This document shows, piece after piece, positions 1-64,000 of a stretch of 64,000 bases of DNA. Made by a program: the position numbers and the translations under genes. Under the pieces are notes generated by a model. That model was not told where the DNA came from. It was given only the letters and a program-made list of their open reading frames with translations, and made no database searches. The first letter of the stretch is position 1, and every line of letters starts with the position of its first letter. Origin of the DNA: a virus (taxonomy: Duplodnaviria > Caudoviricetes); IMG/VR virus record IMGVR_UViG_3300006155_000002; one strand, given 5' to 3'.

Positions 1-216
1 GAGTATGGAACTATACAGGATATACAATGTCATGACGAATCCAATGTCTGTATTCACGTTGAAACTATAAAAGATAAAGTATCCAACTGGGATGAAATGG
101 ATTCAAATGGTCGGATGGTAGTGTTTGGCAATATTGATGGAGTTGGATGTAAAATCGTCTATTCAGAGAGTATTGAACTCATTTCTTTCTCAATAGAAGG
201 GTAGAGAACAAGTGTT

Positions 217-870
217 CTATATCGGCATAAGGCTGCAATTTACCCAGGAATACGGGAGCCACATGAGTTTACCTGGTTGATATCGAAACTGCTCAATATC
301 GTCCACGTCGAAATATTTCTTCGCGGGTTGGTCACACTCAAACAGCAATTGAGCATCGACACCATGATTACGAAGTTCGTCTCTGATGTAGCTCCAGAAT
401 TCAACGACACGATCCCATTCGCTCCTGGTGCCTTGTCCTTCGCCGCGATCAAGATGAGTAATTGCGGAGAGAGCTACTTCATGGCGCAGTTTTCCACGCT
501 TTGCAAGCATGATATCTACAGGTTCCTCCAACCTATGACAACGATATGCTTTGCGACCAATTTTCGTTTTATCCATAACACCATCATACGCCCACTCATT
601 TGCTGACGTATAATATTTCTGGAATCGCATTTTTTGTCCAGCGTCTCGAACCTCGGCCCAAGCATTTTCCCTATGTTTAGACACGAAACTCCAGAGATCT
701 TCCTGTGCGGCTCGATCTACAACCTGCGTCTCCCATGTATGGAGCCGCTCTGTCCAGAGCTCGCATCTCTGATCACTTGCAAGTTTGTTCACCTTTAAGT
801 CGCCTTTGTCCACAAGTATTTTTCCAACGGAATAGGCGCCGCCAAAAAGCGCAATAAAAACATCCAACAT
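217..870 (-). CDS. hypothetical protein
   Basis: 217-aa ORF co-oriented with neighbours. Confidence 0.6.
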   Translation of the reverse strand: MLDVFIALFGGAYSVGKILVDKGDLKVNKLASDQRCELWTERLHTWETQVVDRAAQEDLWSFVSKHRENAWAEVRDAGQKMRFQKYYTSANEWAYDGVMDKTKIGRKAYRCHRLEEPVDIMLAKRGKLRHEVALSAITHLDRGEGQGTRSEWDRVVEFWSYIRDELRNHGVDAQLLFECDQPAKKYFDVDDIEQFRYQPGKLMWLPYSWVNCSLMPI

Positions 871-884
871 AACTACTTCCCGCC

Positions 885-1115
885 TTACGCTATTGCATCA
901 TTGATGCTTTCTTTTGCATCATCAATCTTGTCGATGGCTTCTTCCAGACTATCGATTGCGTTCTCCATGTTTTCATAGCGTTCGCTATTCTGAAGATTTT
1001 CTGGAAGATTATCAAGACATTCCTGCTCATCATTCCGTGCGTCTTGGATGATATCAATTGCACGATCAAGCAGGCCGGTTGCTTCTTTAAGAGAAGTGCG
1101 CCTTCCTTTATTCAC
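885..1115 (-). CDS. small acidic helical hypothetical protein
   Basis: GTG start after GGAGG, overlaps stop of upstream gene. Confidence 0.6.
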   Translation of the reverse strand: MNKGRRTSLKEATGLLDRAIDIIQDARNDEQECLDNLPENLQNSERYENMENAIDSLEEAIDKIDDAKESINDAIA

Positions 1116-1486
1116 TCGGCCACCTCCCATACACAATTCACCCCAGCGTCAATTTGCAATCCATCGTCTGTGGTTGGCTTGATTTCAAGTACATCCACAT
1201 ACTGGAGGATATCAACGAAATCGTTCAGGGTATCCTTATACAGGTCAACGAGAGAAACCTCGATAGATACGTTTGCACGTTCAGACTCTGGATGAACATC
1301 AAAGCACCTGACCTCCCCGCCATCCTCGTCGGCAATAGCGTAGAAGAAATCATATACCTTACTAAACTTCTCCATATTGGCATGGTTCAACACGTACTTC
1401 CCGTCAAACTCTGCACATTTCTCTTCGATTTGAAGCGCAAGTTCGCGGGCGCACTTAAATGTCACACGTTCTTTCATTTCAGACAT
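1112..1486 (-). CDS. hypothetical protein (possible distant paralog of 62925-63296)
   Basis: 124-aa ORF; similar VSIE...EIxPxxxxGL C-terminal pattern in both. Confidence 0.55.
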   Translation of the reverse strand: MSEMKERVTFKCARELALQIEEKCAEFDGKYVLNHANMEKFSKVYDFFYAIADEDGGEVRCFDVHPESERANVSIEVSLVDLYKDTLNDFVDILQYVDVLEIKPTTDDGLQIDAGVNCVWEVAE

Positions 1487-1553
1487 TTGCTATAAACCTC
1501 CGTACTATTTTGACAATATTATATCCGTTAAGCGCTTGCTTTTCAAGCCTGCA

Positions 1554-2171
1554 TCACGGCAAAACGGAACATTTCACTTCCAGCCTTACATTCGCGTCCG
1601 GGTTGATCATGGCGATGATAGAGTTTGTGATCATCTCAGGGATCAGAACACCCTCAAAGCACAGACTAAACTCAGTCATATCCATGCCGGTTGTTAGCCT
1701 GCTTTCACGCATATCCTGCACAGCAGAAGCTGCCTCAAAGGTTGGTGTAACTGGATTAGCAGCGTCATCATTGCCGGATAAAAACTTTTCAAATTCTGCA
1801 CGACATTCTTTCGGCATCCGTTTTCCACGCGAGAACTCAATTCCGATTTCCTGACTACCACAGAATCTTGTGACGGTCTGCGGCGTGATGTCAAACATCC
1901 TTGCCAAGTCAGAAGCTGTTGCGGAGTATTTATGTATCAAATCCAGAAGATACTCCTTCTGGAGATTCGCTGGAATTTGCTTAAACTCTTCCCATCCCAT
2001 CGGTTTTCCAAGCTGATAGGTCACGACTTTACCACACCTTTCCTCCCATTGCTTTCTCGTCATGCGGTCTGTTGACATAGGACACTTCCTACTTTTGCTT
2101 CCGCATTTTTTATGGGTTGCTTGACGCGCAAGACGTTTTCTTTGCAAGACTTCGTAATCGAAATCGTTCAT
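1554..2171 (-). CDS. hypothetical protein with possible HTH
   Basis: TASDLARMFDITPQTVTRF HTH-like segment. Confidence 0.55.
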   Translation of the reverse strand: MNDFDYEVLQRKRLARQATHKKCGSKSRKCPMSTDRMTRKQWEERCGKVVTYQLGKPMGWEEFKQIPANLQKEYLLDLIHKYSATASDLARMFDITPQTVTRFCGSQEIGIEFSRGKRMPKECRAEFEKFLSGNDDAANPVTPTFEAASAVQDMRESRLTTGMDMTEFSLCFEGVLIPEMITNSIIAMINPDANVRLEVKCSVLP

Positions 2172-2180
2172 GTGAAAACC

Positions 2181-2597
2181 TCACTCAATCTGATAACTGT
2201 ACTTTCTCTGGGAGATGTCTTTAATAGGCTCTCCCTTTAATTTTGAAGCGTCAAAATCGTCATAGATGATTTTAGCATAGCATTCCTGTATTTTCCCTTC
2301 AACAAAGAACCGCTGCCAAAGGTCATCACTTCCTTCTCCTTCGCCATTGAGCCAGAACACTATGTCAGGGAACTTTGCTGAGAGAAGGCGCATATCATCT
2401 TCACAATCATACCATTTTGCGTTCACATAATATGAGTCCAGGACATTCCCGTCAGAGAAAATATTCATCTTCTCGATCTCTGCTTCAATTTGCTGCTGCA
2501 TGATTGGAGAGATACCATCCTCCATACCAATAATTTTTCCAGATAAATCTCTCACCGCGCTAAAAATGTTCAACGTGTAATCCGTATAGTACCCCAT
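2181..2597 (-). CDS. phage hypothetical protein
   Basis: 138-aa ORF with GGAGG RBS. Confidence 0.65.
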   Translation of the reverse strand: MGYYTDYTLNIFSAVRDLSGKIIGMEDGISPIMQQQIEAEIEKMNIFSDGNVLDSYYVNAKWYDCEDDMRLLSAKFPDIVFWLNGEGEGSDDLWQRFFVEGKIQECYAKIIYDDFDASKLKGEPIKDISQRKYSYQIE

Positions 2598-2600
2598 AAT

Positions 2601-3737
2601 TCAACCTCCTCGCAATTGTTTTACAGAATCGGCTATGGCTCGTACGGCCTTGTCGATTTCCTCGCTTGTGGTGTACTTTGATACTGAAATCCTGATAGAA
2701 CTTCTTGCGTCATCGTCTGCGAGTCCCAGAGCAGACAAAACATGGCTTGGTACAGCATAGTGAGCAGAGCAGGCAGAACCAGCAGAAACTTCGATTCCCT
2801 TACTATCCAGCATTAAAAGCAGCGTTTCTCCGTCTATGCCAGCAAATCGAAGATTGATTGTCCGAGAGTTGTCGAACGGCGTACCATTGATGTATGTGTC
2901 TGGCACTTCAGATAAGATGCGATGTTTGATAGCGTTCGTCTTCATCCCGTAAGAATAGATATTTCGCAAATACGCTTGGTTGGCAATTTCTGCAGCTTGT
3001 CCCATTCCAACAATGTATGGGGTATTATGAGTACCTCCACGAAGGCCGTCTTCTTGGCTTCCGCCGAATATAACAGGGCAAAGAAGCTCTTTCGGTCTTG
3101 CGTACAGAAATCCAACACCCTTTGGAGCATGAATCTTGTGGCCTGATGCAGACAGAAAATCAATATGGGCGGCGTCTACATCAATTCGCATTCCGCAATA
3201 TGCCTGAACACAATCCGTATGAAACAAGATCGAATGTTTTTTGCAAAGCTCCCCGATTCGATAAATGTCATACTGGTTTCCGGTCTCATTGTTGACTGCC
3301 ATAATGGAAACAAGCCCGGTTTCAGGTCGAATTGCATCATAGATTTTGTCAAGTGTGATTGCACCATTTCCTTCAACTGGAACCCAGGTTACATCAAAGC
3401 CATGATAAAACAGGAGTTTTATTGCATTTATGACGGAGTGGTGTTCCACCTTAGACGTGATGATATGTGTTTTTCCTAAAGCCCTCAAATGCTCTGCGAT
3501 ACCAATGATAGCAAGCGTGTTGGCTTCTGAACCTCCGCCAGTAAAGATAATATTGTTCGGATCTGCTCTGATAGGTGCTGCTACTTGTTTTCGCGCAGTC
3601 TCTACCGCATTGCCTGCCATACGACCCATAGAATGAATGCTGCCAGGATTTCCATATATATCGGCAAAATACGGTAGCATTGCTTCCATTACTTCCGGCG
3701 AAACTTTTGTAGTAGCAGCGTTGTCTAAATAAATCAC
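2601..3737 (-). CDS. iscS: cysteine desulfurase (IscS/NifS family)
   Basis: IYLDNAATT, GNPGS, SGHKIHAPKG (PLP lysine), SAGSACS (catalytic Cys); GTG start after GGAGG. Confidence 0.93.
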   Translation of the reverse strand: MIYLDNAATTKVSPEVMEAMLPYFADIYGNPGSIHSMGRMAGNAVETARKQVAAPIRADPNNIIFTGGGSEANTLAIIGIAEHLRALGKTHIITSKVEHHSVINAIKLLFYHGFDVTWVPVEGNGAITLDKIYDAIRPETGLVSIMAVNNETGNQYDIYRIGELCKKHSILFHTDCVQAYCGMRIDVDAAHIDFLSASGHKIHAPKGVGFLYARPKELLCPVIFGGSQEDGLRGGTHNTPYIVGMGQAAEIANQAYLRNIYSYGMKTNAIKHRILSEVPDTYINGTPFDNSRTINLRFAGIDGETLLLMLDSKGIEVSAGSACSAHYAVPSHVLSALGLADDDARSSIRISVSKYTTSEEIDKAVRAIADSVKQLRGG

Positions 3738-3751
3738 TAATGAACCGCCTC

Positions 3752-4288
3752 CTAAAGGAATAGTTCTTTCCACACAATGCGGCGCGCATCTCGAATCAGA
3801 TTTGACGCCCATGTTCTGCTGAATCCGAAAGCCTTTGATATTTCCGATGGACTGAATCCGTAAATATACATCTTGAGAACCTGTGCTTTCTGCTCCGGAA
3901 TCTTTTCTTCGATGGCTGGAAGGTCGCAGTCAACTTTATAATATCCGTCCTCGATACATGGCACCGTATGGCCAAATGGGATATCCATATCGGATTCTTT
4001 ATCAACGCCAACCACATAGTCCAAAGATATAACACGCGCCTTTTCTTTCTCACGATATCTTGACCGAAGCTCATTCTTAATTTCGTTTATTATGCACTTA
4101 GAGGCAAACGTAGAAAATTTGCCTCTGCTGTCATCGTAATGCTCACTGGCTTTCCATAGTCCAATCCTTCCACATTGAATGATGTCGTCGTCATTACATA
4201 GATCCGGGAAATATTTATGTACCATAAAGTACACAAGGTTTTCATTATCAATGATCCTTTGTTCAACTTCTTGTCTGGACACAAGCAT
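3752..4288 (-). CDS. sigma-70 family RNA polymerase sigma factor
   Basis: DIIQCGRIGLWKA...YDDSRGKFSTFA region 2 and C-terminal region-4 HTH. Confidence 0.88.
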   Translation of the reverse strand: MLVSRQEVEQRIIDNENLVYFMVHKYFPDLCNDDDIIQCGRIGLWKASEHYDDSRGKFSTFASKCIINEIKNELRSRYREKEKARVISLDYVVGVDKESDMDIPFGHTVPCIEDGYYKVDCDLPAIEEKIPEQKAQVLKMYIYGFSPSEISKAFGFSRTWASNLIRDARRIVWKELFL

Positions 4289-4301
4289 CGCTCCTTCCAG
4301 G

Positions 4302-4637
4302 TTAAACCTTCTTCAAGTCACCAATCCAAAACAACCACTTCGGTTCTGCTGTGTCCTCTGCGAAACATACCAAACTCTGCTTCAACCCTTTATCGTAGCT
4401 GACTGTAAACACCGTCTCCGCATTTTCTTCGCAAAAATTGCGGTATGCTGGTAACATTCGTTCATAATTTGGGTGCTTTCTGATAACCTCCAAGTTGAGC
4501 CGCACTTTGTCTCCTTCTTTGATTGACCAATCGCCTTCGATAACGTCCTTATATCTTTGGATGTCGCTCATGTCATTGAGAAGGTTCTTAATCTGAGTGG
4601 ATTTTGATGGATTTCGTCTCTCTTTGCGGTTCATCAT
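4302..4637 (-). CDS. hypothetical protein
   Basis: 111-aa ORF in operon. Confidence 0.6.
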   Translation of the reverse strand: MMNRKERRNPSKSTQIKNLLNDMSDIQRYKDVIEGDWSIKEGDKVRLNLEVIRKHPNYERMLPAYRNFCEENAETVFTVSYDKGLKQSLVCFAEDTAEPKWLFWIGDLKKV

Positions 4638-4643
4638 AGTACC

Positions 4644-5129
4644 TCAGTGATTATCGTTGTCGGTATGGACAATGTTGCCACGTCCAAATATGAACTCGAC
4701 AATATCTGTTCCATAGTCATCCAAAAAGTCTTGGAACGTCCGATAATCCTCATGACTTTGATGATCGATATAGCCATCGCTTGTATCAATTATGACACCG
4801 TTGCACTTAGCGTACTTTCCAATTTCCTGGCTGACACGCTTAAAATCTTTTGTTGTCATCAGCTCTTTTACATTCTCTTGCAGAGATTTTCTGCTACGAT
4901 ACCAAGTTTCCATTCCATTCTTCTCAGCAAGCATCGTCACCAAGTAAGAGAGCTTGTCCCCCTGCTCGGTATAATTCACGATCTCCCAGCCATACTCTCC
5001 AAGCTGGGTGTGAATGTATCCATCTGTCCCGATTGGCATATAATTCTGTGCCAACCCTCTATGTCGAATAGTGATCGAATGTGTACTGCTGCTGTTTGTC
5101 TCGAAAACGCTACGTCTAATTTGTTTCAT
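4644..5129 (-). CDS. FETNSSSTHS-motif protein (paralog 1)
   Basis: MKQIRRSVFETNSSSTHSI N-terminus; GYIDH motif. Confidence 0.75.
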   Translation of the reverse strand: MKQIRRSVFETNSSSTHSITIRHRGLAQNYMPIGTDGYIHTQLGEYGWEIVNYTEQGDKLSYLVTMLAEKNGMETWYRSRKSLQENVKELMTTKDFKRVSQEIGKYAKCNGVIIDTSDGYIDHQSHEDYRTFQDFLDDYGTDIVEFIFGRGNIVHTDNDNH

Positions 5130-5694
5130 TTGTCCGTTCCTCCTTTGCTGTAGAAATAATTTCGTCTAATGTACGCGGTGTATAATCCATCCACGGCATC
5201 ATCGCGCCCACATTGAACATCTGGCATGGGCGGTCGTACAATTTCTCCATCAAAAACTTATCGTGTTCCATCATTTGAAACTCGAAAGAATTGTGTACGT
5301 GACCATAGAGGTGATACCAGCCATAGAAGTGGTTTTTGAAACATGGGATAGGGTAATGGCACAACACCACATTACGCCCCTCGTCTTCAATTTCCATGTA
5401 CTCCACAACCTTTGTAAATTTGTCGATGAATCGTCTGTTGTGGCAGCGATCATGATTACCCTTAATCAGGAAAATATCTCCGACCAGAGAGTCCAGCACA
5501 GGGATAGCCTTGTCTGTGTTGCACCAGAACATATCACCAAGGACATAGACGATATCTCCTGGCGTAACCACGGCATTCCATCGCCTGACAAGAGCTTCAT
5601 TCATCTGGTCGATATCCGTAAACGGCCTGTGGTCAAATGCGAGGCAATTCTTATGGTCGTAGTGCCAGTCTGCAATATAGAATTTTTTCGCCAT
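5116..5694 (-). CDS. calcineurin-like metallophosphoesterase
   Basis: ADWH, LGD, GNHD, HYP, GHVH motifs. Confidence 0.88.
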   Translation of the reverse strand: MAKKFYIADWHYDHKNCLAFDHRPFTDIDQMNEALVRRWNAVVTPGDIVYVLGDMFWCNTDKAIPVLDSLVGDIFLIKGNHDRCHNRRFIDKFTKVVEYMEIEDEGRNVVLCHYPIPCFKNHFYGWYHLYGHVHNSFEFQMMEHDKFLMEKLYDRPCQMFNVGAMMPWMDYTPRTLDEIISTAKEERTNETN

Positions 5695-5695
5695 A

Positions 5696-6148
5696 TCAAC
5701 CGAACCCCACTACACGTAGATCATCGTCGATCATCCAGTCAATCTCCTCCGCCTTCAAATCTGTAATCTTCTGGACCGCCGCAATAATACGCTCGTGAAC
5801 CTCCTTGATACTCTTTGGCTCTGTTTCTAACATCTCCCAAGGCATAGAGGGCGGATAGTAGAAATAGTAGCTTCCCTCTCCATCACTTCCATAAGTAATA
5901 GAGTCTGTATCATCACAGTGTGTCAGAAGGTCAGCCAGATTCTCAAACGGGCCGCCGTACAGATAATCATCAATGTCAAGACTCCTAAAATCTTCAGAAG
6001 AAATCATCTGACGCAAATATTCAACGGTCGCCGTGTCATCCTCAAGCTGCTCAGCAAGAAACTGCGCCACCTTGCCCTTGTTCAACCACGGAACAAGTTT
6101 ATCTGTATCAAGCCCAATGCCTTCAATCATCCAATAGTCCATGCTCAT
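5696..6148 (-). CDS. acidic hypothetical protein
   Basis: 150-aa ORF in operon. Confidence 0.6.
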   Translation of the reverse strand: MSMDYWMIEGIGLDTDKLVPWLNKGKVAQFLAEQLEDDTATVEYLRQMISSEDFRSLDIDDYLYGGPFENLADLLTHCDDTDSITYGSDGEGSYYFYYPPSMPWEMLETEPKSIKEVHERIIAAVQKITDLKAEEIDWMIDDDLRVVGFG

Positions 6149-6160
6149 AGCACACCCTCC

Positions 6161-6763
6161 TTAGTGTTCATCAAAAACGACCTGTTCGCCACTTTGAAGC
6201 GTCCAGCATCCATCATCGGTGCAGGCACATTCAGAACAGTTACCACCGCAATTCTTAGCATCTACTCGTGCGGTAGTGGAACCGTCTCGATATCTGACAT
6301 GAGCCTCTGGAAGCAGAAACGGGTTCTGCATCTCCAATCCAGTCCATGCGCTTAAGATCATATGTAAATTCTCCGGGATGCTTCCGCCCCTGGAGAGATA
6401 ATCATTCACCAGCTCATATTTCTTTGTGAAGCAAAGAATCTGGCAATGCTTGTTTCGCTGTGCGACGCTAATCATGCGGATCAGGTAGGAACTATCTGGA
6501 ATGTCTCCAGAAACATGAAATCTAAAAAATCGAGACAGCATAATTGCCGCCTCGACTTCTCTCCAATATGTATCCGGATCATCCCGAAGGACATCCAGGT
6601 TTCTTTGATACGACGCGGCCACATTTGGCCGAAGCCTTTCCAACTTTCTTGCGTAGCATTTCTGTTGACATGAACACACTCGACACGTCACAACGGACGG
6701 AAGTGATACGCTTGAAATCTTACCCATCTTTTTGTTTGCGCTACTGATACTTACCTCGCTCAT
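6161..6763 (-). CDS. phage Gp88-like Fe-S/radical-SAM-like protein
   Basis: NKKMG...CxxCxCxxxCYA, FRFHVSGD, C-terminal CxxxCxxC. Confidence 0.7.
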   Translation of the reverse strand: MSEVSISSANKKMGKISSVSLPSVVTCRVCSCQQKCYARKLERLRPNVAASYQRNLDVLRDDPDTYWREVEAAIMLSRFFRFHVSGDIPDSSYLIRMISVAQRNKHCQILCFTKKYELVNDYLSRGGSIPENLHMILSAWTGLEMQNPFLLPEAHVRYRDGSTTARVDAKNCGGNCSECACTDDGCWTLQSGEQVVFDEH

Positions 6764-7529
6764 AGCAGATCTCCTTTCTTCGCATCTGCGTATCATTATC
6801 AAACCTCCGTTTAAGTTCAAATATTCCTTGCGGCTCATTCTTATAAAATCCCTTAAACGGTCTGCTAATTTGACGCTGCAAATCTTCAAGTCTACTCCAA
6901 TACTGTGGGAGATACCAATAAATGTTCTGCAGCTCCCTCAAGTTTTTGTTTGCACAACACCAACATGATACTCTGTCAAGAATGTCATACAGGTCTATCA
7001 TGCCAGACACCGTGACTGGAGATTTCTCACTCCAATTCCATCCTCTATGACGACAATAAGAAAGGCAGTCCGCTTCTGTCATATCCCATTCAACAAGTGG
7101 GAGCACTTTCCCTGCAGATTTTTCTTTCTCAAAACGATCTGGCTCATCTGTCGCAATTCCAACATAGTCCGTTACTTCATCTGATATAGATTTTTTGAAT
7201 TTTCGAATCGCGGCTGTCTTCGCCGTTGTTCCCCAGCGGCATCTCCCACCACACCATGCATAACCTTGATGACATGATCCGTCTTGTCGAGATTTTACTG
7301 GCCTCTCCAGCATTGAATACAGAAACGGTTCTGATGGATGCAGTTCAATAAAATTTATGCCAACCTGTGATAAGATTGGCTTCATCCGATCTCTGATACG
7401 ATAGATGGCGTCAAATTCCATTCCAGTATCATAAAACACCACTGCATCAAGAGGTTTCTTTTCTTCCATAATGCGCAGCAACATGGCTAAAGAATCTTTG
7501 CCGAAGCTGACGCTTGCGATATACTTCAT
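6741..7529 (-). CDS. PAPS reductase family protein (paralog 1)
   Basis: SFGKDS PP-loop, DTG, RVSCWCC. Confidence 0.85.
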   Translation of the reverse strand: MKYIASVSFGKDSLAMLLRIMEEKKPLDAVVFYDTGMEFDAIYRIRDRMKPILSQVGINFIELHPSEPFLYSMLERPVKSRQDGSCHQGYAWCGGRCRWGTTAKTAAIRKFKKSISDEVTDYVGIATDEPDRFEKEKSAGKVLPLVEWDMTEADCLSYCRHRGWNWSEKSPVTVSGMIDLYDILDRVSCWCCANKNLRELQNIYWYLPQYWSRLEDLQRQISRPFKGFYKNEPQGIFELKRRFDNDTQMRRKEICYERGKYQ

Positions 7530-7695
7530 ACCGACCACAACCATATCTGGTTGAGGTCAACTGCCTAATCCTCCCATGCTACTCATCCTATGATTTTTAC
7601 GCCGTAACAGGCAGCTTTACCATGTACTTATCAATTCTACATGAACCTGGTTTACCAGGATTGGTATTAGCTCCTTTCGTTGTTCTTCTTCATTG

Positions 7696-8148
7696 TCACA
7701 CACCAATTGCAACGGGAATCGTAGCCATTCCCTTATTCTTACATACAAGATAGGCTGTATATCCATCCCGGAGGATTCCATCATCATCCACACGAACTTT
7801 CGTTTTCACGCACCCAAATGTCTTCAGTTCCCGCCTACGTTTGGCGAGCTTACTTTCGCGTGGCTCAGACAATATCATTGAAATGGGGATTTGGATATTT
7901 GCAATGTTGATGTTTTTCACCACAGCAACGATATTCTTCAATGGAATTGTGACACCATGTTCTGCAATTGCATGACCAGCTTCTTCATCAGTCATGATCT
8001 GTGAAACAATCTTTCCGGGCATATTCCCTCGCCTCGTATCACAGATAACATCTGAACCATACTCAACATATGGCATGAGGCGATCAGGAACTCCGAAGCA
8101 ATATTTCTTTGTACTCTGCTCATTATGCTGTACGAGTACGACATTCAT
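7696..8148 (-). CDS. hypothetical protein, C-terminal ParB-like segment
   Basis: LRDGYTAYLVCK motif. Confidence 0.5.
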   Translation of the reverse strand: MNVVLVQHNEQSTKKYCFGVPDRLMPYVEYGSDVICDTRRGNMPGKIVSQIMTDEEAGHAIAEHGVTIPLKNIVAVVKNINIANIQIPISMILSEPRESKLAKRRRELKTFGCVKTKVRVDDDGILRDGYTAYLVCKNKGMATIPVAIGV

Positions 8149-8437
8149 ATTTTGTTCCTCCCTCCAAAATCCTCATGAATGAATTCTCTTCGATGTCGAA
8201 CTCTGCTTCCTCTTCTATGAGACAAAGATCGCTCTCCCAGACTTTCCATCCGTGTCCATTTTCGCATTTTCCGCCGCAATCATGTCCATGAACATTCTTA
8301 TCCCATTCGACTCCAATGAATTTATTCCGCTCTATGAAGCAAATTGTTCCTTGATCGCCTTTGTGAATATTTCCATTTTCCTCTGGAGCATTTTTCGTCG
8401 CCTGAACACGATCTCCGATCCTAAACTTGCTTTCCAC
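8123..8437 (-). CDS. SH3-like GHDCxGxC domain protein
   Basis: FRIGDRV...IGVEWD...GHDCGGKCENGHGW; paralogs at 42686 and 42974. Confidence 0.7.
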   Translation of the reverse strand: MESKFRIGDRVQATKNAPEENGNIHKGDQGTICFIERNKFIGVEWDKNVHGHDCGGKCENGHGWKVWESDLCLIEEEAEFDIEENSFMRILEGGTKYECRTRTA

Positions 8438-8439
8438 GC

Positions 8440-8802
8440 TTATTTACCTCCATATTTCTTTATTCTGAGCTTTAGCCCATATCGTTTTGCAAGGTCGATC
8501 ATATTCTTTGTTCCTCTACTCTTGCCATCCCAAAATGCAACAAGGGCATCTGCATTCCTTGCCATCTCTTCATTTCTAATGAATCCAGCAGCTTTTCCAT
8601 ATCGCTCCCAGTCAGCCGGATAATAATCTACAGCATATCCCTTTTCTTTGGCATACCTCTCACCAAGTGTATCTGCTCCGCGAGCCTTTCCGCATACGAT
8701 TCTTACGGTGTTTTGAGTGTTAGACAGAAGATGATCCATCGTACAGTACAACAAATCAAAGTCACTAAAATCTCGCCCTCCAGCAATAATTACTCGGAAC
8801 AT
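8440..8802 (-). CDS. SLOG/YspA-like (DUF2493) protein
   Basis: IIAGGRDF, GKARGAD, AGFIRNEEM, FWDGKSRGT. Confidence 0.85.
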   Translation of the reverse strand: MFRVIIAGGRDFSDFDLLYCTMDHLLSNTQNTVRIVCGKARGADTLGERYAKEKGYAVDYYPADWERYGKAAGFIRNEEMARNADALVAFWDGKSRGTKNMIDLAKRYGLKLRIKKYGGK

Positions 8803-9262
8803 ATTTCACCGACCTTACGTTCAAGCTCTGCCCATGCTTCTTCGATAAGCGGCTTTCCGCAAACAAGGCAGTATCTGGCCACGGTACTTGTGCAGCCGTG
8901 CAGCGTAAATCCTCTAAGTGGTATACTCCCGAATTCTTTACACCACCAACATCCATTCCATTTACTGCGATCCATTTTTGTCACCACCTATCATCAAACT
9001 CTGGTTTTATTTAATAAGCTGTTTATAGATTGCCTCTGCATCTTTTCCTAAGATAGCATTGATGATTTTAATGTCACCGCCCATATCCTTTCGACTTACA
9101 ACAAGAGCAGACAAGTCATCATCATTTTCATCCTGTTCAAATGCAACGATCAATACATCAGAAGTTTGCATAATTACCTCCTGTCTAATGCGCCTTTCTC
9201 ATTCCTCCGCAGAGAGCGAGCTTTCAGAGACCATCCGCAGATTCCGTGGGCATAGTTACATA

Positions 9263-10114
9263 TCACATAGAAGTTTGTGTGCTATAGAAGTTGATGTCGC
9301 CGCCGGTCTTCTTGTCGATTCCATTGCCAGCGACATGGAGACTATAGTCCTCCCACTTATCTCCGGCCTTGTGATACTCCGTCGTATCCTCAAAGACGCC
9401 CTCGTGATGTTCGATGACAAACTGTACAGTACCCTTGAAATTTGGGATCAGTGTTGTCGTCCAAGTACGCTCTTTGTGGTAGTCAAAGTCAGGATTATAC
9501 TTAAGAACTTCGCCCAAAAGGAAAACAGAAACGAGTCCTGCGTCTGCGCAGAACTCGCCAAGCACTTCATCGGTATCTGTGTCGTAAACTGTGCAACCCC
9601 AATCTCCATATAATGTATCACTGGTCATATAGTGTTGAATACCGAGAGTTTCCATGTGTGAACCATAATCACAAGCACACCAATCATCGTCGGTGATAGG
9701 GGTAGTGCCATGATGCTTCTCCCTGATGATATAACATGGGTCGGTGATGATAATGTCTCCATCGAACTCCATCGGCTCTGAATCGAGGTATTTGTCCAAT
9801 CCGCCATTTACTTTGTAAAGGATGGAATTATATGCGTCTGTATCAAGACCACGTATAAAGTCTTCCATTTCCATAAACCAGCCTGAAAACGCCTCATCAT
9901 CATCATGATTATTAAAGATTTTAAGAATGGCGGCAGGCTCAAACAAGTTATACGACTCTTTACCGCATTCGCAATCCATAATAGCAATTACATCTTGCTT
10001 GTCTTTTTCTGATAAAAGCGAAGAACTGTTGATGGTCTCAACAATCTCAGTTCGCTTTTTCTCTGCCTCATTCAAGAGTTCTTCTTTTTTGCTTTCAATC
10101 CACTGTTTGTTCAT
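9263..10114 (-). CDS. phage hypothetical protein
   Basis: IIITDPCY...TLYGDW...FCADAGLV pattern. Confidence 0.65.
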   Translation of the reverse strand: MNKQWIESKKEELLNEAEKKRTEIVETINSSSLLSEKDKQDVIAIMDCECGKESYNLFEPAAILKIFNNHDDDEAFSGWFMEMEDFIRGLDTDAYNSILYKVNGGLDKYLDSEPMEFDGDIIITDPCYIIREKHHGTTPITDDDWCACDYGSHMETLGIQHYMTSDTLYGDWGCTVYDTDTDEVLGEFCADAGLVSVFLLGEVLKYNPDFDYHKERTWTTTLIPNFKGTVQFVIEHHEGVFEDTTEYHKAGDKWEDYSLHVAGNGIDKKTGGDINFYSTQTSM

Positions 10115-10137
10115 ATTATCCCGCCTCTCACTCTTAG

Positions 10138-11037
10138 TTAAAATCCATTCCAAATTTCCTGGTTGTGATACATAAAGCACTCTGCATCACAACAATCGCA
10201 ATCAGTCAACTCTGTTAATCTTTTCCTGCTTCTGGATATAAACAAATCAGAATCCATAGGAGGCTTTGGATTGTTATCTCTCAACAGTTCATCGACTTCA
10301 ATAAGTTGTTGATATGCTTCTGGCTCATTCTCTTTCAAATACTTGAAAAAGTAATTCTTATGAAATGGACAGAACGCACAGGCCGACGCCTTCGTTTCTA
10401 ACCCCCATACATCTTTGATGTATGCAAAATTGTCGGCCCTGGTCAGTCCCATTTCAACCAGAGGAAATTTATTGACAAACATAGGGTTTGGGCTTTCCTT
10501 GCAGCGTCGAATCTCTTCCGCGCTGAACCCCATGTGCATCTCATGTGCTTTCTTGTCTTCTTCCCGAAGCCGCTGTCCTTTCTTATATCCAAGGGCAGTC
10601 CAGCGAACAAACTTTGATATCTGGTTCACCTTGTAATCAATGGTGCAATTTCTTGGCATCTTTGATTTATGTCCATCCTCTTTGAGCGTCCACCATGGTA
10701 TGCTTACAACACGCTTTCGGCCGAAGTCTCTCATTAAGTCTGTATACAATGGAGTATCAAGCTGCTTGTACCAGATACCTGCTTCATCACAGGCTTTATG
10801 AACAAATTCCGCTTGTCGTTTTACCCATGGAGGTTCAAATCCGAGGTCACAAAAAATCACCAGATCGTAAATAGGAACAAGCGGATGCGGGATGTTGTGC
10901 GTTCCGTTCTTTACTGCTCTGGCATTTTCGCAGCTCATAAGAGCAAGCGCCGTACTTTGCATACCGGCGCCAAAGGATAATATCTTCAAAATTACACCAC
11001 CTTTGAATAAAAAAAGAGCAGGCACCGGCCTGCTCAA
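10138..11037 (-). CDS. PAPS reductase-like / adenine-nucleotide alpha-hydrolase protein (paralog 2)
   Basis: LSFGAGMQS, FCDLG, RNCT, SACAFCPF; true start probably near 10995. Confidence 0.75.
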   Translation of the reverse strand: MSRPVPALFLFKGGVILKILSFGAGMQSTALALMSCENARAVKNGTHNIPHPLVPIYDLVIFCDLGFEPPWVKRQAEFVHKACDEAGIWYKQLDTPLYTDLMRDFGRKRVVSIPWWTLKEDGHKSKMPRNCTIDYKVNQISKFVRWTALGYKKGQRLREEDKKAHEMHMGFSAEEIRRCKESPNPMFVNKFPLVEMGLTRADNFAYIKDVWGLETKASACAFCPFHKNYFFKYLKENEPEAYQQLIEVDELLRDNNPKPPMDSDLFISRSRKRLTELTDCDCCDAECFMYHNQEIWNGF

Positions 11038-11223
11038 TTTTTATTCTTGTTCGTCCTTGATCTCATACCACCGATCAACCTGGCTGTCTACCCAATCGTT
11101 CATGGCTTCCTCGATCATCTCTGGTGTATCACCTTCATCAAAGTCCATTTCAACGGTACGCTGTTGGGCGAATATCTCCAAATAAAATTTGACTTTCATT
11201 TACTGATTTACTCCTTCGATAGT

Positions 11224-12000
11224 TTATCTCCAGTAACAATAGAGACAGCCATGTGGGCACTGTTTCTTATTTTTCAAAAGCTCTGTCTTTCCGGAGTAGC
11301 ACAGACAATTTGGCCTTTGATATCCGCAGCTATCTGAATCGTCAGTTTCCAGATTGAGCAGATTCAGATCGTAATTAGAGATACATCCGCACTGGATAAC
11401 ATTTTTGAGTCCAGGCTCTGCACAGCATTCAATACGGAGTTCATCTCCGAATATCTCACGATTTCCCAGGGAGTACCAATGATACCTTGCGTCCTTGAGC
11501 ATTTCATCTACCGCCGCAACCTGCTCTTTGTTTGGAGAGAATCCAAATTCTCCGTATGGGAGCGGAAGGTTTGACTGCTTGAACCGCTCTCTGACATGAG
11601 GGTACATATCAATGATGCTCACTCGGAATCTGGAGAATCCGACATCCATAAAACTCTTGATGACCCTGAGCGCCAAATCAATTCCCTTTTTGGTTGGAAT
11701 GATGGGATCAACACGAATGACTATCTTCTCCTTTGGAAATCCATTTTTCACAAGCGTCATAATCGCGTCAAATTCATCATATGTATCCGGCACTTCTGGT
11801 TCAAGAACAGAACCTCCATACCCAGTGAATGTCGCATGAACTATGAGCTTGTTCTTATTAGCGATAACAGCATCATGAAAATCTACCGATATACACTTTG
11901 TGATTACAACTGCCCCGTCAACTGTATCCAGCTTATTTATCCAAGACAGATCTTTGCCTGCGTCTCCAGCTTCTGTGACACCAATTTTATATTTTGCCAT
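11224..12000 (-). CDS. DUF1848-like radical-SAM-related protein
   Basis: RVDPII, C-terminal CPHGCLYCYW. Confidence 0.7.
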   Translation of the reverse strand: MAKYKIGVTEAGDAGKDLSWINKLDTVDGAVVITKCISVDFHDAVIANKNKLIVHATFTGYGGSVLEPEVPDTYDEFDAIMTLVKNGFPKEKIVIRVDPIIPTKKGIDLALRVIKSFMDVGFSRFRVSIIDMYPHVRERFKQSNLPLPYGEFGFSPNKEQVAAVDEMLKDARYHWYSLGNREIFGDELRIECCAEPGLKNVIQCGCISNYDLNLLNLETDDSDSCGYQRPNCLCYSGKTELLKNKKQCPHGCLYCYWR

Positions 12001-12250
12001 TGATTGCTCTCTCCATTCCAATTTCTATAAGCATCCGAATACCATCGCAAACCTGTTCATGACTGTATGGTTTATATGGAACGAATCCTCCGATTGCGTT
12101 GACTTTGTGAACTCTGTCTTCGTCATTCTGATAGACATGAACTAAGATGGTTTCGAGTTCCAGCAGAGCATCTGCATACTCATTGACAGATGAAAACTCT
12201 TTCCCATCCAAATACAACCGCATTTATTTCACCACCAGTTCACTTTTCTG

Positions 12251-12279
12251 TTGACATCGATATACCCTTTTTGTATACT
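12251..12279 (+). promoter_or_regulatory. sigma-A type promoter
   Basis: TTGACA-17nt-TATACT upstream of the plus-strand gene. Confidence 0.8.
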
Positions 12280-12309
12280 TTTCTTATCACATACAAAGGA
12301 GGGATATAC

Positions 12310-12516
12310 ATGGCTGCACGCACTGTTAAGTCCGTTGAGGAAAAGGTTGCGGCAATTGACCAAAAGATTGCGAAGAAGCAGGATGAAATCGCCGCCCTTG
12401 AAGCTCAAAAGCAGAAGCTCCTTCACCCGGTCAATATGAAGACCGTCATGGCCAAAGCGAAGGAGGCCGGACTGACGCCAGAGGAAATCGCTGAAAAACT
12501 CGGTATCGAGGTCTAA
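12310..12516 (+). CDS. small coiled-coil protein, lone plus-strand non-IS gene
   Basis: AAGGAGG RBS, consensus promoter, downstream hairpin. Confidence 0.8.
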   Translation: MAARTVKSVEEKVAAIDQKIAKKQDEIAALEAQKQKLLHPVNMKTVMAKAKEAGLTPEEIAEKLGIEV

Positions 12517-12521
12517 CTATG

Positions 12522-12549
12522 GAGCCTGCCCACAATAGTGGGCGGGCTC
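12522..12549. terminator. hairpin terminator between convergent genes
   Basis: GAGCCTGCCCAC-aata-GTGGGCGGGCTC. Confidence 0.65.
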
Positions 12550-13146
12550 TTAATAAATAATGTAATACTCTGTGTCATCCTGTCCCCAGCGAATGGTCTC
12601 CATATACCGTCCTTCGCTTACCAGCCACCCCGCTTGTCCCATAACAGCAGCTACATCAGCAGCATGAACACAGCGAGCTGTTCTCTCGTGATGCCACCCG
12701 GTTGGTGTTACCTTTCCTGTGAATGCGTTTTTCTTCATCCGCTTGAAAGCTGGAGAGGATGCCTCTACCGCCATTCCGAAGGTAGTACCATCAAACTCTT
12801 TCATGTGAAGCTCAATCATAGATTACTCCTCTTGCTTTTTATAAAAGCTAAGTTTTATTCAGTTTTACACCTTTGTTCTGCATAGGCGTTCTTATACCAA
12901 TCACGTTCCGCCGTCAAAATACGAACGTTGTCCTCGGCAGTTATAGCCCTTTTGACCATCTCATCGTACACATCTTTGAGAAGCAAGCAACACCTGTCAG
13001 AAAGCATTATCTCCGGTTTCCCTTCGAGAGACATCATTCTTGCTTTGGCAAGTAGGTCATCCAATCCACGAGCCTCTCTGCGGAAACGAGCACTTTCTTC
13101 CTCAAGATATTTGTACTCATCCTTGCTAATCCACATTTGCCTCACC

Positions 13147-13608
13147 TCATTGGCTCTCGTCAAAGAGTTTTGCTGTGTTAAGGAAAATGCGTTTGAGCTG
13201 GTCATCATATCCAAATCGCTGTGCGTTAATCTGGATACTTTTCAGGAGATTCCCGTCATTGTGGCGCTCAGTCGCTGCCTTCCAGTCGCAGAACATCTCA
13301 CACAGGTCAATAAGGTTCATACCCAGAATCCCATCATCAAAATGCTCCGGGTGATGTCTGGACTGAGCATAGTGATGGTCAAGCGCTGGTTTCATGGCAT
13401 CCATATGGGCCTGATACTCAGGCGTTGCGTACCCAGTTGTAGCGAGGGCATCTGTATGTTCTGCAAAAATCTCGACTTCTGGAGATTCTAATTTGCAGTG
13501 GTCGTGATTAACGCCCCTCGTTGTTAGCTTATCCGTAAACAAACGAATATAGTAACGAACACGCTCAATGTGTTTCTGAGTCTCAACTTGACACTCATGG
13601 ATTGTCAT
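13147..13608 (-). CDS. DUF5662-like (HD-like) phage protein
   Basis: HDHCK, HHYAQSRHHPEHF, EMFCDW. Confidence 0.75.
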   Translation of the reverse strand: MTIHECQVETQKHIERVRYYIRLFTDKLTTRGVNHDHCKLESPEVEIFAEHTDALATTGYATPEYQAHMDAMKPALDHHYAQSRHHPEHFDDGILGMNLIDLCEMFCDWKAATERHNDGNLLKSIQINAQRFGYDDQLKRIFLNTAKLFDESQ

Positions 13609-13638
13609 TATTCTACCTCCTCATATCAAAGTTCTGTT

Positions 13639-14635
13639 TTATTCCCTTGGACGTATACCAAGGTTTTTCATTCTATTGCGGAACTCAAGATATTTTCTGG
13701 TGTACTCATAACTTTCTCCAAAAATGTTTTGTGCTGCCAGTAACAGTTTCGGCTCAAACTCTTGTATTGAGTTGAGCTCTTCCTCAAACCGCTTTCCGAA
13801 TGGACAACCAAAGCACCCAGTACGGATTAAACCATACTGGGTGTAACATCTACTATGTGTAACTTCATAGTGCTTGCAGTATTCCTTTTTATCTTCGTCT
13901 CGGAGCCAGAATACTGGCCTAAAGTGGTTGATTCCTTCTCCTTCAGAAAAGCAATTTTTATATGTTGCGGCTCTAATTCCTCCCTCCGAACGTCTGACGC
14001 CAATACAAGACAAATCATAGTGCCCACCTTTGATAAATTTTTCAGACACCCTTTTCTTTGCGTATGTGCAACATTTATCTGAGATTTTGAATGTAGGAGG
14101 GTTTATAATCATGAAGTCTTTGAGGTAAGGTATTCGTTTAATTGCATACTGCGTTGTGTTACCAGTTATGACATTACACCACCACTCCAACGCCGTTTTG
14201 CATTTTGGGTATCTTTGAATCAGTACCTCAAATGGCTCGCACTCCCATTGAAAATTGTGTGATTGCAACCGGTGAATCATATCGGATGCAAATTTGCTCC
14301 AGAACGGGGCGCCATATTCTTTAACGCAGTTTGGGATTGGTTTGATGGCATTAACTCGATGTATCTCAATCTCGTATTTACGCTCAAGTGCCTCCAAATG
14401 TTCAAATGTGGCCGCATATTCCAAACCAGTATTGAAGAACACAAAAACTACCTTATCTTTTGCCCCGCATCGAAGCAACATATCAACCATTACATCACTG
14501 TCGCCCCCCCCCGCTGCAAGAGCACACAATGTGTTGGTGCTCTTGCACCACTTCAAAACACCTTATGAGGGCATCTCGAATCACAAAATTGTCTGGTGAG
14601 CTATCAATGATGTAATCTAAAGAGTTCTTTGACAT
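13639..14635 (-). pseudogene. PAPS reductase family protein (paralog 3), frameshifted at G9 tract
   Basis: Upstream frame MSKNSLDYII...HIVCSCSGG joins GDSDVMVD if the G9 run (14504-14512) is G8; CC and RTGCFGCPF motifs. Confidence 0.8.
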
Positions 14636-14889
14636 ACTCATTTTTAGCCTCCAACAACTTTGGATATTTTAATCGTATCCGAGTTTACTTCTTCGGCACG
14701 ATATCCTTCCTGGTTTGCCCACTGCATAATGTCATTCATATTTTTGCGGTCGCTGTGCTCGACATCAAGACATACGGAGGATTTCCTCTCAATTACAAAT
14801 GCCTTTCGCATTACATTGATGAACTCTTCATGTGTCCAGTTGAACATTGAGTTCCAGTTAGTCATACCCTCACTTCCTTCATAAAAATT

Positions 14890-15654
14890 CTATTTTATTG
14901 CAGCATAAAATTCTCTCGAGTTAATTTTGCGTCCTGTCGCAATCCATTCATCCTCAATAATAAAACGACGCTCCAATTCTTGGATGCTCTTTCCTGCACC
15001 CTTCATTGGAGCATCAATGTTTTCTTGTAAATATCGAAGCTTTTCCCAGTAGGCCGGTAACTGATGATAGATATTGCGAAGCTCCTTCAAATTTTTGTTC
15101 TTACAGCACCAACAGCTCACTCTATCCAGAATATCGTACAGTTCAATTTCTCCCTCATACCAGTAAAAACCTCTATCATGGCAATATTTTAGGCAGTCGG
15201 CCTCTGTAAACCCTGCTTCTGCTAATGGTGAACTCTTATGTTGTTCCATCTTTTCAAGACGTTTTGTCTCATCTATTGCAATTCCAACATATGTATGGTT
15301 GCTTTGGATATATTGGTTGAGAACATTCTGTTTGATAAACGTTCCCCAACGACACGGGCCGCCACACCAACCATCGCCAAAAGCAACGCGGCCATCTCGC
15401 TTTGTTTTTCTTCTAAACAGCATATCGTCCAGAAATGGACGAGGAGGTTTAAGCTCTGTATACTTGACTCCCGCCAGCCGAAGTTTTTCTTTGACAGTAT
15501 CCCTGATGTGGTAGATTGCTTGAAACTCCACACCAGTGTCATAGAAGACCACTTCGTCTAAAGGTTTGCCCGTTTCCAAGAGCAGTAGTAACATAGCCAA
15601 ACTATCCTTGCCAAAGCTCACACTTGCAAAATACCTTTCTTTCACATCAACCAC
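14890..15654 (-). CDS. PAPS reductase family protein (paralog 4)
   Basis: SFGKDS, DTG, RVSCWCC; clearly similar to 6741-7529. Confidence 0.85.
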   Translation of the reverse strand: MVDVKERYFASVSFGKDSLAMLLLLLETGKPLDEVVFYDTGVEFQAIYHIRDTVKEKLRLAGVKYTELKPPRPFLDDMLFRRKTKRDGRVAFGDGWCGGPCRWGTFIKQNVLNQYIQSNHTYVGIAIDETKRLEKMEQHKSSPLAEAGFTEADCLKYCHDRGFYWYEGEIELYDILDRVSCWCCKNKNLKELRNIYHQLPAYWEKLRYLQENIDAPMKGAGKSIQELERRFIIEDEWIATGRKINSREFYAAIK

Positions 15655-16038
15655 GTATCGAATCCTCGATAGGTGGTAACACTCTAAACTCCACTCATAC
15701 GGCTATGTGACTTTCGGCACATGGTCTTATTGGCATCTTCTGTCGCATTTTACCCAAACGTAGCTGCTAAAGATTTCCGCTTGGAACCTCGTTTCACGAG
15801 GATCAGATGTTACTCCTTTCTGCAATCATCATAGCGTAACCTCTTTATGTTATATAGTCCCATGCTTTTTCTTTTGCTAACTTTTTGTAGGTGCAGCCAT
15901 GGAATACATCTCTATTATACCGCACCATACGATTCAGACGTTTCTTGTTTTTCTTCAAAGAGTATTTAACCTCTCCTCGTAAAGAGTGCCGTCCACGGCC
16001 TCTGTCCCAATACTGTTTGGCTTCTCGCTTTGAACCTC

Positions 16039-16332
16039 TCATTCTGACTCCTCATGCCACAATCCAATAGAGAAGTCATTTGTAAAGTCCTCGTTATCCT
16101 TATCTCCATAGACAAGAACGTCAAATTGATGATCACTCCACACGATACTGTCGCCATCATAATGGTAGCTACTACGGATGACAGCTAAATCCTGGCACCA
16201 CACACTATCTCTATCCATGATACCAATAAACATCTCTCTGCTATATTTCGGATCTGTGTTTTGCTCTGCTACCAATTTATAGCCATTAAACAGATCAATT
16301 TCGATACGATTTCTTGCATTTTCTGACATCAT
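16039..16332 (-). CDS. hypothetical protein
   Basis: 97-aa ORF in operon. Confidence 0.55.
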   Translation of the reverse strand: MMSENARNRIEIDLFNGYKLVAEQNTDPKYSREMFIGIMDRDSVWCQDLAVIRSSYHYDGDSIVWSDHQFDVLVYGDKDNEDFTNDFSIGLWHEESE

Positions 16333-16784
16333 TACACCTCACTTGTTGGCGTTCTGTATAGCTGATATTTCTTACTGATTACATGAGCGATATTATCGGG
16401 TAACGGTGCGAACCAAATTCCTGTTAGTGTTGTTCCGTTTTCTTCCTCTGGCGATAATTCGGTCATACAATTATCATAAATCAGGCCAAAATTCTCACCT
16501 TCGACAAGTCCAAGTTCCTCAGCAACAATCTTGACTTTGAGTAGCTGGTTTTTGTTTTTGGCTTCGCAGATTGTTTTGACAAAAGATCCATTGATATAAT
16601 TATCGAAAATACCGCCGTCAATTCTGGCTGAGCAGCGATAATCATCCGAGCAATCGATAAAATCAGAGTGATTTCGAATGAAATTCATCCAATACGCCTC
16701 AGCGCAGTGTGCAACTTGTGCAGCCAACTTACCTGGAGACATTTTTAAGTCTTTTCGCATAATAAACAATCGTCTATAACCCAT
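16332..16784 (-). CDS. peptidyl-tRNA hydrolase II (PTH2) family
   Basis: RKDLKMSPGKLAAQVAHC and DxxxTE motifs. Confidence 0.85.
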   Translation of the reverse strand: MGYRRLFIMRKDLKMSPGKLAAQVAHCAEAYWMNFIRNHSDFIDCSDDYRCSARIDGGIFDNYINGSFVKTICEAKNKNQLLKVKIVAEELGLVEGENFGLIYDNCMTELSPEEENGTTLTGIWFAPLPDNIAHVISKKYQLYRTPTSEV

Positions 16785-18928
16785 ATTATTTCACCAAAAA
16801 AGTTCTTATTATTGCTTGCAATAGTGAAGAAAATCTCCACAATGTGGACAGCGAACATAAAAGGCCGGAATACCAAGAACAGTTTCGCCCAGTTCACAGT
16901 CTTCAAAAGTTGTATATAACAGTGCTCTGCATGAACTACACCACTTTATTTTGTGCTTTGGATATTTCTTAATTGTACATCTCGGTTTAATTAACGTTTT
17001 CATAAAAATCACCACCAAATCAATCTTTTGTTCTATATCTATTGCGTAGAGCAGACTCAGCCATATCTTTACTCACAAAAAAGCAATCCCCGATAGCACG
17101 TCCAACAAACTCATCGAAGTCCCCAGTTTCTTCAAAGTCAACTGAAAAGCTGTCGATATTTCCGTCTTTGAGCTGAACACTAAAAACAGTACCCTTTTCA
17201 ATCTCGCCTGATTCAAAATCCACATACCATATTGGAGAACCTTTTCTTATGGAAGTCTGACAATCTACCAAATCAGCTCTTTCCCGCAACAAAGCAACTG
17301 CCATATAAAGAGCTTCCGTAATCAGTTTTGCATGAGGATATTCATTCTTATAGTGTATCTTTGTATGTTCCTCTATTCTGTCAGCAGCTTCACGGTACGT
17401 CATTGTGTCACCACCTTATAAAATTAACCTTTTATTCTGACTTTGCAGATTTTAGCCAATGCAGACAGTCACTAACATCTCCCCACATTACTCCGCTACC
17501 AGTAATCGAACACCTAAATTCCACAGAGTACAAGAAATGCGATAGTTCGTTGTCGCCCATTGAACGGATGTGGTCTGCATTAGTTGTGGCATCCACCTCA
17601 TCGTCGTATAAATACCACATCATCCCATCGTAAGGAGAAATTGCCCCATAACAGTTTGGTTCATCTTCATTCCCGATCTGAGCTATTGTTACAATGTCTC
17701 CGTTTTCAAAATTACCACCGCTGTACACGTTTTTTGCACATACTGTAGCACCTACTCTAAATCTCACAGCAAACCTCCTCTCGGGTTAAGAACGTATAGG
17801 AAAGGGCAATCTTCTTTACAAATTGGCTGTATCTTCTAAAAAGGAGAGTCACTTCTCAACATCTTGCTCTCACAAGCTATAACCAATTAAACTACGCTAC
17901 CAGATTAGAAGTCTCTCAAAATGACTTCTTTAGAAATATATCCTAACAACGGCCTGTCATTCCAATACTGCTTTTGCCCATTGTAACAAGCGATCCGGAA
18001 ATCTGAAACATATTCCATTGATAATGCAATTTTTTTCATCTTTTTTATTGATGACTTTGCGCCATTTACTGTTCTTGGATATGCTTTAGCTCCATCTATT
18101 GCTGGATTATAAAAACCAGTATTGTGGCTATTAGGATTGATAATTTCGAGCAGTAAAGTTATCATATTATACTGTACTCCAACCATATGTGAATCCTTCA
18201 TCTTGTTCCATATCATCCATTTTGTCTCAATGAGTTGTCTAAACACTTCATGCTGGGACAAAACCGTGTTCGTAGAACCACATCTTATCAACCCCGTCAG
18301 GAACCTTATCAAAGATGTGTTCTTTCCAAAACGTATATCTTCCCTCTGCATATCCACGGCCATCTTCCATGGAAAATTCCAGCTCAACTCCTGTGTCATC
18401 CAGCCCCCATGCTGCTACCTTTACACAATAAACAGTATGTTTTTCGTCAGCTTTAGGGTACGGCTTATAGGAGTACAGGGCAATATATAGGTCTATTTCG
18501 TTATCGGGGTAACATGGGTGCCAATCATCCGTAACTTTTACCATCCTGTGCTCAGTTCGTTCCTTAAATTGCTTTCCCATCACTCCGCCTCCAAATCAGT
18601 CTTCTATTTGTTTACACATCTGAATTTTTCATGGAACTAATCATGTAAAACACCTCTATCAAATTACTCTTCGGTGTGCCATGCTCTTTGTTCTGCAAGT
18701 TGATCATCTATATCAAGAGAGAAATTGTAGACTTCCACTACAGTTTGCATATTGATGGAATATTGTCGAATGGCTTCATCAAGATCTTCTTTAGACACAT
18801 AAACAGGGTAGTCTTCAAAGTCAAATGTGTCCCATACCACAAGCATATAGTCGCTTTTTGCGGCCTTTTCGCATTTAAGCCACGACTCAATCATCCATTT
18901 ATCTGCTACCATACAGCAACCTCCTTAT

Positions 18929-19390
18929 CTAAGAAACACTGTTGAGAATTTTGATAGCTTCATTTGCTTCTCTTGCACCAAGGCCGCTGCTCATCATAGT
19001 TCTGACCCAGTGATCCTCATTTGGTTCAATATCAACTCTGTCATCCAGAATCACAAAGTTACAAACCTCGTCATGCTTTTTCAACCACAGGTTGATTTCT
19101 TCCCCTCTATGACCTGACGGAATCTCCGGTGTAAATCCATAGAATTTGATGCCATATCGTAAGAGTTCATCTCGCAACTCGATGTAGTCACTATTCCACT
19201 TAAAATCATCTCTGTCGTATCGCCAATCACTGGATAGTACGACTTCAGCACCGGTCTCGTCAACAATTCGTTTAAGGTTCTTGATTTGTCTGCGCCCAAC
19301 AAATCTGTATCCGTTAGAAGTTCTCCTGGTCGTTTTGTTGTTATTAAGTACACCGTCAACGTCCAGAAAAATTACTTTTACTTTATCCAT
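18929..19390 (-). CDS. HAD-domain (RNA repair-like) phosphatase
   Basis: IFLDVDGVLN, LSSDWR, RGEEI, VILDD. Confidence 0.82.
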   Translation of the reverse strand: MDKVKVIFLDVDGVLNNNKTTRRTSNGYRFVGRRQIKNLKRIVDETGAEVVLSSDWRYDRDDFKWNSDYIELRDELLRYGIKFYGFTPEIPSGHRGEEINLWLKKHDEVCNFVILDDRVDIEPNEDHWVRTMMSSGLGAREANEAIKILNSVS

Positions 19391-20221
19391 TTGCTCACCG
19401 CCAACATTATCCATCTATTATCTAAGAAACTCTGAACGTATGAACTCAATGATGTTGTTTCTTACGCCATTGCTCCCATTGTTTGCTCTGAACTTGACCA
19501 TTGGATCTTCTGTGCTGAAACAGATATTTTCGATATAGTTCAGAATCTCTTTTGCTGCTGCCTTTTTGCCCATTTTGTAATACTCTAAATCACTTAAATC
19601 ATTCTTCATATTCATCACCAAAATAATTATGTTTTGTATACCGTTGCGACGGTAATGCCAAATACCTTGTATCTTGTGCAGCATCCATCGCTTATTGCAT
19701 TCGCATTCTTATACATCCACGCATATTTTGAATGCGCAAACTTCATATATATCCACATTGTGTATTCTCCTTTACTATGCGGCGTGGTGCCTTATGCCAT
19801 AGATTTCTACCCTACATTAAAAATTTCGTCATATGCGGCGTTGATGGGACATATATCGCAGCAGTCAGGTTCACAATAGCCATCACAAATCTTTTGATTA
19901 CAATATTTTCTAAATAGATCCTTAAATGCCTGTAGTTCCTGTTCTGTCATATTAGCTACCCCTTTTATGTTATTTTGACACCATTCTCCAATAGGAAATC
20001 GGCAATAGACTCAAAATCTGTTTCTTGGAGGTTAATCATTTTCGACTGGAACCATCCACCGAGACCATCAGCCAACATACTGATAAGCTTTTGGCGCTCT
20101 GTTCCAGAACATTCAGCATCCATCAATTCGTCCCATGATGGATCTTCAATGTAAATGTTCTCTCCGCACACACCACATTCCATAGAGTATCCTTGACTGT
20201 CAGTTGCAACCCAAAAATGTT

Positions 20222-20482
20222 TTATAGCTTATTCCTCCAGTCTTTCATGTTTAATACAACTCGCCTATTCCACATAGCCTGGACTGTCACTTTATCTTGT
20301 GCATATCCTGGATCTATGCTTGCCATACAACTGGAGCATAGAACACCAAAACGCTCGCCGGCCAGATGCTGATATTTATAGTAGACGACTGTAGCATCGC
20401 CACAAAACGGACACGGAAGAAGCTGTAAATCACTGTCCGCATCTGGTCTCCATATATCGTTTATCTTACTGATATCCATCAT
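20222..20482 (-). CDS. Lar-family restriction alleviation zinc-ribbon protein
   Basis: LLPCPFCG...CSSC...WNRR. Confidence 0.75.
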   Translation of the reverse strand: MMDISKINDIWRPDADSDLQLLPCPFCGDATVVYYKYQHLAGERFGVLCSSCMASIDPGYAQDKVTVQAMWNRRVVLNMKDWRNKL

Positions 20483-20589
20483 GACAGTTCCTCCCTTTTT
20501 GATAGACTCAAATTACAAAATTGAAAACGTGACATACAGACGTGTTCGTACATATGTAACTCTGTAATTTCAATCCATCACAAATATGT

Positions 20590-20614
20590 AAGCGTGACGG
20601 GAAACCGTCACGCT
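20590..20614 (-). terminator. hairpin, likely terminator
   Basis: AAGCGTGACGG-gaaa-CCGTCACGCTT just past stop codon. Confidence 0.6.
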
Positions 20615-20618
20615 TTGC

Positions 20619-21308
20619 TTAGAATCGGATTTTCTTGTGGAACTTGGCCTGGAATATCTCTTTTGCAAAATCCATGTTGCGCTTAACTTGCTCAATGTAA
20701 GGTTTCTTAAGGTCATAACCAAAATAAAGTACAAACAAAATCGCGTTTAGGAACTCACCTTTAATATCACTTTTATTCATCCGAACTGTCATATTGGTGA
20801 TACCGCCAAGCAGTTTGTACCAAATTGCAGTCATTCCCTCGGTCTCTCTGAGATGAAACTCATCCAGCCATTCTTGCAAAGTCCACACTTTACCCGTTTC
20901 CTTACCAGTCTGGCAAGTATGTGGATTTACGAAGTAATGGAATGTTTGATCTCTCACATCAAAATATCTGCCAAGAGGATAAAGCGCACAAACGGCAGGC
21001 TTATTGGCTTGTATCATGCAATGTCCATTCCTTAGCAACCGGCAGCTTCCATCAAGGCGCTCTTTCAAAACAAAGAGAGGCACATTTGATTGATGACCAA
21101 TATACCCCTCCGTATTTTCAGCAATCATCTCCTCGATGGAAGTGCCGAGTGCATAAGCAACTCTGAAGATATCCGGCCCAACCAATGGAATTGGCTCTTG
21201 CCTTTTTCGACAGCAATTTCCGCACATAGCACACTCAAAATGAAATGTGCCGTCCAACCCCAGCTCATTTGCTTGAAACTCCTCAAAATCTTTTTCTGTG
21301 TAACTCAT
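20619..21308 (-). CDS. YkgJ-family cysteine-cluster protein
   Basis: FECAMCGNCC...CRLL...C...KPAVCALYP. Confidence 0.8.
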   Translation of the reverse strand: MSYTEKDFEEFQANELGLDGTFHFECAMCGNCCRKRQEPIPLVGPDIFRVAYALGTSIEEMIAENTEGYIGHQSNVPLFVLKERLDGSCRLLRNGHCMIQANKPAVCALYPLGRYFDVRDQTFHYFVNPHTCQTGKETGKVWTLQEWLDEFHLRETEGMTAIWYKLLGGITNMTVRMNKSDIKGEFLNAILFVLYFGYDLKKPYIEQVKRNMDFAKEIFQAKFHKKIRF

Positions 21309-21388
21309 TTTCGCAGCTCCTATTTTATAGATTCATACCCCATCAGTTGCAGTGAAGTATGTATGGGGTTTGAAGCTGCGATAGTAAC

Positions 21389-21904
21389 TCAGGTAATCTC
21401 CCACCAGTAATCAAAAATTTTGCGGTAGCCGTTACCTTTTGGAGATATTGCGCTGGAACGGCGTACCGCCTTATTTGATGCTCGCTTAAAGAACCTCTTA
21501 TTTACGGAGTCGTGCGGATATTTGATGTAGGAGCCAACAACCCACTTACCGTCGTCTCCCCAATGTCCTTTGATATACGGGCCAATATATGGGGCGATCC
21601 ATCTGTACCCGTCCTGAAATTTCTGTATGTGCCTTCTGCGCATACTGCGTCTGTATGCACGTCCAGTCCTGCGCTGGCCTTTTTTCTCGCACCTTGGCAT
21701 ATTGGCCCACGCATCCTCGCAATATCCTCCAGCGAAGAATTCGCCATCGATCTTTTCACAACTGCAATGGTCAAATTGGAAGTCACCATATTCGGGATGC
21801 TCTTTGGCGATTTCAAGTCGTCTATCAAGCTGACAAACAATTTGGCACTCGTCGCACATAAACAGGCATGAGCCTCCAACATCAATCATCATAATGACCT
21901 CCAT
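21389..21904 (-). CDS. hypothetical protein
   Basis: 171-aa ORF with RBS. Confidence 0.55.
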   Translation of the reverse strand: MEVIMMIDVGGSCLFMCDECQIVCQLDRRLEIAKEHPEYGDFQFDHCSCEKIDGEFFAGGYCEDAWANMPRCEKKGQRRTGRAYRRSMRRRHIQKFQDGYRWIAPYIGPYIKGHWGDDGKWVVGSYIKYPHDSVNKRFFKRASNKAVRRSSAISPKGNGYRKIFDYWWEIT

Positions 21905-21924
21905 TCTGTTTTAGAGACTGATTC

Positions 21925-22353
21925 TTATCGAAAAACAACAACCATACTCGGAAACGGTGCGGAATTTTTACCGTCTCCAAATTTCAACCGGCCACGAAGA
22001 AAACGAGTTTCAACATTCGGCTTCTTATATATGTAGTCATGGAAATATGTTGTGTCGGTACGAGCCGGTATAAGCATCACAACAGTGGTATTAGGTTGTT
22101 TTGCTTCTTCATAGCATTTCTTTACCCAATCCTTAATTACTTTTCCATATGGAGGGTTACAGAAGACTGTCTCCCCCCCCCACGACTGGCGCAGCCCATC
22201 ATCTTCTCTGGTGAAATACTTTTCGCACTTATGATTCGATGCGTCTGCGCATGGGTCGAGGGTGAATGAAAACTCAGCGTTCAACGAATCGAAGAAATCC
22301 TGTGGTGTGGACCACTGATCCGTCTTGCTGCTAAACATGAGCTCTGTATTCAT
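21925..22353 (-). CDS. phage N6-adenine DNA methyltransferase
   Basis: WSTPQ, FTLDPCA, FCNPPY, LIPARTDT, GRLKF, APFPS. Confidence 0.9.
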   Translation of the reverse strand: MNTELMFSSKTDQWSTPQDFFDSLNAEFSFTLDPCADASNHKCEKYFTREDDGLRQSWGGETVFCNPPYGKVIKDWVKKCYEEAKQPNTTVVMLIPARTDTTYFHDYIYKKPNVETRFLRGRLKFGDGKNSAPFPSMVVVFR

Positions 22354-22982
22354 TGATTCACCCATCAAACTGACATTTTATTCAGTTGTTCCGTTGTCTT
22401 CACCAGAAGATCCACCCGTACCTGCTCCTCCTTCTGGCTCCGTCGGTTGCTCTGGCTGCTCAGGCTCTGCTGGTTTACTCGGAGTCGTCTCCATATCCAT
22501 AAAGCTCTCAAATTCCTCGGCGCAAGTTGAACACAGTTCCTTCGTCCAGATGTGATCGTTCATCTGCCGATTATCGGCTGGAGTAGGACATCTGACGCCA
22601 GAGTTCAGCGGCCTTGCATAGGTTACAACCTTGATCTTGCGCTCGTCCCCAACGACCTTTTTACACCTGTCGCACAAAATACATCTCATTCAAATCACTC
22701 CTTCATGGTTCCAAAAACATTTCGCGAAACGCTCCCAGAAGCTCAATAAAATCGTCGAACAGCGGGATATACGTTGCATTGATATACTGCTCGTTCTGAG
22801 CAGTTTCATGGGTAACAAATGGCGCAAACGAAAGTTCGCCATCTTGTACGCACAAGACACCAAGAGAAAGCCCACGCTTATTCAGTTGATAGTGCGTATG
22901 GTTCTTCCCCATCAGCCGGATGCTAACGGAACATCCCGTTTTCTCCTCCAAGTCATTAGCAAATCTCTTGTAGTCTTTTACC

Positions 22983-23315
22983 TTATAAATCTCCATTCAG
23001 ATCCTCCTTTTTCTGGCGCTGTAGCTTATCGGCCTGTGTCCAGAGTTGTTTTGGAAGCGGCAGAACTGTAATCAATCTTGTATCCCGAAACAGATATACT
23101 GCGTGATTGTAAACTCGCATATTGTTAGGATTGTGACTAAGGCGGAATATGCCATCTAAATGCTTGGACAGCTTCCCCTTTGCTTCTGAATGAGTAATTC
23201 CGAACTGGAGTGCCTTTTCTGCCGCTTTTTCAGTTGACTTCTTATTGATACCAAGGCGCTGACGAATGCGTTTTTCTGCGTGCTTTGTCACAACAACATC
23301 ACTCTTGCTCGCCAT
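22983..23315 (-). CDS. hypothetical protein (TxHAxxR, RelE/DUF4258-like)
   Basis: VTKHAEKRIRQR ... LITV. Confidence 0.55.
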   Translation of the reverse strand: MASKSDVVVTKHAEKRIRQRLGINKKSTEKAAEKALQFGITHSEAKGKLSKHLDGIFRLSHNPNNMRVYNHAVYLFRDTRLITVLPLPKQLWTQADKLQRQKKEDLNGDL

Positions 23316-23601
23316 CGAGCTACCCTCCTATATACGGGTTGAATCTACTATCGCTGTATATGTTGAACGGGTGTCCGTCCTCAAAGAACTCGAAATGGAC
23401 TGAATTAAACGCTCCATCGAACCCTTCCAGGTAAACGCTGGTGTATGACTGTCCCATAATGATTTTGCTTATTGGATAATCTTTTCCGACGACCAAACCA
23501 CATTTCTTCACATCTTCGATGTTGTGTTCGTAACCATTGTCAGGGTGTTCAAATCTTGCCGTAACCATTTCTTCACCACCTTTCGCTTGCGCACGAAACA
23601 C

Positions 23602-23632
23602 AAAAAGGGTGGGCTTTCGCCCACCCCTTGTG
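23602..23632 (-). terminator. intrinsic terminator
   Basis: GGGGTGGGCGAAAGCCCACCC followed by TTTTT on the minus strand. Confidence 0.75.
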
Positions 23633-23637
23633 TCAAA

Positions 23638-25233
23638 TTAGCTCTCGATTGTCTTAAAGAAAATGTCGGTGCGGCGGTTGAGCTCAGCATCAGGACCACT
23701 CGGATCAGCGACCATATTGGAATTACCATTACCGACCACAATAATACGGTTTGCGTCGATACCATTGGCAACAAGGTAATTCTTGACGGTCTTCGCACGC
23801 TCCTCGGAAAGCTTCATACCGCCTTCGGTATTGTTCGTAGCATTGATATTACCCTCAATCTGGATAATTGTACCGTCCAGTGTGTTAGCAATCTCAACGA
23901 ACTCGCGCAGGATTTCATCGGCCTCTGCAGTATCCAGGAACTTTGCAGTATCTGCAACAAAATTTACAGTTGCGCTCTTGGAGAGAAGTGCTGCGGCTTC
24001 CTTCGCAACGTCACGCTGCTCTTGGGTGATTTCAGAAACCACCTTAGTAGAGGTCTGTGTATAGTGGTCAGACAGAGCCTTCACATAGCTCGTATCAAAC
24101 AGGGTGGCACCAAGGTTACGGTCCACTGTTTCACCAATGCTCTCCCAGATATCACACATATCCGAGTAAATCACCGGACAATCATTCTCCAGAGATGCAA
24201 TGTTTTCCGCATAGCCCATCATACCAGCATCGCCGCATTGAGAAAGGATATCCTCATCAGACGCGTCGGCAAACATGGGCATAACGCTGCGGATGTAGTC
24301 GAACTCTGTGGTATACATGGTGTCAGCCGCCTGGAAAATACCATCGGCAAACGCTGATACCACTTCTGGATGAGCCTCCGCAAAATCGCTGCGGAAGACA
24401 ATACCGTCCATAATCAGTTTATTGGATGAAGCAGTAGAGAACAGAATGTGCGAGTTTGTGCTGTCCGCCGCATTAGACAGGAACGGCTGCCATGTAGCTG
24501 CAACATCCAGCTTCCCGGCAAAGAACGCCTGGCCGGTGGCCTCTGCATCATCCATCAAGATCATATTGCTGATGATTTCTTGCTTCGTTGTATCGGGTAG
24601 ATCGGACTTGTTGATAAACCATACAACCAGTGTCTGCGCCTCACTGAACTTGGGTACGCCGACTTTTGCGCCGGCCAGATCCTCAATAGAGTCAATGCCA
24701 TTCAGCGCAATAATACCATCGCCACCGTCCGAGAAGTTGGTGAACACCGGCATAACCACGTCCAAACCGGCCTCCTTGAACTTGCCTGACAGGAAAGCCA
24801 CACGATTTGTTGTGTATCCTGCGGCGTTCAAATCACCCTTAATCAGGGCGTTGCTGGAAGAATCTGCGTCATTGATGATATTGATGTTGACTTTGATTCC
24901 CAGATTGTCAAAAATAGAACCAGCCTGCGTCGTCAAACCGCCATTCGCGTCGATGATTGGCTTCCAACCAATCCATTCATCCAACGACAGGTTGATTGTT
25001 GGGTCGCTGGTACTGATATGTACCGGCTGTGTCTGATTCGGAGCCGCTGAAACATCGTGGTCCTGTGTCACACTTGTCGATGGCGTGTTGGCGCTGTCTT
25101 TCTCCGCAGAGTCGAACCATCCGGGATTCCATTCAGAAAGGTATTGATACCCAAAGAATCCAGCGGTGCCCAAAATGGCAACAACCAGAATGAAGATAAC
25201 AACACGCCCAGCTTTTGTCAGTCGCAATTTCAT
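23638..25233 (-). CDS. membrane-anchored SsuA/THI5-type substrate-binding protein fused to OmpA-like domain
   Basis: N-terminal TM, SDGGDGII, C-terminal LSEERAKTV...NRRTDI. Confidence 0.82.
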   Translation of the reverse strand: MKLRLTKAGRVVIFILVVAILGTAGFFGYQYLSEWNPGWFDSAEKDSANTPSTSVTQDHDVSAAPNQTQPVHISTSDPTINLSLDEWIGWKPIIDANGGLTTQAGSIFDNLGIKVNINIINDADSSSNALIKGDLNAAGYTTNRVAFLSGKFKEAGLDVVMPVFTNFSDGGDGIIALNGIDSIEDLAGAKVGVPKFSEAQTLVVWFINKSDLPDTTKQEIISNMILMDDAEATGQAFFAGKLDVAATWQPFLSNAADSTNSHILFSTASSNKLIMDGIVFRSDFAEAHPEVVSAFADGIFQAADTMYTTEFDYIRSVMPMFADASDEDILSQCGDAGMMGYAENIASLENDCPVIYSDMCDIWESIGETVDRNLGATLFDTSYVKALSDHYTQTSTKVVSEITQEQRDVAKEAAALLSKSATVNFVADTAKFLDTAEADEILREFVEIANTLDGTIIQIEGNINATNNTEGGMKLSEERAKTVKNYLVANGIDANRIIVVGNGNSNMVADPSGPDAELNRRTDIFFKTIES

Positions 25234-25236
25234 CGT

Positions 25237-25980
25237 TTACTTTCCTCCATATTTCTTTTTAAGTGATTCGAGATACTCGTCGCCGCGCACCTGCGCAGCT
25301 TTTTGCTCTGCCCGAGCAATTTTGGTGGAAGCACGGTTTTCGTGAACCACACGCGCCCCCTCAACCTCTTTCTGGAGATCCTTGGAGCCGTCCATAATGG
25401 CATCCAGCATCTTGGACGTTGCGGTCTCCTTCCTGAGCTCATCCAAATCTCCGTAGAGATCCTTGAGCTGACCATTCATCTGGAGCTTTGCAATCGTCTC
25501 CTTTTTGGTCCGCTTCAGTTCGGTGAGCTTCTTGCCCTGCGCAACATAGATTTGGTTTGCGTCTGCCACCATGGGCTTCAACTTCTCGATACAATCCTTT
25601 TTCTGCTCGATTTCGGTGATGATCTCACTTCGACGGGCAGAATAGACTTCTGCATCGCTGTATTGCCCACTCTTGACCAGACGTTCACAAGTCGCCTCAA
25701 CGTCATGCAGTTCCTTTGTAAGCTTTGCAACATCGTTTTCTGCGCACTTAAGCTCACCAGACAACTTGTTGAATGTGGAAGCAGCCTTGTTGTAATTGTT
25801 CTGAACCTCGTCAATCGCCTGGTTGAATACGGCCTCGGCACCTTCCGGCGTCTTAGCGGCATCCTCGACGAAGACATTCAGAAATCCGCCAACCAGCACC
25901 TTGATTTTTTTGCGAAAGTCAGGGAAGATGATCAAGGCCAGAACAATCAGCACCAAAACAACACCCAAAATCAGCTTCAT
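25237..25980 (-). CDS. PspA/IM30-like coiled-coil protein with N-terminal TM
   Basis: TM, EDAAKTPE, long heptad repeats, LESLKKKY end. Confidence 0.6.
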   Translation of the reverse strand: MKLILGVVLVLIVLALIIFPDFRKKIKVLVGGFLNVFVEDAAKTPEGAEAVFNQAIDEVQNNYNKAASTFNKLSGELKCAENDVAKLTKELHDVEATCERLVKSGQYSDAEVYSARRSEIITEIEQKKDCIEKLKPMVADANQIYVAQGKKLTELKRTKKETIAKLQMNGQLKDLYGDLDELRKETATSKMLDAIMDGSKDLQKEVEGARVVHENRASTKIARAEQKAAQVRGDEYLESLKKKYGGK

Positions 25981-26519
25981 TTGGTTTCCTCCATTCCTTT
26001 ACAAAATTCCACCAATCCGTCAATGATGCTGACCTCATCAGCAACGGATTGTTTGGTGGCGTTCATGATCTCTTCAGCCACCTTGATTCGGATGTTCGCT
26101 TCCTCGATGGCCTTTTTGAGGTCTTCGATATCCGCATTGGCTTCTGAGATTTCGTCGGTACGCTCGCCGACAATTTTGTCACGCGCCGCCATCAGCGTTT
26201 CGATGCGCTTCGCGGCGTCATCCAGGAGATCGCTCACAGACTTTCCGGACACCTGGAGGATGCCGAATACTGTCGCCTGTTTCTTTGCGTTGGTCATTTC
26301 AGGCGGCAAAGTATCAATGAGTGCCTGGATTGTGAAAATTGAGTTGCTCTTGTCCTGTAGGTCATTCTGTGCATAGATCTCGTCCACCACATTTACGGCG
26401 GATTTAATGTCTGCATCAACCTGTGGAAGATCACTTTCTGTTCCAAGATCAGGGACATATGCCACCTCCGAGACATCGGCTTCTCGTTCGACAAGTCCCA
26501 TTCGTTCAAAAAAGTTCAT
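25977..26519 (-). CDS. coiled-coil hypothetical protein
   Basis: 180-aa ORF, MNFFERMGLVE start. Confidence 0.65.
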   Translation of the reverse strand: MNFFERMGLVEREADVSEVAYVPDLGTESDLPQVDADIKSAVNVVDEIYAQNDLQDKSNSIFTIQALIDTLPPEMTNAKKQATVFGILQVSGKSVSDLLDDAAKRIETLMAARDKIVGERTDEISEANADIEDLKKAIEEANIRIKVAEEIMNATKQSVADEVSIIDGLVEFCKGMEETK

Positions 26520-26525
26520 AATTGA

Positions 26526-27116
26526 TTACCCTCCAAGTTTGATAATTTTATCGCACATCTTATTGGCTTCCGCCTCGCTATGTGTGACCATAATGATTGT
26601 GCTTCCGGTTTCCTGGTGTGTATCCATAATTAAGCGCTGCATTCTCGTTCTGGTCGAGTCATCCAATGCAGACAATGGTTCATCCATAAGCAGGTAGTGT
26701 GGACGAACAAACAAGACCCTCGCAAGAGAAAGCCGTTGCTGCATCCCGCCGGAGAGTTCTCTCGGGTAACGATCCATGTATTCTCCAAGTCCGACCTGCT
26801 TCAAAATCGCTTCCGCAACTGGCTTGAATGATTTCCTATCCCGCTTTCCACGGACTGCAATCAATACGTTATCAACGCACGTCAGCCAGTCAAAATTTGT
26901 GTAGCGTTGGTGCATCATGTAAACGCCATGTTCGTCGTCAAATTGGACAAACCCTGAGAGCGGCTTTATCATCCTGGAAATCGTTTTAAGGAGTGTGCTT
27001 TTCCCGCATCCGGACTTTCCAAGAATTCCGTATATGATGCCATCTTCAAACGTCATATTCAATGGCTCCATCAATGGTTTCTGATACCCAATCACCAGAT
27101 CATTCAAGGTTATCAT
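26526..27116 (-). CDS. ABC transporter ATP-binding protein
   Basis: GKSGCGKST, LSGGMQQR, LLMDEP, VTH. Confidence 0.92.
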   Translation of the reverse strand: MITLNDLVIGYQKPLMEPLNMTFEDGIIYGILGKSGCGKSTLLKTISRMIKPLSGFVQFDDEHGVYMMHQRYTNFDWLTCVDNVLIAVRGKRDRKSFKPVAEAILKQVGLGEYMDRYPRELSGGMQQRLSLARVLFVRPHYLLMDEPLSALDDSTRTRMQRLIMDTHQETGSTIIMVTHSEAEANKMCDKIIKLGG

Positions 27117-27843
27117 CCAAATACCTCCATTTGAATACACGGCGAATGACTGCATTTCCAACCTTGTCAAAAACATAGCTGAACAGAACAATGATTATAA
27201 TGGCCGCAAACACAACAGTTGTTTTTCCTCTTGCCGCACCTACATTGATGATAAAACCGAGACCTTTTTTAGCATTCGTCGCCTCAACTACGGCGACGTA
27301 TGTCCATCCGATCCCGTACATCATCAAAAAAGAGTTCATGATAGACGGAAGCGCTGCCGGAAGCAATATCTCTGTAATGATTTCATGCCTTCGCATTCCA
27401 ATCGACTTCCCGGTGTCAATTAGATCCTGCGGAACATCTTCCAAGCATAGAACTGTGGATGGAAGAACGTAGACAAAAGTGGCCAAAAATAAAAACGAGA
27501 CTTTCATTGTCTCGTCAATTCCAAACCACAGTATCAAAAGCGGAGAAAATGCCGTCACTGGGATGTACCGCATAGCGGATACGACCGGAGATACCATATC
27601 CTTTAGAAACTTTACAGAACAAATCAACAGCGCAATGGGAACCGCTACAGCCATTGATAACAACGATGCTGCTGTGATTCTGGTGAGTGAATACAGAAGC
27701 CCAGGAATAAGCTGCCCTGTTTCATATAAGCCAACCAGAGCATACCATACAGACAACGGAGAGGGAACAAACAGAGGAATTGTTACCATTGACCCGACTT
27801 GCCACGCGGCCAAAAGCAGGAAAAGTCCAAATAATTTCTTCAT
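27100..27843 (-). CDS. ABC transporter permease (SsuC/TauC type)
   Basis: Multiple TMs, EAA-like loop, GLGFII. Confidence 0.88.
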   Translation of the reverse strand: MKKLFGLFLLLAAWQVGSMVTIPLFVPSPLSVWYALVGLYETGQLIPGLLYSLTRITAASLLSMAVAVPIALLICSVKFLKDMVSPVVSAMRYIPVTAFSPLLILWFGIDETMKVSFLFLATFVYVLPSTVLCLEDVPQDLIDTGKSIGMRRHEIITEILLPAALPSIMNSFLMMYGIGWTYVAVVEATNAKKGLGFIINVGAARGKTTVVFAAIIIIVLFSYVFDKVGNAVIRRVFKWRYLDDNLE

Positions 27844-27850
27844 AGTGAGC

Positions 27851-28423
27851 CTACTCGATCCAGCAAAGTACGGTGTCCTCGTCAATCCGAACTCCGTCCG
27901 GATTATCGCGGATTTCCTTCGCAAATTTTTCATAGTCGCGGAAACGACATACTCCTCTGAAATCAAATTCTGTGTCTGGAAGTTTCTCAGCATCACCAGA
28001 ATCTCTTCCATCGTCATATTCTTCGTTGCTCATATTCCACATAACATCGAAGACAAATTCTTCCGCACTGATATCGACCGTGACTCGGCCTTCTTCCCAG
28101 CGCCTGGTATCCTCAATACCTTCTTTTGTGACGGCCAGCAGTCCTATATTACGGTTAACCGCATCTCGGAAACTGATATTTTCAAATTTCCCAGATGTGT
28201 CATTCTCAATGCGCACTTTTTCCTCTTCATCTACCCCGGCACCTGTTGCCTGCAAAATTTCAACTGCAACCTTCAGTGGATTGATTTCAGTTCTGTTTTT
28301 GTATGATTCTAAGACAGTTCCAAGGGTAGAAAGAGAACTGCTTGTATATGCAGACCAATGGTAGTATGCATTGGCAAGAACCTCGCCATCATAGCACACT
28401 TCAAAATTTAATCTCTGTCCCAT
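27851..28423 (-). CDS. hypothetical protein
   Basis: MGQRL...YYHWSAYT. Confidence 0.65.
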   Translation of the reverse strand: MGQRLNFEVCYDGEVLANAYYHWSAYTSSSLSTLGTVLESYKNRTEINPLKVAVEILQATGAGVDEEEKVRIENDTSGKFENISFRDAVNRNIGLLAVTKEGIEDTRRWEEGRVTVDISAEEFVFDVMWNMSNEEYDDGRDSGDAEKLPDTEFDFRGVCRFRDYEKFAKEIRDNPDGVRIDEDTVLCWIE

Positions 28424-28920
28424 TAGGCTTCACCCCGCTTTGCAGAATAGATTTCTCTCACTCTGCCATCCTTGTAGAAAATTCTTGCATCCGGAGTAGT
28501 CCACCCGTATTCGTCTGCGATGTACTGAACATACTCTTCAATGTTATTGAAGCAGATGCTCCCTTCGTATCGCTCGAAAGCCCTGTCTTTCTTAAATGTC
28601 GGCGCTTCTACGATTTTGTACTTTCCGTAGCGCCGATTCCACTCCGCCACGGCATCAACACCATATCCGGTATAAATATGAACCCTATATCCTTCGGCCG
28701 CATATTTTATCAGATTGATTTCTTCTCCATATGGGTCCCATCGGTCACCGCAGCACGGACAGTCTATTCCATCAGCGACACCATTCCAATAGCAGCCAAT
28801 ATCTTCTGCTATGCGAAGAGCTTCTTTTTCATTGTCTGCTTCGATAAACAGTCTGTGGCATACCTTATCATCGACATGAAAGTGTCCACCAGAATTGTTT
28901 TGGTCAAATTCATAGAACAT
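28423..28920 (-). CDS. phage hypothetical protein
   Basis: QNNSGG and DCPCCGDRW motifs. Confidence 0.7.
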   Translation of the reverse strand: MFYEFDQNNSGGHFHVDDKVCHRLFIEADNEKEALRIAEDIGCYWNGVADGIDCPCCGDRWDPYGEEINLIKYAAEGYRVHIYTGYGVDAVAEWNRRYGKYKIVEAPTFKKDRAFERYEGSICFNNIEEYVQYIADEYGWTTPDARIFYKDGRVREIYSAKRGEA

Positions 28921-28941
28921 GACTATATCGACCTCCTGTTC

Positions 28942-29349
28942 TCAGTCGTACCAGCATCTGACGCCTTCTTCGCCTATGTAAAATTCGTCCGCCCAGCGAA
29001 ACAGCATAGAGAAGTCGATAATGTCCTCGGTACTGGGCGACGATTTCTTCCCGATACCTTCAAAACTGATGCGGAAATCCGAACGCTCTGGACTGACGCA
29101 ATATCCATGAGCGTACCACCCGTCAGTTTTTCGATCCCGCAGGAATTCTACCATCTCCCCAACGGTTGGAGCATCATTCTGGTTCTCTTCCATGTCCAAA
29201 ACTTCAAGCTCAATAAGCTCGTCAATTTGGGCCAACGTCAGTTCGTCAAAATAGCGGACACCGCCTCCGTACTTTTTGGCGCTATATTCCTCACCAAAAA
29301 TAACCTGATCGCGCCAATCTGCAATGCTCTGTCGGATAATATCTATCAT
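28942..29349 (-). CDS. hypothetical protein
   Basis: QNDAPT...RCWYD. Confidence 0.65.
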   Translation of the reverse strand: MIDIIRQSIADWRDQVIFGEEYSAKKYGGGVRYFDELTLAQIDELIELEVLDMEENQNDAPTVGEMVEFLRDRKTDGWYAHGYCVSPERSDFRISFEGIGKKSSPSTEDIIDFSMLFRWADEFYIGEEGVRCWYD

Positions 29350-29361
29350 ATCTGTCCCTCC

Positions 29362-29931
29362 TTAGTACCACTCCCAATACACAAGAGCACTGTCATTGTC
29401 CGGCTCTTTTGCTGGGAGTGTATCGTCCGGGAACGTCTCGTTGAATTTGTCGAGTACGTTTTTGTTTAATATGTAATAGCCCGTATTTTCAACGGGTTCT
29501 GGCAGGTTTTCGTGAATCCATTCTTGGATGTCATATGCTTTGCGCCAGTAGCGTACCTCCTTAGAGGCGCATATATAGCAGGTTTCCTCCCGGTTAATGA
29601 TGTACTTGCTCTCAATCAAGTCGTCTGAGAGCGTGACCGATTCACTTTTGCCGTCTCTGCTTCCGTGGATAAATGTCTTGGAGCCGTCTTTGTCGCAACA
29701 CCACCCTCCGATCCAAACATCGGTAAGATTGTAGTCCTCACCGATTTTTCTCAAATCGTAATAATGGTTCACAACGCGCACTTTGGCGCAATATGGCACA
29801 AGCTGTCGAATCGCTGGCTTGTCGGCATCGATTTCTTTGAAAATGATACCGTCGATATCGTTTCTGTCGTACACATCATCTTCACTAAGAGGCGGCTTAC
29901 TTACCATGTATACGTTCATGTCAAGCCCCAT
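29362..29931 (-). CDS. phage hypothetical protein
   Basis: MGLDM...YWRK. Confidence 0.65.
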   Translation of the reverse strand: MGLDMNVYMVSKPPLSEDDVYDRNDIDGIIFKEIDADKPAIRQLVPYCAKVRVVNHYYDLRKIGEDYNLTDVWIGGWCCDKDGSKTFIHGSRDGKSESVTLSDDLIESKYIINREETCYICASKEVRYWRKAYDIQEWIHENLPEPVENTGYYILNKNVLDKFNETFPDDTLPAKEPDNDSALVYWEWY

Positions 29932-30006
29932 AACGATTCCTCCTTTTTTGAATTGGACGAAAAAATACCCGAACTGCCATTAGTAGTCCGGATACTGTTT
30001 CTTATA

Positions 30007-30452
30007 TTCGGTTGCCTTGTTCAGAGTCAAAGATTCATAATCCATTCAGACCAATTTTTTGCATATAAGCATACATTATTTTATTTGAGGAGAATCATCT
30101 CCGCTATATACGTTTCCAAGACGTATTAAAGAATTGTTCGGCGAATAGAGAAATGTGTATCGTGTTCTGCAGTTGTCGAATTTCGAGTTATCGTGCGATG
30201 CAGTGAACGCCGTAACGATTATGAGCGGAAAAATTTACGCATAGCAGGTAACGAACAAGTTTGTTTGACATAGATAATCAGTCTATATTTCTTCGATTTT
30301 GAACCATTACCTTGAATGGTAGAATCTTTTGTCAAAAAGATTTTTATTTGAGTTTTCGGCACACTCAACTCGCCCCGCAGCGCTATACTTCGTCTGCGGC
30401 TGAAGCGGCCTGAACTTCATACTCCACTTTGACTCTGAACGAGACAGCCGAA
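30007..30452. ncRNA. candidate large structured ncRNA
   Basis: ~450-nt stretch with no convincing CDS, closed by a 26-bp imperfect inverted repeat. Confidence 0.55.
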
Positions 30453-30466
30453 TGGCTGCCCCTTTC

Positions 30467-31105
30467 TTACTCAGCGGGGTTGAAACGATGGACGAACATT
30501 TCGACAGCATCCTCAAAGGAGTCATTCACACTGTATTCGGGTTCATACTCGACGACCAGCTCCACCATCGCCTTGTCGATCTCGGCAGAAACCTCGTCAG
30601 CCTTGCTCATCAGGCTGCGGCCCGTATCCCTAACCTTGTTGCGGTCAAAGTCGATGACCGTGACCTGCTTGACGTCGTAGTTGTAGGTCACCTGGTTACC
30701 TTCGCCGTTGAACTTATAGTCGATGCCGCGAATGACGCTCTCAGAAGGACGCTGTTTGCTCATTTCGGCAAAGACAGACGCAACTCTCTGGCGGGTTCGA
30801 TTATTGGTGATCTCCGCGTCAATGTCGATAGAGCAGCTTCGCTTTGCAGTGCTGATTGCTGCCGTCAGCGTCTCCTTCTCCACCATAAGATGGTTCAGGA
30901 AACTCACCAGTTGGTTGTTGGTACACTCAAATGGGCGGTCTGCGGTGATCTCTACGATTTCGTCCTCGGCATCGGAATTGGCCTTGTGCCGCAGATGTTC
31001 CTGAGTTGTCCTGGTGATGTAGCTCCGTGCAGACAGGTAGCCGACAGTTCTTTCCACCAGTCCGCTCAAGTAATTTTGGTAGCGGAATGCTTCTTTCAAA
31101 TACAT
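30467..31105 (-). CDS. coiled-coil hypothetical protein
   Basis: MYLKEAFRYQN...YKFNGEGNQ...IDFDR; start after GGAG. Confidence 0.7.
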   Translation of the reverse strand: MYLKEAFRYQNYLSGLVERTVGYLSARSYITRTTQEHLRHKANSDAEDEIVEITADRPFECTNNQLVSFLNHLMVEKETLTAAISTAKRSCSIDIDAEITNNRTRQRVASVFAEMSKQRPSESVIRGIDYKFNGEGNQVTYNYDVKQVTVIDFDRNKVRDTGRSLMSKADEVSAEIDKAMVELVVEYEPEYSVNDSFEDAVEMFVHRFNPAE

Positions 31106-31918
31106 CCTTTTACTCCTCCTTGTTTTCTGGTTGATACAATCCAATGCGGATTTCACTGAGCCTGTAGTATTCAATAGGTGTGTTGTAGGACCGAACATCT
31201 TCCTCGTCAGGATCTGCAACGGTTTTGAACCCAAGCAAAAAATCTCCACCGCCCAAGGATATACACTCGATGACAAACCCAAAATGCGCCTGCGTATCTT
31301 CAAACACACTCTCATCGGTAAATGCCCGCTTCTGTTCGTATGGCGTGTATACTTTCCGATATACCCAGAACATAAAGATGTCGTCCTGGTGCGTGTCAAA
31401 GAAATCAGGAAGGGAAGGAAACTCGATCATTTTTGCTCTGCCCTCCAATCCTTATAAGGTTCCAGATCGCGCTTCTTTTCCTCCTCAATGATGCTCTGAT
31501 GGAACCTCACCCACATTGGTTCGTCGATGACTTTATCTCCATATCCGCCCATATACTTCTGATCAGTAATGTCCTGATCGAACACATAGAGTGTTTTGTC
31601 ATTCACATACGGCAGGAGAGGCTGGATAAAATCAATCACGATCCCTGGCATATATGTCTGCCGTCCAATGGCATACCTTACGGCACAGTTAAGAATACAG
31701 CCAAAATTATCCTGACTGATTTCAATACGCGGCTTTCTGGCACCACTCATGAACTGATACCAGAAGGTTTGGATGCCTTTGCGGCAACCTTTTGCAAGCG
31801 TTTTTCATGCACTTCCGGATTCCATCCACAGTTGTAGCACGGTCGAAAATCTCCGGCGCACTCAATCATTTTGTTATGCTTACAACAGGAAGTCTCTTTC
31901 ATATCAAATCTCCTTCAA

Positions 31919-32386
31919 TCAAAAATGGTAGTCTACAATACCACCTAAATAATAGACACTAAGTGGTTTTACTTGTCTCATCCAAGATTGCAATGTGTAT
32001 AATTCTCCGTCCTGCCACACATAGAACGAATACTTATCGTTGTACGCATCGTTCAATTGGAACATAAGATGCTCCAACCCACCAGATGCAAAGTGGTTAA
32101 ACTTAGCTTCCTTCAGCTTCGCAAGCGCCTCTTCAAACTTTTCAAAACTCTCATCAAAGAAAGCGCCAACATCAATGTTGAACGTGAGCTTATCGCCATC
32201 TTGCTTGCAGACCTGACCAAAATCTGTTCTCATGAGCCAGTCGATGTCATCCTCTCGCTCATCTGGACCGACGTTCACTACATAGTCCGCGACAGAATCA
32301 GTGAACCATTCCGGCATTAGTTCTTCTTCAATCCATTCCTCTCTTGGTACTGGATCGCACTCAATTTGAAATATCCTGCTATGCAT
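31919..32386 (-). CDS. hypothetical protein
   Basis: 155-aa ORF downstream of radical SAM gene. Confidence 0.6.
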   Translation of the reverse strand: MHSRIFQIECDPVPREEWIEEELMPEWFTDSVADYVVNVGPDEREDDIDWLMRTDFGQVCKQDGDKLTFNIDVGAFFDESFEKFEEALAKLKEAKFNHFASGGLEHLMFQLNDAYNDKYSFYVWQDGELYTLQSWMRQVKPLSVYYLGGIVDYHF

Positions 32387-32390
32387 CTTT

Positions 32391-33311
32391 TCACCTCTGT
32401 CTCTTCAAGAACTGGAACATATCTTCAATGCTTGCTGTGACGTCATACCGTTCAGTACAGCATGAGTTCTTGGCAAACTTTCCTTCGACTGCGTCAATAT
32501 ACATAGAAGCAGATGTGAATGCTCCATCCCTTCCATCATCCCCCATGTAAAATTCCGCCCACTGTTCCTCCGTCATAAGACGCTCGACGCTGAGCTGTCC
32601 AATGGCGAGATTGTCGAAGCTGATGGCCTTGAAGCTGCCAGCTCGCACTGCTTTCTCGACAGCGTAGAACATATCAGTTCTTTTACTGGTGATGTGTTCC
32701 CTGTGCTGTGACAGATTGGTCTCCCCACGACGAAAATCCTTGTATCCAAGAATCAAAATCTTCAGGCCATTATCCGCCAGCGACCAGAATCCTTTCATGG
32801 AAATCATGCCGTTAATAATGTGAATGACGGCGTTTGGAAATTGCTTGACCGCTTGGATGAACTCTGGAGTGTCCTCTGCCCAATCCAAGTAGGAGACGCC
32901 AAGCCCATAAATCAACCCCTGCTCCGTCAAATTCTGGAGCAGGGGCAGATTCTTCATGAAATGAACTTTATTGACCGTGATGTTTGGAATCAGTTTCCGA
33001 TCCTTGAGCTGTTGAAGAAATGGAAGCAGATCTGGATGGGCAAGAGGATTTCCACCGCCGATTGCCAGTTCCGTGTACGGATGAATGGAATCCAGGAAGG
33101 GCAGGTGGAGAATATCTCCATGCTTTCCATCTGGCCTTGAATCCTCATGGCACATAACACAGCCCATGTCACATTGGTTGGTAATCTTGATGTCGAACGA
33201 TTCTGGAAACGCTGCCTCAAAGAAATCGAGGTCGTTCTCACGAATCTTCGTGCCGTCGCTGTAGAGTCGGACATGATAGTTTCCATTGGTATATGCGCCA
33301 AGAAGACTCAT
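32391..33311 (-). CDS. radical SAM protein
   Basis: CDMGCVMC (CxxxCxxC), GGGNPL. Confidence 0.9.
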   Translation of the reverse strand: MSLLGAYTNGNYHVRLYSDGTKIRENDLDFFEAAFPESFDIKITNQCDMGCVMCHEDSRPDGKHGDILHLPFLDSIHPYTELAIGGGNPLAHPDLLPFLQQLKDRKLIPNITVNKVHFMKNLPLLQNLTEQGLIYGLGVSYLDWAEDTPEFIQAVKQFPNAVIHIINGMISMKGFWSLADNGLKILILGYKDFRRGETNLSQHREHITSKRTDMFYAVEKAVRAGSFKAISFDNLAIGQLSVERLMTEEQWAEFYMGDDGRDGAFTSASMYIDAVEGKFAKNSCCTERYDVTASIEDMFQFLKRQR

Positions 33312-33339
33312 CTGCAAAACTCCTCGTATAATAAGATTT

Positions 33340-33640
33340 GCAGAAGAATTTTAAGTGTATCTGCATAGTGCACTCCGTTTGGCCAACAGGTTTTAAGATA
33401 CCCATGATACAATAGCTGTAGGACAGCAGGGTCAAGCTCTCAAACTCCTGGTTGAGCCGCAAGGCTGCTTCATAGAAAGTCCGTCCCCCTGAGCCGAAAG
33501 TTAGCTGCAAACTCATTAGCTGTTTGCCGGGAATGGAGCCGCCCTTTTAGCAGTGAGGGCTATCGCATTGGCGCGCCCCGGAATGATTCTAATACGCGAG
33601 GTTGCGGATGCTCCGGTTATCATGGGTATCTCAAAGCCTG
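33340..33640 (+). ncRNA. IS110 bridge RNA (left non-coding end)
   Basis: Contains CAAACTCCT and GAAAG matching target flanks, and ATACG matching the donor; boundaries approximate. Confidence 0.7.
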
Positions 33641-33675
33641 CTGGTCTGAAATTCCCACACAGGGAGGTGAAAACT

Positions 33676-34899
33676 GTGAACCCACTATTTGTAGGCATTG
33701 ACGTGAGCAGCAAAAACAATGTTACCTACCTGATGAAGCCGGACGGCAGCAAGCACAGCAGTTTTTCCGTGCAAAACAACCTGGGCGGTGCTAAACTGAT
33801 GTCAGAGAAGATTGTGTCGGCGCTGGAGGCCATGCGGCTCAGCGATGTGGTGATTGGCCTGGAGGCTACGTCCATCTATGGGGACGGCCTGGTCTGTGCC
33901 CTCCGAGAAGACGGGCGGCTGGGGCGATATCAGCGGAAGATCCATGTGCTCAATCCCAAGCAGGTCAGGAAATTCAAAGACTCTTATCCAGACCTGCCCA
34001 AGAATGACTGGGTGGACGCCTTTGTCATCGCCGACCATCTCCGCTTCGGCAGGATCGGCAAGGAGGTCTACATGGACGATTACCGCTACAAATCCCTGCA
34101 AACCCTCACTAGGGCCAGATTTGACGTTGTGCAGAACCTGACACGAGAGAAGCAGCACTTCGCCAATTACCTGTTCCTCAAATGTTCCGGCATGGCCCAG
34201 GACAAGGACATTGCCAATTCCAGCGCCACTACCATTGCGCTGATGGAGCGGTTTGAAACGGCGGACGAACTGGCCTACGCCGATTTGGATGAGTTGACCA
34301 GGTTCATTAGTGAAACCGGGCGCAACTTTGCAGACCCGGCAGCGAAAGCAAAGGCTATCCAAGCCGCTGCCAAAAACTCCTATCGTCTGCCCACTATGGT
34401 GAATTGTTCTGTGAACCAGGCGATGGCTGTTTCTATCGCAACGATGCGAGCCCTGGAAAAGCAGATCAAAATCCTGGACAAATCCATTGAGCAGCAGTTT
34501 CAAATCATCCCCAACACCCTGACCTCTGTCCCCGGCATCGGAAAGGTCTACTCCGCCGGTATCATTGCCGAGATCGGTGACATCCGCCGATTTAACTCCC
34601 AGGCGTCCGTTGCCAAATACGCCGGCCTTGTTTGGACACAGCACCAGTCCGGCGACTTCGAGGCCCAGCACACCAAACTCATCAAATCCGGCAACCGCTA
34701 TCTCCGTTACTACCTGCTGGAAGCCGCCAACTCTGTGAGAAGATGCGACTCTGAGTTCCGGCGCTACTATGACCTCAAATTCAAGGAGGTCAATCAGTTC
34801 CAGCATAAACGCGCACTCGCTTTAACTGCCAGAAAACTGGTTCGGTTGGTCTATCGGCTGCTGATGGACAACCGCCTATATATCCCGCCGGAGGGCTGA
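33676..34899 (+). CDS. IS110 DEDD transposase/recombinase
   Basis: VGIDVS, LEAT, KNDWVDA, SVPGIG, QSG; GTG after GGAGGTG. Confidence 0.95.
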   Translation: MNPLFVGIDVSSKNNVTYLMKPDGSKHSSFSVQNNLGGAKLMSEKIVSALEAMRLSDVVIGLEATSIYGDGLVCALREDGRLGRYQRKIHVLNPKQVRKFKDSYPDLPKNDWVDAFVIADHLRFGRIGKEVYMDDYRYKSLQTLTRARFDVVQNLTREKQHFANYLFLKCSGMAQDKDIANSSATTIALMERFETADELAYADLDELTRFISETGRNFADPAAKAKAIQAAAKNSYRLPTMVNCSVNQAMAVSIATMRALEKQIKILDKSIEQQFQIIPNTLTSVPGIGKVYSAGIIAEIGDIRRFNSQASVAKYAGLVWTQHQSGDFEAQHTKLIKSGNRYLRYYLLEAANSVRRCDSEFRRYYDLKFKEVNQFQHKRALALTARKLVRLVYRLLMDNRLYIPPEG

Positions 34900-35064
34900 G
34901 CAAGCTGCTCGCTGCTCTGACGAACAGGCCCTGTTTCAAAAATTTGCAGGGACAGGGCCTGGGTTGGTGTTGCCTTTTTTCTGCCTCCTTAACTCTTTTG
35001 GATCAATTTCCTCTGAATTTTTTGTGCATCACCTACTTGACTTCATACCATTAGACTTTACTCT

Positions 35065-35349
35065 TTATCCATCGTACCCGTATTCCCCGAATGCCACCAT
35101 CTCATCGCCGCTTGGTGTCGTGAATGGGTGGCAGTAATATTCCATATCACTCCCGAAATCGGTTTCACGCTGATACCGATAAGGTTCGGTCTTGAGAAGA
35201 AGCTCAGAATACGGAACAAGCTTTTCATCGTAGCAGTCATACATCATCTCGTTTTCCTCAAACAGTTTGTACTGCTCCTTAGTGCAGATAACAATACTAT
35301 GTGTAGAGCTGCTGTTGGTTTCAAAGACACTGTGTCTTACTTGTCTCAT
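35065..35349 (-). CDS. FETNSSSTHS-motif protein (paralog 2)
   Basis: MRQVRHSVFETNSSSTHSI; abutted the radical SAM gene before IS insertion. Confidence 0.75.
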   Translation of the reverse strand: MRQVRHSVFETNSSSTHSIVICTKEQYKLFEENEMMYDCYDEKLVPYSELLLKTEPYRYQRETDFGSDMEYYCHPFTTPSGDEMVAFGEYGYDG

Positions 35350-35377
35350 GGTTCCTCCTTACAATAAAACTCACGTT

Positions 35378-36115
35378 TTACGGTACAAAATGCGGCATAG
35401 GAAGGAGCTTGTGCCGATTGCGGGCGTGCAGCTCCTGGATTTTGTAGTCGATATCCTTGTCGCCACACGTCCCTTCCTCGATGAAAGTGTCAAGCTGCGC
35501 ATATGTAAAGCCAAGGTTGTCCTCATCGGTCTTGTCACACAGACCATCAGCTGGGGTCTTATCGACAAGTCCCTTTGGAATCGGAAGCTCATACCCAATC
35601 TGCCGCACCTCGTGAACCATGAGATTGGCAAGTGGGCTAAAGTCCCCAGCACTGTCACCGAACTTGGTGGAGTAACCAACGTAATCCTCGGACATATTGC
35701 AGGTGTTGGCAACCCGTCCGCCATTCGGCAGGGACTGGGCGACAGCATAGAGCGTCGCCATGCGAATTCTGGCAGGCAGATTGATATTTGCCTGCTCTGA
35801 TAATGGCCGGAAACCTTCATGAATAACCTGCTGAAGACAGAACAATGGATATCCGATCTCGATAAGAGATGGATTGATTCCTAAACAATCCGTCACTGTA
35901 TAACTGTCATCAATATCCTCCTGCACATTATTTGGCATAAGAACACCGACAACCCGATCTTTGCCGAGCGCTTCGACACACAGGGCGGCGACCACCGTAC
36001 TGTCCTTGCCACCAGAAATGCCTACAACAGCACTGCACTTTGGGCCGTTTTGAGCAAAATAGTCACGAATCCACTGAACAATTTCATTCTTCGTTTTCTT
36101 TGGGTCAGAAAGCAT
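35378..36115 (-). CDS. nadE: NH3-dependent NAD+ synthetase
   Basis: GISGGKDS, NLPARIRM, GYSTKFGD, PADGL. Confidence 0.92.
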   Translation of the reverse strand: MLSDPKKTKNEIVQWIRDYFAQNGPKCSAVVGISGGKDSTVVAALCVEALGKDRVVGVLMPNNVQEDIDDSYTVTDCLGINPSLIEIGYPLFCLQQVIHEGFRPLSEQANINLPARIRMATLYAVAQSLPNGGRVANTCNMSEDYVGYSTKFGDSAGDFSPLANLMVHEVRQIGYELPIPKGLVDKTPADGLCDKTDEDNLGFTYAQLDTFIEEGTCGDKDIDYKIQELHARNRHKLLPMPHFVP

Positions 36116-36599
36116 TACTATACCTCTTTTTCCATAGTTCTACTGTGTACTGCTGACCAAGAACTTGATCAATTAGACCATACACAATATTCCAGTCTCC
36201 ACCGGCGAGACCGCAGCCAATCTTATATGGCATGGCAATCGCAGAACCGGCAGGAACAATGTGTTTGAGCTTTTCAAGGCAGTATTCAAAAGCCTTATAG
36301 TCCGTGTAGCATTGACCATCATATCCGTACCTGTCTTGAGCGAACATATTGACGATGGTTCTCAAACCAGTTTCGGTTCGCTCATCCTTGCAGTAGACGT
36401 GCTGGATGCGGCCAAGCAACTCACTTGGGTTGCTCTTCTCTCGATTGTAAGCAAGCCGATAGCGCTCATACGCCAGCGGGTACAGCTCACGAATCTGTTT
36501 GGCAACACCGCTCCCCATCTTGCCACGGCAATTTACTTGGTGGCAAATGGTAGGGGCGGTTGTTTGGAACAGGTCTCCATCAATGACTTTGATTGCCAT
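36105..36599 (-). CDS. macro domain protein (ADP-ribose processing)
   Basis: GDLF, HQVNC..MGSGVA, PYKIGCGLAGGDW. Confidence 0.88.
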   Translation of the reverse strand: MAIKVIDGDLFQTTAPTICHQVNCRGKMGSGVAKQIRELYPLAYERYRLAYNREKSNPSELLGRIQHVYCKDERTETGLRTIVNMFAQDRYGYDGQCYTDYKAFEYCLEKLKHIVPAGSAIAMPYKIGCGLAGGDWNIVYGLIDQVLGQQYTVELWKKRYSNAF

Positions 36600-38086
36600 C
36601 AGAACCGGCCTCCATGGAGATTCTGGCGCACTTCATCCAGCGTAAACTTCTTGATGATATCACCATTCTTGAACACGGTCTGAAGCTCATTGTTCTCCTG
36701 AGCCTCGGCCCAAGTCAGGCCATCCTCGTAGGTGTAGTTGTCGCCGTCCTTGACCACACGGCAACAGCCCATCTGGGATTTCTTAAAGTGGCCGGTGTCG
36801 GTTTTGGGGTTCTTGAAAATCATGATGGGTTTGCCGTCAGCGTCCTCTGCATAGGTGGCCTTCACGGCGATACCGAAGGTATCACGGGTATATGGAGCAT
36901 AGGACTTCTGTTCAGCGTCCATTGTCTCAAGACATTGCATGGAGAAGGAGCCAACACCCAGCGCCACGTTGTTGATAGCAAACCCATTGTTCTCCAGAAT
37001 CTGATAGACCTGCTGGCAACGCTGCGGCGTGATGCTGTCGCCATACAGCGCCTTGACATGAGAGTCCAAAACCTTGAACCCCTTACTGTTCACAGTGCCG
37101 CCAAAGATATCCCACAGGCGGAACACGGTCTCGGTCACAACCTGAACTGGGTCACCGCTGTCGCCACGGATGGAGATGCACCCGTCATGTGCCAGAATCT
37201 CATCCTTGAGTTGCGGCAGGATGTTGTCCACCAGATTCCAGTAGTCATAGCTGTCGCTGACCATAGAGAAACTCTGGTGTGGATAGATTTCAGTCAGCAG
37301 ACGGCGGATATGGGTAATCTCATCGCCATCAATGGCAAAGTTGGAGCACATAACGCTATGTTCGGTGGACAGAGCGCCGTATGCAACTGGCTCATGCACA
37401 CAATCGCAGTCGTAGTTATCCTCCAGCCAAAGAATGGCAGGGACGGTGGCCGTATTCAGGAAACTGAGGCAGAAAGCGGCGGAGCTCTTGGTGGCGCTTT
37501 CCACACTCTCCTGACCGCGCATAGAAAAATCGCCAAGGAGCCGTGCCCGAACCACACTGTCATCACAGGTGCGCTCGGCGTACTCATTGACGATTTGACG
37601 GTAGCGATAACCCACCTCGGCGGAAACCTGGGTGTGCCACATAGTGCAGGAAAGCATGGTCTCAATGGAGTTGACCAGCCACACGAAGTCCGGGTGAGTG
37701 TTGGAAATTTCAATTTGAGGCACCTTGATATTGGTGCGGGTTCCCTCCGGCACCGCCCGAATCTCCAGAGGCAGATAGCCGAGGTTGTGCAGAGCTTTCA
37801 GCCGCTGGATGCCAACGCCGTCTGTGTTAATAGTAGAGTTGAGAACACGCTTGTACTCATGCATCACATTTTCCCAATCCTCTACAAAGAAATTGATATT
37901 GAATACGTCGATAAGGTATTCTTTGATGAATGACTGAAGGCCAAACATCGTTACCTTATCAGTGTCGTCCAGCCGCGTCATGCGCGGCGTGTAGTAGGAC
38001 ACCATCTTGGTCAAAGTCTGCGGATACTGCTCTGCGTGGGCCGTCTTGTAGAAATCCAGGCAGAGTAGGGGATTGTAGTAAATCAT
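36599..38086 (-). CDS. nicotinamide/nicotinate phosphoribosyltransferase family (NAMPT/Namat-like)
   Basis: DFYKTAH, DFSMRG, TEHSVM, VSDSYD, RGDSGDP, GVGS, KKS. Confidence 0.9.
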   Translation of the reverse strand: MIYYNPLLCLDFYKTAHAEQYPQTLTKMVSYYTPRMTRLDDTDKVTMFGLQSFIKEYLIDVFNINFFVEDWENVMHEYKRVLNSTINTDGVGIQRLKALHNLGYLPLEIRAVPEGTRTNIKVPQIEISNTHPDFVWLVNSIETMLSCTMWHTQVSAEVGYRYRQIVNEYAERTCDDSVVRARLLGDFSMRGQESVESATKSSAAFCLSFLNTATVPAILWLEDNYDCDCVHEPVAYGALSTEHSVMCSNFAIDGDEITHIRRLLTEIYPHQSFSMVSDSYDYWNLVDNILPQLKDEILAHDGCISIRGDSGDPVQVVTETVFRLWDIFGGTVNSKGFKVLDSHVKALYGDSITPQRCQQVYQILENNGFAINNVALGVGSFSMQCLETMDAEQKSYAPYTRDTFGIAVKATYAEDADGKPIMIFKNPKTDTGHFKKSQMGCCRVVKDGDNYTYEDGLTWAEAQENNELQTVFKNGDIIKKFTLDEVRQNLHGGRF

Positions 38087-38097
38087 ATTACTCCCTC

Positions 38098-38901
38098 CTA
38101 AATAACAGTTATCTTGTCGTGCTCACCACGATAGATGCTGTCTGTCGTGAAAACGTGCTGAATCATACCATCTGTCAACACAGAACCTTTGAAGATGGTG
38201 TTCTCACAGTGTGTGACATATAGGTAAATCGTTTTGGCGCCAGCATTTTTCAAAGCAGCGGCCGTATGTGTAAATGTCCCGCCACGGGAACAGATATCGT
38301 CCACAATCAGAATTGTGCGGCCATCCACCTTCTCAGGTGTAGTCAGTTCCAGACGTTCAATCTGGCCAGTTCTCCAGTCCCGATGTTTAATACCAAAGAT
38401 ATACTCGACTTCCATCAGTTCCGAGTACCTCTTGGCAGCACCCTCGTCTGGGTAGCAGAGCAAGAGGTCGTCTGCACCGATGGTGTCGATTGCTTCTTGG
38501 ATGAACTCTTTCGGCTGAACAACGAGCACATTGTTGATAAGTGCTGTTGATACATTGGAGTGCGGGTCAAGCACGACCACACGCTCGAAGCAAAGCTCGT
38601 TGATGAAGTTAGCAAACCACTTCAACGTGAATACTTCGTCCTTATTCTTTACTCTGTCCATCCTGGCATTTGGGATGTATGGCATATAGAGATAAATAGC
38701 GGCATCACTGCCAGCAACAGAACGGATGTGGTTCACCAGATACCACAACAAAATGCACTCAACATCTCCGTCATACTGCCAATCGATTTCATACCGCTCC
38801 CAGTCCAAACGGTTAATGCTCTCGTCTATGTTAAAGCGAAAGGATGATGTATTGTCGGGAAATCGGGTGAACTCCACGGTTTTCCCATTCACCAAAATCA
38901 T
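38098..38901 (-). CDS. ribose-phosphate pyrophosphokinase-like (Adps-like)
   Basis: PYIPNARMDR, DPHS, YPDEGA, IVDDICSRGGT. Confidence 0.88.
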   Translation of the reverse strand: MILVNGKTVEFTRFPDNTSSFRFNIDESINRLDWERYEIDWQYDGDVECILLWYLVNHIRSVAGSDAAIYLYMPYIPNARMDRVKNKDEVFTLKWFANFINELCFERVVVLDPHSNVSTALINNVLVVQPKEFIQEAIDTIGADDLLLCYPDEGAAKRYSELMEVEYIFGIKHRDWRTGQIERLELTTPEKVDGRTILIVDDICSRGGTFTHTAAALKNAGAKTIYLYVTHCENTIFKGSVLTDGMIQHVFTTDSIYRGEHDKITVI

Positions 38902-38904
38902 CTC

Positions 38905-39459
38905 TTATCCCTCCCAGTTCTCAATATTGATCTGACACATCTTCATGGCCTTGAGAGCGTTTTTGTGGCTTTCCGGCGTCGCACCAGCGCAGCAGGATGC
39001 GTCTACCGTTATCTTGACCTCCGGCAGAAACGCCTTGATGAGAAGAGCGTTGGAGATAACGCAGATATCGGTGCAGAGGCCGACCAGAATGACCTCGTTG
39101 ATACAGCTACCCGTCTCGTTCTTGAGACGAAGATATTCGCCGAGCGCAGCGGAACCAAACGTGTTCTTTTTGAATGTCGCCGCCCACTTCTTTTGGCCGA
39201 GTTCATCTGCCAAAACATCAGGCAGGCACCATCCGTGCTCGCTTGTGATACAGTGTTCAACCGGAAGATACTGCCCCTCCTGGGTTTTCAGATAGTTTTT
39301 GCCATGAGAGTCGAGTGTTACAACAATCTCGCCGCTAAACTCCTTCACCTTCTCAATCACGTTCGGAAGAATGGCTTTTGCCTCCGTAGTTCCAAGAGAA
39401 CCGTCAATGAAATCGTTTTGCATATCTACAACCACTAAAACTTTCACAGTCCTTTTCAC
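38905..39459 (-). CDS. pncA: nicotinamidase/isochorismatase family
   Basis: VVDMQNDF, DSH, HC, GLCTDICV. Confidence 0.85.
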   Translation of the reverse strand: MKRTVKVLVVVDMQNDFIDGSLGTTEAKAILPNVIEKVKEFSGEIVVTLDSHGKNYLKTQEGQYLPVEHCITSEHGWCLPDVLADELGQKKWAATFKKNTFGSAALGEYLRLKNETGSCINEVILVGLCTDICVISNALLIKAFLPEVKITVDASCCAGATPESHKNALKAMKMCQINIENWEG

Positions 39460-39464
39460 TCCTT

Positions 39465-39968
39465 TTATTCTTTGTAGTATTCTTCATGCCGATATTTGGC
39501 GTAAATACAGGTGTCCGTCCCAACATTATCGTTCCCTGTCAGAACAAAACTTTCATCAGAAAACAAAAACCGCAACAGGCGGCTACGGCTTCTGAGAATA
39601 CCTTCCACAAATTTTAGCAGGTCTCCCTCTTCTGCATGATCCACATAAGCATTTTCGCACAACGAAATTGATTTGCCATAGTATTCAGCCTGCTCAAAGT
39701 CACAATCAACTCCTACATCGCTGAGAATTGCGAATATTTTGTTCTTCGCAAATTCTACATCATCTCTGTTATATAGACAGAGCATTGCCGCATATAGATA
39801 AGCTGCTTTGTCCTCTGGTGTTTCCAGCTTTCTTTCCTCCCATCCGAAATTTTGACAGTGGAAACAAAGCTTCTCTGGGTACATTTCTGTGTTTCTGCTT
39901 TTAGTGATACAGATGCTATGTGTGCTGCTGGAATTGGTTTCAAATACTAAATGTCGCACTTGCCGCAT
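39465..39968 (-). CDS. FETNSSSTHS-motif protein (paralog 3)
   Basis: MRQVRHLVFETNSSSTHSI; YVDH. Confidence 0.75.
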   Translation of the reverse strand: MRQVRHLVFETNSSSTHSICITKSRNTEMYPEKLCFHCQNFGWEERKLETPEDKAAYLYAAMLCLYNRDDVEFAKNKIFAILSDVGVDCDFEQAEYYGKSISLCENAYVDHAEEGDLLKFVEGILRSRSRLLRFLFSDESFVLTGNDNVGTDTCIYAKYRHEEYYKE

Positions 39969-39994
39969 TTTGTCTTTCTCCTTCTATATCAATT

Positions 39995-40211
39995 ACTCTG
40001 TAATCTGTCATTACAGATGTCGGGCTATGTTCGGGCCGACATCTGTGATGATACCCAGGAGACGAGCGGAGCGGCGCGACTTCGTCAGGCGCCAGCCTGA
40101 CTTCGTCGCGCTCGCGCAGCGAGGAAACCAGCAAATTCATACTCTGATTTACAATACAGAGTGTCTGCTTTATGTATGGTTTGGTTATAACAGACAATTA
40201 CATTACAGAGT
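39995..40211 (-). ncRNA. retron-like msr/msd cassette 5
   Basis: IR ACTCTGTAAT/ATTACAGAGT, G at stem end (40201), shared hairpin 40142-40161, two strong msd hairpins. Confidence 0.8.
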
Positions 40212-40411
40212 TTTGCAGCCTTGAAGAAGCGATGAAAGGGCGAAGCTCCAGAGGGATCATTTATGATCCGAATGGAGCTTCTACCTTTCGAGCTTCTTTG
40301 ATATTGCTGAGCGAGTTACTCGCTCAGCAGATTAAACCTACCATTACGAACCTCCGATTTACAATACGGAGTGCCCTATGTATGACGACTACGGGCTAAC
40401 ACGCTGCAAAA
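40211..40411 (-). ncRNA. retron-like msr/msd cassette 4
   Basis: IR TTTTGCAGC/GCTGCAAAA, G at 40402, covaried hairpin CTCCG-ATTTACAATA-CGGAG. Confidence 0.8.
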
Positions 40412-40414
40412 AAG

Positions 40415-41041
40415 TTATTGTTCTTGGAAGGAGTACATGACTTCTGTCCACTTTCCCGGTCTCAAATATGTGATATAGACCTTGTCAAACGCCCAGGAGC
40501 CGACGTCGTTTATTCCTTTTTCGCCACGATAGTCTCCTCCGCCCAACCCATTTCCGACACAAGTCAAAAGCGGCAGTGGATTGATGCACCAAAGTTCTGA
40601 AGATCCATACCGCCTACCCAATGAGTTTTGTTTCACATACTGCTCCATATCAACATAGCATTGTTTTGTGCAGTTCACCAGATAACATTCGGTGTGATCC
40701 ATATCGAGATGAAACTGCGGCTCGTCCGGATCGATATATGACACATAAATGCCATCCGATTCGTCTCCCCACACGCTCCGATATCTTTTCTGAAATTCAC
40801 TGGCGCTGGTAATAAAACCATCGCCGAGATTGCATTTATTCACGACAGCGGAGTCTGAATAATCACCTAACCATGCCAAACGTGTCGGATTGTCCTTTAT
40901 TTCGTTGAGCACTGCATTTACAAAATTATTGCCGATCCATGAGTGCTCCATCAGTTTAAGCCCATTATCAAAGGCATGAGAATATGCTGCCCTCTCTGTG
41001 CCATCCTCATGAATCAACAACGGCTTATAATATTGCCCCAT
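40415..41041 (-). CDS. phage hypothetical protein
   Basis: MGQYY...GLKLMEHSW...PLPLLT..GNGLGGGDY. Confidence 0.75.
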   Translation of the reverse strand: MGQYYKPLLIHEDGTERAAYSHAFDNGLKLMEHSWIGNNFVNAVLNEIKDNPTRLAWLGDYSDSAVVNKCNLGDGFITSASEFQKRYRSVWGDESDGIYVSYIDPDEPQFHLDMDHTECYLVNCTKQCYVDMEQYVKQNSLGRRYGSSELWCINPLPLLTCVGNGLGGGDYRGEKGINDVGSWAFDKVYITYLRPGKWTEVMYSFQEQ

Positions 41042-41457
41042 TAAACCGCCACCCCCAAAATCTCCATAAAGTTGCCAGCATCAATTTCTTCCTCTTCATC
41101 TACAGCATATATTGAAGGAGCACAATTTTTTTCCTCTTCTTCGTCATCTCTCTCGTCCCATTCAGCATAGCTATCCATGTGTTGAAGTACATCTTCTTTA
41201 TAATCGTCGAAACAATAATCTGCATCTTCATAGCCGCCGTAACCGTCTTCGCGGTAATACAAGCTATCTGTCGGAATGTCTTGGACAAGGTCGCGGAGAT
41301 TCAGCCAGCTTCGTGATGTTCTGGCGAGGTCAAGGATGATTTCATTCAAATAGTCTGCGTCATAGATATCATCGCAGATATCAATACCATGATCCTGACA
41401 AACCATAATCAGATCACCAAATGAAGTGACTTCTTCAATAAACTCTTGGCGTGTCAT
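41041..41457 (-). CDS. acidic hypothetical protein
   Basis: MTRQEF start after AGGAG. Confidence 0.7.
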   Translation of the reverse strand: MTRQEFIEEVTSFGDLIMVCQDHGIDICDDIYDADYLNEIILDLARTSRSWLNLRDLVQDIPTDSLYYREDGYGGYEDADYCFDDYKEDVLQHMDSYAEWDERDDEEEEKNCAPSIYAVDEEEEIDAGNFMEILGVAV

Positions 41458-41480
41458 TGGAAGGCTCCTTTCTCTTAAGA

Positions 41481-41555
41481 TGGTGACCCGAACGGGATTC
41501 GAACCCGTGCTACCGCCGTGAAAGGGCGGTGTCTTAACCGCTTGACTACCGGGCC
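41481..41555 (-). tRNA. tRNA-Glu(TTC)
   Basis: Cloverleaf, CCA end. Confidence 0.95.
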
Positions 41556-41558
41556 AGG

Positions 41559-41634
41559 TGGTCTGAGTGGCGAGTCTCGAACTCGCGGCCTCGTGATCCC
41601 AAATCACGCGCTCTGCCAACTGAGCTACACCCAG
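41559..41634 (-). tRNA. tRNA-Pro(TGG)
   Basis: Cloverleaf, CCA end. Confidence 0.93.
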
Positions 41635-41658
41635 AAATAAAGCCCACTTATTGTGGGC

Positions 41659-41734
41659 TGGAGTGGGAAACGGGACTTGAACCCGCAACTTCCGGCTTGG
41701 AAGGACGGCACTCTACCAATTGAGTTATTCCCAC
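41659..41734 (-). tRNA. tRNA-Gly(TCC)
   Basis: Cloverleaf, CCA end. Confidence 0.92.
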
Positions 41735-41810
41735 AAAAATCGACGGTTCTAAAAACAGAGCCGGTGTAGACACCAGCATCTTGGAAACTCCCCGTCATGT
41801 TTTGAGCTTC

Positions 41811-42231
41811 TGGTGGAGCCGGCGGGAGTCGAACCCGCGTCCGAAATTTCTACATGAGCAAGACCTTTTTACGCAATAGTTCCTTATTAGGTGATTGCCT
41901 TACGGCGTGGCACCAAGATAGGAGCAATATCAACCACAGGGCATACCAATTCGGTACGCCTCCACCACCTTATCTTTTTTTTGAGCAGCAGACAAGGAGA
42001 GCTGATTTCGTGACGTATCTTTGACCGCAGACACTTACCCGTCAGAAGGTGTGCCGTTTTGGAATCCAGCCGTCAATCAGGCGGCGACCCTCTCTGCCAC
42101 AAAGGCGGCGAAAGCGGGATGGATCATAGTGATAGTCTCAGTGTTGTTGTTTAATTTTTAGGTTAGCCTTAAGGCGGTCTCTACCTGCGAATCTTACTCT
42201 CTCAAAACCCCGTCGAAACCTTTACGGCCCC
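41811..42231 (-). ncRNA. ssrA: tmRNA
   Basis: 5' GGGGCCGTAAAGGTTTCGAC, 3' GGTTCGACTCCCGCCGGCTCCACCA, internal tag frame ending VAA*. Confidence 0.92.
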
Positions 42232-42234
42232 GTA

Positions 42235-42326
42235 TGGCGGAACAGGCAGGATTTGAACCTGCACACCCTTTCGGGTTACTGGCGGTTTAGCAAACCGCTT
42301 CCTTACCAGGTTAGGATTACTGTTCC
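42235..42326 (-). tRNA. tRNA-Ser(GCT)
   Basis: Cloverleaf with long variable arm, CCA. Confidence 0.92.
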
Positions 42327-42431
42327 ATAAAAAGAGCCCGGCGCGAAGCCGGGCTTCTCCACATTGTTATAGACCGTGTGGACGCGCTGTCTTAGAGCAT
42401 AGTTTGGAGACATCAATGACCCCTTTCGGGG

Positions 42432-42507
42432 TGGAGCTGGTAACAGGAGTCGAACCTGCGACACTCGGAGTACAAAACCGATGCTCTGCCAACTGAGCTA
42501 TACCAGC
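42432..42507 (-). tRNA. tRNA-Thr(TGT)
   Basis: Cloverleaf, CCA. Confidence 0.9.
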
Positions 42508-42510
42508 AAA

Positions 42511-42586
42511 TGGAGCTGACGCAGAGATTCGAACTCTGAACCTGTTGTGTACGAAACAACCGCTCTGCCATTAGAGCTACGTCAGC
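42511..42586 (-). tRNA. tRNA-Thr(CGT)
   Basis: Cloverleaf, CCA. Confidence 0.9.
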
Positions 42587-42589
42587 ATA

Positions 42590-42664
42590 TGGCTGGGGTG
42601 ACTGGATTCGAACCAGCGAATGCGGGAGTCAAAGTCCCGTGCCTTACCACTTGGCTACACCCCA
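42590..42664 (-). tRNA. tRNA-Gln(TTG)
   Basis: Cloverleaf, CCA. Confidence 0.93.
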
Positions 42665-42685
42665 AGATATACAACTAATCAGCAA

Positions 42686-42967
42686 TCATACAGCGTTTTC
42701 GATGATGCTCATGAAGCTGTTTTCGTCGATTTCTACGCCGTCATCTTCTTCGTACAGTTTGATTTCATGGTCATACACATTCCATCCATACCCACGTTCA
42801 CAATGTCCGCCGCAGTCATGACCTCGTTCCACAGCATGATCCCATCGGACGTTAATAGAGCCAGCAATTCGGCAAACAGTTCCTGTAGTTCCGATGCGAA
42901 TATCTTTATTACCATCTGGGTGATTCACCATTGACTCCACTCGATCTCCAACACAAAATTTCGTCAC
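42686..42967 (-). CDS. SH3-like GHDCxGxC domain protein
   Basis: Paralog of 8123-8437. Confidence 0.72.
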   Translation of the reverse strand: MTKFCVGDRVESMVNHPDGNKDIRIGTTGTVCRIAGSINVRWDHAVERGHDCGGHCERGYGWNVYDHEIKLYEEDDGVEIDENSFMSIIENAV

Positions 42968-42973
42968 GCAATA

Positions 42974-43510
42974 TCACTCCTTTGTCGGTAAAATAATGTC
43001 GAAGAAGGACTTTTCGTCGATATCTTCTTCTGGCCTTTCTTTGTATAGTCTGAGATTTTTAGACGATACATACCACCCATATCCCTCTTCACACGATCCA
43101 TCACACACATGACCGTTTACGAAGTGATCCATCTCAACTGCATATTGCGTAGTTCCAAATCCTCGAATAATCCCAACATCGCCGCTCCAGATATATGGAT
43201 TATTACTTGGATTGTCAACTATAATTTCAACCCTATCACCTTTCTGAAATTCTCTCATATCGACTGGTTCCTCCTCACAACCTTCGTACAATTTGACATC
43301 TAATTCATGCACATACCATCCATAACCATGCTCACAGTTTCCACTACAATCATGGCCTTCTGGAAGTGGCTTGTCCCATGCAACCCCGATGTAGCCATCA
43401 TCATCGAAATCACACACAGTTCCAAGGTCGCCAGCAACAATATAATCGCTTTCAAAAGGATAATTTACGATAGCCTCTACTCGATCATACAGCTTAAACT
43501 GCATATACAA
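42974..43510 (-). CDS. tandem SH3-like GHDCxGxC domain protein
   Basis: Two copies of the domain. Confidence 0.72.
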   Translation of the reverse strand: MYMQFKLYDRVEAIVNYPFESDYIVAGDLGTVCDFDDDGYIGVAWDKPLPEGHDCSGNCEHGYGWYVHELDVKLYEGCEEEPVDMREFQKGDRVEIIVDNPSNNPYIWSGDVGIIRGFGTTQYAVEMDHFVNGHVCDGSCEEGYGWYVSSKNLRLYKERPEEDIDEKSFFDIILPTKE

Positions 43511-43900
43511 TCACTTCCTTCTTCTGTGCTCTTAAACACATTGAAACTGGGGTACTTGACGCTTGACACCGCTGGTTGGTCAACGTCGCCTCACCGCTCC
43601 AATCCTCGCCCAGTTCCAATTGTCCTGCGATTCTTTTTCTTTATCCATGGGAGAACCACTGGTAATAACCCATGCCTTCTTGCGCTTAGCGATTACGCCC
43701 GCTTTGCGCTGAGCCTCTTGTCTGATAGTGCCAGCGAGTGGCAAAGTGAAAGGAGGTGGTGTCAATGTCCGTAAAGGACTATGTCATCGGCTCAGAAGGA
43801 ATTACATTGAGCGGCACGTTTCGCCACGGGTGTTCGGTGACGTTTTCCAGAAACGTGCAAAGGAAGAAAGAAGAGAAGCGGGGCGAAGAACCGCCCCGCT

Positions 43901-44006
43901 GATGGGAGAGGGTGGATTCGAACCACCGATACTGAAAGGCCACATGGCGCCTCAAAGCCAAACAGCGAAGGCTTAATCCTCCTGCTTACCTCTTGCATAC
44001 TCTCCC
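43901..44006 (-). ncRNA. aberrant tRNA-like RNA
   Basis: Acceptor GGGAGAG/CTCTCCC, D-arm and GGTTCGAATCC T-arm intact; central region non-canonical. Confidence 0.6.
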
Positions 44007-44160
44007 TGATTGATAGTTAAAACACAGGTTTTATTCCCATACATAATAGACGTACTGCACTGTTGGGCAAAAAGACGTTGGATTCGGGGTTTTCAGGCTG
44101 TTCCTATTTCAAAGAAAAACCTGAATCCAACTCCAAAAGCCCTTGAACTGCTTCTTTTCT

Positions 44161-44515
44161 CTTCGTTGTTCATGATCTGCATTACATATGATGTCTTGAT
44201 GCGGGCTCTTGAAGACCGGCGAAGAGTCGTCGCTCGCCTTGATGCCTGTGGGCTTCAGGGTGGTCCGCTGGTATGCTTGTTTGATATTTCGTGAAAACCG
44301 TTGAGCCAGGCCGGGTTCCGGCTTTGTGCTCCTTGGCTGCTTCGTGATGGTTCGGGAGATGACCTCTGCTTAGGAATCTACGGCCGCCGCGGCAGCAGTG
44401 CGCCGGCCTGGCAGGCTGCCTCCTGACTCTTCCTTCATCCCAGCCATTCGTTACTCTGATTTACAATACAGAGCTTTAAGCCTTTCGACTTAAAAATTCA
44501 TCACATACAACGAAG
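44161..44515 (-). ncRNA. retron-like msr/msd cassette 3
   Basis: IR CTTCGTTGT/ACAACGAAG extended by 6 bp with G-U pairs, G at 44499, shared hairpin 44454-44473. Confidence 0.78.
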
Positions 44516-44516
44516 T

Positions 44517-45059
44517 CTATTTTATATGAACAATGTATTTTTTGTCTATCATCCGGAACCCTACAGATTCATACTGCTCCCATATCAATTCCCAGTTGAT
44601 GTAGTCCATCATGGCACTGTTAGCTATCGCATCGAGCATCTCATCGGTAATCCCATAGTCGAATGGAACATTGAGCTGTGTCGCAAGATAGTATCCGGCC
44701 GTTTCTTTTGCGTTTAATGGCAGATCAACGTCGGATATATCACCGAACATGAATTCGTTCTCTTTCAGCTTTCTGACGAAATCCTCGTTAAACAAATTAC
44801 CAGAAGGAGCGGCCTCAAGTAGGACTTGCAGATATTCTTCCGTCATACCCGGATTTTCGCTGTTAATTTCATCGAGAATATCGTTCAGTTCCTTGATACT
44901 GTCATTCCTGGTAATTGAGATGGTTGGCGAGGTGGACAGAATGATATAGTCGTAGTGGTTTTCAAGTTCTGCCCGAAGATTACATGGTAATGTCAGGATC
45001 TTGGATTCCCCGCAATCCAAATCACTGACTTCAACAGTCAATTGAATCATATCAACCAC
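44517..45059 (-). CDS. acidic protein, possibly ArdA-like antirestriction
   Basis: Very acidic; LTLP, SIKELN, DYINWE resemble ArdA segments (by eye only). Confidence 0.45.
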   Translation of the reverse strand: MVDMIQLTVEVSDLDCGESKILTLPCNLRAELENHYDYIILSTSPTISITRNDSIKELNDILDEINSENPGMTEEYLQVLLEAAPSGNLFNEDFVRKLKENEFMFGDISDVDLPLNAKETAGYYLATQLNVPFDYGITDEMLDAIANSAMMDYINWELIWEQYESVGFRMIDKKYIVHIK

Positions 45060-45072
45060 TTCCTTTTCTGCA

Positions 45073-45425
45073 AAAACTTTGTAATCTACAGTAGCGTGCG
45101 CGCGTGTCCCGGAATTCGTTGTTGATTGTGGTGTCCTTTACCTTCGCTAAGCGGCTTTAGTGCTCTCCGGTTTTCTTTGGATGAGTCCAGCCTCTTTTGG
45201 CCTGAGTGGCCTGGTTTCCTGTAGCGACTCTGCTTGGTTTCCTTTCGTTTCTGTCGGGTTCGTCTGGCGTTCTGCTGTCGGAAGCCTCGTGGTCGTTTGC
45301 TCAGGATCTGTACCTGTACCTGCTGCGCCCTAATGTTCGCGCTACCTCCACCCGGCCATGCGTTACTCTGATTTACAATACAGAGCGTCTCTTGATTGAC
45401 AAAAGACTATCCATTACAAAGTTTT
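45073..45425 (-). ncRNA. retron-like msr/msd cassette 2
   Basis: Perfect 13-bp IR AAAACTTTGTAAT/ATTACAAAGTTTT, G at 45412, shared hairpin 45366-45385. Confidence 0.85.
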
Positions 45426-45431
45426 CATTTG

Positions 45432-46571
45432 TTATGCGGCCAAATCATCATGAATGGTGCGCATTACGTCCGTGTGGTACTTGTCATTGTTGAATTTGAT
45501 GACCTCGTCCACATATCCCCCTTCCACCATGCGATAGTAGTTGATAAGGCCACGCAAAACTTGAACATCATGCAGCTCCCACATGATTCCGTTTCGGCGG
45601 TCAAGAATGTAGTTGCTAATCATTGCACGGAACCGTTGCTTATTCTTATAACCGATAGTAATCTCATTGTCTTTGTTGAGCATCAGACCGAGATTCCAGT
45701 TACTCCCCGCCCTTGATCCATATCTGGTCTTTTCATCTTTGATTTTGAACGGAGCGTAAAATTCGGCCAGCGTATTGTTAATAAATCCAATAACGCTGTT
45801 ATGGTCGAACTCCTGCCGGCTTGAGATGATGGAGTCATCGGCATATCTGGTATACACAAACGACTTCCCATCAAAATTCCGCAGGGCGTTGTAGATTTTA
45901 TGGTCGATTGGGATCATCATTAGATTGGTGAGCATGGGAGAAATCGGCGTGCCCTGTGGCAAACCGCCATGCAGGAAACACAGGCTGAGTGCCTTATCCA
46001 ATGCATTTCTACCGCGTTCACACTTTACGATCTCGCTAAACGGAAAGATAAGAGATAGCGAGTATCGAAGAAACTCTTGCGTTGTGCTGCCAAAGAAGTT
46101 AGAGAAGTCCGTTTTCAGGAACCAACGGCTCCCGTTTTGCTGATGGCGCTTGATGGCGTCGATGGTAGACCGCCCTGGAACATAGGCAAATGCTGCCGTA
46201 TGATACTTGGCAAACATCTTTTTCTCAAACAGCGTTTTCAAATTACGGAGCGCTGTCATCAGTTCCTGTTCCGGCGCGTTGATTTCACGCAAGCCGCCGG
46301 ACTTCTTTGGGATGTAGAAGGTGTCGTACAGCTTTTCTCTGGGAACATCAAAGAGACTGTCGTTCTGCTCACAGAACCTCTCCAGATCAGATGTCATTTC
46401 CGCAAAATCGAAGCGCTCCAGGAACTGTGGCTTAAGATAGCGTGAGAAATATGTCCGGGTGTTGGATTCGTTCGATGAGATCATAGACCGCATATTGACC
46501 TCGCCAGAGATAATCTCCTCAAATGTGATCTGATGATAGGACGGCGATTGCATAACAGTTATGTATGGCAT
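45432..46571 (-). CDS. retron-type reverse transcriptase
   Basis: KKSGGLREINAP, AIKRH (region X), DFSNFF, LPQGTPISP, YTRYADD, NLG (region Y); start MPYIT after GGAGG. Confidence 0.92.
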   Translation of the reverse strand: MPYITVMQSPSYHQITFEEIISGEVNMRSMISSNESNTRTYFSRYLKPQFLERFDFAEMTSDLERFCEQNDSLFDVPREKLYDTFYIPKKSGGLREINAPEQELMTALRNLKTLFEKKMFAKYHTAAFAYVPGRSTIDAIKRHQQNGSRWFLKTDFSNFFGSTTQEFLRYSLSLIFPFSEIVKCERGRNALDKALSLCFLHGGLPQGTPISPMLTNLMMIPIDHKIYNALRNFDGKSFVYTRYADDSIISSRQEFDHNSVIGFINNTLAEFYAPFKIKDEKTRYGSRAGSNWNLGLMLNKDNEITIGYKNKQRFRAMISNYILDRRNGIMWELHDVQVLRGLINYYRMVEGGYVDEVIKFNNDKYHTDVMRTIHDDLAA

Positions 46572-46586
46572 AAAAAATACCTCCTC

Positions 46587-46936
46587 GCCTGTATTCAAAT
46601 ATACAGTAGTGTCTTCTGGGCGGTGATCCTTAATGGCGTCTGAAGGCAGCAGTTTATCCACTGGCCATACCGAGTTCGTTTGGGCTTTTATTTATTTCCC
46701 TTCAGGAAGTACGGGTTTGTGCTTGTTGTACGGCCTTGTCGGTATGGATTCGGATATTGCACTATGCTTGTGCTTGCTCTGGTATGAGGGGGTATGAGCT
46801 TCGACTCGTGGGCCTCTTGCTTACTAATAAGAGCTTGAGCTGCTCCCTGAGCTACCTCCCGCCGGCCATTCGTTACTCTGATTTACAATACAGAGCACCC
46901 TCAACCCTGATGAGCTGAGAGTAATACAATACAGAC
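46587..46936 (-). ncRNA. retron-like msr/msd cassette 1 (canonical position upstream of RT)
   Basis: Minus-strand stem GUCUGUAUU/AAUACAGGC, G at 46927, shared hairpin 46876-46895. Confidence 0.8.
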
Positions 46937-46945
46937 TAAGTTAAA

Positions 46946-46977
46946 GAAGCGGCGGTCATAGATTTGGCCGCCGCTTT
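46946..46977 (-). terminator. intrinsic terminator after E1 gene
   Basis: AAGCGGCGGTCA...TGGCCGCCGCTT hairpin, followed by CTTT on the minus strand. Confidence 0.65.
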
Positions 46978-46988
46978 AGTGCAGCTTG

Positions 46989-47660
46989 TTAAAATGCGTC
47001 CACCTCAAAGCTAAACGCGTCCACAAGAATCATTTTGCGGAGCTGTTCGCCTTTTACGAAGTTGATGAAATTCGCTACGCCATAAGCAACAATCGTACGC
47101 ACCGTCGGAACGACAGAAAGTGTGATGTTGCAGGCGGAGACAGGAGTTGCTTCCTTCGCCTCATCATGGGAAAAGCCCATGCTATTGATGAAGCTTTCCA
47201 CCATCTTCTCGTCATTCCAGGCAGCGGCATAGTGCTGTGCATCCGTCAGCCGCATCCGGAAATCAAACATCCCCTTGACAAACGTGTTATCCTTGCAGGC
47301 GGTGGCGATTTCCCGGCGAAGGTCAATGTTATCCACCGCCAGGAAAACGTAGCCAGAGAGCCGTTGTCCAGTCCAGCCTTCCCTGATGAGTTTCAGATCG
47401 CTGGCACACTCCGGGTTGATCTCGGCGAGATACTCGGCCAACGCATCGACTTTGGCCTTGCCGATATCCGTGTGCCGGAACATCTGATTGGCGATGTTAT
47501 GCGGCTCCACGTTATCGAAATCGTACAGCGTGATCTTAGTAATGCCGAACCGCACCAGATTCTCAGCGACCGTGGAACCAATAGCCCCACAGCCGATGAT
47601 GTGAATCCGTGAGTCGAGCATATCCGGCTTGAAGAATTCGTAAGATTTTGCCAAGTCCAT
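46989..47660 (-). CDS. ThiF/E1-like adenylyltransferase
   Basis: IIGCGAIGS, DFDNVEPHNIANQ, GKAKV, LAVDN, SAC. Confidence 0.9.
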   Translation of the reverse strand: MDLAKSYEFFKPDMLDSRIHIIGCGAIGSTVAENLVRFGITKITLYDFDNVEPHNIANQMFRHTDIGKAKVDALAEYLAEINPECASDLKLIREGWTGQRLSGYVFLAVDNIDLRREIATACKDNTFVKGMFDFRMRLTDAQHYAAAWNDEKMVESFINSMGFSHDEAKEATPVSACNITLSVVPTVRTIVAYGVANFINFVKGEQLRKMILVDAFSFEVDAF

Positions 47661-47683
47661 GATTTGTCTCTCCTTTCTCACTC

Positions 47684-48559
47684 TCAGGAGTAAACCCTGT
47701 AGTCATCGCCGCCAACTCCGTCGTATTCCTGAAAGGAACGACCGATATCGGCGCCCCCTTTGTTCTTCGGCTTACTTTTGACACCAACGGGAGCGACATT
47801 AGCCTGGGTCGGAGTCGAGGCTGCTTGTGTGCTGGTCTGCACCGTCTGGGCGATGGACGTAACCTTCCCTTGCTGGTAACTGCCCTGGTAGCCCCCCTGA
47901 TAGCTGCCCTGGTAGGTTTTTCTGGTGACAATTGCCTTTGCATCGTTGAGGAAAGCCTGGAGATTTACGCCCTCGTCGCCAATATATACGTCCACGTCCG
48001 CCGTCTCGTACAGCGTGTTGTTCTTCAAATCAAAGATGCGGACGAAGTGCTCGTACCGCTTGTTCCAGATCATGAAGATGTAGAAATCCTCATCGGTGAT
48101 CTGCTCCAGGATCTTTTCCTGGTGGGTGGTGTCCACACCGGACGGAGACACGCTCATATTCACATGGCTGTGTCCCTGCATCCGAATGTTGTTAAACACG
48201 TCATCCTCGAATGAATAGAGCCACGTCTGATAAGCGTCCTGGTCGGTATTGACTGTCGCCCCGGTGACTACCTGCGGATACACCAGGATATCGGTGATGT
48301 AGAAGATAGAGGGATTCTCCTCGTCACGATGGACTACACCGTGCCACGCAACCTCGTCGCTGAACTGCTGGATAAGGCCGTTCATTTTGGCGAAGGCAAT
48401 GGTAGACAGGTAGATGGTAGCCCTGTCGTTGTCCTCCCACTTAAACGTCCGGCTGTACTCCAACTTGCCGTCGAACATCTTGACGGACCTGACTTTTTCC
48501 AGGAACTCTTCCTGAATCTTCGCAAGCAGCTCGTCTGTGAGCTTGATAGGCTTACTCAT
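47684..48559 (-). CDS. JAB/MPN-like metallopeptidase
   Basis: EVAW...HSHVNMSVSPSGVD (E...HxH...S..D). Confidence 0.82.
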   Translation of the reverse strand: MSKPIKLTDELLAKIQEEFLEKVRSVKMFDGKLEYSRTFKWEDNDRATIYLSTIAFAKMNGLIQQFSDEVAWHGVVHRDEENPSIFYITDILVYPQVVTGATVNTDQDAYQTWLYSFEDDVFNNIRMQGHSHVNMSVSPSGVDTTHQEKILEQITDEDFYIFMIWNKRYEHFVRIFDLKNNTLYETADVDVYIGDEGVNLQAFLNDAKAIVTRKTYQGSYQGGYQGSYQQGKVTSIAQTVQTSTQAASTPTQANVAPVGVKSKPKNKGGADIGRSFQEYDGVGGDDYRVYS

Positions 48560-50042
48560 TGCTTTCCTCCTCTTTTTCCTCCGCCTTGACATCTTGTTCC
48601 TCCAACCATAACACGGCCTCCAACGGCGTCTTGGTAGAGCCGTCGGGCATTTCGATGACCTTCCCGATCCTGGTCGAAAACAGCTCCTGCGTCATACGCC
48701 CAGTGGTCATGCTTTCCAGGACGTTGACACTTTTTGCGGACTGGACGCAAGCCGCTACAGCGCCAACATAGTCCCGGTTTCTCATGGATTGGCGAATTGT
48801 CCGCTCGTTGTCGCCCAAACAGTGGAATCCTTGGATATGCTGGTTGGGCGTATGGTCCATGATAATCTCCCGTGGGAAGTCGTATCCGTCTACACCGCGA
48901 TATCTTCCGTCGTCAAAGTTCAGCCGATATGCGGCGCAGATACGAATCTTCAAAGTTTCCTTCAGGAAGATTTCTGTCATCAGCCGTTTGATCCGTTCGT
49001 ACGTCATCTCGCTATGACCAACCGACTGGTAGAAGTAGCTGCGTCTGTTGTTGATGATGGACTCTGCGGCATCCGGATCAAAGTTTGCAACCGTAGTGGT
49101 AACGACAAACTCGATTTCACCGTTGTTTACCCGCATCAAATGAAGGGCGTTGTTGCAGAGGAAGAACTCCAGAAGCTCGCTGCTCTCCTCGCCGCCGCCG
49201 TTCTCGATCTTGTCCTTCAGTCCGCACTCCTGAGTTTTGAGATCATTCATCTGCTGATAGAGGGAAGCGAACTGTCGCTCCAGCTCCTGGAAATTGCGAT
49301 CCATTCCAACAATCTGACTGCGGATATTCTGAAGCTTACGGCGGTCAAACTGCGTCTCAAATCCAGTCAGCTTACTGCGAATGATTTGTGACCGGAAGTC
49401 AAACCGTTTGGCGAACTCCTGGATCTTGGCCTCGTAGTCGGGGGCGTACCGCTTGATGAGCGTTGCAGCAAGCTCCGTTTCCTCTGTGGTGGCCGGATTC
49501 TCGTTGAAATACCAGGGAAAGTACCTGGGAATCAGAGACGCCAGAGTGTGCCATCGTTTTAGATTCATCCGCTCCGTAAAGATGATCGTATTGCGAAGTT
49601 CCTCATTCATATAGATCTTGGCACGGAACCTCGCATTCTTCTCAATCCAGGCGGATAAATCTTCCACCAGCCGATACCCGGAAATGGTTTTCGGCACACC
49701 CTCTGCAAGCCTCTCGAAGCAGGCCGTATTGCTCTCGTCATCATTCTCGAAGGAATGAATGAGCAGTTCTCCACGGCTATCGCCGTAAAGAATATCCATG
49801 CCGCTCATAAAAGCCCTGACACAGTCTCTCGCTGACGAACCAGTCAACTGCCCAGAGCTGTAGTCCGAGTGGGTGTGCCGCAATTTGATTGACTCCTCTT
49901 TCGGAACCCTGCTGTACAGCAAAGCCCTTAAGGTTGCGACGAACGATTCATCGGAGCGGAAATTGCATCCGTCGATGTTATGAAACAAACTCGACGCGAC
50001 CTCATTGGCGAGAGTCAGACCAGTGATTTCTTTTGAGAACAT
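48552..50042 (-). CDS. coiled-coil protein with putative C-terminal E2-like domain
   Basis: PNQHIQGFHCLG resembles the UBC HPNI..G..CLG active site; operon context. Confidence 0.6.
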   Translation of the reverse strand: MFSKEITGLTLANEVASSLFHNIDGCNFRSDESFVATLRALLYSRVPKEESIKLRHTHSDYSSGQLTGSSARDCVRAFMSGMDILYGDSRGELLIHSFENDDESNTACFERLAEGVPKTISGYRLVEDLSAWIEKNARFRAKIYMNEELRNTIIFTERMNLKRWHTLASLIPRYFPWYFNENPATTEETELAATLIKRYAPDYEAKIQEFAKRFDFRSQIIRSKLTGFETQFDRRKLQNIRSQIVGMDRNFQELERQFASLYQQMNDLKTQECGLKDKIENGGGEESSELLEFFLCNNALHLMRVNNGEIEFVVTTTVANFDPDAAESIINNRRSYFYQSVGHSEMTYERIKRLMTEIFLKETLKIRICAAYRLNFDDGRYRGVDGYDFPREIIMDHTPNQHIQGFHCLGDNERTIRQSMRNRDYVGAVAACVQSAKSVNVLESMTTGRMTQELFSTRIGKVIEMPDGSTKTPLEAVLWLEEQDVKAEEKEEESNE

Positions 50043-50130
50043 AGCCTGCTCCTTTTCTTAAAAATTTAAGGGCTCCCACCATTCAGATGGGAGCCCTCGA
50101 CCCTATGTATGGGCTGTGGTCCTGTGCTGC

Positions 50131-50385
50131 TTAGGCGTTGTCGGCCTTGACCACAGAGATCAGGAAGCAGCGGTCGTGGCCGGGCTCGCCGGTGTAGCCC
50201 AGCTCGGCGAAGGTCTGGTCCCACTTGGCGCCGGTGATGGTATCGCCGTCCAGGGACAGCATCCCCATAGCGTAGTCCAGGCCGGTCTCGCCCTTGGTGC
50301 TCTCCATGGCCTCGCGGATGGTGGTGTTGGGGTTCAGGTTGAAACGGAAGCGCTTCAGGTTGTTGCCGATAGTCACGTTAATCAT
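50131..50385 (-). CDS. ubiquitin-like (beta-grasp) protein
   Basis: 84 aa, INVTI...TTIREA...LSLDG...TFAELG...FLISVVKADNA; upstream of E2/JAB/E1. Confidence 0.68.
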   Translation of the reverse strand: MINVTIGNNLKRFRFNLNPNTTIREAMESTKGETGLDYAMGMLSLDGDTITGAKWDQTFAELGYTGEPGHDRCFLISVVKADNA

Positions 50386-50477
50386 GATTCATTTCTCCTT
50401 TTTATTCAAAAAATTTTTTTGGATGGATTGGGGTTGCCGGGCGGGGATTGTTTCACCCCGCCCGGATAGGTGTCGTC

Positions 50478-50879
50478 TTAGACGACGGTGATGTTGGCCA
50501 TGACCTCGTCGTTCTCGGCCTTGACTGCGGCCAGTGCCTCGTCGATGCCGGCCTCCACCTTGTTCAGGCGGACAACGGCCTTGCCGACCAGCTTGGCGGC
50601 GTAAGCCTTCACATCCTCGACACCAGCGGGAACGGGGATGGTGATGGTGGCCTTCTTCTCTGCATCATGGGTCTCGGAGGCGAACGTCGCGCCGTTCTGG
50701 TTGATGCTGCCGTTGGCAGCGGCGGTCTCCACGCGGAAGATCTCTTCCTTCTTGCCGTTCTCGTCGGTCTCAACCAGACGGAGGGCACGAGGACGATACT
50801 CCTCCAGCGTCTTCAGAGCCTCCAGGCTCTTGCTGCTGGTGACGACAATCGCATCGCCAACAATCGTGATCTTTGCCAT
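50478..50879 (-). CDS. hypothetical protein, first gene of the Ubl operon
   Basis: 133-aa ORF with strong codon bias. Confidence 0.75.
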   Translation of the reverse strand: MAKITIVGDAIVVTSSKSLEALKTLEEYRPRALRLVETDENGKKEEIFRVETAAANGSINQNGATFASETHDAEKKATITIPVPAGVEDVKAYAAKLVGKAVVRLNKVEAGIDEALAAVKAENDEVMANITVV

Positions 50880-50922
50880 ACTGATACATCTTCCTTTCTG
50901 TTCGGGCTCAGCCCATTTATGT

Positions 50923-51014
50923 ATCCCGTTCGCTCACCCTCCAGGACATCTCTAATGTATTGCTCCAGTCGGGTTATCCAGCCTGAACCACGAGGAGGTG
51001 GGACCGCTCAGGCC
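50923..51014 (-). ncRNA. HDV-like self-cleaving ribozyme
   Basis: P1 GGCCTGA/TCAGGCT, P2 GTCCC/GGGAT, P3 with CTCCTC loop, GG for P1.1, GCGAA J4/2. Confidence 0.8.
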
Positions 51015-51035
51015 ATAAGAAAGCCCCGCAGCACT

Positions 51036-51482
51036 TCAACTGCGGGGCATAATGATTTGATTGAAATCTTCAATGGAGATGACAGGAGAATTGCAGGCCA
51101 TGCCTTCTGGGTAATAGTAGAAGACGCAACATGGATAATAGTCATCTACATCTTCCGTTCCAACCTCCAGAACAACCTCTCCAGTCTCCACATCTTCCAT
51201 AACAAGGACATCGCTGCCATATTCGTCGCGTTCCGGTTTCATGTAACAGCGCATTTTCTGAGGGGCAAATGAATTCCTTGGAGGTTCATCGGATATGGTG
51301 AGGTCTCTGCACCTGCTTCTGTATCCATCGTCTGGGTCTTCAACTGCCATGTAGTGAGCACCATCTAAGGTAAACTTTACGAACTGACAGTCCTGATCTC
51401 CTTCCCACTCGTCATACACAGTGATGTATCCGATTTCGACACCAGATAATTCATGAATTCCGGTCAAGTCAGATAATTCCAC
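51036..51482 (-). CDS. phage hypothetical protein
   Basis: EDPDDGYRS, DDYYP motifs. Confidence 0.7.
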   Translation of the reverse strand: MELSDLTGIHELSGVEIGYITVYDEWEGDQDCQFVKFTLDGAHYMAVEDPDDGYRSRCRDLTISDEPPRNSFAPQKMRCYMKPERDEYGSDVLVMEDVETGEVVLEVGTEDVDDYYPCCVFYYYPEGMACNSPVISIEDFNQIIMPRS

Positions 51483-51486
51483 TCGG

Positions 51487-51828
51487 TCACCTCCCAAGAA
51501 TGGCATAGAAGCTTTCGTCTGAGATTTCTTCCTGCTCCTGCTCACCATAGAAAGTGCATTTCTTAAATCTGTTCCAAGGGCTATCATCTGTGCTGGACTT
51601 AGGCCCGCGCTTCACCATGGTCCCCTGAACAAAGTAGCAAAAGTCTTTTTTGTATTTTCTCCAATACCTTTCACCGGTTGGTTTAATACCATTAGGATAT
51701 GTAATACCATAGTCTGCTAAAATTTTGGCAAGTTCTCGCTCTAAATCTTCTTTTGGGCAACTGATGGCAATCTCACATCTGCCAGTTAGCATAGATGTAT
51801 CAAATGGCTCATCCCACATTTGACCCAC
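51487..51828 (-). CDS. hypothetical protein (paralog of 51834-52199)
   Basis: Shared F..SML.GR.E..I.CP and KCTFYG. Confidence 0.7.
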   Translation of the reverse strand: MGQMWDEPFDTSMLTGRCEIAISCPKEDLERELAKILADYGITYPNGIKPTGERYWRKYKKDFCYFVQGTMVKRGPKSSTDDSPWNRFKKCTFYGEQEQEEISDESFYAILGR

Positions 51829-51833
51829 CTCCT

Positions 51834-52199
51834 TTAACTACCCCTCCCCGCGAGGATAATTGCTTCAAAGTCAGTGTCGGAAATTTCAATATCAGGTTCC
51901 GAGCCGTAAAATGTGCATTTTATGCCAGAACGACATCCTGTATTTCCTGAAACTCTGCCGTATGACATATGTTTGGAGAAACTGATATGGTAGCACATAT
52001 CATATTTATATTCACTCCAGTAACTTTTGTACGACACGGGGCGCTCCCCAGTGACCCATTTGACCCCGTTTTCACCAAGAACATCCATCAATTCTTCAGC
52101 CGCTTCGCTTTCTGGGCAATGGATAATAACCTCGTGTCTGCCATCAAGCATAGATGGAGAAAATGGAGCATCGAAGCTATCGCTCAAATCCATTCGCAC
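51834..52199 (-). CDS. hypothetical protein (paralog of 51487-51828)
   Basis: Shared F..SML.GR.E..I.CP and KCTFYG. Confidence 0.7.
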   Translation of the reverse strand: MRMDLSDSFDAPFSPSMLDGRHEVIIHCPESEAAEELMDVLGENGVKWVTGERPVSYKSYWSEYKYDMCYHISFSKHMSYGRVSGNTGCRSGIKCTFYGSEPDIEISDTDFEAIILAGRGS

Positions 52200-52495
52200 T
52201 CACTCCTTTCGATTCGTTCAATATCCATCCTCGCCCCATTGTCCTGCGGAATAGGCAGGAACTTTCCGTAACAATCTGGGTCATAAGGATTTTTATCAAG
52301 ATACCACAGTCCCATGAACACACCGTAGCAACCGACTTTTCGATGCCACATGACTGGACCGCTGTATCCTGACGAACGGAATCGAACGAAATCACCTGTC
52401 ATGATTTCGTTTCGATCACAGTCAAGCAACCCAGTGGGAAGTCCGATGCGTTCTTTCTTGCTTCTTGGGACAGGGATGAAGCGCTTCTTCTCCAC
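52184..52495 (-). CDS. YopX-like phage protein
   Basis: TGLLDCDRNEIMTGDFV. Confidence 0.55.
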   Translation of the reverse strand: MEKKRFIPVPRSKKERIGLPTGLLDCDRNEIMTGDFVRFRSSGYSGPVMWHRKVGCYGVFMGLWYLDKNPYDPDCYGKFLPIPQDNGARMDIERIERSECEWI

Positions 52496-52497
52496 TG

Positions 52498-52914
52498 CTA
52501 TCGAATTTCTTTTTCATCCACAATGACCTCCCAGTTTCCAAAGGAGCCGTGCATAATCAGAGAACCCATGCGGAAATCATCATTGATAACATCACCAACG
52601 GACAGGTTGTCGTAATATTCCTTATCAACCGGAATCTCCAGCGTGATTTCGTTCATCGAGTCCTTGATGTGCTCTTTGATGCTCAGCGTAAAGTGAGATT
52701 GCTTAATGCGGAATGTAACCACATATTTCGCAATCCCGTTTGCTTCTCTTGCATCAAGAATCTCGGCCTCGATAGCGGCCTTCTGCTCCTGTAAAACCGC
52801 TATCTCGTCTCGGAGCTCTGCACGCTCTTGCTCCAAATATTCGTTGCTCTCAGTGCAACTGGGGAGCGCAACGAACATCATAAACAGTACAACAACTGCT
52901 AAAATCTTTTTCAT
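52498..52914 (-). CDS. putative lipoprotein
   Basis: Signal peptide MKKILAVV...LPSC. Confidence 0.6.
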   Translation of the reverse strand: MKKILAVVVLFMMFVALPSCTESNEYLEQERAELRDEIAVLQEQKAAIEAEILDAREANGIAKYVVTFRIKQSHFTLSIKEHIKDSMNEITLEIPVDKEYYDNLSVGDVINDDFRMGSLIMHGSFGNWEVIVDEKEIR

Positions 52915-52940
52915 AACACACCTCACTCAAAAATTTTCCA

Positions 52941-53114
52941 ATATGCGGGTGAGGATTTGCACCTCACATAGAGCCGATTATTGCCAAGCAGAACCGCTGC
53001 GGACAGGACTACTTCGTCCACCGTGATTCAACCACCACCCGCCACGTCAGAGTCGAACTGATGTCTGCTCCTACCTGTACTGTTCATAGCGTCTACCTAT
53101 TCCGCTACCGCATA
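52941..53114 (-). ncRNA. tRNA-like RNA with ~115-nt central insert
   Basis: Acceptor TATGCGG/CCGCATA, D-arm GCGGAATAGGTAGACGC, T-arm GTGAGG-TGCAAAT-CCTCAC. Confidence 0.65.
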
Positions 53115-55283
53115 AAAGGTCTGTTTATTTATAAGGCATCCAACTCGGCTTGGAGCAAGGCCAGCTCATTCTTGATAGCATCAATGATGCCAACGGAGAG
53201 CCGCTCAGAAGCAGACACTTCGTTGTTACACCACCCGTGCGAGGTTCTGATTGTAACTTGAGCATTCTGCTGTTTCGGTGCAACAAAGAAACTGAGCTTG
53301 CCCCAACACTGCTGAGTATCTTTCAGGAACTTGCTGAGCACATCAATTTGCTCGTTAATAAGGTTGGCTTGTTTCAAGTCTTCTTTGGTCACTTCTCCAC
53401 CCTCCTTACTTAATCATTTCGGCCAGTTCCTCGGATGAGATATCGAGGAGTTCAGCGCCGATTGCAAGGAGGAGCGACACTGTTGCCTCGTCGCCCTCGT
53501 TGACGAGAATGAACGATTGGATGGCGTTTACAACATCCTCCGGGAAAAGAACCGTGTTCATGTGACGCACCTCATTTCTTGAATTTGCTATGAAAGGACT
53601 GTTTTATTTGGTTTACCACGGCCAAACTGTGATACAATAGAACAACGCACCTCCAAGGAAGAACCAATCCAGCCGGTCGAGAAACCTTTTATAGCTTGAA
53701 TCATAATCTTCCTTTGCCCAGGATTGAAGCGCCAAATGCAACAGTGAAACAGCCGCAGCGGCGAGGCAATAAATGATAAACAATGTTTTGCTGCTCATTA
53801 CCTTCACCTCAATCTAAAATTATTTGTTGCATAAGAAAAGCGCCGCATCAGCGGCGCCCTTCCAAAACTATGTAGCCAGGGACGAACAAATCTATTGTGG
53901 AAAACACCTTATTGCGCTGGATATCATCGGCTGGGATAAAAGAAATCTCCGTACTAACACAATAAAAGTCTGCATCGTCATTTTCATGGTCAAGTCGCAT
54001 CGAATGAATATCCAACCCCTGCGGAGCTACAACTTTTACCGCATCAATAAGGTTCATGACACCTTTGTCTGGCACATCATCAACCTTGTTTCTTTTACGA
54101 ATAAATCGTACAGTAACTTTACTCTGCATTTATAACACCAACCTTGTATCAGTGGCTCTAAATAACGTCCTCAATTTCAGACTCACAAACAAACGTGCGC
54201 CGAAAACCCATGTCAACAAGGTAAAGGTTTTCATTTATCTTGACAGGCTCTGTGGAGGCAGGAGCGCTATCCACAATTTTGCCAAACTGGCTGAACTTAA
54301 ACTCATCCGTTCCATTCTTGGCTATGCGAACAAACCTAACTTTCACACCATTTGGGAGCAGTTCTTTTCTTTTCATTGAATTTTGCCACTCCCTTCATCA
54401 AGGACCTAAACGAATTGTACCACATCTATTGTTGAGCTGCAATGTATCAAAGAGCTATTTGATTGAATATGTGGGGCAGCGGGAGCGACCCGCCAACCCC
54501 ACACACCCTTTGCAAAGCCCTTGCGCAATCTGATGACTACGCTCGGCACCCGGCGGAAGGAATCGAACCTTCTCAAACCTAACCGGGATATAGATGGGCG
54601 GGCATCGTCCTTCTATGCCCACCCATATAGAAGATATTTTACATCGTGTTTTAAGCTCTTTGGCCAATGCCTCAGCTTATCTAACTCAGGTGCAGAATCT
54701 GTATCAGCCCACAGGCCGTGACCGCTCCAGAAAAGAAGCACCATAGGATTTTTAAGTTTTTGCTCAGCTTGTTTTCTTCGCTGTGGAATTTGCAAATTGT
54801 ATCCAAGACAAAGCAAGCAATGAACATCACATAGAAAATCCTTGACAACATAGAAATGCTCACAAGCGCACCTTCATTTACTTTTTGTCGAAGAACCTGC
54901 GGAAGAACTCAATCATCTCTTCTTCTTCTGGAAAGAACGGGTCGCGGCCAGCGGAAGCCATCTCGCCAAAAACATTCACCATCAACTGACCGAAGCGCCA
55001 GTCAGATGCGTTGCTTGCCCAAATGTCGGCAAGTTCATTGCAGAACTTGTAGATCCTTTTCGGGTCTCTCATGTTACACGCTCCTTTATTCAAACCAGTC
55101 GTTAGTCCATTTGTGATGACGTTTTGTGTCATAGCTCTGGTGGATATCAACAAAGCAAAGCCATCGAATTTCATTGCCCGCCACGACAGGAAGAAATGCG
55201 AACTTCCTTATGACTCGTTCCTCTCCGGCATATGGACGAAAAATCATGTTTGAACTTCTCCCTCTGATATACTGGATTTTTTT

Positions 55284-55359
55284 TGGTGGAGATAGTCGGA
55301 CTCGAACCGGCGACCCTCTGCTTGCAAAGCAGACGCTCTCCCAACTGAGCTATATCCCC
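55284..55359 (-). tRNA. tRNA-Ala(TGC)
   Basis: Cloverleaf, CCA. Confidence 0.93.
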
Positions 55360-55362
55360 GAA

Positions 55363-55436
55363 TGGTGGATCATCAAGGAATCGAACCTTGGCCAGCCGGT
55401 TATGAGCCAGCCGCTCGACCTTCGAGCTAATGATCC
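55363..55436 (-). tRNA. tRNA CAT (Met or Ile2)
   Basis: Cloverleaf, CTCATAA loop, CCA. Confidence 0.88.
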
Positions 55437-55617
55437 ATGGAGCCGGGAGATGGGAATGACCCACCACGCTTCCATCGACGTACCCATGGCATCGACTTCA
55501 GTTTCTGTTCAAACACCCGGCATAGAACCGGCTTTCACGGTTCGTTCTGGAGAGAACGAGCTTGGATTTCACATGGAATTGGCGGCTTTTGAGAGGAGCC
55601 GCCAGAACCTCGAAGTC

Positions 55618-56925
55618 TTACTCCTGGCCCGCCTGATAGCCAGTCTGAGCGGGAGCAGCCGCAGGAGCCTGAAACAGGCCGCCGCCCATCATCTGGCTCA
55701 TCATCAGCATCTTCATCAGACCGCCGCTCTTCCCCTCGCCGTCGTCGTCGCCGGACAGAGCCATCAGCATCAGGGGATTCATGCCGCCGAACAGGCCGCC
55801 AGCCGGAGCCGCAGAAGTTGCCGCAGCATTGCCGCCCATCATGGTCATCATGGCGATGGTGGTGAACAGATCATCCTCGCTGTCGGTGTCGCCCAGCAGC
55901 ATCAGGAACATGGGATTGATACCGTCACCGCCGCGGCCGGTCATCATGGTAAACAGGGAAGTGACCTTGGCATAGGGGCAGTAGCCCATCACGGTGTTGA
56001 TCTCCTTCACCAGGGTGGCGGTACGGCCGCTTTCCAGGGAGACGCCCTTGATGGCGCCGGCCTCGGTGATGTTGGTGACATAGATGTACTTGCCGCCGTT
56101 GAGGACCACGTCGCCGACGTGGACGTCCTTCACGGGCATGACGAAGACCATCTTGTCCAACGCCTCGGAGCCCAGAACCAGATCCATGCAGTTGTTGATG
56201 GACTTGCTCTCGGGATCGTAGAACACATAGTCGCCGTCCTTGCGGCGGTAGGCGATGTCGCCGGAGATGCTCAGGGCGACGGAGCCGTCGTCGATGGTGT
56301 GGGGCATATACTGCTTCAGCATCTTCTTGAAATCAAACTTCATTTTGGAACTCTTCCTTTCAGTTTTAGTTTTGGTATCGAAGGCATCGGACTTCTCAGG
56401 GGTCACAGGGGTTGCGGAGGCACGACTGGTGGGAATACTGGCGCTCTTAGGAACCATGCGATGACCAGACGGCTTAGTGTCGATCCGCCTGCGAACAGGC
56501 TCACCAGCAAAGTCGTTGGCGTGCCAGACCCACATTCCGTCATCCTCGGCGATGGAATAGCCGGGTTCGCTTCCGGGAATATCCACGACGTTCTCGCCAG
56601 TGATGGTGACCTGTGTTCCGGCCAACGCCACCATTGCCGGGGCATGAAGGTCGTCGAGGTCAGACCTCACCAGAACCAGATCACCGACGTGGTACTGCTC
56701 CGCGATGCCGGAGAACATCTGGTCGGTCCAGATGCAGAATTCATCATCCTCTTCGATGAAGTATCCGTTTTCTCCGACGTCGGTAATGGTCACAGTTTCT
56801 CCACGCAGGGCGTCCATGGAACGGACGAAGTTATAACAACTGTGGCCATCATCCATCGCATAGTCGCGCCCAATCACGAGGTCGTCCCGAACCTTTACCA
56901 TGTCCCCTTGTTTGTACTTGGGCAT
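55618..56925 (-). CDS. protein with two SH3/KOW-like repeats and Met/Gly-rich C-terminus
   Basis: Y..GD.V.VR.DL repeated; NPMFLML/NPLMLMAL repeats. Confidence 0.75.
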   Translation of the reverse strand: MPKYKQGDMVKVRDDLVIGRDYAMDDGHSCYNFVRSMDALRGETVTITDVGENGYFIEEDDEFCIWTDQMFSGIAEQYHVGDLVLVRSDLDDLHAPAMVALAGTQVTITGENVVDIPGSEPGYSIAEDDGMWVWHANDFAGEPVRRRIDTKPSGHRMVPKSASIPTSRASATPVTPEKSDAFDTKTKTERKSSKMKFDFKKMLKQYMPHTIDDGSVALSISGDIAYRRKDGDYVFYDPESKSINNCMDLVLGSEALDKMVFVMPVKDVHVGDVVLNGGKYIYVTNITEAGAIKGVSLESGRTATLVKEINTVMGYCPYAKVTSLFTMMTGRGGDGINPMFLMLLGDTDSEDDLFTTIAMMTMMGGNAAATSAAPAGGLFGGMNPLMLMALSGDDDGEGKSGGLMKMLMMSQMMGGGLFQAPAAAPAQTGYQAGQE

Positions 56926-56936
56926 TAACCAAACTC

Positions 56937-58671
56937 CTCGTATAATAAGATTTGCAGAAGAATTTTAAGTGTATCTGCATAGTGCACTCCGTTTGGCCAA
57001 CAGGTTTTAAGATACCCATGATACAATAGCTGTAGGACAGCAGGGTCAAGCTCTCAAACTCCTGGTTGAGCCGCAAGGCTGCTTCATAGAAAGTCCGTCC
57101 CCCTGAGCCGAAAGTTAGCTGCAAACTCATTAGCTGTTTGCCGGGAATGGAGCCGCCCTTTTAGCAGTGAGGGCTATCGCATTGGCGCGCCCCGGAATGA
57201 TTCTAATACGCGAGGTTGCGGATGCTCCGGTTATCATGGGTATCTCAAAGCCTGCTGGTCTGAAATTCCCACACAGGGAGGTGAAAACTGTGAACCCACT
57301 ATTTGTAGGCATTGACGTGAGCAGCAAAAACAATGTTACCTACCTGATGAAGCCGGACGGCAGCAAGCACAGCAGTTTTTCCGTGCAAAACAACCTGGGC
57401 GGTGCTAAACTGATGTCAGAGAAGATTGTGTCGGCGCTGGAGGCCATGCGGCTCAGCGATGTGGTGATTGGCCTGGAGGCTACGTCCATCTATGGGGACG
57501 GCCTGGTCTGTGCCCTCCGAGAAGACGGGCGGCTGGGGCGATATCAGCGGAAGATCCATGTGCTCAATCCCAAGCAGGTCAGGAAATTCAAAGACTCTTA
57601 TCCAGACCTGCCCAAGAATGACTGGGTGGACGCCTTTGTCATCGCCGACCATCTCCGCTTCGGCAGGATCGGCAAGGAGGTCTACATGGACGATTACCGC
57701 TACAAATCCCTGCAAACCCTCACTAGGGCCAGATTTGACGTTGTGCAGAACCTGACACGAGAGAAGCAGCACTTCGCCAATTACCTGTTCCTCAAATGTT
57801 CCGGCATGGCCCAGGACAAGGACATTGCCAATTCCAGCGCCACTACCATTGCGCTGATGGAGCGGTTTGAAACGGCGGACGAACTGGCCTACGCCGATTT
57901 GGATGAGTTGACCAGGTTCATTAGTGAAACCGGGCGCAACTTTGCAGACCCGGCAGCGAAAGCAAAGGCTATCCAAGCCGCTGCCAAAAACTCCTATCGT
58001 CTGCCCACTATGGTGAATTGTTCTGTGAACCAGGCGATGGCTGTTTCTATCGCAACGATGCGAGCCCTGGAAAAGCAGATCAAAATCCTGGACAAATCCA
58101 TTGAGCAGCAGTTTCAAATCATCCCCAACACCCTGACCTCTGTCCCCGGCATCGGAAAGGTCTACTCCGCCGGTATCATTGCCGAGATCGGTGACATCCG
58201 CCGATTTAACTCCCAGGCGTCCGTTGCCAAATACGCCGGCCTTGTTTGGACACAGCACCAGTCCGGCGACTTCGAGGCCCAGCACACCAAACTCATCAAA
58301 TCCGGCAACCGCTATCTCCGTTACTACCTGCTGGAAGCCGCCAACTCTGTGAGAAGATGCGACTCTGAGTTCCGGCGCTACTATGACCTCAAATTCAAGG
58401 AGGTCAATCAGTTCCAGCATAAACGCGCACTCGCTTTAACTGCCAGAAAACTGGTTCGGTTGGTCTATCGGCTGCTGATGGACAACCGCCTATATATCCC
58501 GCCGGAGGGCTGAGCAAGCTGCTCGCTGCTCTGACGAACAGGCCCTGTTTCAAAAATTTGCAGGGACAGGGCCTGGGTTGGTGTTGCCTTTTTTCTGCCT
58601 CCTTAACTCTTTTGGATCAATTTCCTCTGAATTTTTTGTGCATCACCTACTTGACTTCATACCATTAGACT
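56937..58671 (+). mobile_element. IS110-family element, copy 2
   Basis: Identical to copy 1; CT cores. Confidence 0.93.
57290..58513 (+). CDS. IS110 transposase/recombinase
   Basis: Identical to 33676-34899. Confidence 0.95.
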   Translation: MNPLFVGIDVSSKNNVTYLMKPDGSKHSSFSVQNNLGGAKLMSEKIVSALEAMRLSDVVIGLEATSIYGDGLVCALREDGRLGRYQRKIHVLNPKQVRKFKDSYPDLPKNDWVDAFVIADHLRFGRIGKEVYMDDYRYKSLQTLTRARFDVVQNLTREKQHFANYLFLKCSGMAQDKDIANSSATTIALMERFETADELAYADLDELTRFISETGRNFADPAAKAKAIQAAAKNSYRLPTMVNCSVNQAMAVSIATMRALEKQIKILDKSIEQQFQIIPNTLTSVPGIGKVYSAGIIAEIGDIRRFNSQASVAKYAGLVWTQHQSGDFEAQHTKLIKSGNRYLRYYLLEAANSVRRCDSEFRRYYDLKFKEVNQFQHKRALALTARKLVRLVYRLLMDNRLYIPPEG

Positions 58672-59144
58672 TTCCTTTATGTACTTTAGATTGAACGCTC
58701 TTGGTAGAATTGAGCGCTAATCCCATGATGATGGCGTCTTAATTGACGCCATTGAGTTCGTCCAGCGCTTCTTTTATTGTGTCCGCACTGAACTGGAACT
58801 CGCCGTCGAGGAAAACCTCAACGTGTCCACGAACCCACTCAAACTGATACATGAGGCCACCTCACTTTCTGTTTCTGGCGAGTAAAAAAAAACACTGACT
58901 GTCATCAGCCAGTGTACCGTCGTTTCTCTTATACAATGGAACAGAGATTCTTTTTAAGGGTGACACCCCTCAAACCGTTGAAAATCAAGGACTTTTTTAT
59001 CGGTTTGCCACCCTGGTGGTGGCAACGGGTCGCAAAACCGGATGTTGATATAAGCTGGCGGCCCGCCGAAGCAGGCCGCCGCCCGGAAAGGAAATTGCCG
59101 TCTGATGTAACCATACGGCAGCACATGAAAAGCGCCAACGGCGC

Positions 59145-59232
59145 TGGCGTCGGAGGTAGGATTCGAACCCACGGACGGTTTCCCGTCTCCAGTTTTCAGG
59201 ACTGGCGCCATCAGCCTCTCGGCCACTCCGAC
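59145..59232 (-). tRNA. tRNA-Ser(TGA), C33 variant
   Basis: Cloverleaf with long variable arm, loop CCTGAAA, CCA. Confidence 0.85.
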
Positions 59233-59977
59233 TTGTACAGGTGGTTTTGTTAGGCAGAACCACCAAACTGCCGAGCGGGCCGGTATTAACCAGGGAGCGC
59301 TTTTTCGGCTCCCCAAGTTCTTCGTCAAGGTTCCGGCTTAACCTTTCTCGCTCTCTCGGCGGGATTCAGACTGTCCCCGCCCGCCGCCGAATCCCCGGCG
59401 GCGCGGCGGACAAATCAAAGGCAGATATACACATTATCTTTTTCCATTAAGAAATTCTGGGCTGGTCACGCGCTCGATGCAAAACCTTCCCTCCTTTTGA
59501 GGTTCCGTCCGTGCTGTCACAGGTGCCAGTCTCGATCTGGCTGGCAGACGGCACACGCAAGCTGCTCCCGGATACCTTATCTGAGATAATATTCAAGCAC
59601 TCTTAGGCGTCTTCGGAGTGCAGGAATAACAAGGATAAAACCACCGTTTTAGATGGATTTCATGCGCTGGTAGGTATACAAATGTCGTGTTTGTATCCAG
59701 CAATTTTCCCATACTTGGTCATTTGGCGCTGATAGCCACGGAAAACCTTCCGGGCATAATCCAGAACGCCATCAATGCTTACGCAGTTGGGAAAGCTGTA
59801 GACCACAGCGCAGGCAGGGATCACGTCGCTAAAGTAAGCGTCTTGGGTTACGTCATCGACCTTGTTCCAGTCGATAACACTGGCAATCAATTCATCTGCC
59901 ATTTCAAAACCACGGATAGGATCTCCAGGCAGAGCAACAAACGGGTTGGTCATAGGGTTCATTCCTCCCGTTGATTG

Positions 59978-60517
59978 TTATTGGATGATGTCCGGGAGGT
60001 CCGGAAAGTCGTCCCTATTTTCATCCGGGTCACCAAACGGATACTGAATGACTGTCCCGTTCACATTGGTCGGATGCCGGATAGAAAACCCATACTCATC
60101 GCACAAGTGCTCCTCGATCATAGAGGTGATTTCGTCGATCTCCTGGGGAGAAATCCCTGCTTCACATGGATCTGCTTCGAGCAACGTGGAAAGCATATCC
60201 TCAACGGCTCCAGTGATTTCTCGAACCCGCTCATCGTCATCATCCACAATGTTCTCATAGTCCGAGTTGGGATAGATGTACGTTGTGAGAATGGTATCGT
60301 AAGTCCGCTCCGCGTCAATAAAGGAACACGTCGTGACGGCATAAACCTCTTTGCCGTCAACCTCAACGGAAAACGCCGGAAAACCTCGTTCTTCTGTGAG
60401 GTAGACTTCAACGCCCATCTCCTTGTCGCTGGCGATCAAATGGAGATTATCCGCAAGCTCCCTCCTGTTGTCGCAGAAATAATCCCAAAGCTCGTCAACG
60501 GTATAGTTCTTTGCCAC
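59978..60517 (-). CDS. acidic hypothetical protein
   Basis: 179-aa ORF with RBS. Confidence 0.65.
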   Translation of the reverse strand: MAKNYTVDELWDYFCDNRRELADNLHLIASDKEMGVEVYLTEERGFPAFSVEVDGKEVYAVTTCSFIDAERTYDTILTTYIYPNSDYENIVDDDDERVREITGAVEDMLSTLLEADPCEAGISPQEIDEITSMIEEHLCDEYGFSIRHPTNVNGTVIQYPFGDPDENRDDFPDLPDIIQ

Positions 60518-60791
60518 GACCTCACCCCTTTACATAATCCAGATTTTTCGGCTGAACAGGAGAAGAAGGCCAAGCGGAGCGGTAAAGAAAACCGCACCAC
60601 AATCTTCATTGGCGGAACCGCACATCCACAGCAGTAACACAGAAATAATAAGCATAACAACGCCCATCAGCTTCTGTTCGCAAAGCCTTCTGCGATACTC
60701 GTTGCGGGTCCTTTGTGACACAGGTGTCAACCAATAAGATTTGGTCCTGCGCTTACTGGCTTCCATTTCAAATCTCCTCCCATCCGAAATC

Positions 60792-60847
60792 TTCCCACTC
60801 TGCATTTCTCATGCGGGCTTGTGACCGCCAAAGGCTGCATTAAGAAA
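60792..60847 (-). ncRNA. twister ribozyme (type P1)
   Basis: TTTCT-TAA-TGCA-GC...GCGG-TCACAAGC-CCGC...AAA-TGCA-GAGT-GGGAA. Confidence 0.82.
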
Positions 60848-61086
60848 CCGCCCGGGGTAATCTGGCCGGACGGTAACCCACGCTACTGAGGATCGAGTGC
60901 GTGTTGATTAGCTTTTATTGCAGTATTATCAACTATAATCCATATGCAATACTAAACCATTTTGTAATGCGATCCTCAGACCATGGAACGGGGACGCCAC
61001 CCGAACCATCTGCATCTCGGTACTCTTTTCACGATGCAGTATGCCGCGTTAAGCCCGTCGCGGAAAGCTTTGCTGGGGTGTTAAGT

Positions 61087-61159
61087 TGGCGGAGATGGGA
61101 CTTGAACCCATGACACGCGGATTTATCGTCCGCTGCTCTACCCTCTGAGCTACTCTGCC
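61087..61159 (-). tRNA. degenerate tRNA (loop CGATAAA, no encoded CCA)
   Basis: Cloverleaf intact but anticodon loop lacks U33; acceptor mismatch. Confidence 0.6.
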
Positions 61160-61618
61160 ATATTTACCCCATGACCAGCCTCCTCCTCGTTTAACGCCGC
61201 CAACCTCTGAATCACGGCGCACTGGTCAAGTTTTAATTCAAAGCCCTTCTGGGCACGGATACGAACGCTTCCTCAAAAGTCGCAACAACCAGGGAATGGG
61301 TGGTGGAGATGGCACACCTGTCACAATCCAGGCGCAAACCCCGATTACAACACACGCCACAGGAATAGGAGAAGTTCTTTCGTGCGTGCATAATGGACGC
61401 GGATTCATACTGGAGCTCAACGCCGCGCTGTTCAAATTTTGTCATCCTTATCACCCTCTCTGATTCAATTTGAATTGAAAACCTATTTCGATCAGACAGA
61501 ACAGCATATGGTTCCATCACCCCACAGCTTATTAGTCCACTTACGGCAATCGGGGGAGTTTAGCCTGTGAACCCGGCAACATGGATAGCTCGAAAACTTC
61601 GGCCCCCATATGCCTGTT

Positions 61619-61676
61619 CCGCCGACCGCCCATCAAGGGCGGTTTCGTCGCAATTTTCAGCGACTCATCAGGGCGG
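61619..61676 (-). ncRNA. hammerhead ribozyme (type I)
   Basis: CCGCC-CTGATGA-GTCGC..GCGAC-GAAA-CCGCCC..GGGCGG-TC-GGCGG. Confidence 0.9.
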
Positions 61677-61682
61677 TTATTG

Positions 61683-62453
61683 TTACTTTTCCAAACCGTA
61701 TTTCAGTTCAAAAGCCGTTTCAAAATCAACGACGGGTTTGAAACCCGTCGCCTTGCAGAAGTCCTCAAAAGGAACCATGATGTAATTGTCGCTGGAGCTG
61801 TCGGTATAGGTGACATCAACTGCGAAACCTCCCTCGACCACATTCATGACATGAAACACGCCATCCCTATATCCACGAATTTTGACCGAACGGATTTCCG
61901 CCTGTTCAGCCAAAACCGCAAAAGAGTTTGCGTACCCCTGGCAAATTGCTTTGCCACTGGAAAGAGAACCCTTTGCAGTTGCCTGCGGAGAACTCAAGGA
62001 AAGCTTTTTACTTGCAGCAGCGTCATCGTAGGAGAGGGTCTGACACAGGTATGCTCCGATTGACTGAGCGGACTTTCCGGCACGAGCACTGAAGCCTTGA
62101 AGCTCGGTTTTGGTGAACTCGTTCTCACCAGAAATCAAAACCAATTTCATTTGCTCGTTGGACTTTCCGCTGTTGACCACAGATCCTTTTACGGTCGGTG
62201 TTGTTGACGAAGCCGAAACCGCATCAACGTACGATTGGACAGCGTTCAAAACCTGGCTCTTTTCCGACTTGCTTGTTCCGTAGGAGGAAACAGAGGCGTT
62301 GCCGTCGTACAGAACCTCGGCGGCAATCTTTGCGGGGTCAGAACTTGCAAAGAAAGCAGGCTCGATCCGCTCCGCCGCAAATGCGGGGGTGATGAAAGCC
62401 ATGAGTGCCAAGAAACCCCCGCACAGAACCGCTTTCATCCTCATGGCTTGCAC
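61683..62453 (-). CDS. secreted transglutaminase-like domain protein
   Basis: Signal peptide; GKAICQGYA, HVMN, DVT triad. Confidence 0.75.
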   Translation of the reverse strand: MQAMRMKAVLCGGFLALMAFITPAFAAERIEPAFFASSDPAKIAAEVLYDGNASVSSYGTSKSEKSQVLNAVQSYVDAVSASSTTPTVKGSVVNSGKSNEQMKLVLISGENEFTKTELQGFSARAGKSAQSIGAYLCQTLSYDDAAASKKLSLSSPQATAKGSLSSGKAICQGYANSFAVLAEQAEIRSVKIRGYRDGVFHVMNVVEGGFAVDVTYTDSSSDNYIMVPFEDFCKATGFKPVVDFETAFELKYGLEK

Positions 62454-62641
62454 CTCTCAGGACGGCGGTTTCTGCTTGCCCTTCTTCTTCCGGGGCGTCG
62501 GCGGGATGTAGTTCGGATGCGCGGAGCAGTACCTGTTGCCACAGTGCTTCTCCTGCCCACACGTCTCCATGCAAGGATTTTTAGCCATAAAAATTCCTCC
62601 GTTCACATTTGATTTGAGAACCTCAGCAGACAGTATTCCAT

Positions 62642-62689
62642 CCGCGGACGGGGGAACCCCGTTTCGCCGTCTACGGCTCATCAGCGCGG
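62642..62689 (-). ncRNA. hammerhead ribozyme (type I)
   Basis: CCGCG-CTGATGA-GCCGT..ACGGC-GAAA-CGGGG..CCCCG-TC-CGCGG. Confidence 0.88.
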
Positions 62690-62875
62690 CTTACTGTTTC
62701 AAAACCGAAACCCCATCGGCGATCTGCCGATAGTAGTTGACCTCATCGAGTTCGACGCAATCATCGAACGTCTTGGCGACCTCTGTTTCGTCCATGTAGC
62801 TGACAAAGGCTTTGCCGTTCTTGATACCGAGCACATAAACTTTTTTCATAGAGAAACTCTCCTGTTTTTTTGGTA

Positions 62876-62914
62876 TAAAAAAATCCTCCAGGGCAAAGCC
62901 TTAGAGGATTTTTT
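62876..62914 (-). terminator. intrinsic terminator
   Basis: AAAAAATCCTC..GAGGATTTTTT hairpin. Confidence 0.65.
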
Positions 62915-62924
62915 ACCTGCCTAT

Positions 62925-63296
62925 TCAGTTGTCGTTAAAAACCCCTTTGACCGTAACTGAAGCCCTTAGACCTCCATTGCTTAGGGGGATAAGCTCGAAG
63001 GTATTGCATTTGCTTAAGGCGTTCCTCAACCGAGAAATCTCATCCCCCTCAAAGTGGATCTCTGGTATCTCGATTGAAACGCTTCCAGAAGCGAAACGCG
63101 GATACAGCTTCAAAGTCGCTTTTGTCCCAATGATTTCAGAAAGCTCATTGTAAACAGACTTCAAAACCTCAAGCCGTTCTGCGTTTACTGCGTTCGTATC
63201 CGCTGAACCATCTTTAACAGCGGCTACGAGCAGGGCTTCGAAAACCTCGCTGAACTGGTACAATTCATCACACTCCCCGCGAAAAGCTAAACCCAT
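62925..63296 (-). CDS. hypothetical protein
   Basis: 123-aa ORF. Confidence 0.6.
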   Translation of the reverse strand: MGLAFRGECDELYQFSEVFEALLVAAVKDGSADTNAVNAERLEVLKSVYNELSEIIGTKATLKLYPRFASGSVSIEIPEIHFEGDEISRLRNALSKCNTFELIPLSNGGLRASVTVKGVFNDN

Positions 63297-63334
63297 TGTA
63301 CCATTGCCTCAATGAATTTGCAATCCGAAACCTT

Positions 63335-63396
63335 GCCCTCTCTGCGTTTACACGGACTTGAGACCGTTTGCAAAACCCTTGCAAGTCGCATTAGGC
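63335..63396 (-). ncRNA. twister ribozyme (type P1)
   Basis: GCC-TAA-TGCG-AC-[P3]-ACGG-TCTCAAGT-CCGT-GTAAA-CGCA-GAGA-GGGC; pseudoknot pairs covary relative to the 60792 copy. Confidence 0.82.
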
Positions 63397-63424
63397 GCGG
63401 AGGCAGAACCTCCGCATTTCCGGT

Positions 63425-64000
63425 TTAAGCGGCGGCGGGAACAGTAGCGGGCTGATCCTTCTTGGCGGTCATCGGTTCCTGCTCGACAACCTTCTCCGCC
63501 TTGTCCTTCTTGGTGCGGGACTTGGAACCATTATTGGTGCGGGACTTGGAACCCTTATCGGCTTTCGCCTTGGAACCCTTCTCCTCATTGGGCTCGGTGG
63601 CGGCGGAACCGTTCCGCTTGTAGTCCACACCGTAAACCCCCTTGGTAACGATGCGGTAGAACACGTCCCCCATCAGGGACAGCAGCATGGTGTGCTTGGA
63701 GCACTGAACCCGCAGCGCGGCCTTGTTGTTGCGCTTGGTGTAGCAGGACATGACGTAACCCAGGTCGTGGCCGTTGACCTTGCCCTCATTGGGGGAAAGC
63801 ATATCCAAAACCTTCTGCATATGCTTAACCACCTGGGTGTCGCTGGTGGGCGTCTTGCCCAGCTCGACCTCACGCGCCAACTTGTCCATGTTGTAGGAAT
63901 CGTTGATGCGCTTCATCTCGGCGGCGGTAACGCCCAGGGACTGGGCAACCCGCAGGGTCAGACGCTTATTCAGCGCCTGAAGCTCGTAGAACCAGCCCAG
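63425..64000 (-). CDS. hypothetical protein, 5' end outside the window
   Basis: Frame open to the window edge; C-terminal GSKS/AK 24-bp repeats. Confidence 0.7.
   Translation of the reverse strand: MGWFYELQALNKRLTLRVAQSLGVTAAEMKRINDSYNMDKLAREVELGKTPTSDTQVVKHMQKVLDMLSPNEGKVNGHDLGYVMSCYTKRNNKAALRVQCSKHTMLLSLMGDVFYRIVTKGVYGVDYKRNGSAATEPNEEKGSKAKADKGSKSRTNNGSKSRTKKDKAEKVVEQEPMTAKKDQPATVPAAA

What the first reader, a model, noticed from the sequence alone, without database searches (positions are those of the whole stretch)
39995..40411. Two short, back-to-back orphan cassettes with highly structured two-hairpin msd
Seen: cassettes 4 and 5 abut at 40211, about 5 kb from the RT, and are only ~200 nt each. 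Their predicted DNA forms two hairpins each. Cassette 5: TCATTACAGATGTCGG...CCGACATCTGTGATGA, and GCGCGAC-TTC-GTCAGGC/GCCTGAC-TTC-GTCGCGC with a symmetric TTC/TTC internal loop. Cassette 4: a long bulged stem plus TGCTGAGCGAG/CTCGCTCAGCA. Inference: an array-like expansion of trans-acting templates whose mismatched or bubbled DNA hairpins could mimic substrates of nucleases, mismatch repair or DNA sensors.
Basis: partly seen in the sequence, partly recalled or inferred. Interest (0 to 1): 0.75.

Follow-up and report, generated by a model that had tools for sequence, protein, structure and literature searches.

The report
Tandem satellite retron RNAs in phage
Two adjacent ~200-nt units, 5 kb from a phage-borne retron reverse transcriptase, have every sequence hallmark of retron template RNAs; they are conserved with compensatory changes in related gut phages, so one enzyme probably makes several different small hairpin DNAs, which has so far been described only for engineered retron arrays.

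Summary
Window 39995-40411 holds two minus-strand units (C4 40211-40411, 201 nt; C5 39995-40211, 217 nt) that share base 40211.

Each unit has:
- its own closing inverted repeat (9 and 10 bp), followed directly by an invariant G;
- a variable hairpin;
- a hairpin whose apical 10-mer is identical in all five cassettes of the window;
- a two-hairpin msd.

The only RT in the window (45432-46571, minus) is retron-type.

Six diverged versions of the pair exist in viral and metagenome contigs. The structure is kept by compensatory changes (C5: 16 of 57 pairs; 0 of 500 shuffles reach this). G-U pairs favour the RT-sense strand. The shared hairpin loop is constant within a genome but differs between genomes, which argues for use in trans by the single RT.

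Newly found here:
- C4's long hairpin carries double-stranded GATC in every lineage, in a GATC-poor genome.
- An ArdA-like anti-restriction protein lies between cassettes 2 and 3.
- An NAD+-salvage block follows C5.

Best reading: natural satellite retron templates that yield hairpin msDNAs, which probably act as baits or decoys. Transcription, reverse transcription and function are untested. I class it as a new variant of a known kind. The scan has noted related multi-template and Ubl-linked retrons on other DNA.

The parts
40211..40411 (-). Cassette C4: complete retron-like msr-msd unit (201 nt)
   Evidence: a1/a2 of 9 bp. RNA fold -86.5 kcal/mol, z -9.1. Model R1 hit of 50.4 bits. Orthologues in L001, L002, L066, L117 and L125; 13 of 40 consensus pairs show compensatory change.
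39995..40211 (-). Cassette C5: complete retron-like msr-msd unit (217 nt)
   Evidence: a1/a2 of 10 bp. RNA fold -86.4 kcal/mol, z -6.0. R1 hit of 54.8 bits. 92% of cells paired, 16 of 57 pairs compensatory, 0 of 500 shuffles as good.
40402..40411 (-). C4 a1 arm (40411-40403) plus candidate priming G (40402)
   Evidence: This G is invariant in 22 of 22 aligned cassettes. Its position directly 3' of a1 matches the retron priming G. Read from sequence.
40201..40211 (-). C5 a1 arm (40211-40202) plus candidate priming G (40201)
   Evidence: Same column of alignment A2. Unpaired G next to the closing helix in the fold.
40352..40371 (-). C4 conserved msr hairpin SL2 (CTCCG / TATTGTAAAT / CGGAG)
   Evidence: The stem carries a compensatory change relative to the other four copies, while the loop is identical in all five.
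40141..40162 (-). C5 conserved msr hairpin SL2
40224..40298 (-). C4 long bulged msd hairpin; double-stranded GATC next to the apical tetraloop (plus-strand GATC at 40255-40258 and 40265-40268)
   Evidence: Folds. GATC density in C4 msd is 25 per kb against 3.3 per kb background, and GATC is present in 5 of 5 lineages.
40305..40329 (-). C4 short perfect msd hairpin (11 bp, triloop)
   Evidence: L002 lacks it; the other four lineages have a hairpin here, of different sequence.
40072..40115 (-). C5 G+C-rich msd hairpin with a symmetric 3x3 internal loop (GAA/GAA on the RNA, TTC/TTC on the cDNA)
   Evidence: The loop is kept in W, L066 and L113, near-kept in L002, 4x4 in L117, and fully paired in L001.
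40008..40052 (-). C5 second msd hairpin; its 3' arm repeats the a1 sequence CTGTAAT
   Evidence: One C-A mismatch on the RNA strand becomes a G-T wobble on the cDNA strand (read from sequence).
45432..46571 (-). Retron-type reverse transcriptase, the only RT in the window. The likely start is the ATG at 46571 after GAGGAGG; the longest ORF starts at GTG 46661.
   Evidence: PADLOC RT_II-A 2e-47. NCBIfam retron_St85 6e-53, 180 bits, below the cutoff of 235. Best PDB matches are the retron Ec83 and Ec78 RTs. YADD is present. No second RT found.
46587..46936 (-). Cassette C1, directly upstream of the RT (350 nt)
45073..45425 (-). Cassette C2, directly downstream of the RT (353 nt)
   Evidence: 13-bp a1/a2.
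44161..44515 (-). Cassette C3 (355 nt)
44517..45059 (-). ArdA-like protein (P0002) between C2 and C3
   Evidence: AF2 model pLDDT 85.4. Foldseek gives ArdA 2W82 as the single significant hit, E 3.2e-4, TM 0.54/0.58. An Atlas feature lead also points to ArdA clusters.

Best explanation
C4 and C5 are two tandem, complete retron non-coding RNA genes (msr-msd) on the minus strand. They are satellite members of a set of five served by the single retron-type RT 5 kb away.

Proposed mechanism:
1. They are transcribed leftward with the surrounding minus-strand genes. They fill the gap between a 208-aa gene and a 167-aa gene, with no terminator-like site between them.
2. Each unit folds on its own a1/a2 helix.
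3. The RT recognises the hairpin shared by all five cassettes.
4. The RT primes on the 2'-OH of the invariant G next to a1 (40402 for C4, 40201 for C5).
5. It copies the msd into an msDNA of roughly 110-125 nt that folds into two hairpins.

What is shown: the sequence architecture, its conservation with compensatory change, the strand, the linkage to a retron-type RT, and the genome-specific shared hairpin.

What is inferred: transcription, trans use and cDNA synthesis.

Most likely role (inference, about 0.4 on its own): the msDNAs are multicopy DNA baits or decoys for DNA-directed host enzymes, as part of a phage counter-defence arsenal. C4 displays double-stranded GATC. C5 displays a G+C-rich stem with a bubble.
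For: (1) Architecture. Both units have a1/a2 of 9-10 bp, a G directly after a1 that is invariant in 22 of 22 cassettes, two msr hairpins and an msd. These are the criteria used to call retron ncRNAs in PMC10849725.

(2) The RT is retron-type and is the only RT in the window.

(3) Conservation.
- The five-cassette layout, including the distal pair, is kept in relatives with 84% RT identity (L001, L002).
- Six diverged versions of the pair exist.
- For C5, 92% of cells are paired and 16 of 57 pairs are compensatory. No shuffle out of 500 matches this, and slid controls pair at 31-38%.
- For C4, 13 of 40 pairs are compensatory.

(4) Strand.
- All 132 covariance-model hits and all 98 nhmmer hits in 62 sources lie on the RT strand.
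- There are 21 G-U cells against 2 A-C cells.

(5) Trans use.
- The SL2 apical 10-mer differs by 1.3 positions on average within a genome and by 5.2 between genomes. The rest of each cassette is unalignable within a genome.
- Engineered tandem ncRNA arrays with one RT do work (10.1101/2023.07.17.549397).

(6) Role.
- GATC is 7.6-fold denser in the C4 msd than in the background, and is double-stranded in every lineage.
- The genome itself is GATC-poor (O/E 0.56), and relatives hold 0-1 GATC in 21 kb.
- In Retron-Sen2, an msDNA GATC is the site read by phage Dam (10.64898/2026.10.13.758329).
- An ArdA-like DNA mimic sits between C2 and C3.
- Prs-like, NAMPT-like, nicotinamidase-like and NadE genes follow C5. 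This resembles the NARP1 counter-defence pathway.
Against:
- C4 and C5 are 5 kb from the RT, outside the roughly 500-bp range in which retron ncRNAs are normally sought.
- No classical retron effector was recognised next to them.
- From memory, retron RTs carry NAxxH and VTG motifs. Here the corresponding places read NAPEQ and NLG.
- The NCBIfam score is below the family cutoff.
- The GATC sites may be inherited rather than independently selected, and single-lineage shuffle P values are only 0.07-0.12 for lineages with one site.
- The bubble in C5 is not universal.
- The gene-neighbour argument for counter-defence is guilt by association in a syntenic phage family.
Confidence: 0.6

Rival explanations
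1. The cassettes are genuine retron templates, but the msDNAs are sensors rather than decoys. They hold an effector in check, and their modification (for example GATC methylation or nuclease attack by a competing phage) releases it. This would give the resident phage superinfection exclusion. The effector would be the Ubl/E2-like/JAB/E1 operon that abuts the retron.
For: - The E1, JAB-like and 496-aa genes lie directly upstream of the RT in essentially all roughly 60 related loci that have upstream sequence, across 46-84% RT identity.
- All characterised retrons work as sensor plus effector (abstracts).
- In Retron-Sen2 a single msDNA GATC is the trigger site, and the closest RT family models are St85/II-A.
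Against: - The conserved adjacency may simply be synteny in one phage family.
- No independent occurrence of the pairing was examined.
- No integrase or lysogeny gene was seen in the window.
- The neighbours of C4/C5 and the gene inside the retron locus look like counter-defence genes (ArdA-like, NAD+ salvage), not toxins.
Confidence: 0.2
2. The units act as RNAs only. They may be structured leaders or processing and stability elements for the downstream 167-aa gene and the NAD+ operon, or RNA sponges or regulators of the RT, and are not copied into DNA under normal conditions (as reported for type VI retrons before infection).
For: - G-U pairs are frequent also in the msd helices, so the RNA fold is at least as well kept as the DNA fold.
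- The GAA/GAA loop is a purine-rich RNA-type internal loop.
- C5 ends 27 nt before the start codon of the next gene.
- Type VI retrons make no msDNA in uninfected cells (10.1101/2025.10.22.683967, abstract).
Against: - The full retron layout, including a1/a2 and the G, is kept in each unit, which an RNA leader would not need.
- One C5 stem position is a C-A mismatch as RNA but a G-T wobble as cDNA.
- Identical SL2 loops point to RT binding.
Confidence: 0.1
3. C4 and C5 are decaying duplicate cassettes with no present function.
For: - The number of cassettes at the site varies (one in L004 and L005).
- msd sequences diverge fast, and the first C4 hairpin is missing in L002.
Against: - Every functional element is intact in six diverged lineages.
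- Helices are kept by compensatory change, and SL2 loops stay identical to those of the RT-adjacent cassettes.
Confidence: 0.05
4. They are not retron RNAs at all, but another kind of palindromic repeat (REP-like elements, terminators, attC-like sites, or DGR template or target repeats).
For: They are intergenic, strongly palindromic, and fold equally well on both strands.
Against: - They share a 46-nt block and layout with the cassettes that flank the retron RT.
- They occur only on the RT strand in 62 sources.
- No T-run follows the stems.
- No second copy of any msd exists in the window, so there is no TR/VR pair.
- No Rfam family matches.
Confidence: 0.03

Closest known systems
Retron ncRNA (msr-msd) of clade-1 retrons: type II-A (Retron-Sen2/St85) and type I-A (Ec78/Eco7, Ec83)
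   Same: - RT similarity (PADLOC RT_II-A; NCBIfam St85 family; PDB Ec83 and Ec78 RTs).
- a1/a2 closing helix, G after a1, msr hairpins followed by a structured msd.
- A double-stranded GATC in an msd stem near the loop, as in Sen2.
   Different: - One RT has five different ncRNAs, two of them 5 kb away and back to back.
- The msd has two hairpins instead of one long stem.
- No NDT-like (RcaT) or PtuAB effector was found.
- The RT has a roughly 80-aa N-terminal extension and scores below the family cutoff.
- It is carried by large uncultured gut phage-like contigs.
Engineered retron arrays ('multitrons', Gonzalez-Delgado et al., 10.1101/2023.07.17.549397)
   Same: Several msr-msd units in tandem on one transcript, each with a different msd, are all used by a single RT. 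This is the same logic as the C4-C5 pair.
   Different: - Those are synthetic, built on Eco1 and carry editing donors.
- These are natural, each unit has its own a1/a2 sequence, and the msd parts are structured hairpins with no homology elsewhere in the window.
Viral retron-like RTs counted in metagenomes (RTC3, PMC13681634)
   Same: Retron-like RTs are known to occur in viral contigs, many from digestive systems.
   Different: In the passages read, that survey describes only the proteins. It reports no ncRNAs, no multiplicity and no satellite cassettes.
ArdA and other DNA-mimic anti-restriction proteins
   Same: If the decoy reading holds, the principle is the same: offer the host enzyme a harmless DNA-like ligand. 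An ArdA-like gene lies inside this retron locus.
   Different: Here the mimic would be real DNA made by reverse transcription. No such system has been described in the literature searched.

Membership tests
Retron (RT + msr-msd ncRNA) | Reverse transcriptase of the retron lineage | tested here: met
   - PADLOC: 75 retron RT models hit, best RT_II-A 2.1e-47.
- Top PDB hits are retron RTs.
- YADD is present.
- The NCBIfam St85 model scores 180 bits, below its cutoff of 235, so this is the lineage, not that exact family.
Retron (RT + msr-msd ncRNA) | NAxxH and VTG signature motifs of retron RTs (recalled from memory) | tested here: inconclusive
   The translation reads INAPEQ and NLGLML at the places I would expect these motifs. 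I did not align against reference retron RTs column by column.
Retron (RT + msr-msd ncRNA) | ncRNA closed by an a1/a2 inverted repeat of more than about 8 bp (criterion in PMC10849725) | tested here: met
   C4 has 9 bp and C5 has 10 bp, both perfect. The arms covary in orthologues.
Retron (RT + msr-msd ncRNA) | Priming guanosine near the 5' end, next to a1 | tested here: met
   G40402 and G40201. This column is invariant in 22 of 22 cassettes. Only the sequence position was tested, not the chemistry.
Retron (RT + msr-msd ncRNA) | ncRNA adjacent to the RT (searched within about 500 bp in PMC10849725) | tested here: not met
   C4 and C5 start 5.0 kb downstream of the RT stop. C1 and C2 do meet this criterion.
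Retron (RT + msr-msd ncRNA) | Production of branched RNA-DNA msDNA | not testable with these tools
Retron (RT + msr-msd ncRNA) | Associated effector protein | tested here: inconclusive
   - No PADLOC or Pfam retron effector was found in the flanking ORFs.
- A Ubl-type E1/JAB operon is always adjacent to the RT, but a functional link is unproven.
Type II-A retron (Sen2/St85) | NDT-like (RcaT) effector with a winged-helix domain next to the RT | tested here: not met
   No such domain was found in the ORFs between 38905 and 50042 that were scanned with Pfam, NCBIfam and PADLOC.
Type II-A retron (Sen2/St85) | GATC methylation motif in the msd stem | tested here: met
   Present in C4 (plus strand 40255-40258 and 40265-40268, paired) and in all C4 orthologues. 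Absent from C5.
Any curated RNA family (Rfam 15) | Match to a covariance model | tested here: not met
   No family matches 39995-40411 or the other cassettes, even at E up to 5.
Diversity-generating retroelement template/variable repeat | A second, near-identical copy of the template inside a target gene | tested here: not met
   No msd has another match in the 64-kb window beyond chance 12-17-mers.

The most novel reading that the evidence does not exclude
Large gut phages run a natural multiplexed retron as a DNA-decoy factory. One RT copies three to five different template RNAs, some of them placed as satellites among counter-defence genes. The products are distinct multicopy hairpin DNAs that each titrate or misdirect a different DNA-directed host defence. 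Examples would be GATC-specific restriction or methylation enzymes for C4, and mismatch-, bubble- or end-sensing nucleases for C5. These real-DNA decoys would work alongside an ArdA-like protein DNA mimic encoded in the same locus.
Probability: 0.3. Interest if true: 0.9.

Novelty: new variant of a known kind. Interest (0 to 1): 0.72.

Why it matters
- Retrons are known as one RT with one ncRNA and an effector, and as bacterial defence systems. A phage-borne retron with several natural templates, some used at a distance, would show that trans-templating and multiplexing are natural, not only engineered.
- It would give a ready-made set of orthogonal-looking a1/a2 pairs that share one RT handle, which is useful for retron arrays.
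- It would open the question of what a virus does with multicopy hairpin DNA.
- If the msDNAs are decoys, this would be a new class of counter-defence: nucleic-acid mimics made by reverse transcription.
- The GATC-bearing hairpin in a GATC-avoiding genome makes that idea directly testable.

Tried and rejected
- No whole genome is held for the window.
- No nucleotide match was found in GenBank phages.
- The promoter and terminator scan gave counts no higher than shuffles and no site between the upstream gene and C4.
- Rfam gave nothing for the cassettes, at gathering or permissive thresholds.
- The AF2 model of the 167-aa gene after C5 was poor (pLDDT 44.5). Its Atlas structural resemblance to Tad2-like proteins (TM 0.67/0.45) therefore stays an untested lead.
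- Pfam at E up to 10 did not support ArdA or Tad2 by sequence. Nor did a profile search of the PDB. The ArdA call rests on the fold.
- A motif-like match in L017 at 15718 lies in coding sequence and is chance.
- CGCG looks enriched in the C5 msd (16 per kb against 1.9 per kb), but local G+C content explains most of it (my estimate from the composition), so I do not use it.
- GACNNNGTC in the C5 hairpin is not kept in L117, so I dropped it as a candidate site.
- The msd parts have no second copy in the window, so recombination-donor and DGR readings were dropped.
- Literature searches for natural multi-ncRNA retrons, phage retron arrays and retron-Ubl links found only engineered arrays and a protein-level census.

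Full report
**Observation**

The stretch 39969-40414 is the gap between two minus-strand genes: a 208-aa gene (40415-41041) and a 167-aa gene (39465-39968). Read on the minus strand, it holds two units.
- C4 (40411 to 40211, 201 nt) is closed by TTTTGCAGC and GCTGCAAAA.
- C5 (40211 to 39995, 217 nt) is closed by ACTCTGTAAT and ATTACAGAGT.
- The two units share base 40211.

- As RNA, C5 gives -86.4 kcal/mol (z -6.0) and C4 gives -86.5 kcal/mol (z -9.1).
- The predicted cDNAs each fold into two hairpins as DNA, with z -6.45 and -10.0.

**What the units are**

A 46-nt block that ends in the hairpin CTCYG-TATTGTAAAT-CRGAG occurs five times in the window, always on the minus strand. The 12-mer core has 5 hits against 0.32 expected.

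A covariance model of this block finds exactly these five: 46851-46900, 45341-45390, 44429-44478, 40327-40376 and 40117-40166.

The ORF at 45432-46661 on the minus strand is a retron-type RT.
- PADLOC RT_II-A gives 2e-47.
- NCBIfam retron_St85 gives 6e-53, at 180 bits, below its cutoff of 235.
- The best PDB matches are the retron Ec83 and Ec78 RTs.
- YADD is present.
- It is the only RT in the window.
- Its real start is probably the ATG at 46571, which follows GAGGAGG. Relatives align only from residue 31.

Cassette C1 (46587-46936) sits directly upstream of the RT and C2 (45073-45425) directly downstream. C3 (44161-44515) follows one gene later. C4 and C5 lie 5 kb further on, beyond seven tRNA genes and a tmRNA gene.

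All five cassettes share one plan:
- an a1 arm;
- an invariant G directly after it (22 of 22 aligned cassettes);
- a variable hairpin SL1;
- the conserved hairpin SL2 with a TAACGAATGG-like tail;
- an msd;
- an a2 arm.

These are the features by which retron ncRNAs are recognised in PMC10849725. No Rfam family matches them.

**Comparative evidence**

The RT has 62 relatives in IMG/VR viral contigs, at 44-84% identity. A further 29 lie in MAG bins from human, goat, sheep, roe deer, horse and rabbit gut samples. These are binned to many unrelated taxa, as expected for phage contigs. The best GenBank phage match is an uncultured human-faecal phage at 42% identity.

Cassette counts in relatives:
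- The closest relatives keep the five-cassette layout, including the distal pair (L001, L002).
- L004 has four.
- More distant relatives (about 55% RT identity) usually have three: one upstream of the RT and two in tandem just after it.
- L005 has five.

All 132 covariance-model hits and all 98 nhmmer hits are on the RT strand.

A pattern scan of metagenome contigs added further copies of the pair. This gives six distinct versions: the window, L001, L002 (nearly identical to L099), L066, L113 (identical to L125 over their overlap) and L117. Their msr parts align, but their msd parts have largely diverged.

Each version still folds in the same way.
- For C5, the consensus structure has 92% of cells paired, and 16 of 57 pairs show changes on both sides. 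No shuffle out of 500 reaches this, and slid controls pair at 31-38%. The caveats are that there are only six sequences and the structure was derived from the same alignment.
- For C4, 13 of 40 consensus pairs are compensatory. The short first msd hairpin is missing in L002.

The strand is settled by 21 G-U cells against 2 A-C cells, together with the strand bias of all hits.

At this site L004 and L005 carry a single short two-hairpin cassette, while the others carry the pair. The spacer between C4 and C5 is 5-14 nt in relatives and nil in the window.

**Use in trans**

The apical 10-mer of SL2 is identical in all five cassettes of the window and of L001. In the distant clade it is a different sequence (for example CGCCAAAGGC), again shared by all cassettes of a genome. 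The mean difference is 1.3 positions within genomes and 5.2 between genomes. Meanwhile a1/a2, SL1 and the msd differ freely within a genome.

This is what a shared protein partner, the one RT, would impose. It is an inference, and relatedness among genomes inflates the contrast. Engineered tandem ncRNA arrays with a single RT are functional (10.1101/2023.07.17.549397), so the mechanism is feasible.

**Clues to function**

1. *Two cassette classes.* The window holds two classes.
   - C1-C3 have msd parts of about 270 nt that are U-poor (10-17% U) and weakly structured (-0.23 to -0.29 kcal/mol per nt).
   - C4 and C5 have msd parts of about 125 nt that are almost wholly helical (-0.47 to -0.49 kcal/mol per nt).

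2. *GATC in C4.*
   - C4's long hairpin carries a double-stranded GATC next to its tetraloop.
   - All five C4 lineages, and the single L004 cassette, have at least one such site, and up to three.
   - The density is 25 per kb against 3.3 per kb background. GATC is the only one of the 16 palindromic tetramers that stands out after allowing for local composition.
   - The genome itself avoids GATC (O/E 0.56). Two relatives hold 1 and 0 GATC in 21 kb.
   - In Retron-Sen2, whose RT family is the best named match here, a single msDNA GATC is the site methylated by phage Dam (10.64898/2026.10.13.758329).
   - Shared ancestry of the sites cannot be excluded.

3. *ArdA-like gene.* The gene between C2 and C3 gives a confident AF2 model (pLDDT 85). 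Its only significant Foldseek match in the PDB is the anti-restriction DNA mimic ArdA (2W82, E 3e-4, TM 0.54/0.58). An independent Atlas feature lead agrees. Sequence profiles do not detect it.

4. *NAD+ block.* Directly after C5 come a phage-only 167-aa gene, then a nicotinamidase-like gene, a PRPP-synthetase-like gene, a NAMPT-like gene and an NAD synthase gene. The Prs-like plus NAMPT-like pair resembles the NARP1 counter-defence pathway. I did not test that assignment.

5. *Ubl operon.* The E1, JAB-like and 496-aa genes abut the RT in nearly all relatives.

**Reading**

I commit to the reading that C4 and C5 are satellite retron templates, copied by the distant RT into two small hairpin msDNAs. 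My odds are about 0.85 for 'retron-type ncRNA genes' and about 0.6 for the whole mechanism including cDNA synthesis in trans.

For the role, I favour multicopy DNA baits or decoys in a counter-defence setting (about 0.4). Next comes a sensor arm of a phage-borne exclusion system with the Ubl operon as effector (about 0.2), then an RNA-only role (about 0.1).

On the RNA strand it reads GAA/GAA, so it may be an RNA feature.

**Novelty**

In the held literature I found:
- retron RTs counted in viral contigs, without their RNAs (PMC13681634);
- stand-alone ncRNA-RT cassettes (PMC7736814);
- engineered arrays.

I found no natural retron with several ncRNAs or with satellites at a distance.

The scan itself has noted related cases on other DNA: Ubl-linked phage retrons, a five-cassette retron and an archaeal three-template retron. 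I treat these as leads only.

I class the finding as a new variant of a known kind.

Noticed in passing
window 44161-46936: Cassettes C1-C3 form a different class from C4 and C5. Their msd parts are about 270 nt, U-poor on the RNA strand (10-17% U, so the cDNA would be A-poor), and only weakly structured. None has a second copy in the window.
   Followed up: partly
window 44517-45059 (-): An acidic 180-aa protein lies between cassettes C2 and C3. Its AF2 model (pLDDT 85) has ArdA (2W82) as its only significant PDB match. It is likely an anti-restriction DNA mimic embedded in the retron locus, and it is conserved in L001-L005 and several metagenome loci.
   Followed up: yes
window 35378-39968 (-): Directly after C5 come a phage-only 167-aa protein (Atlas structural lead to Tad2-like; AF2 model too poor to test), a nicotinamidase-like protein, a PRPP-synthetase-like protein, a NAMPT-like protein and an NAD synthase. 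This looks like an NAD+ reconstitution (NARP1-like) counter-defence block.
   Followed up: partly
window 46989-50042 (-) and loci L002-L061: A ThiF/E1-like gene, a JAB-like gene and a 496-aa gene lie directly upstream of the RT in essentially every related locus that has upstream sequence (46-84% RT identity). They could be the retron's effector module, or this could simply be conserved synteny.
   Followed up: partly
whole window; CTAG at 34109 and 57723: CTAG is almost absent (2 against 65 expected), and both sites lie in the two copies of a 448-aa transposase gene (33553-34899 and 57167-58513, plus strand). GATC (O/E 0.56) and CGCG (0.51) are also avoided. Relatives L009 and L017 hold 1 and 0 GATC in 21 kb. 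This suggests strong restriction-avoidance signatures and a recently arrived insertion sequence.
   Followed up: partly
window 43903-44006 (-): A tRNA model match of 38.5 bits spans 104 nt. ARAGORN did not call it. It may be a tRNA with an insertion or intron, and it lies just downstream of cassette C3.
   Followed up: no
window 39995-40030 (-): The 3' arm of C5's second msd hairpin repeats the a1 sequence (CTGTAAT). The a2 arm could therefore pair with it instead of with a1, forming a 7-bp hairpin with a GACAG loop. This possible alternative fold is kept in the window, L002 and L066/L113 (with one mismatch in L001), and not in L117.
   Followed up: no
window 46571-46661 (-): The longest RT ORF starts at GTG 46661, but the a2 arm of cassette C1 (46587-46595) and a GAGGAGG site lie inside that extension, and relatives align only from residue 31. 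The RT probably starts at ATG 46571.
   Followed up: partly
window 61085-61160 (-): ARAGORN calls a tRNA-Tyr with anticodon ATA, an unusual unmodified-A wobble anticodon. I did not examine it further.
   Followed up: no
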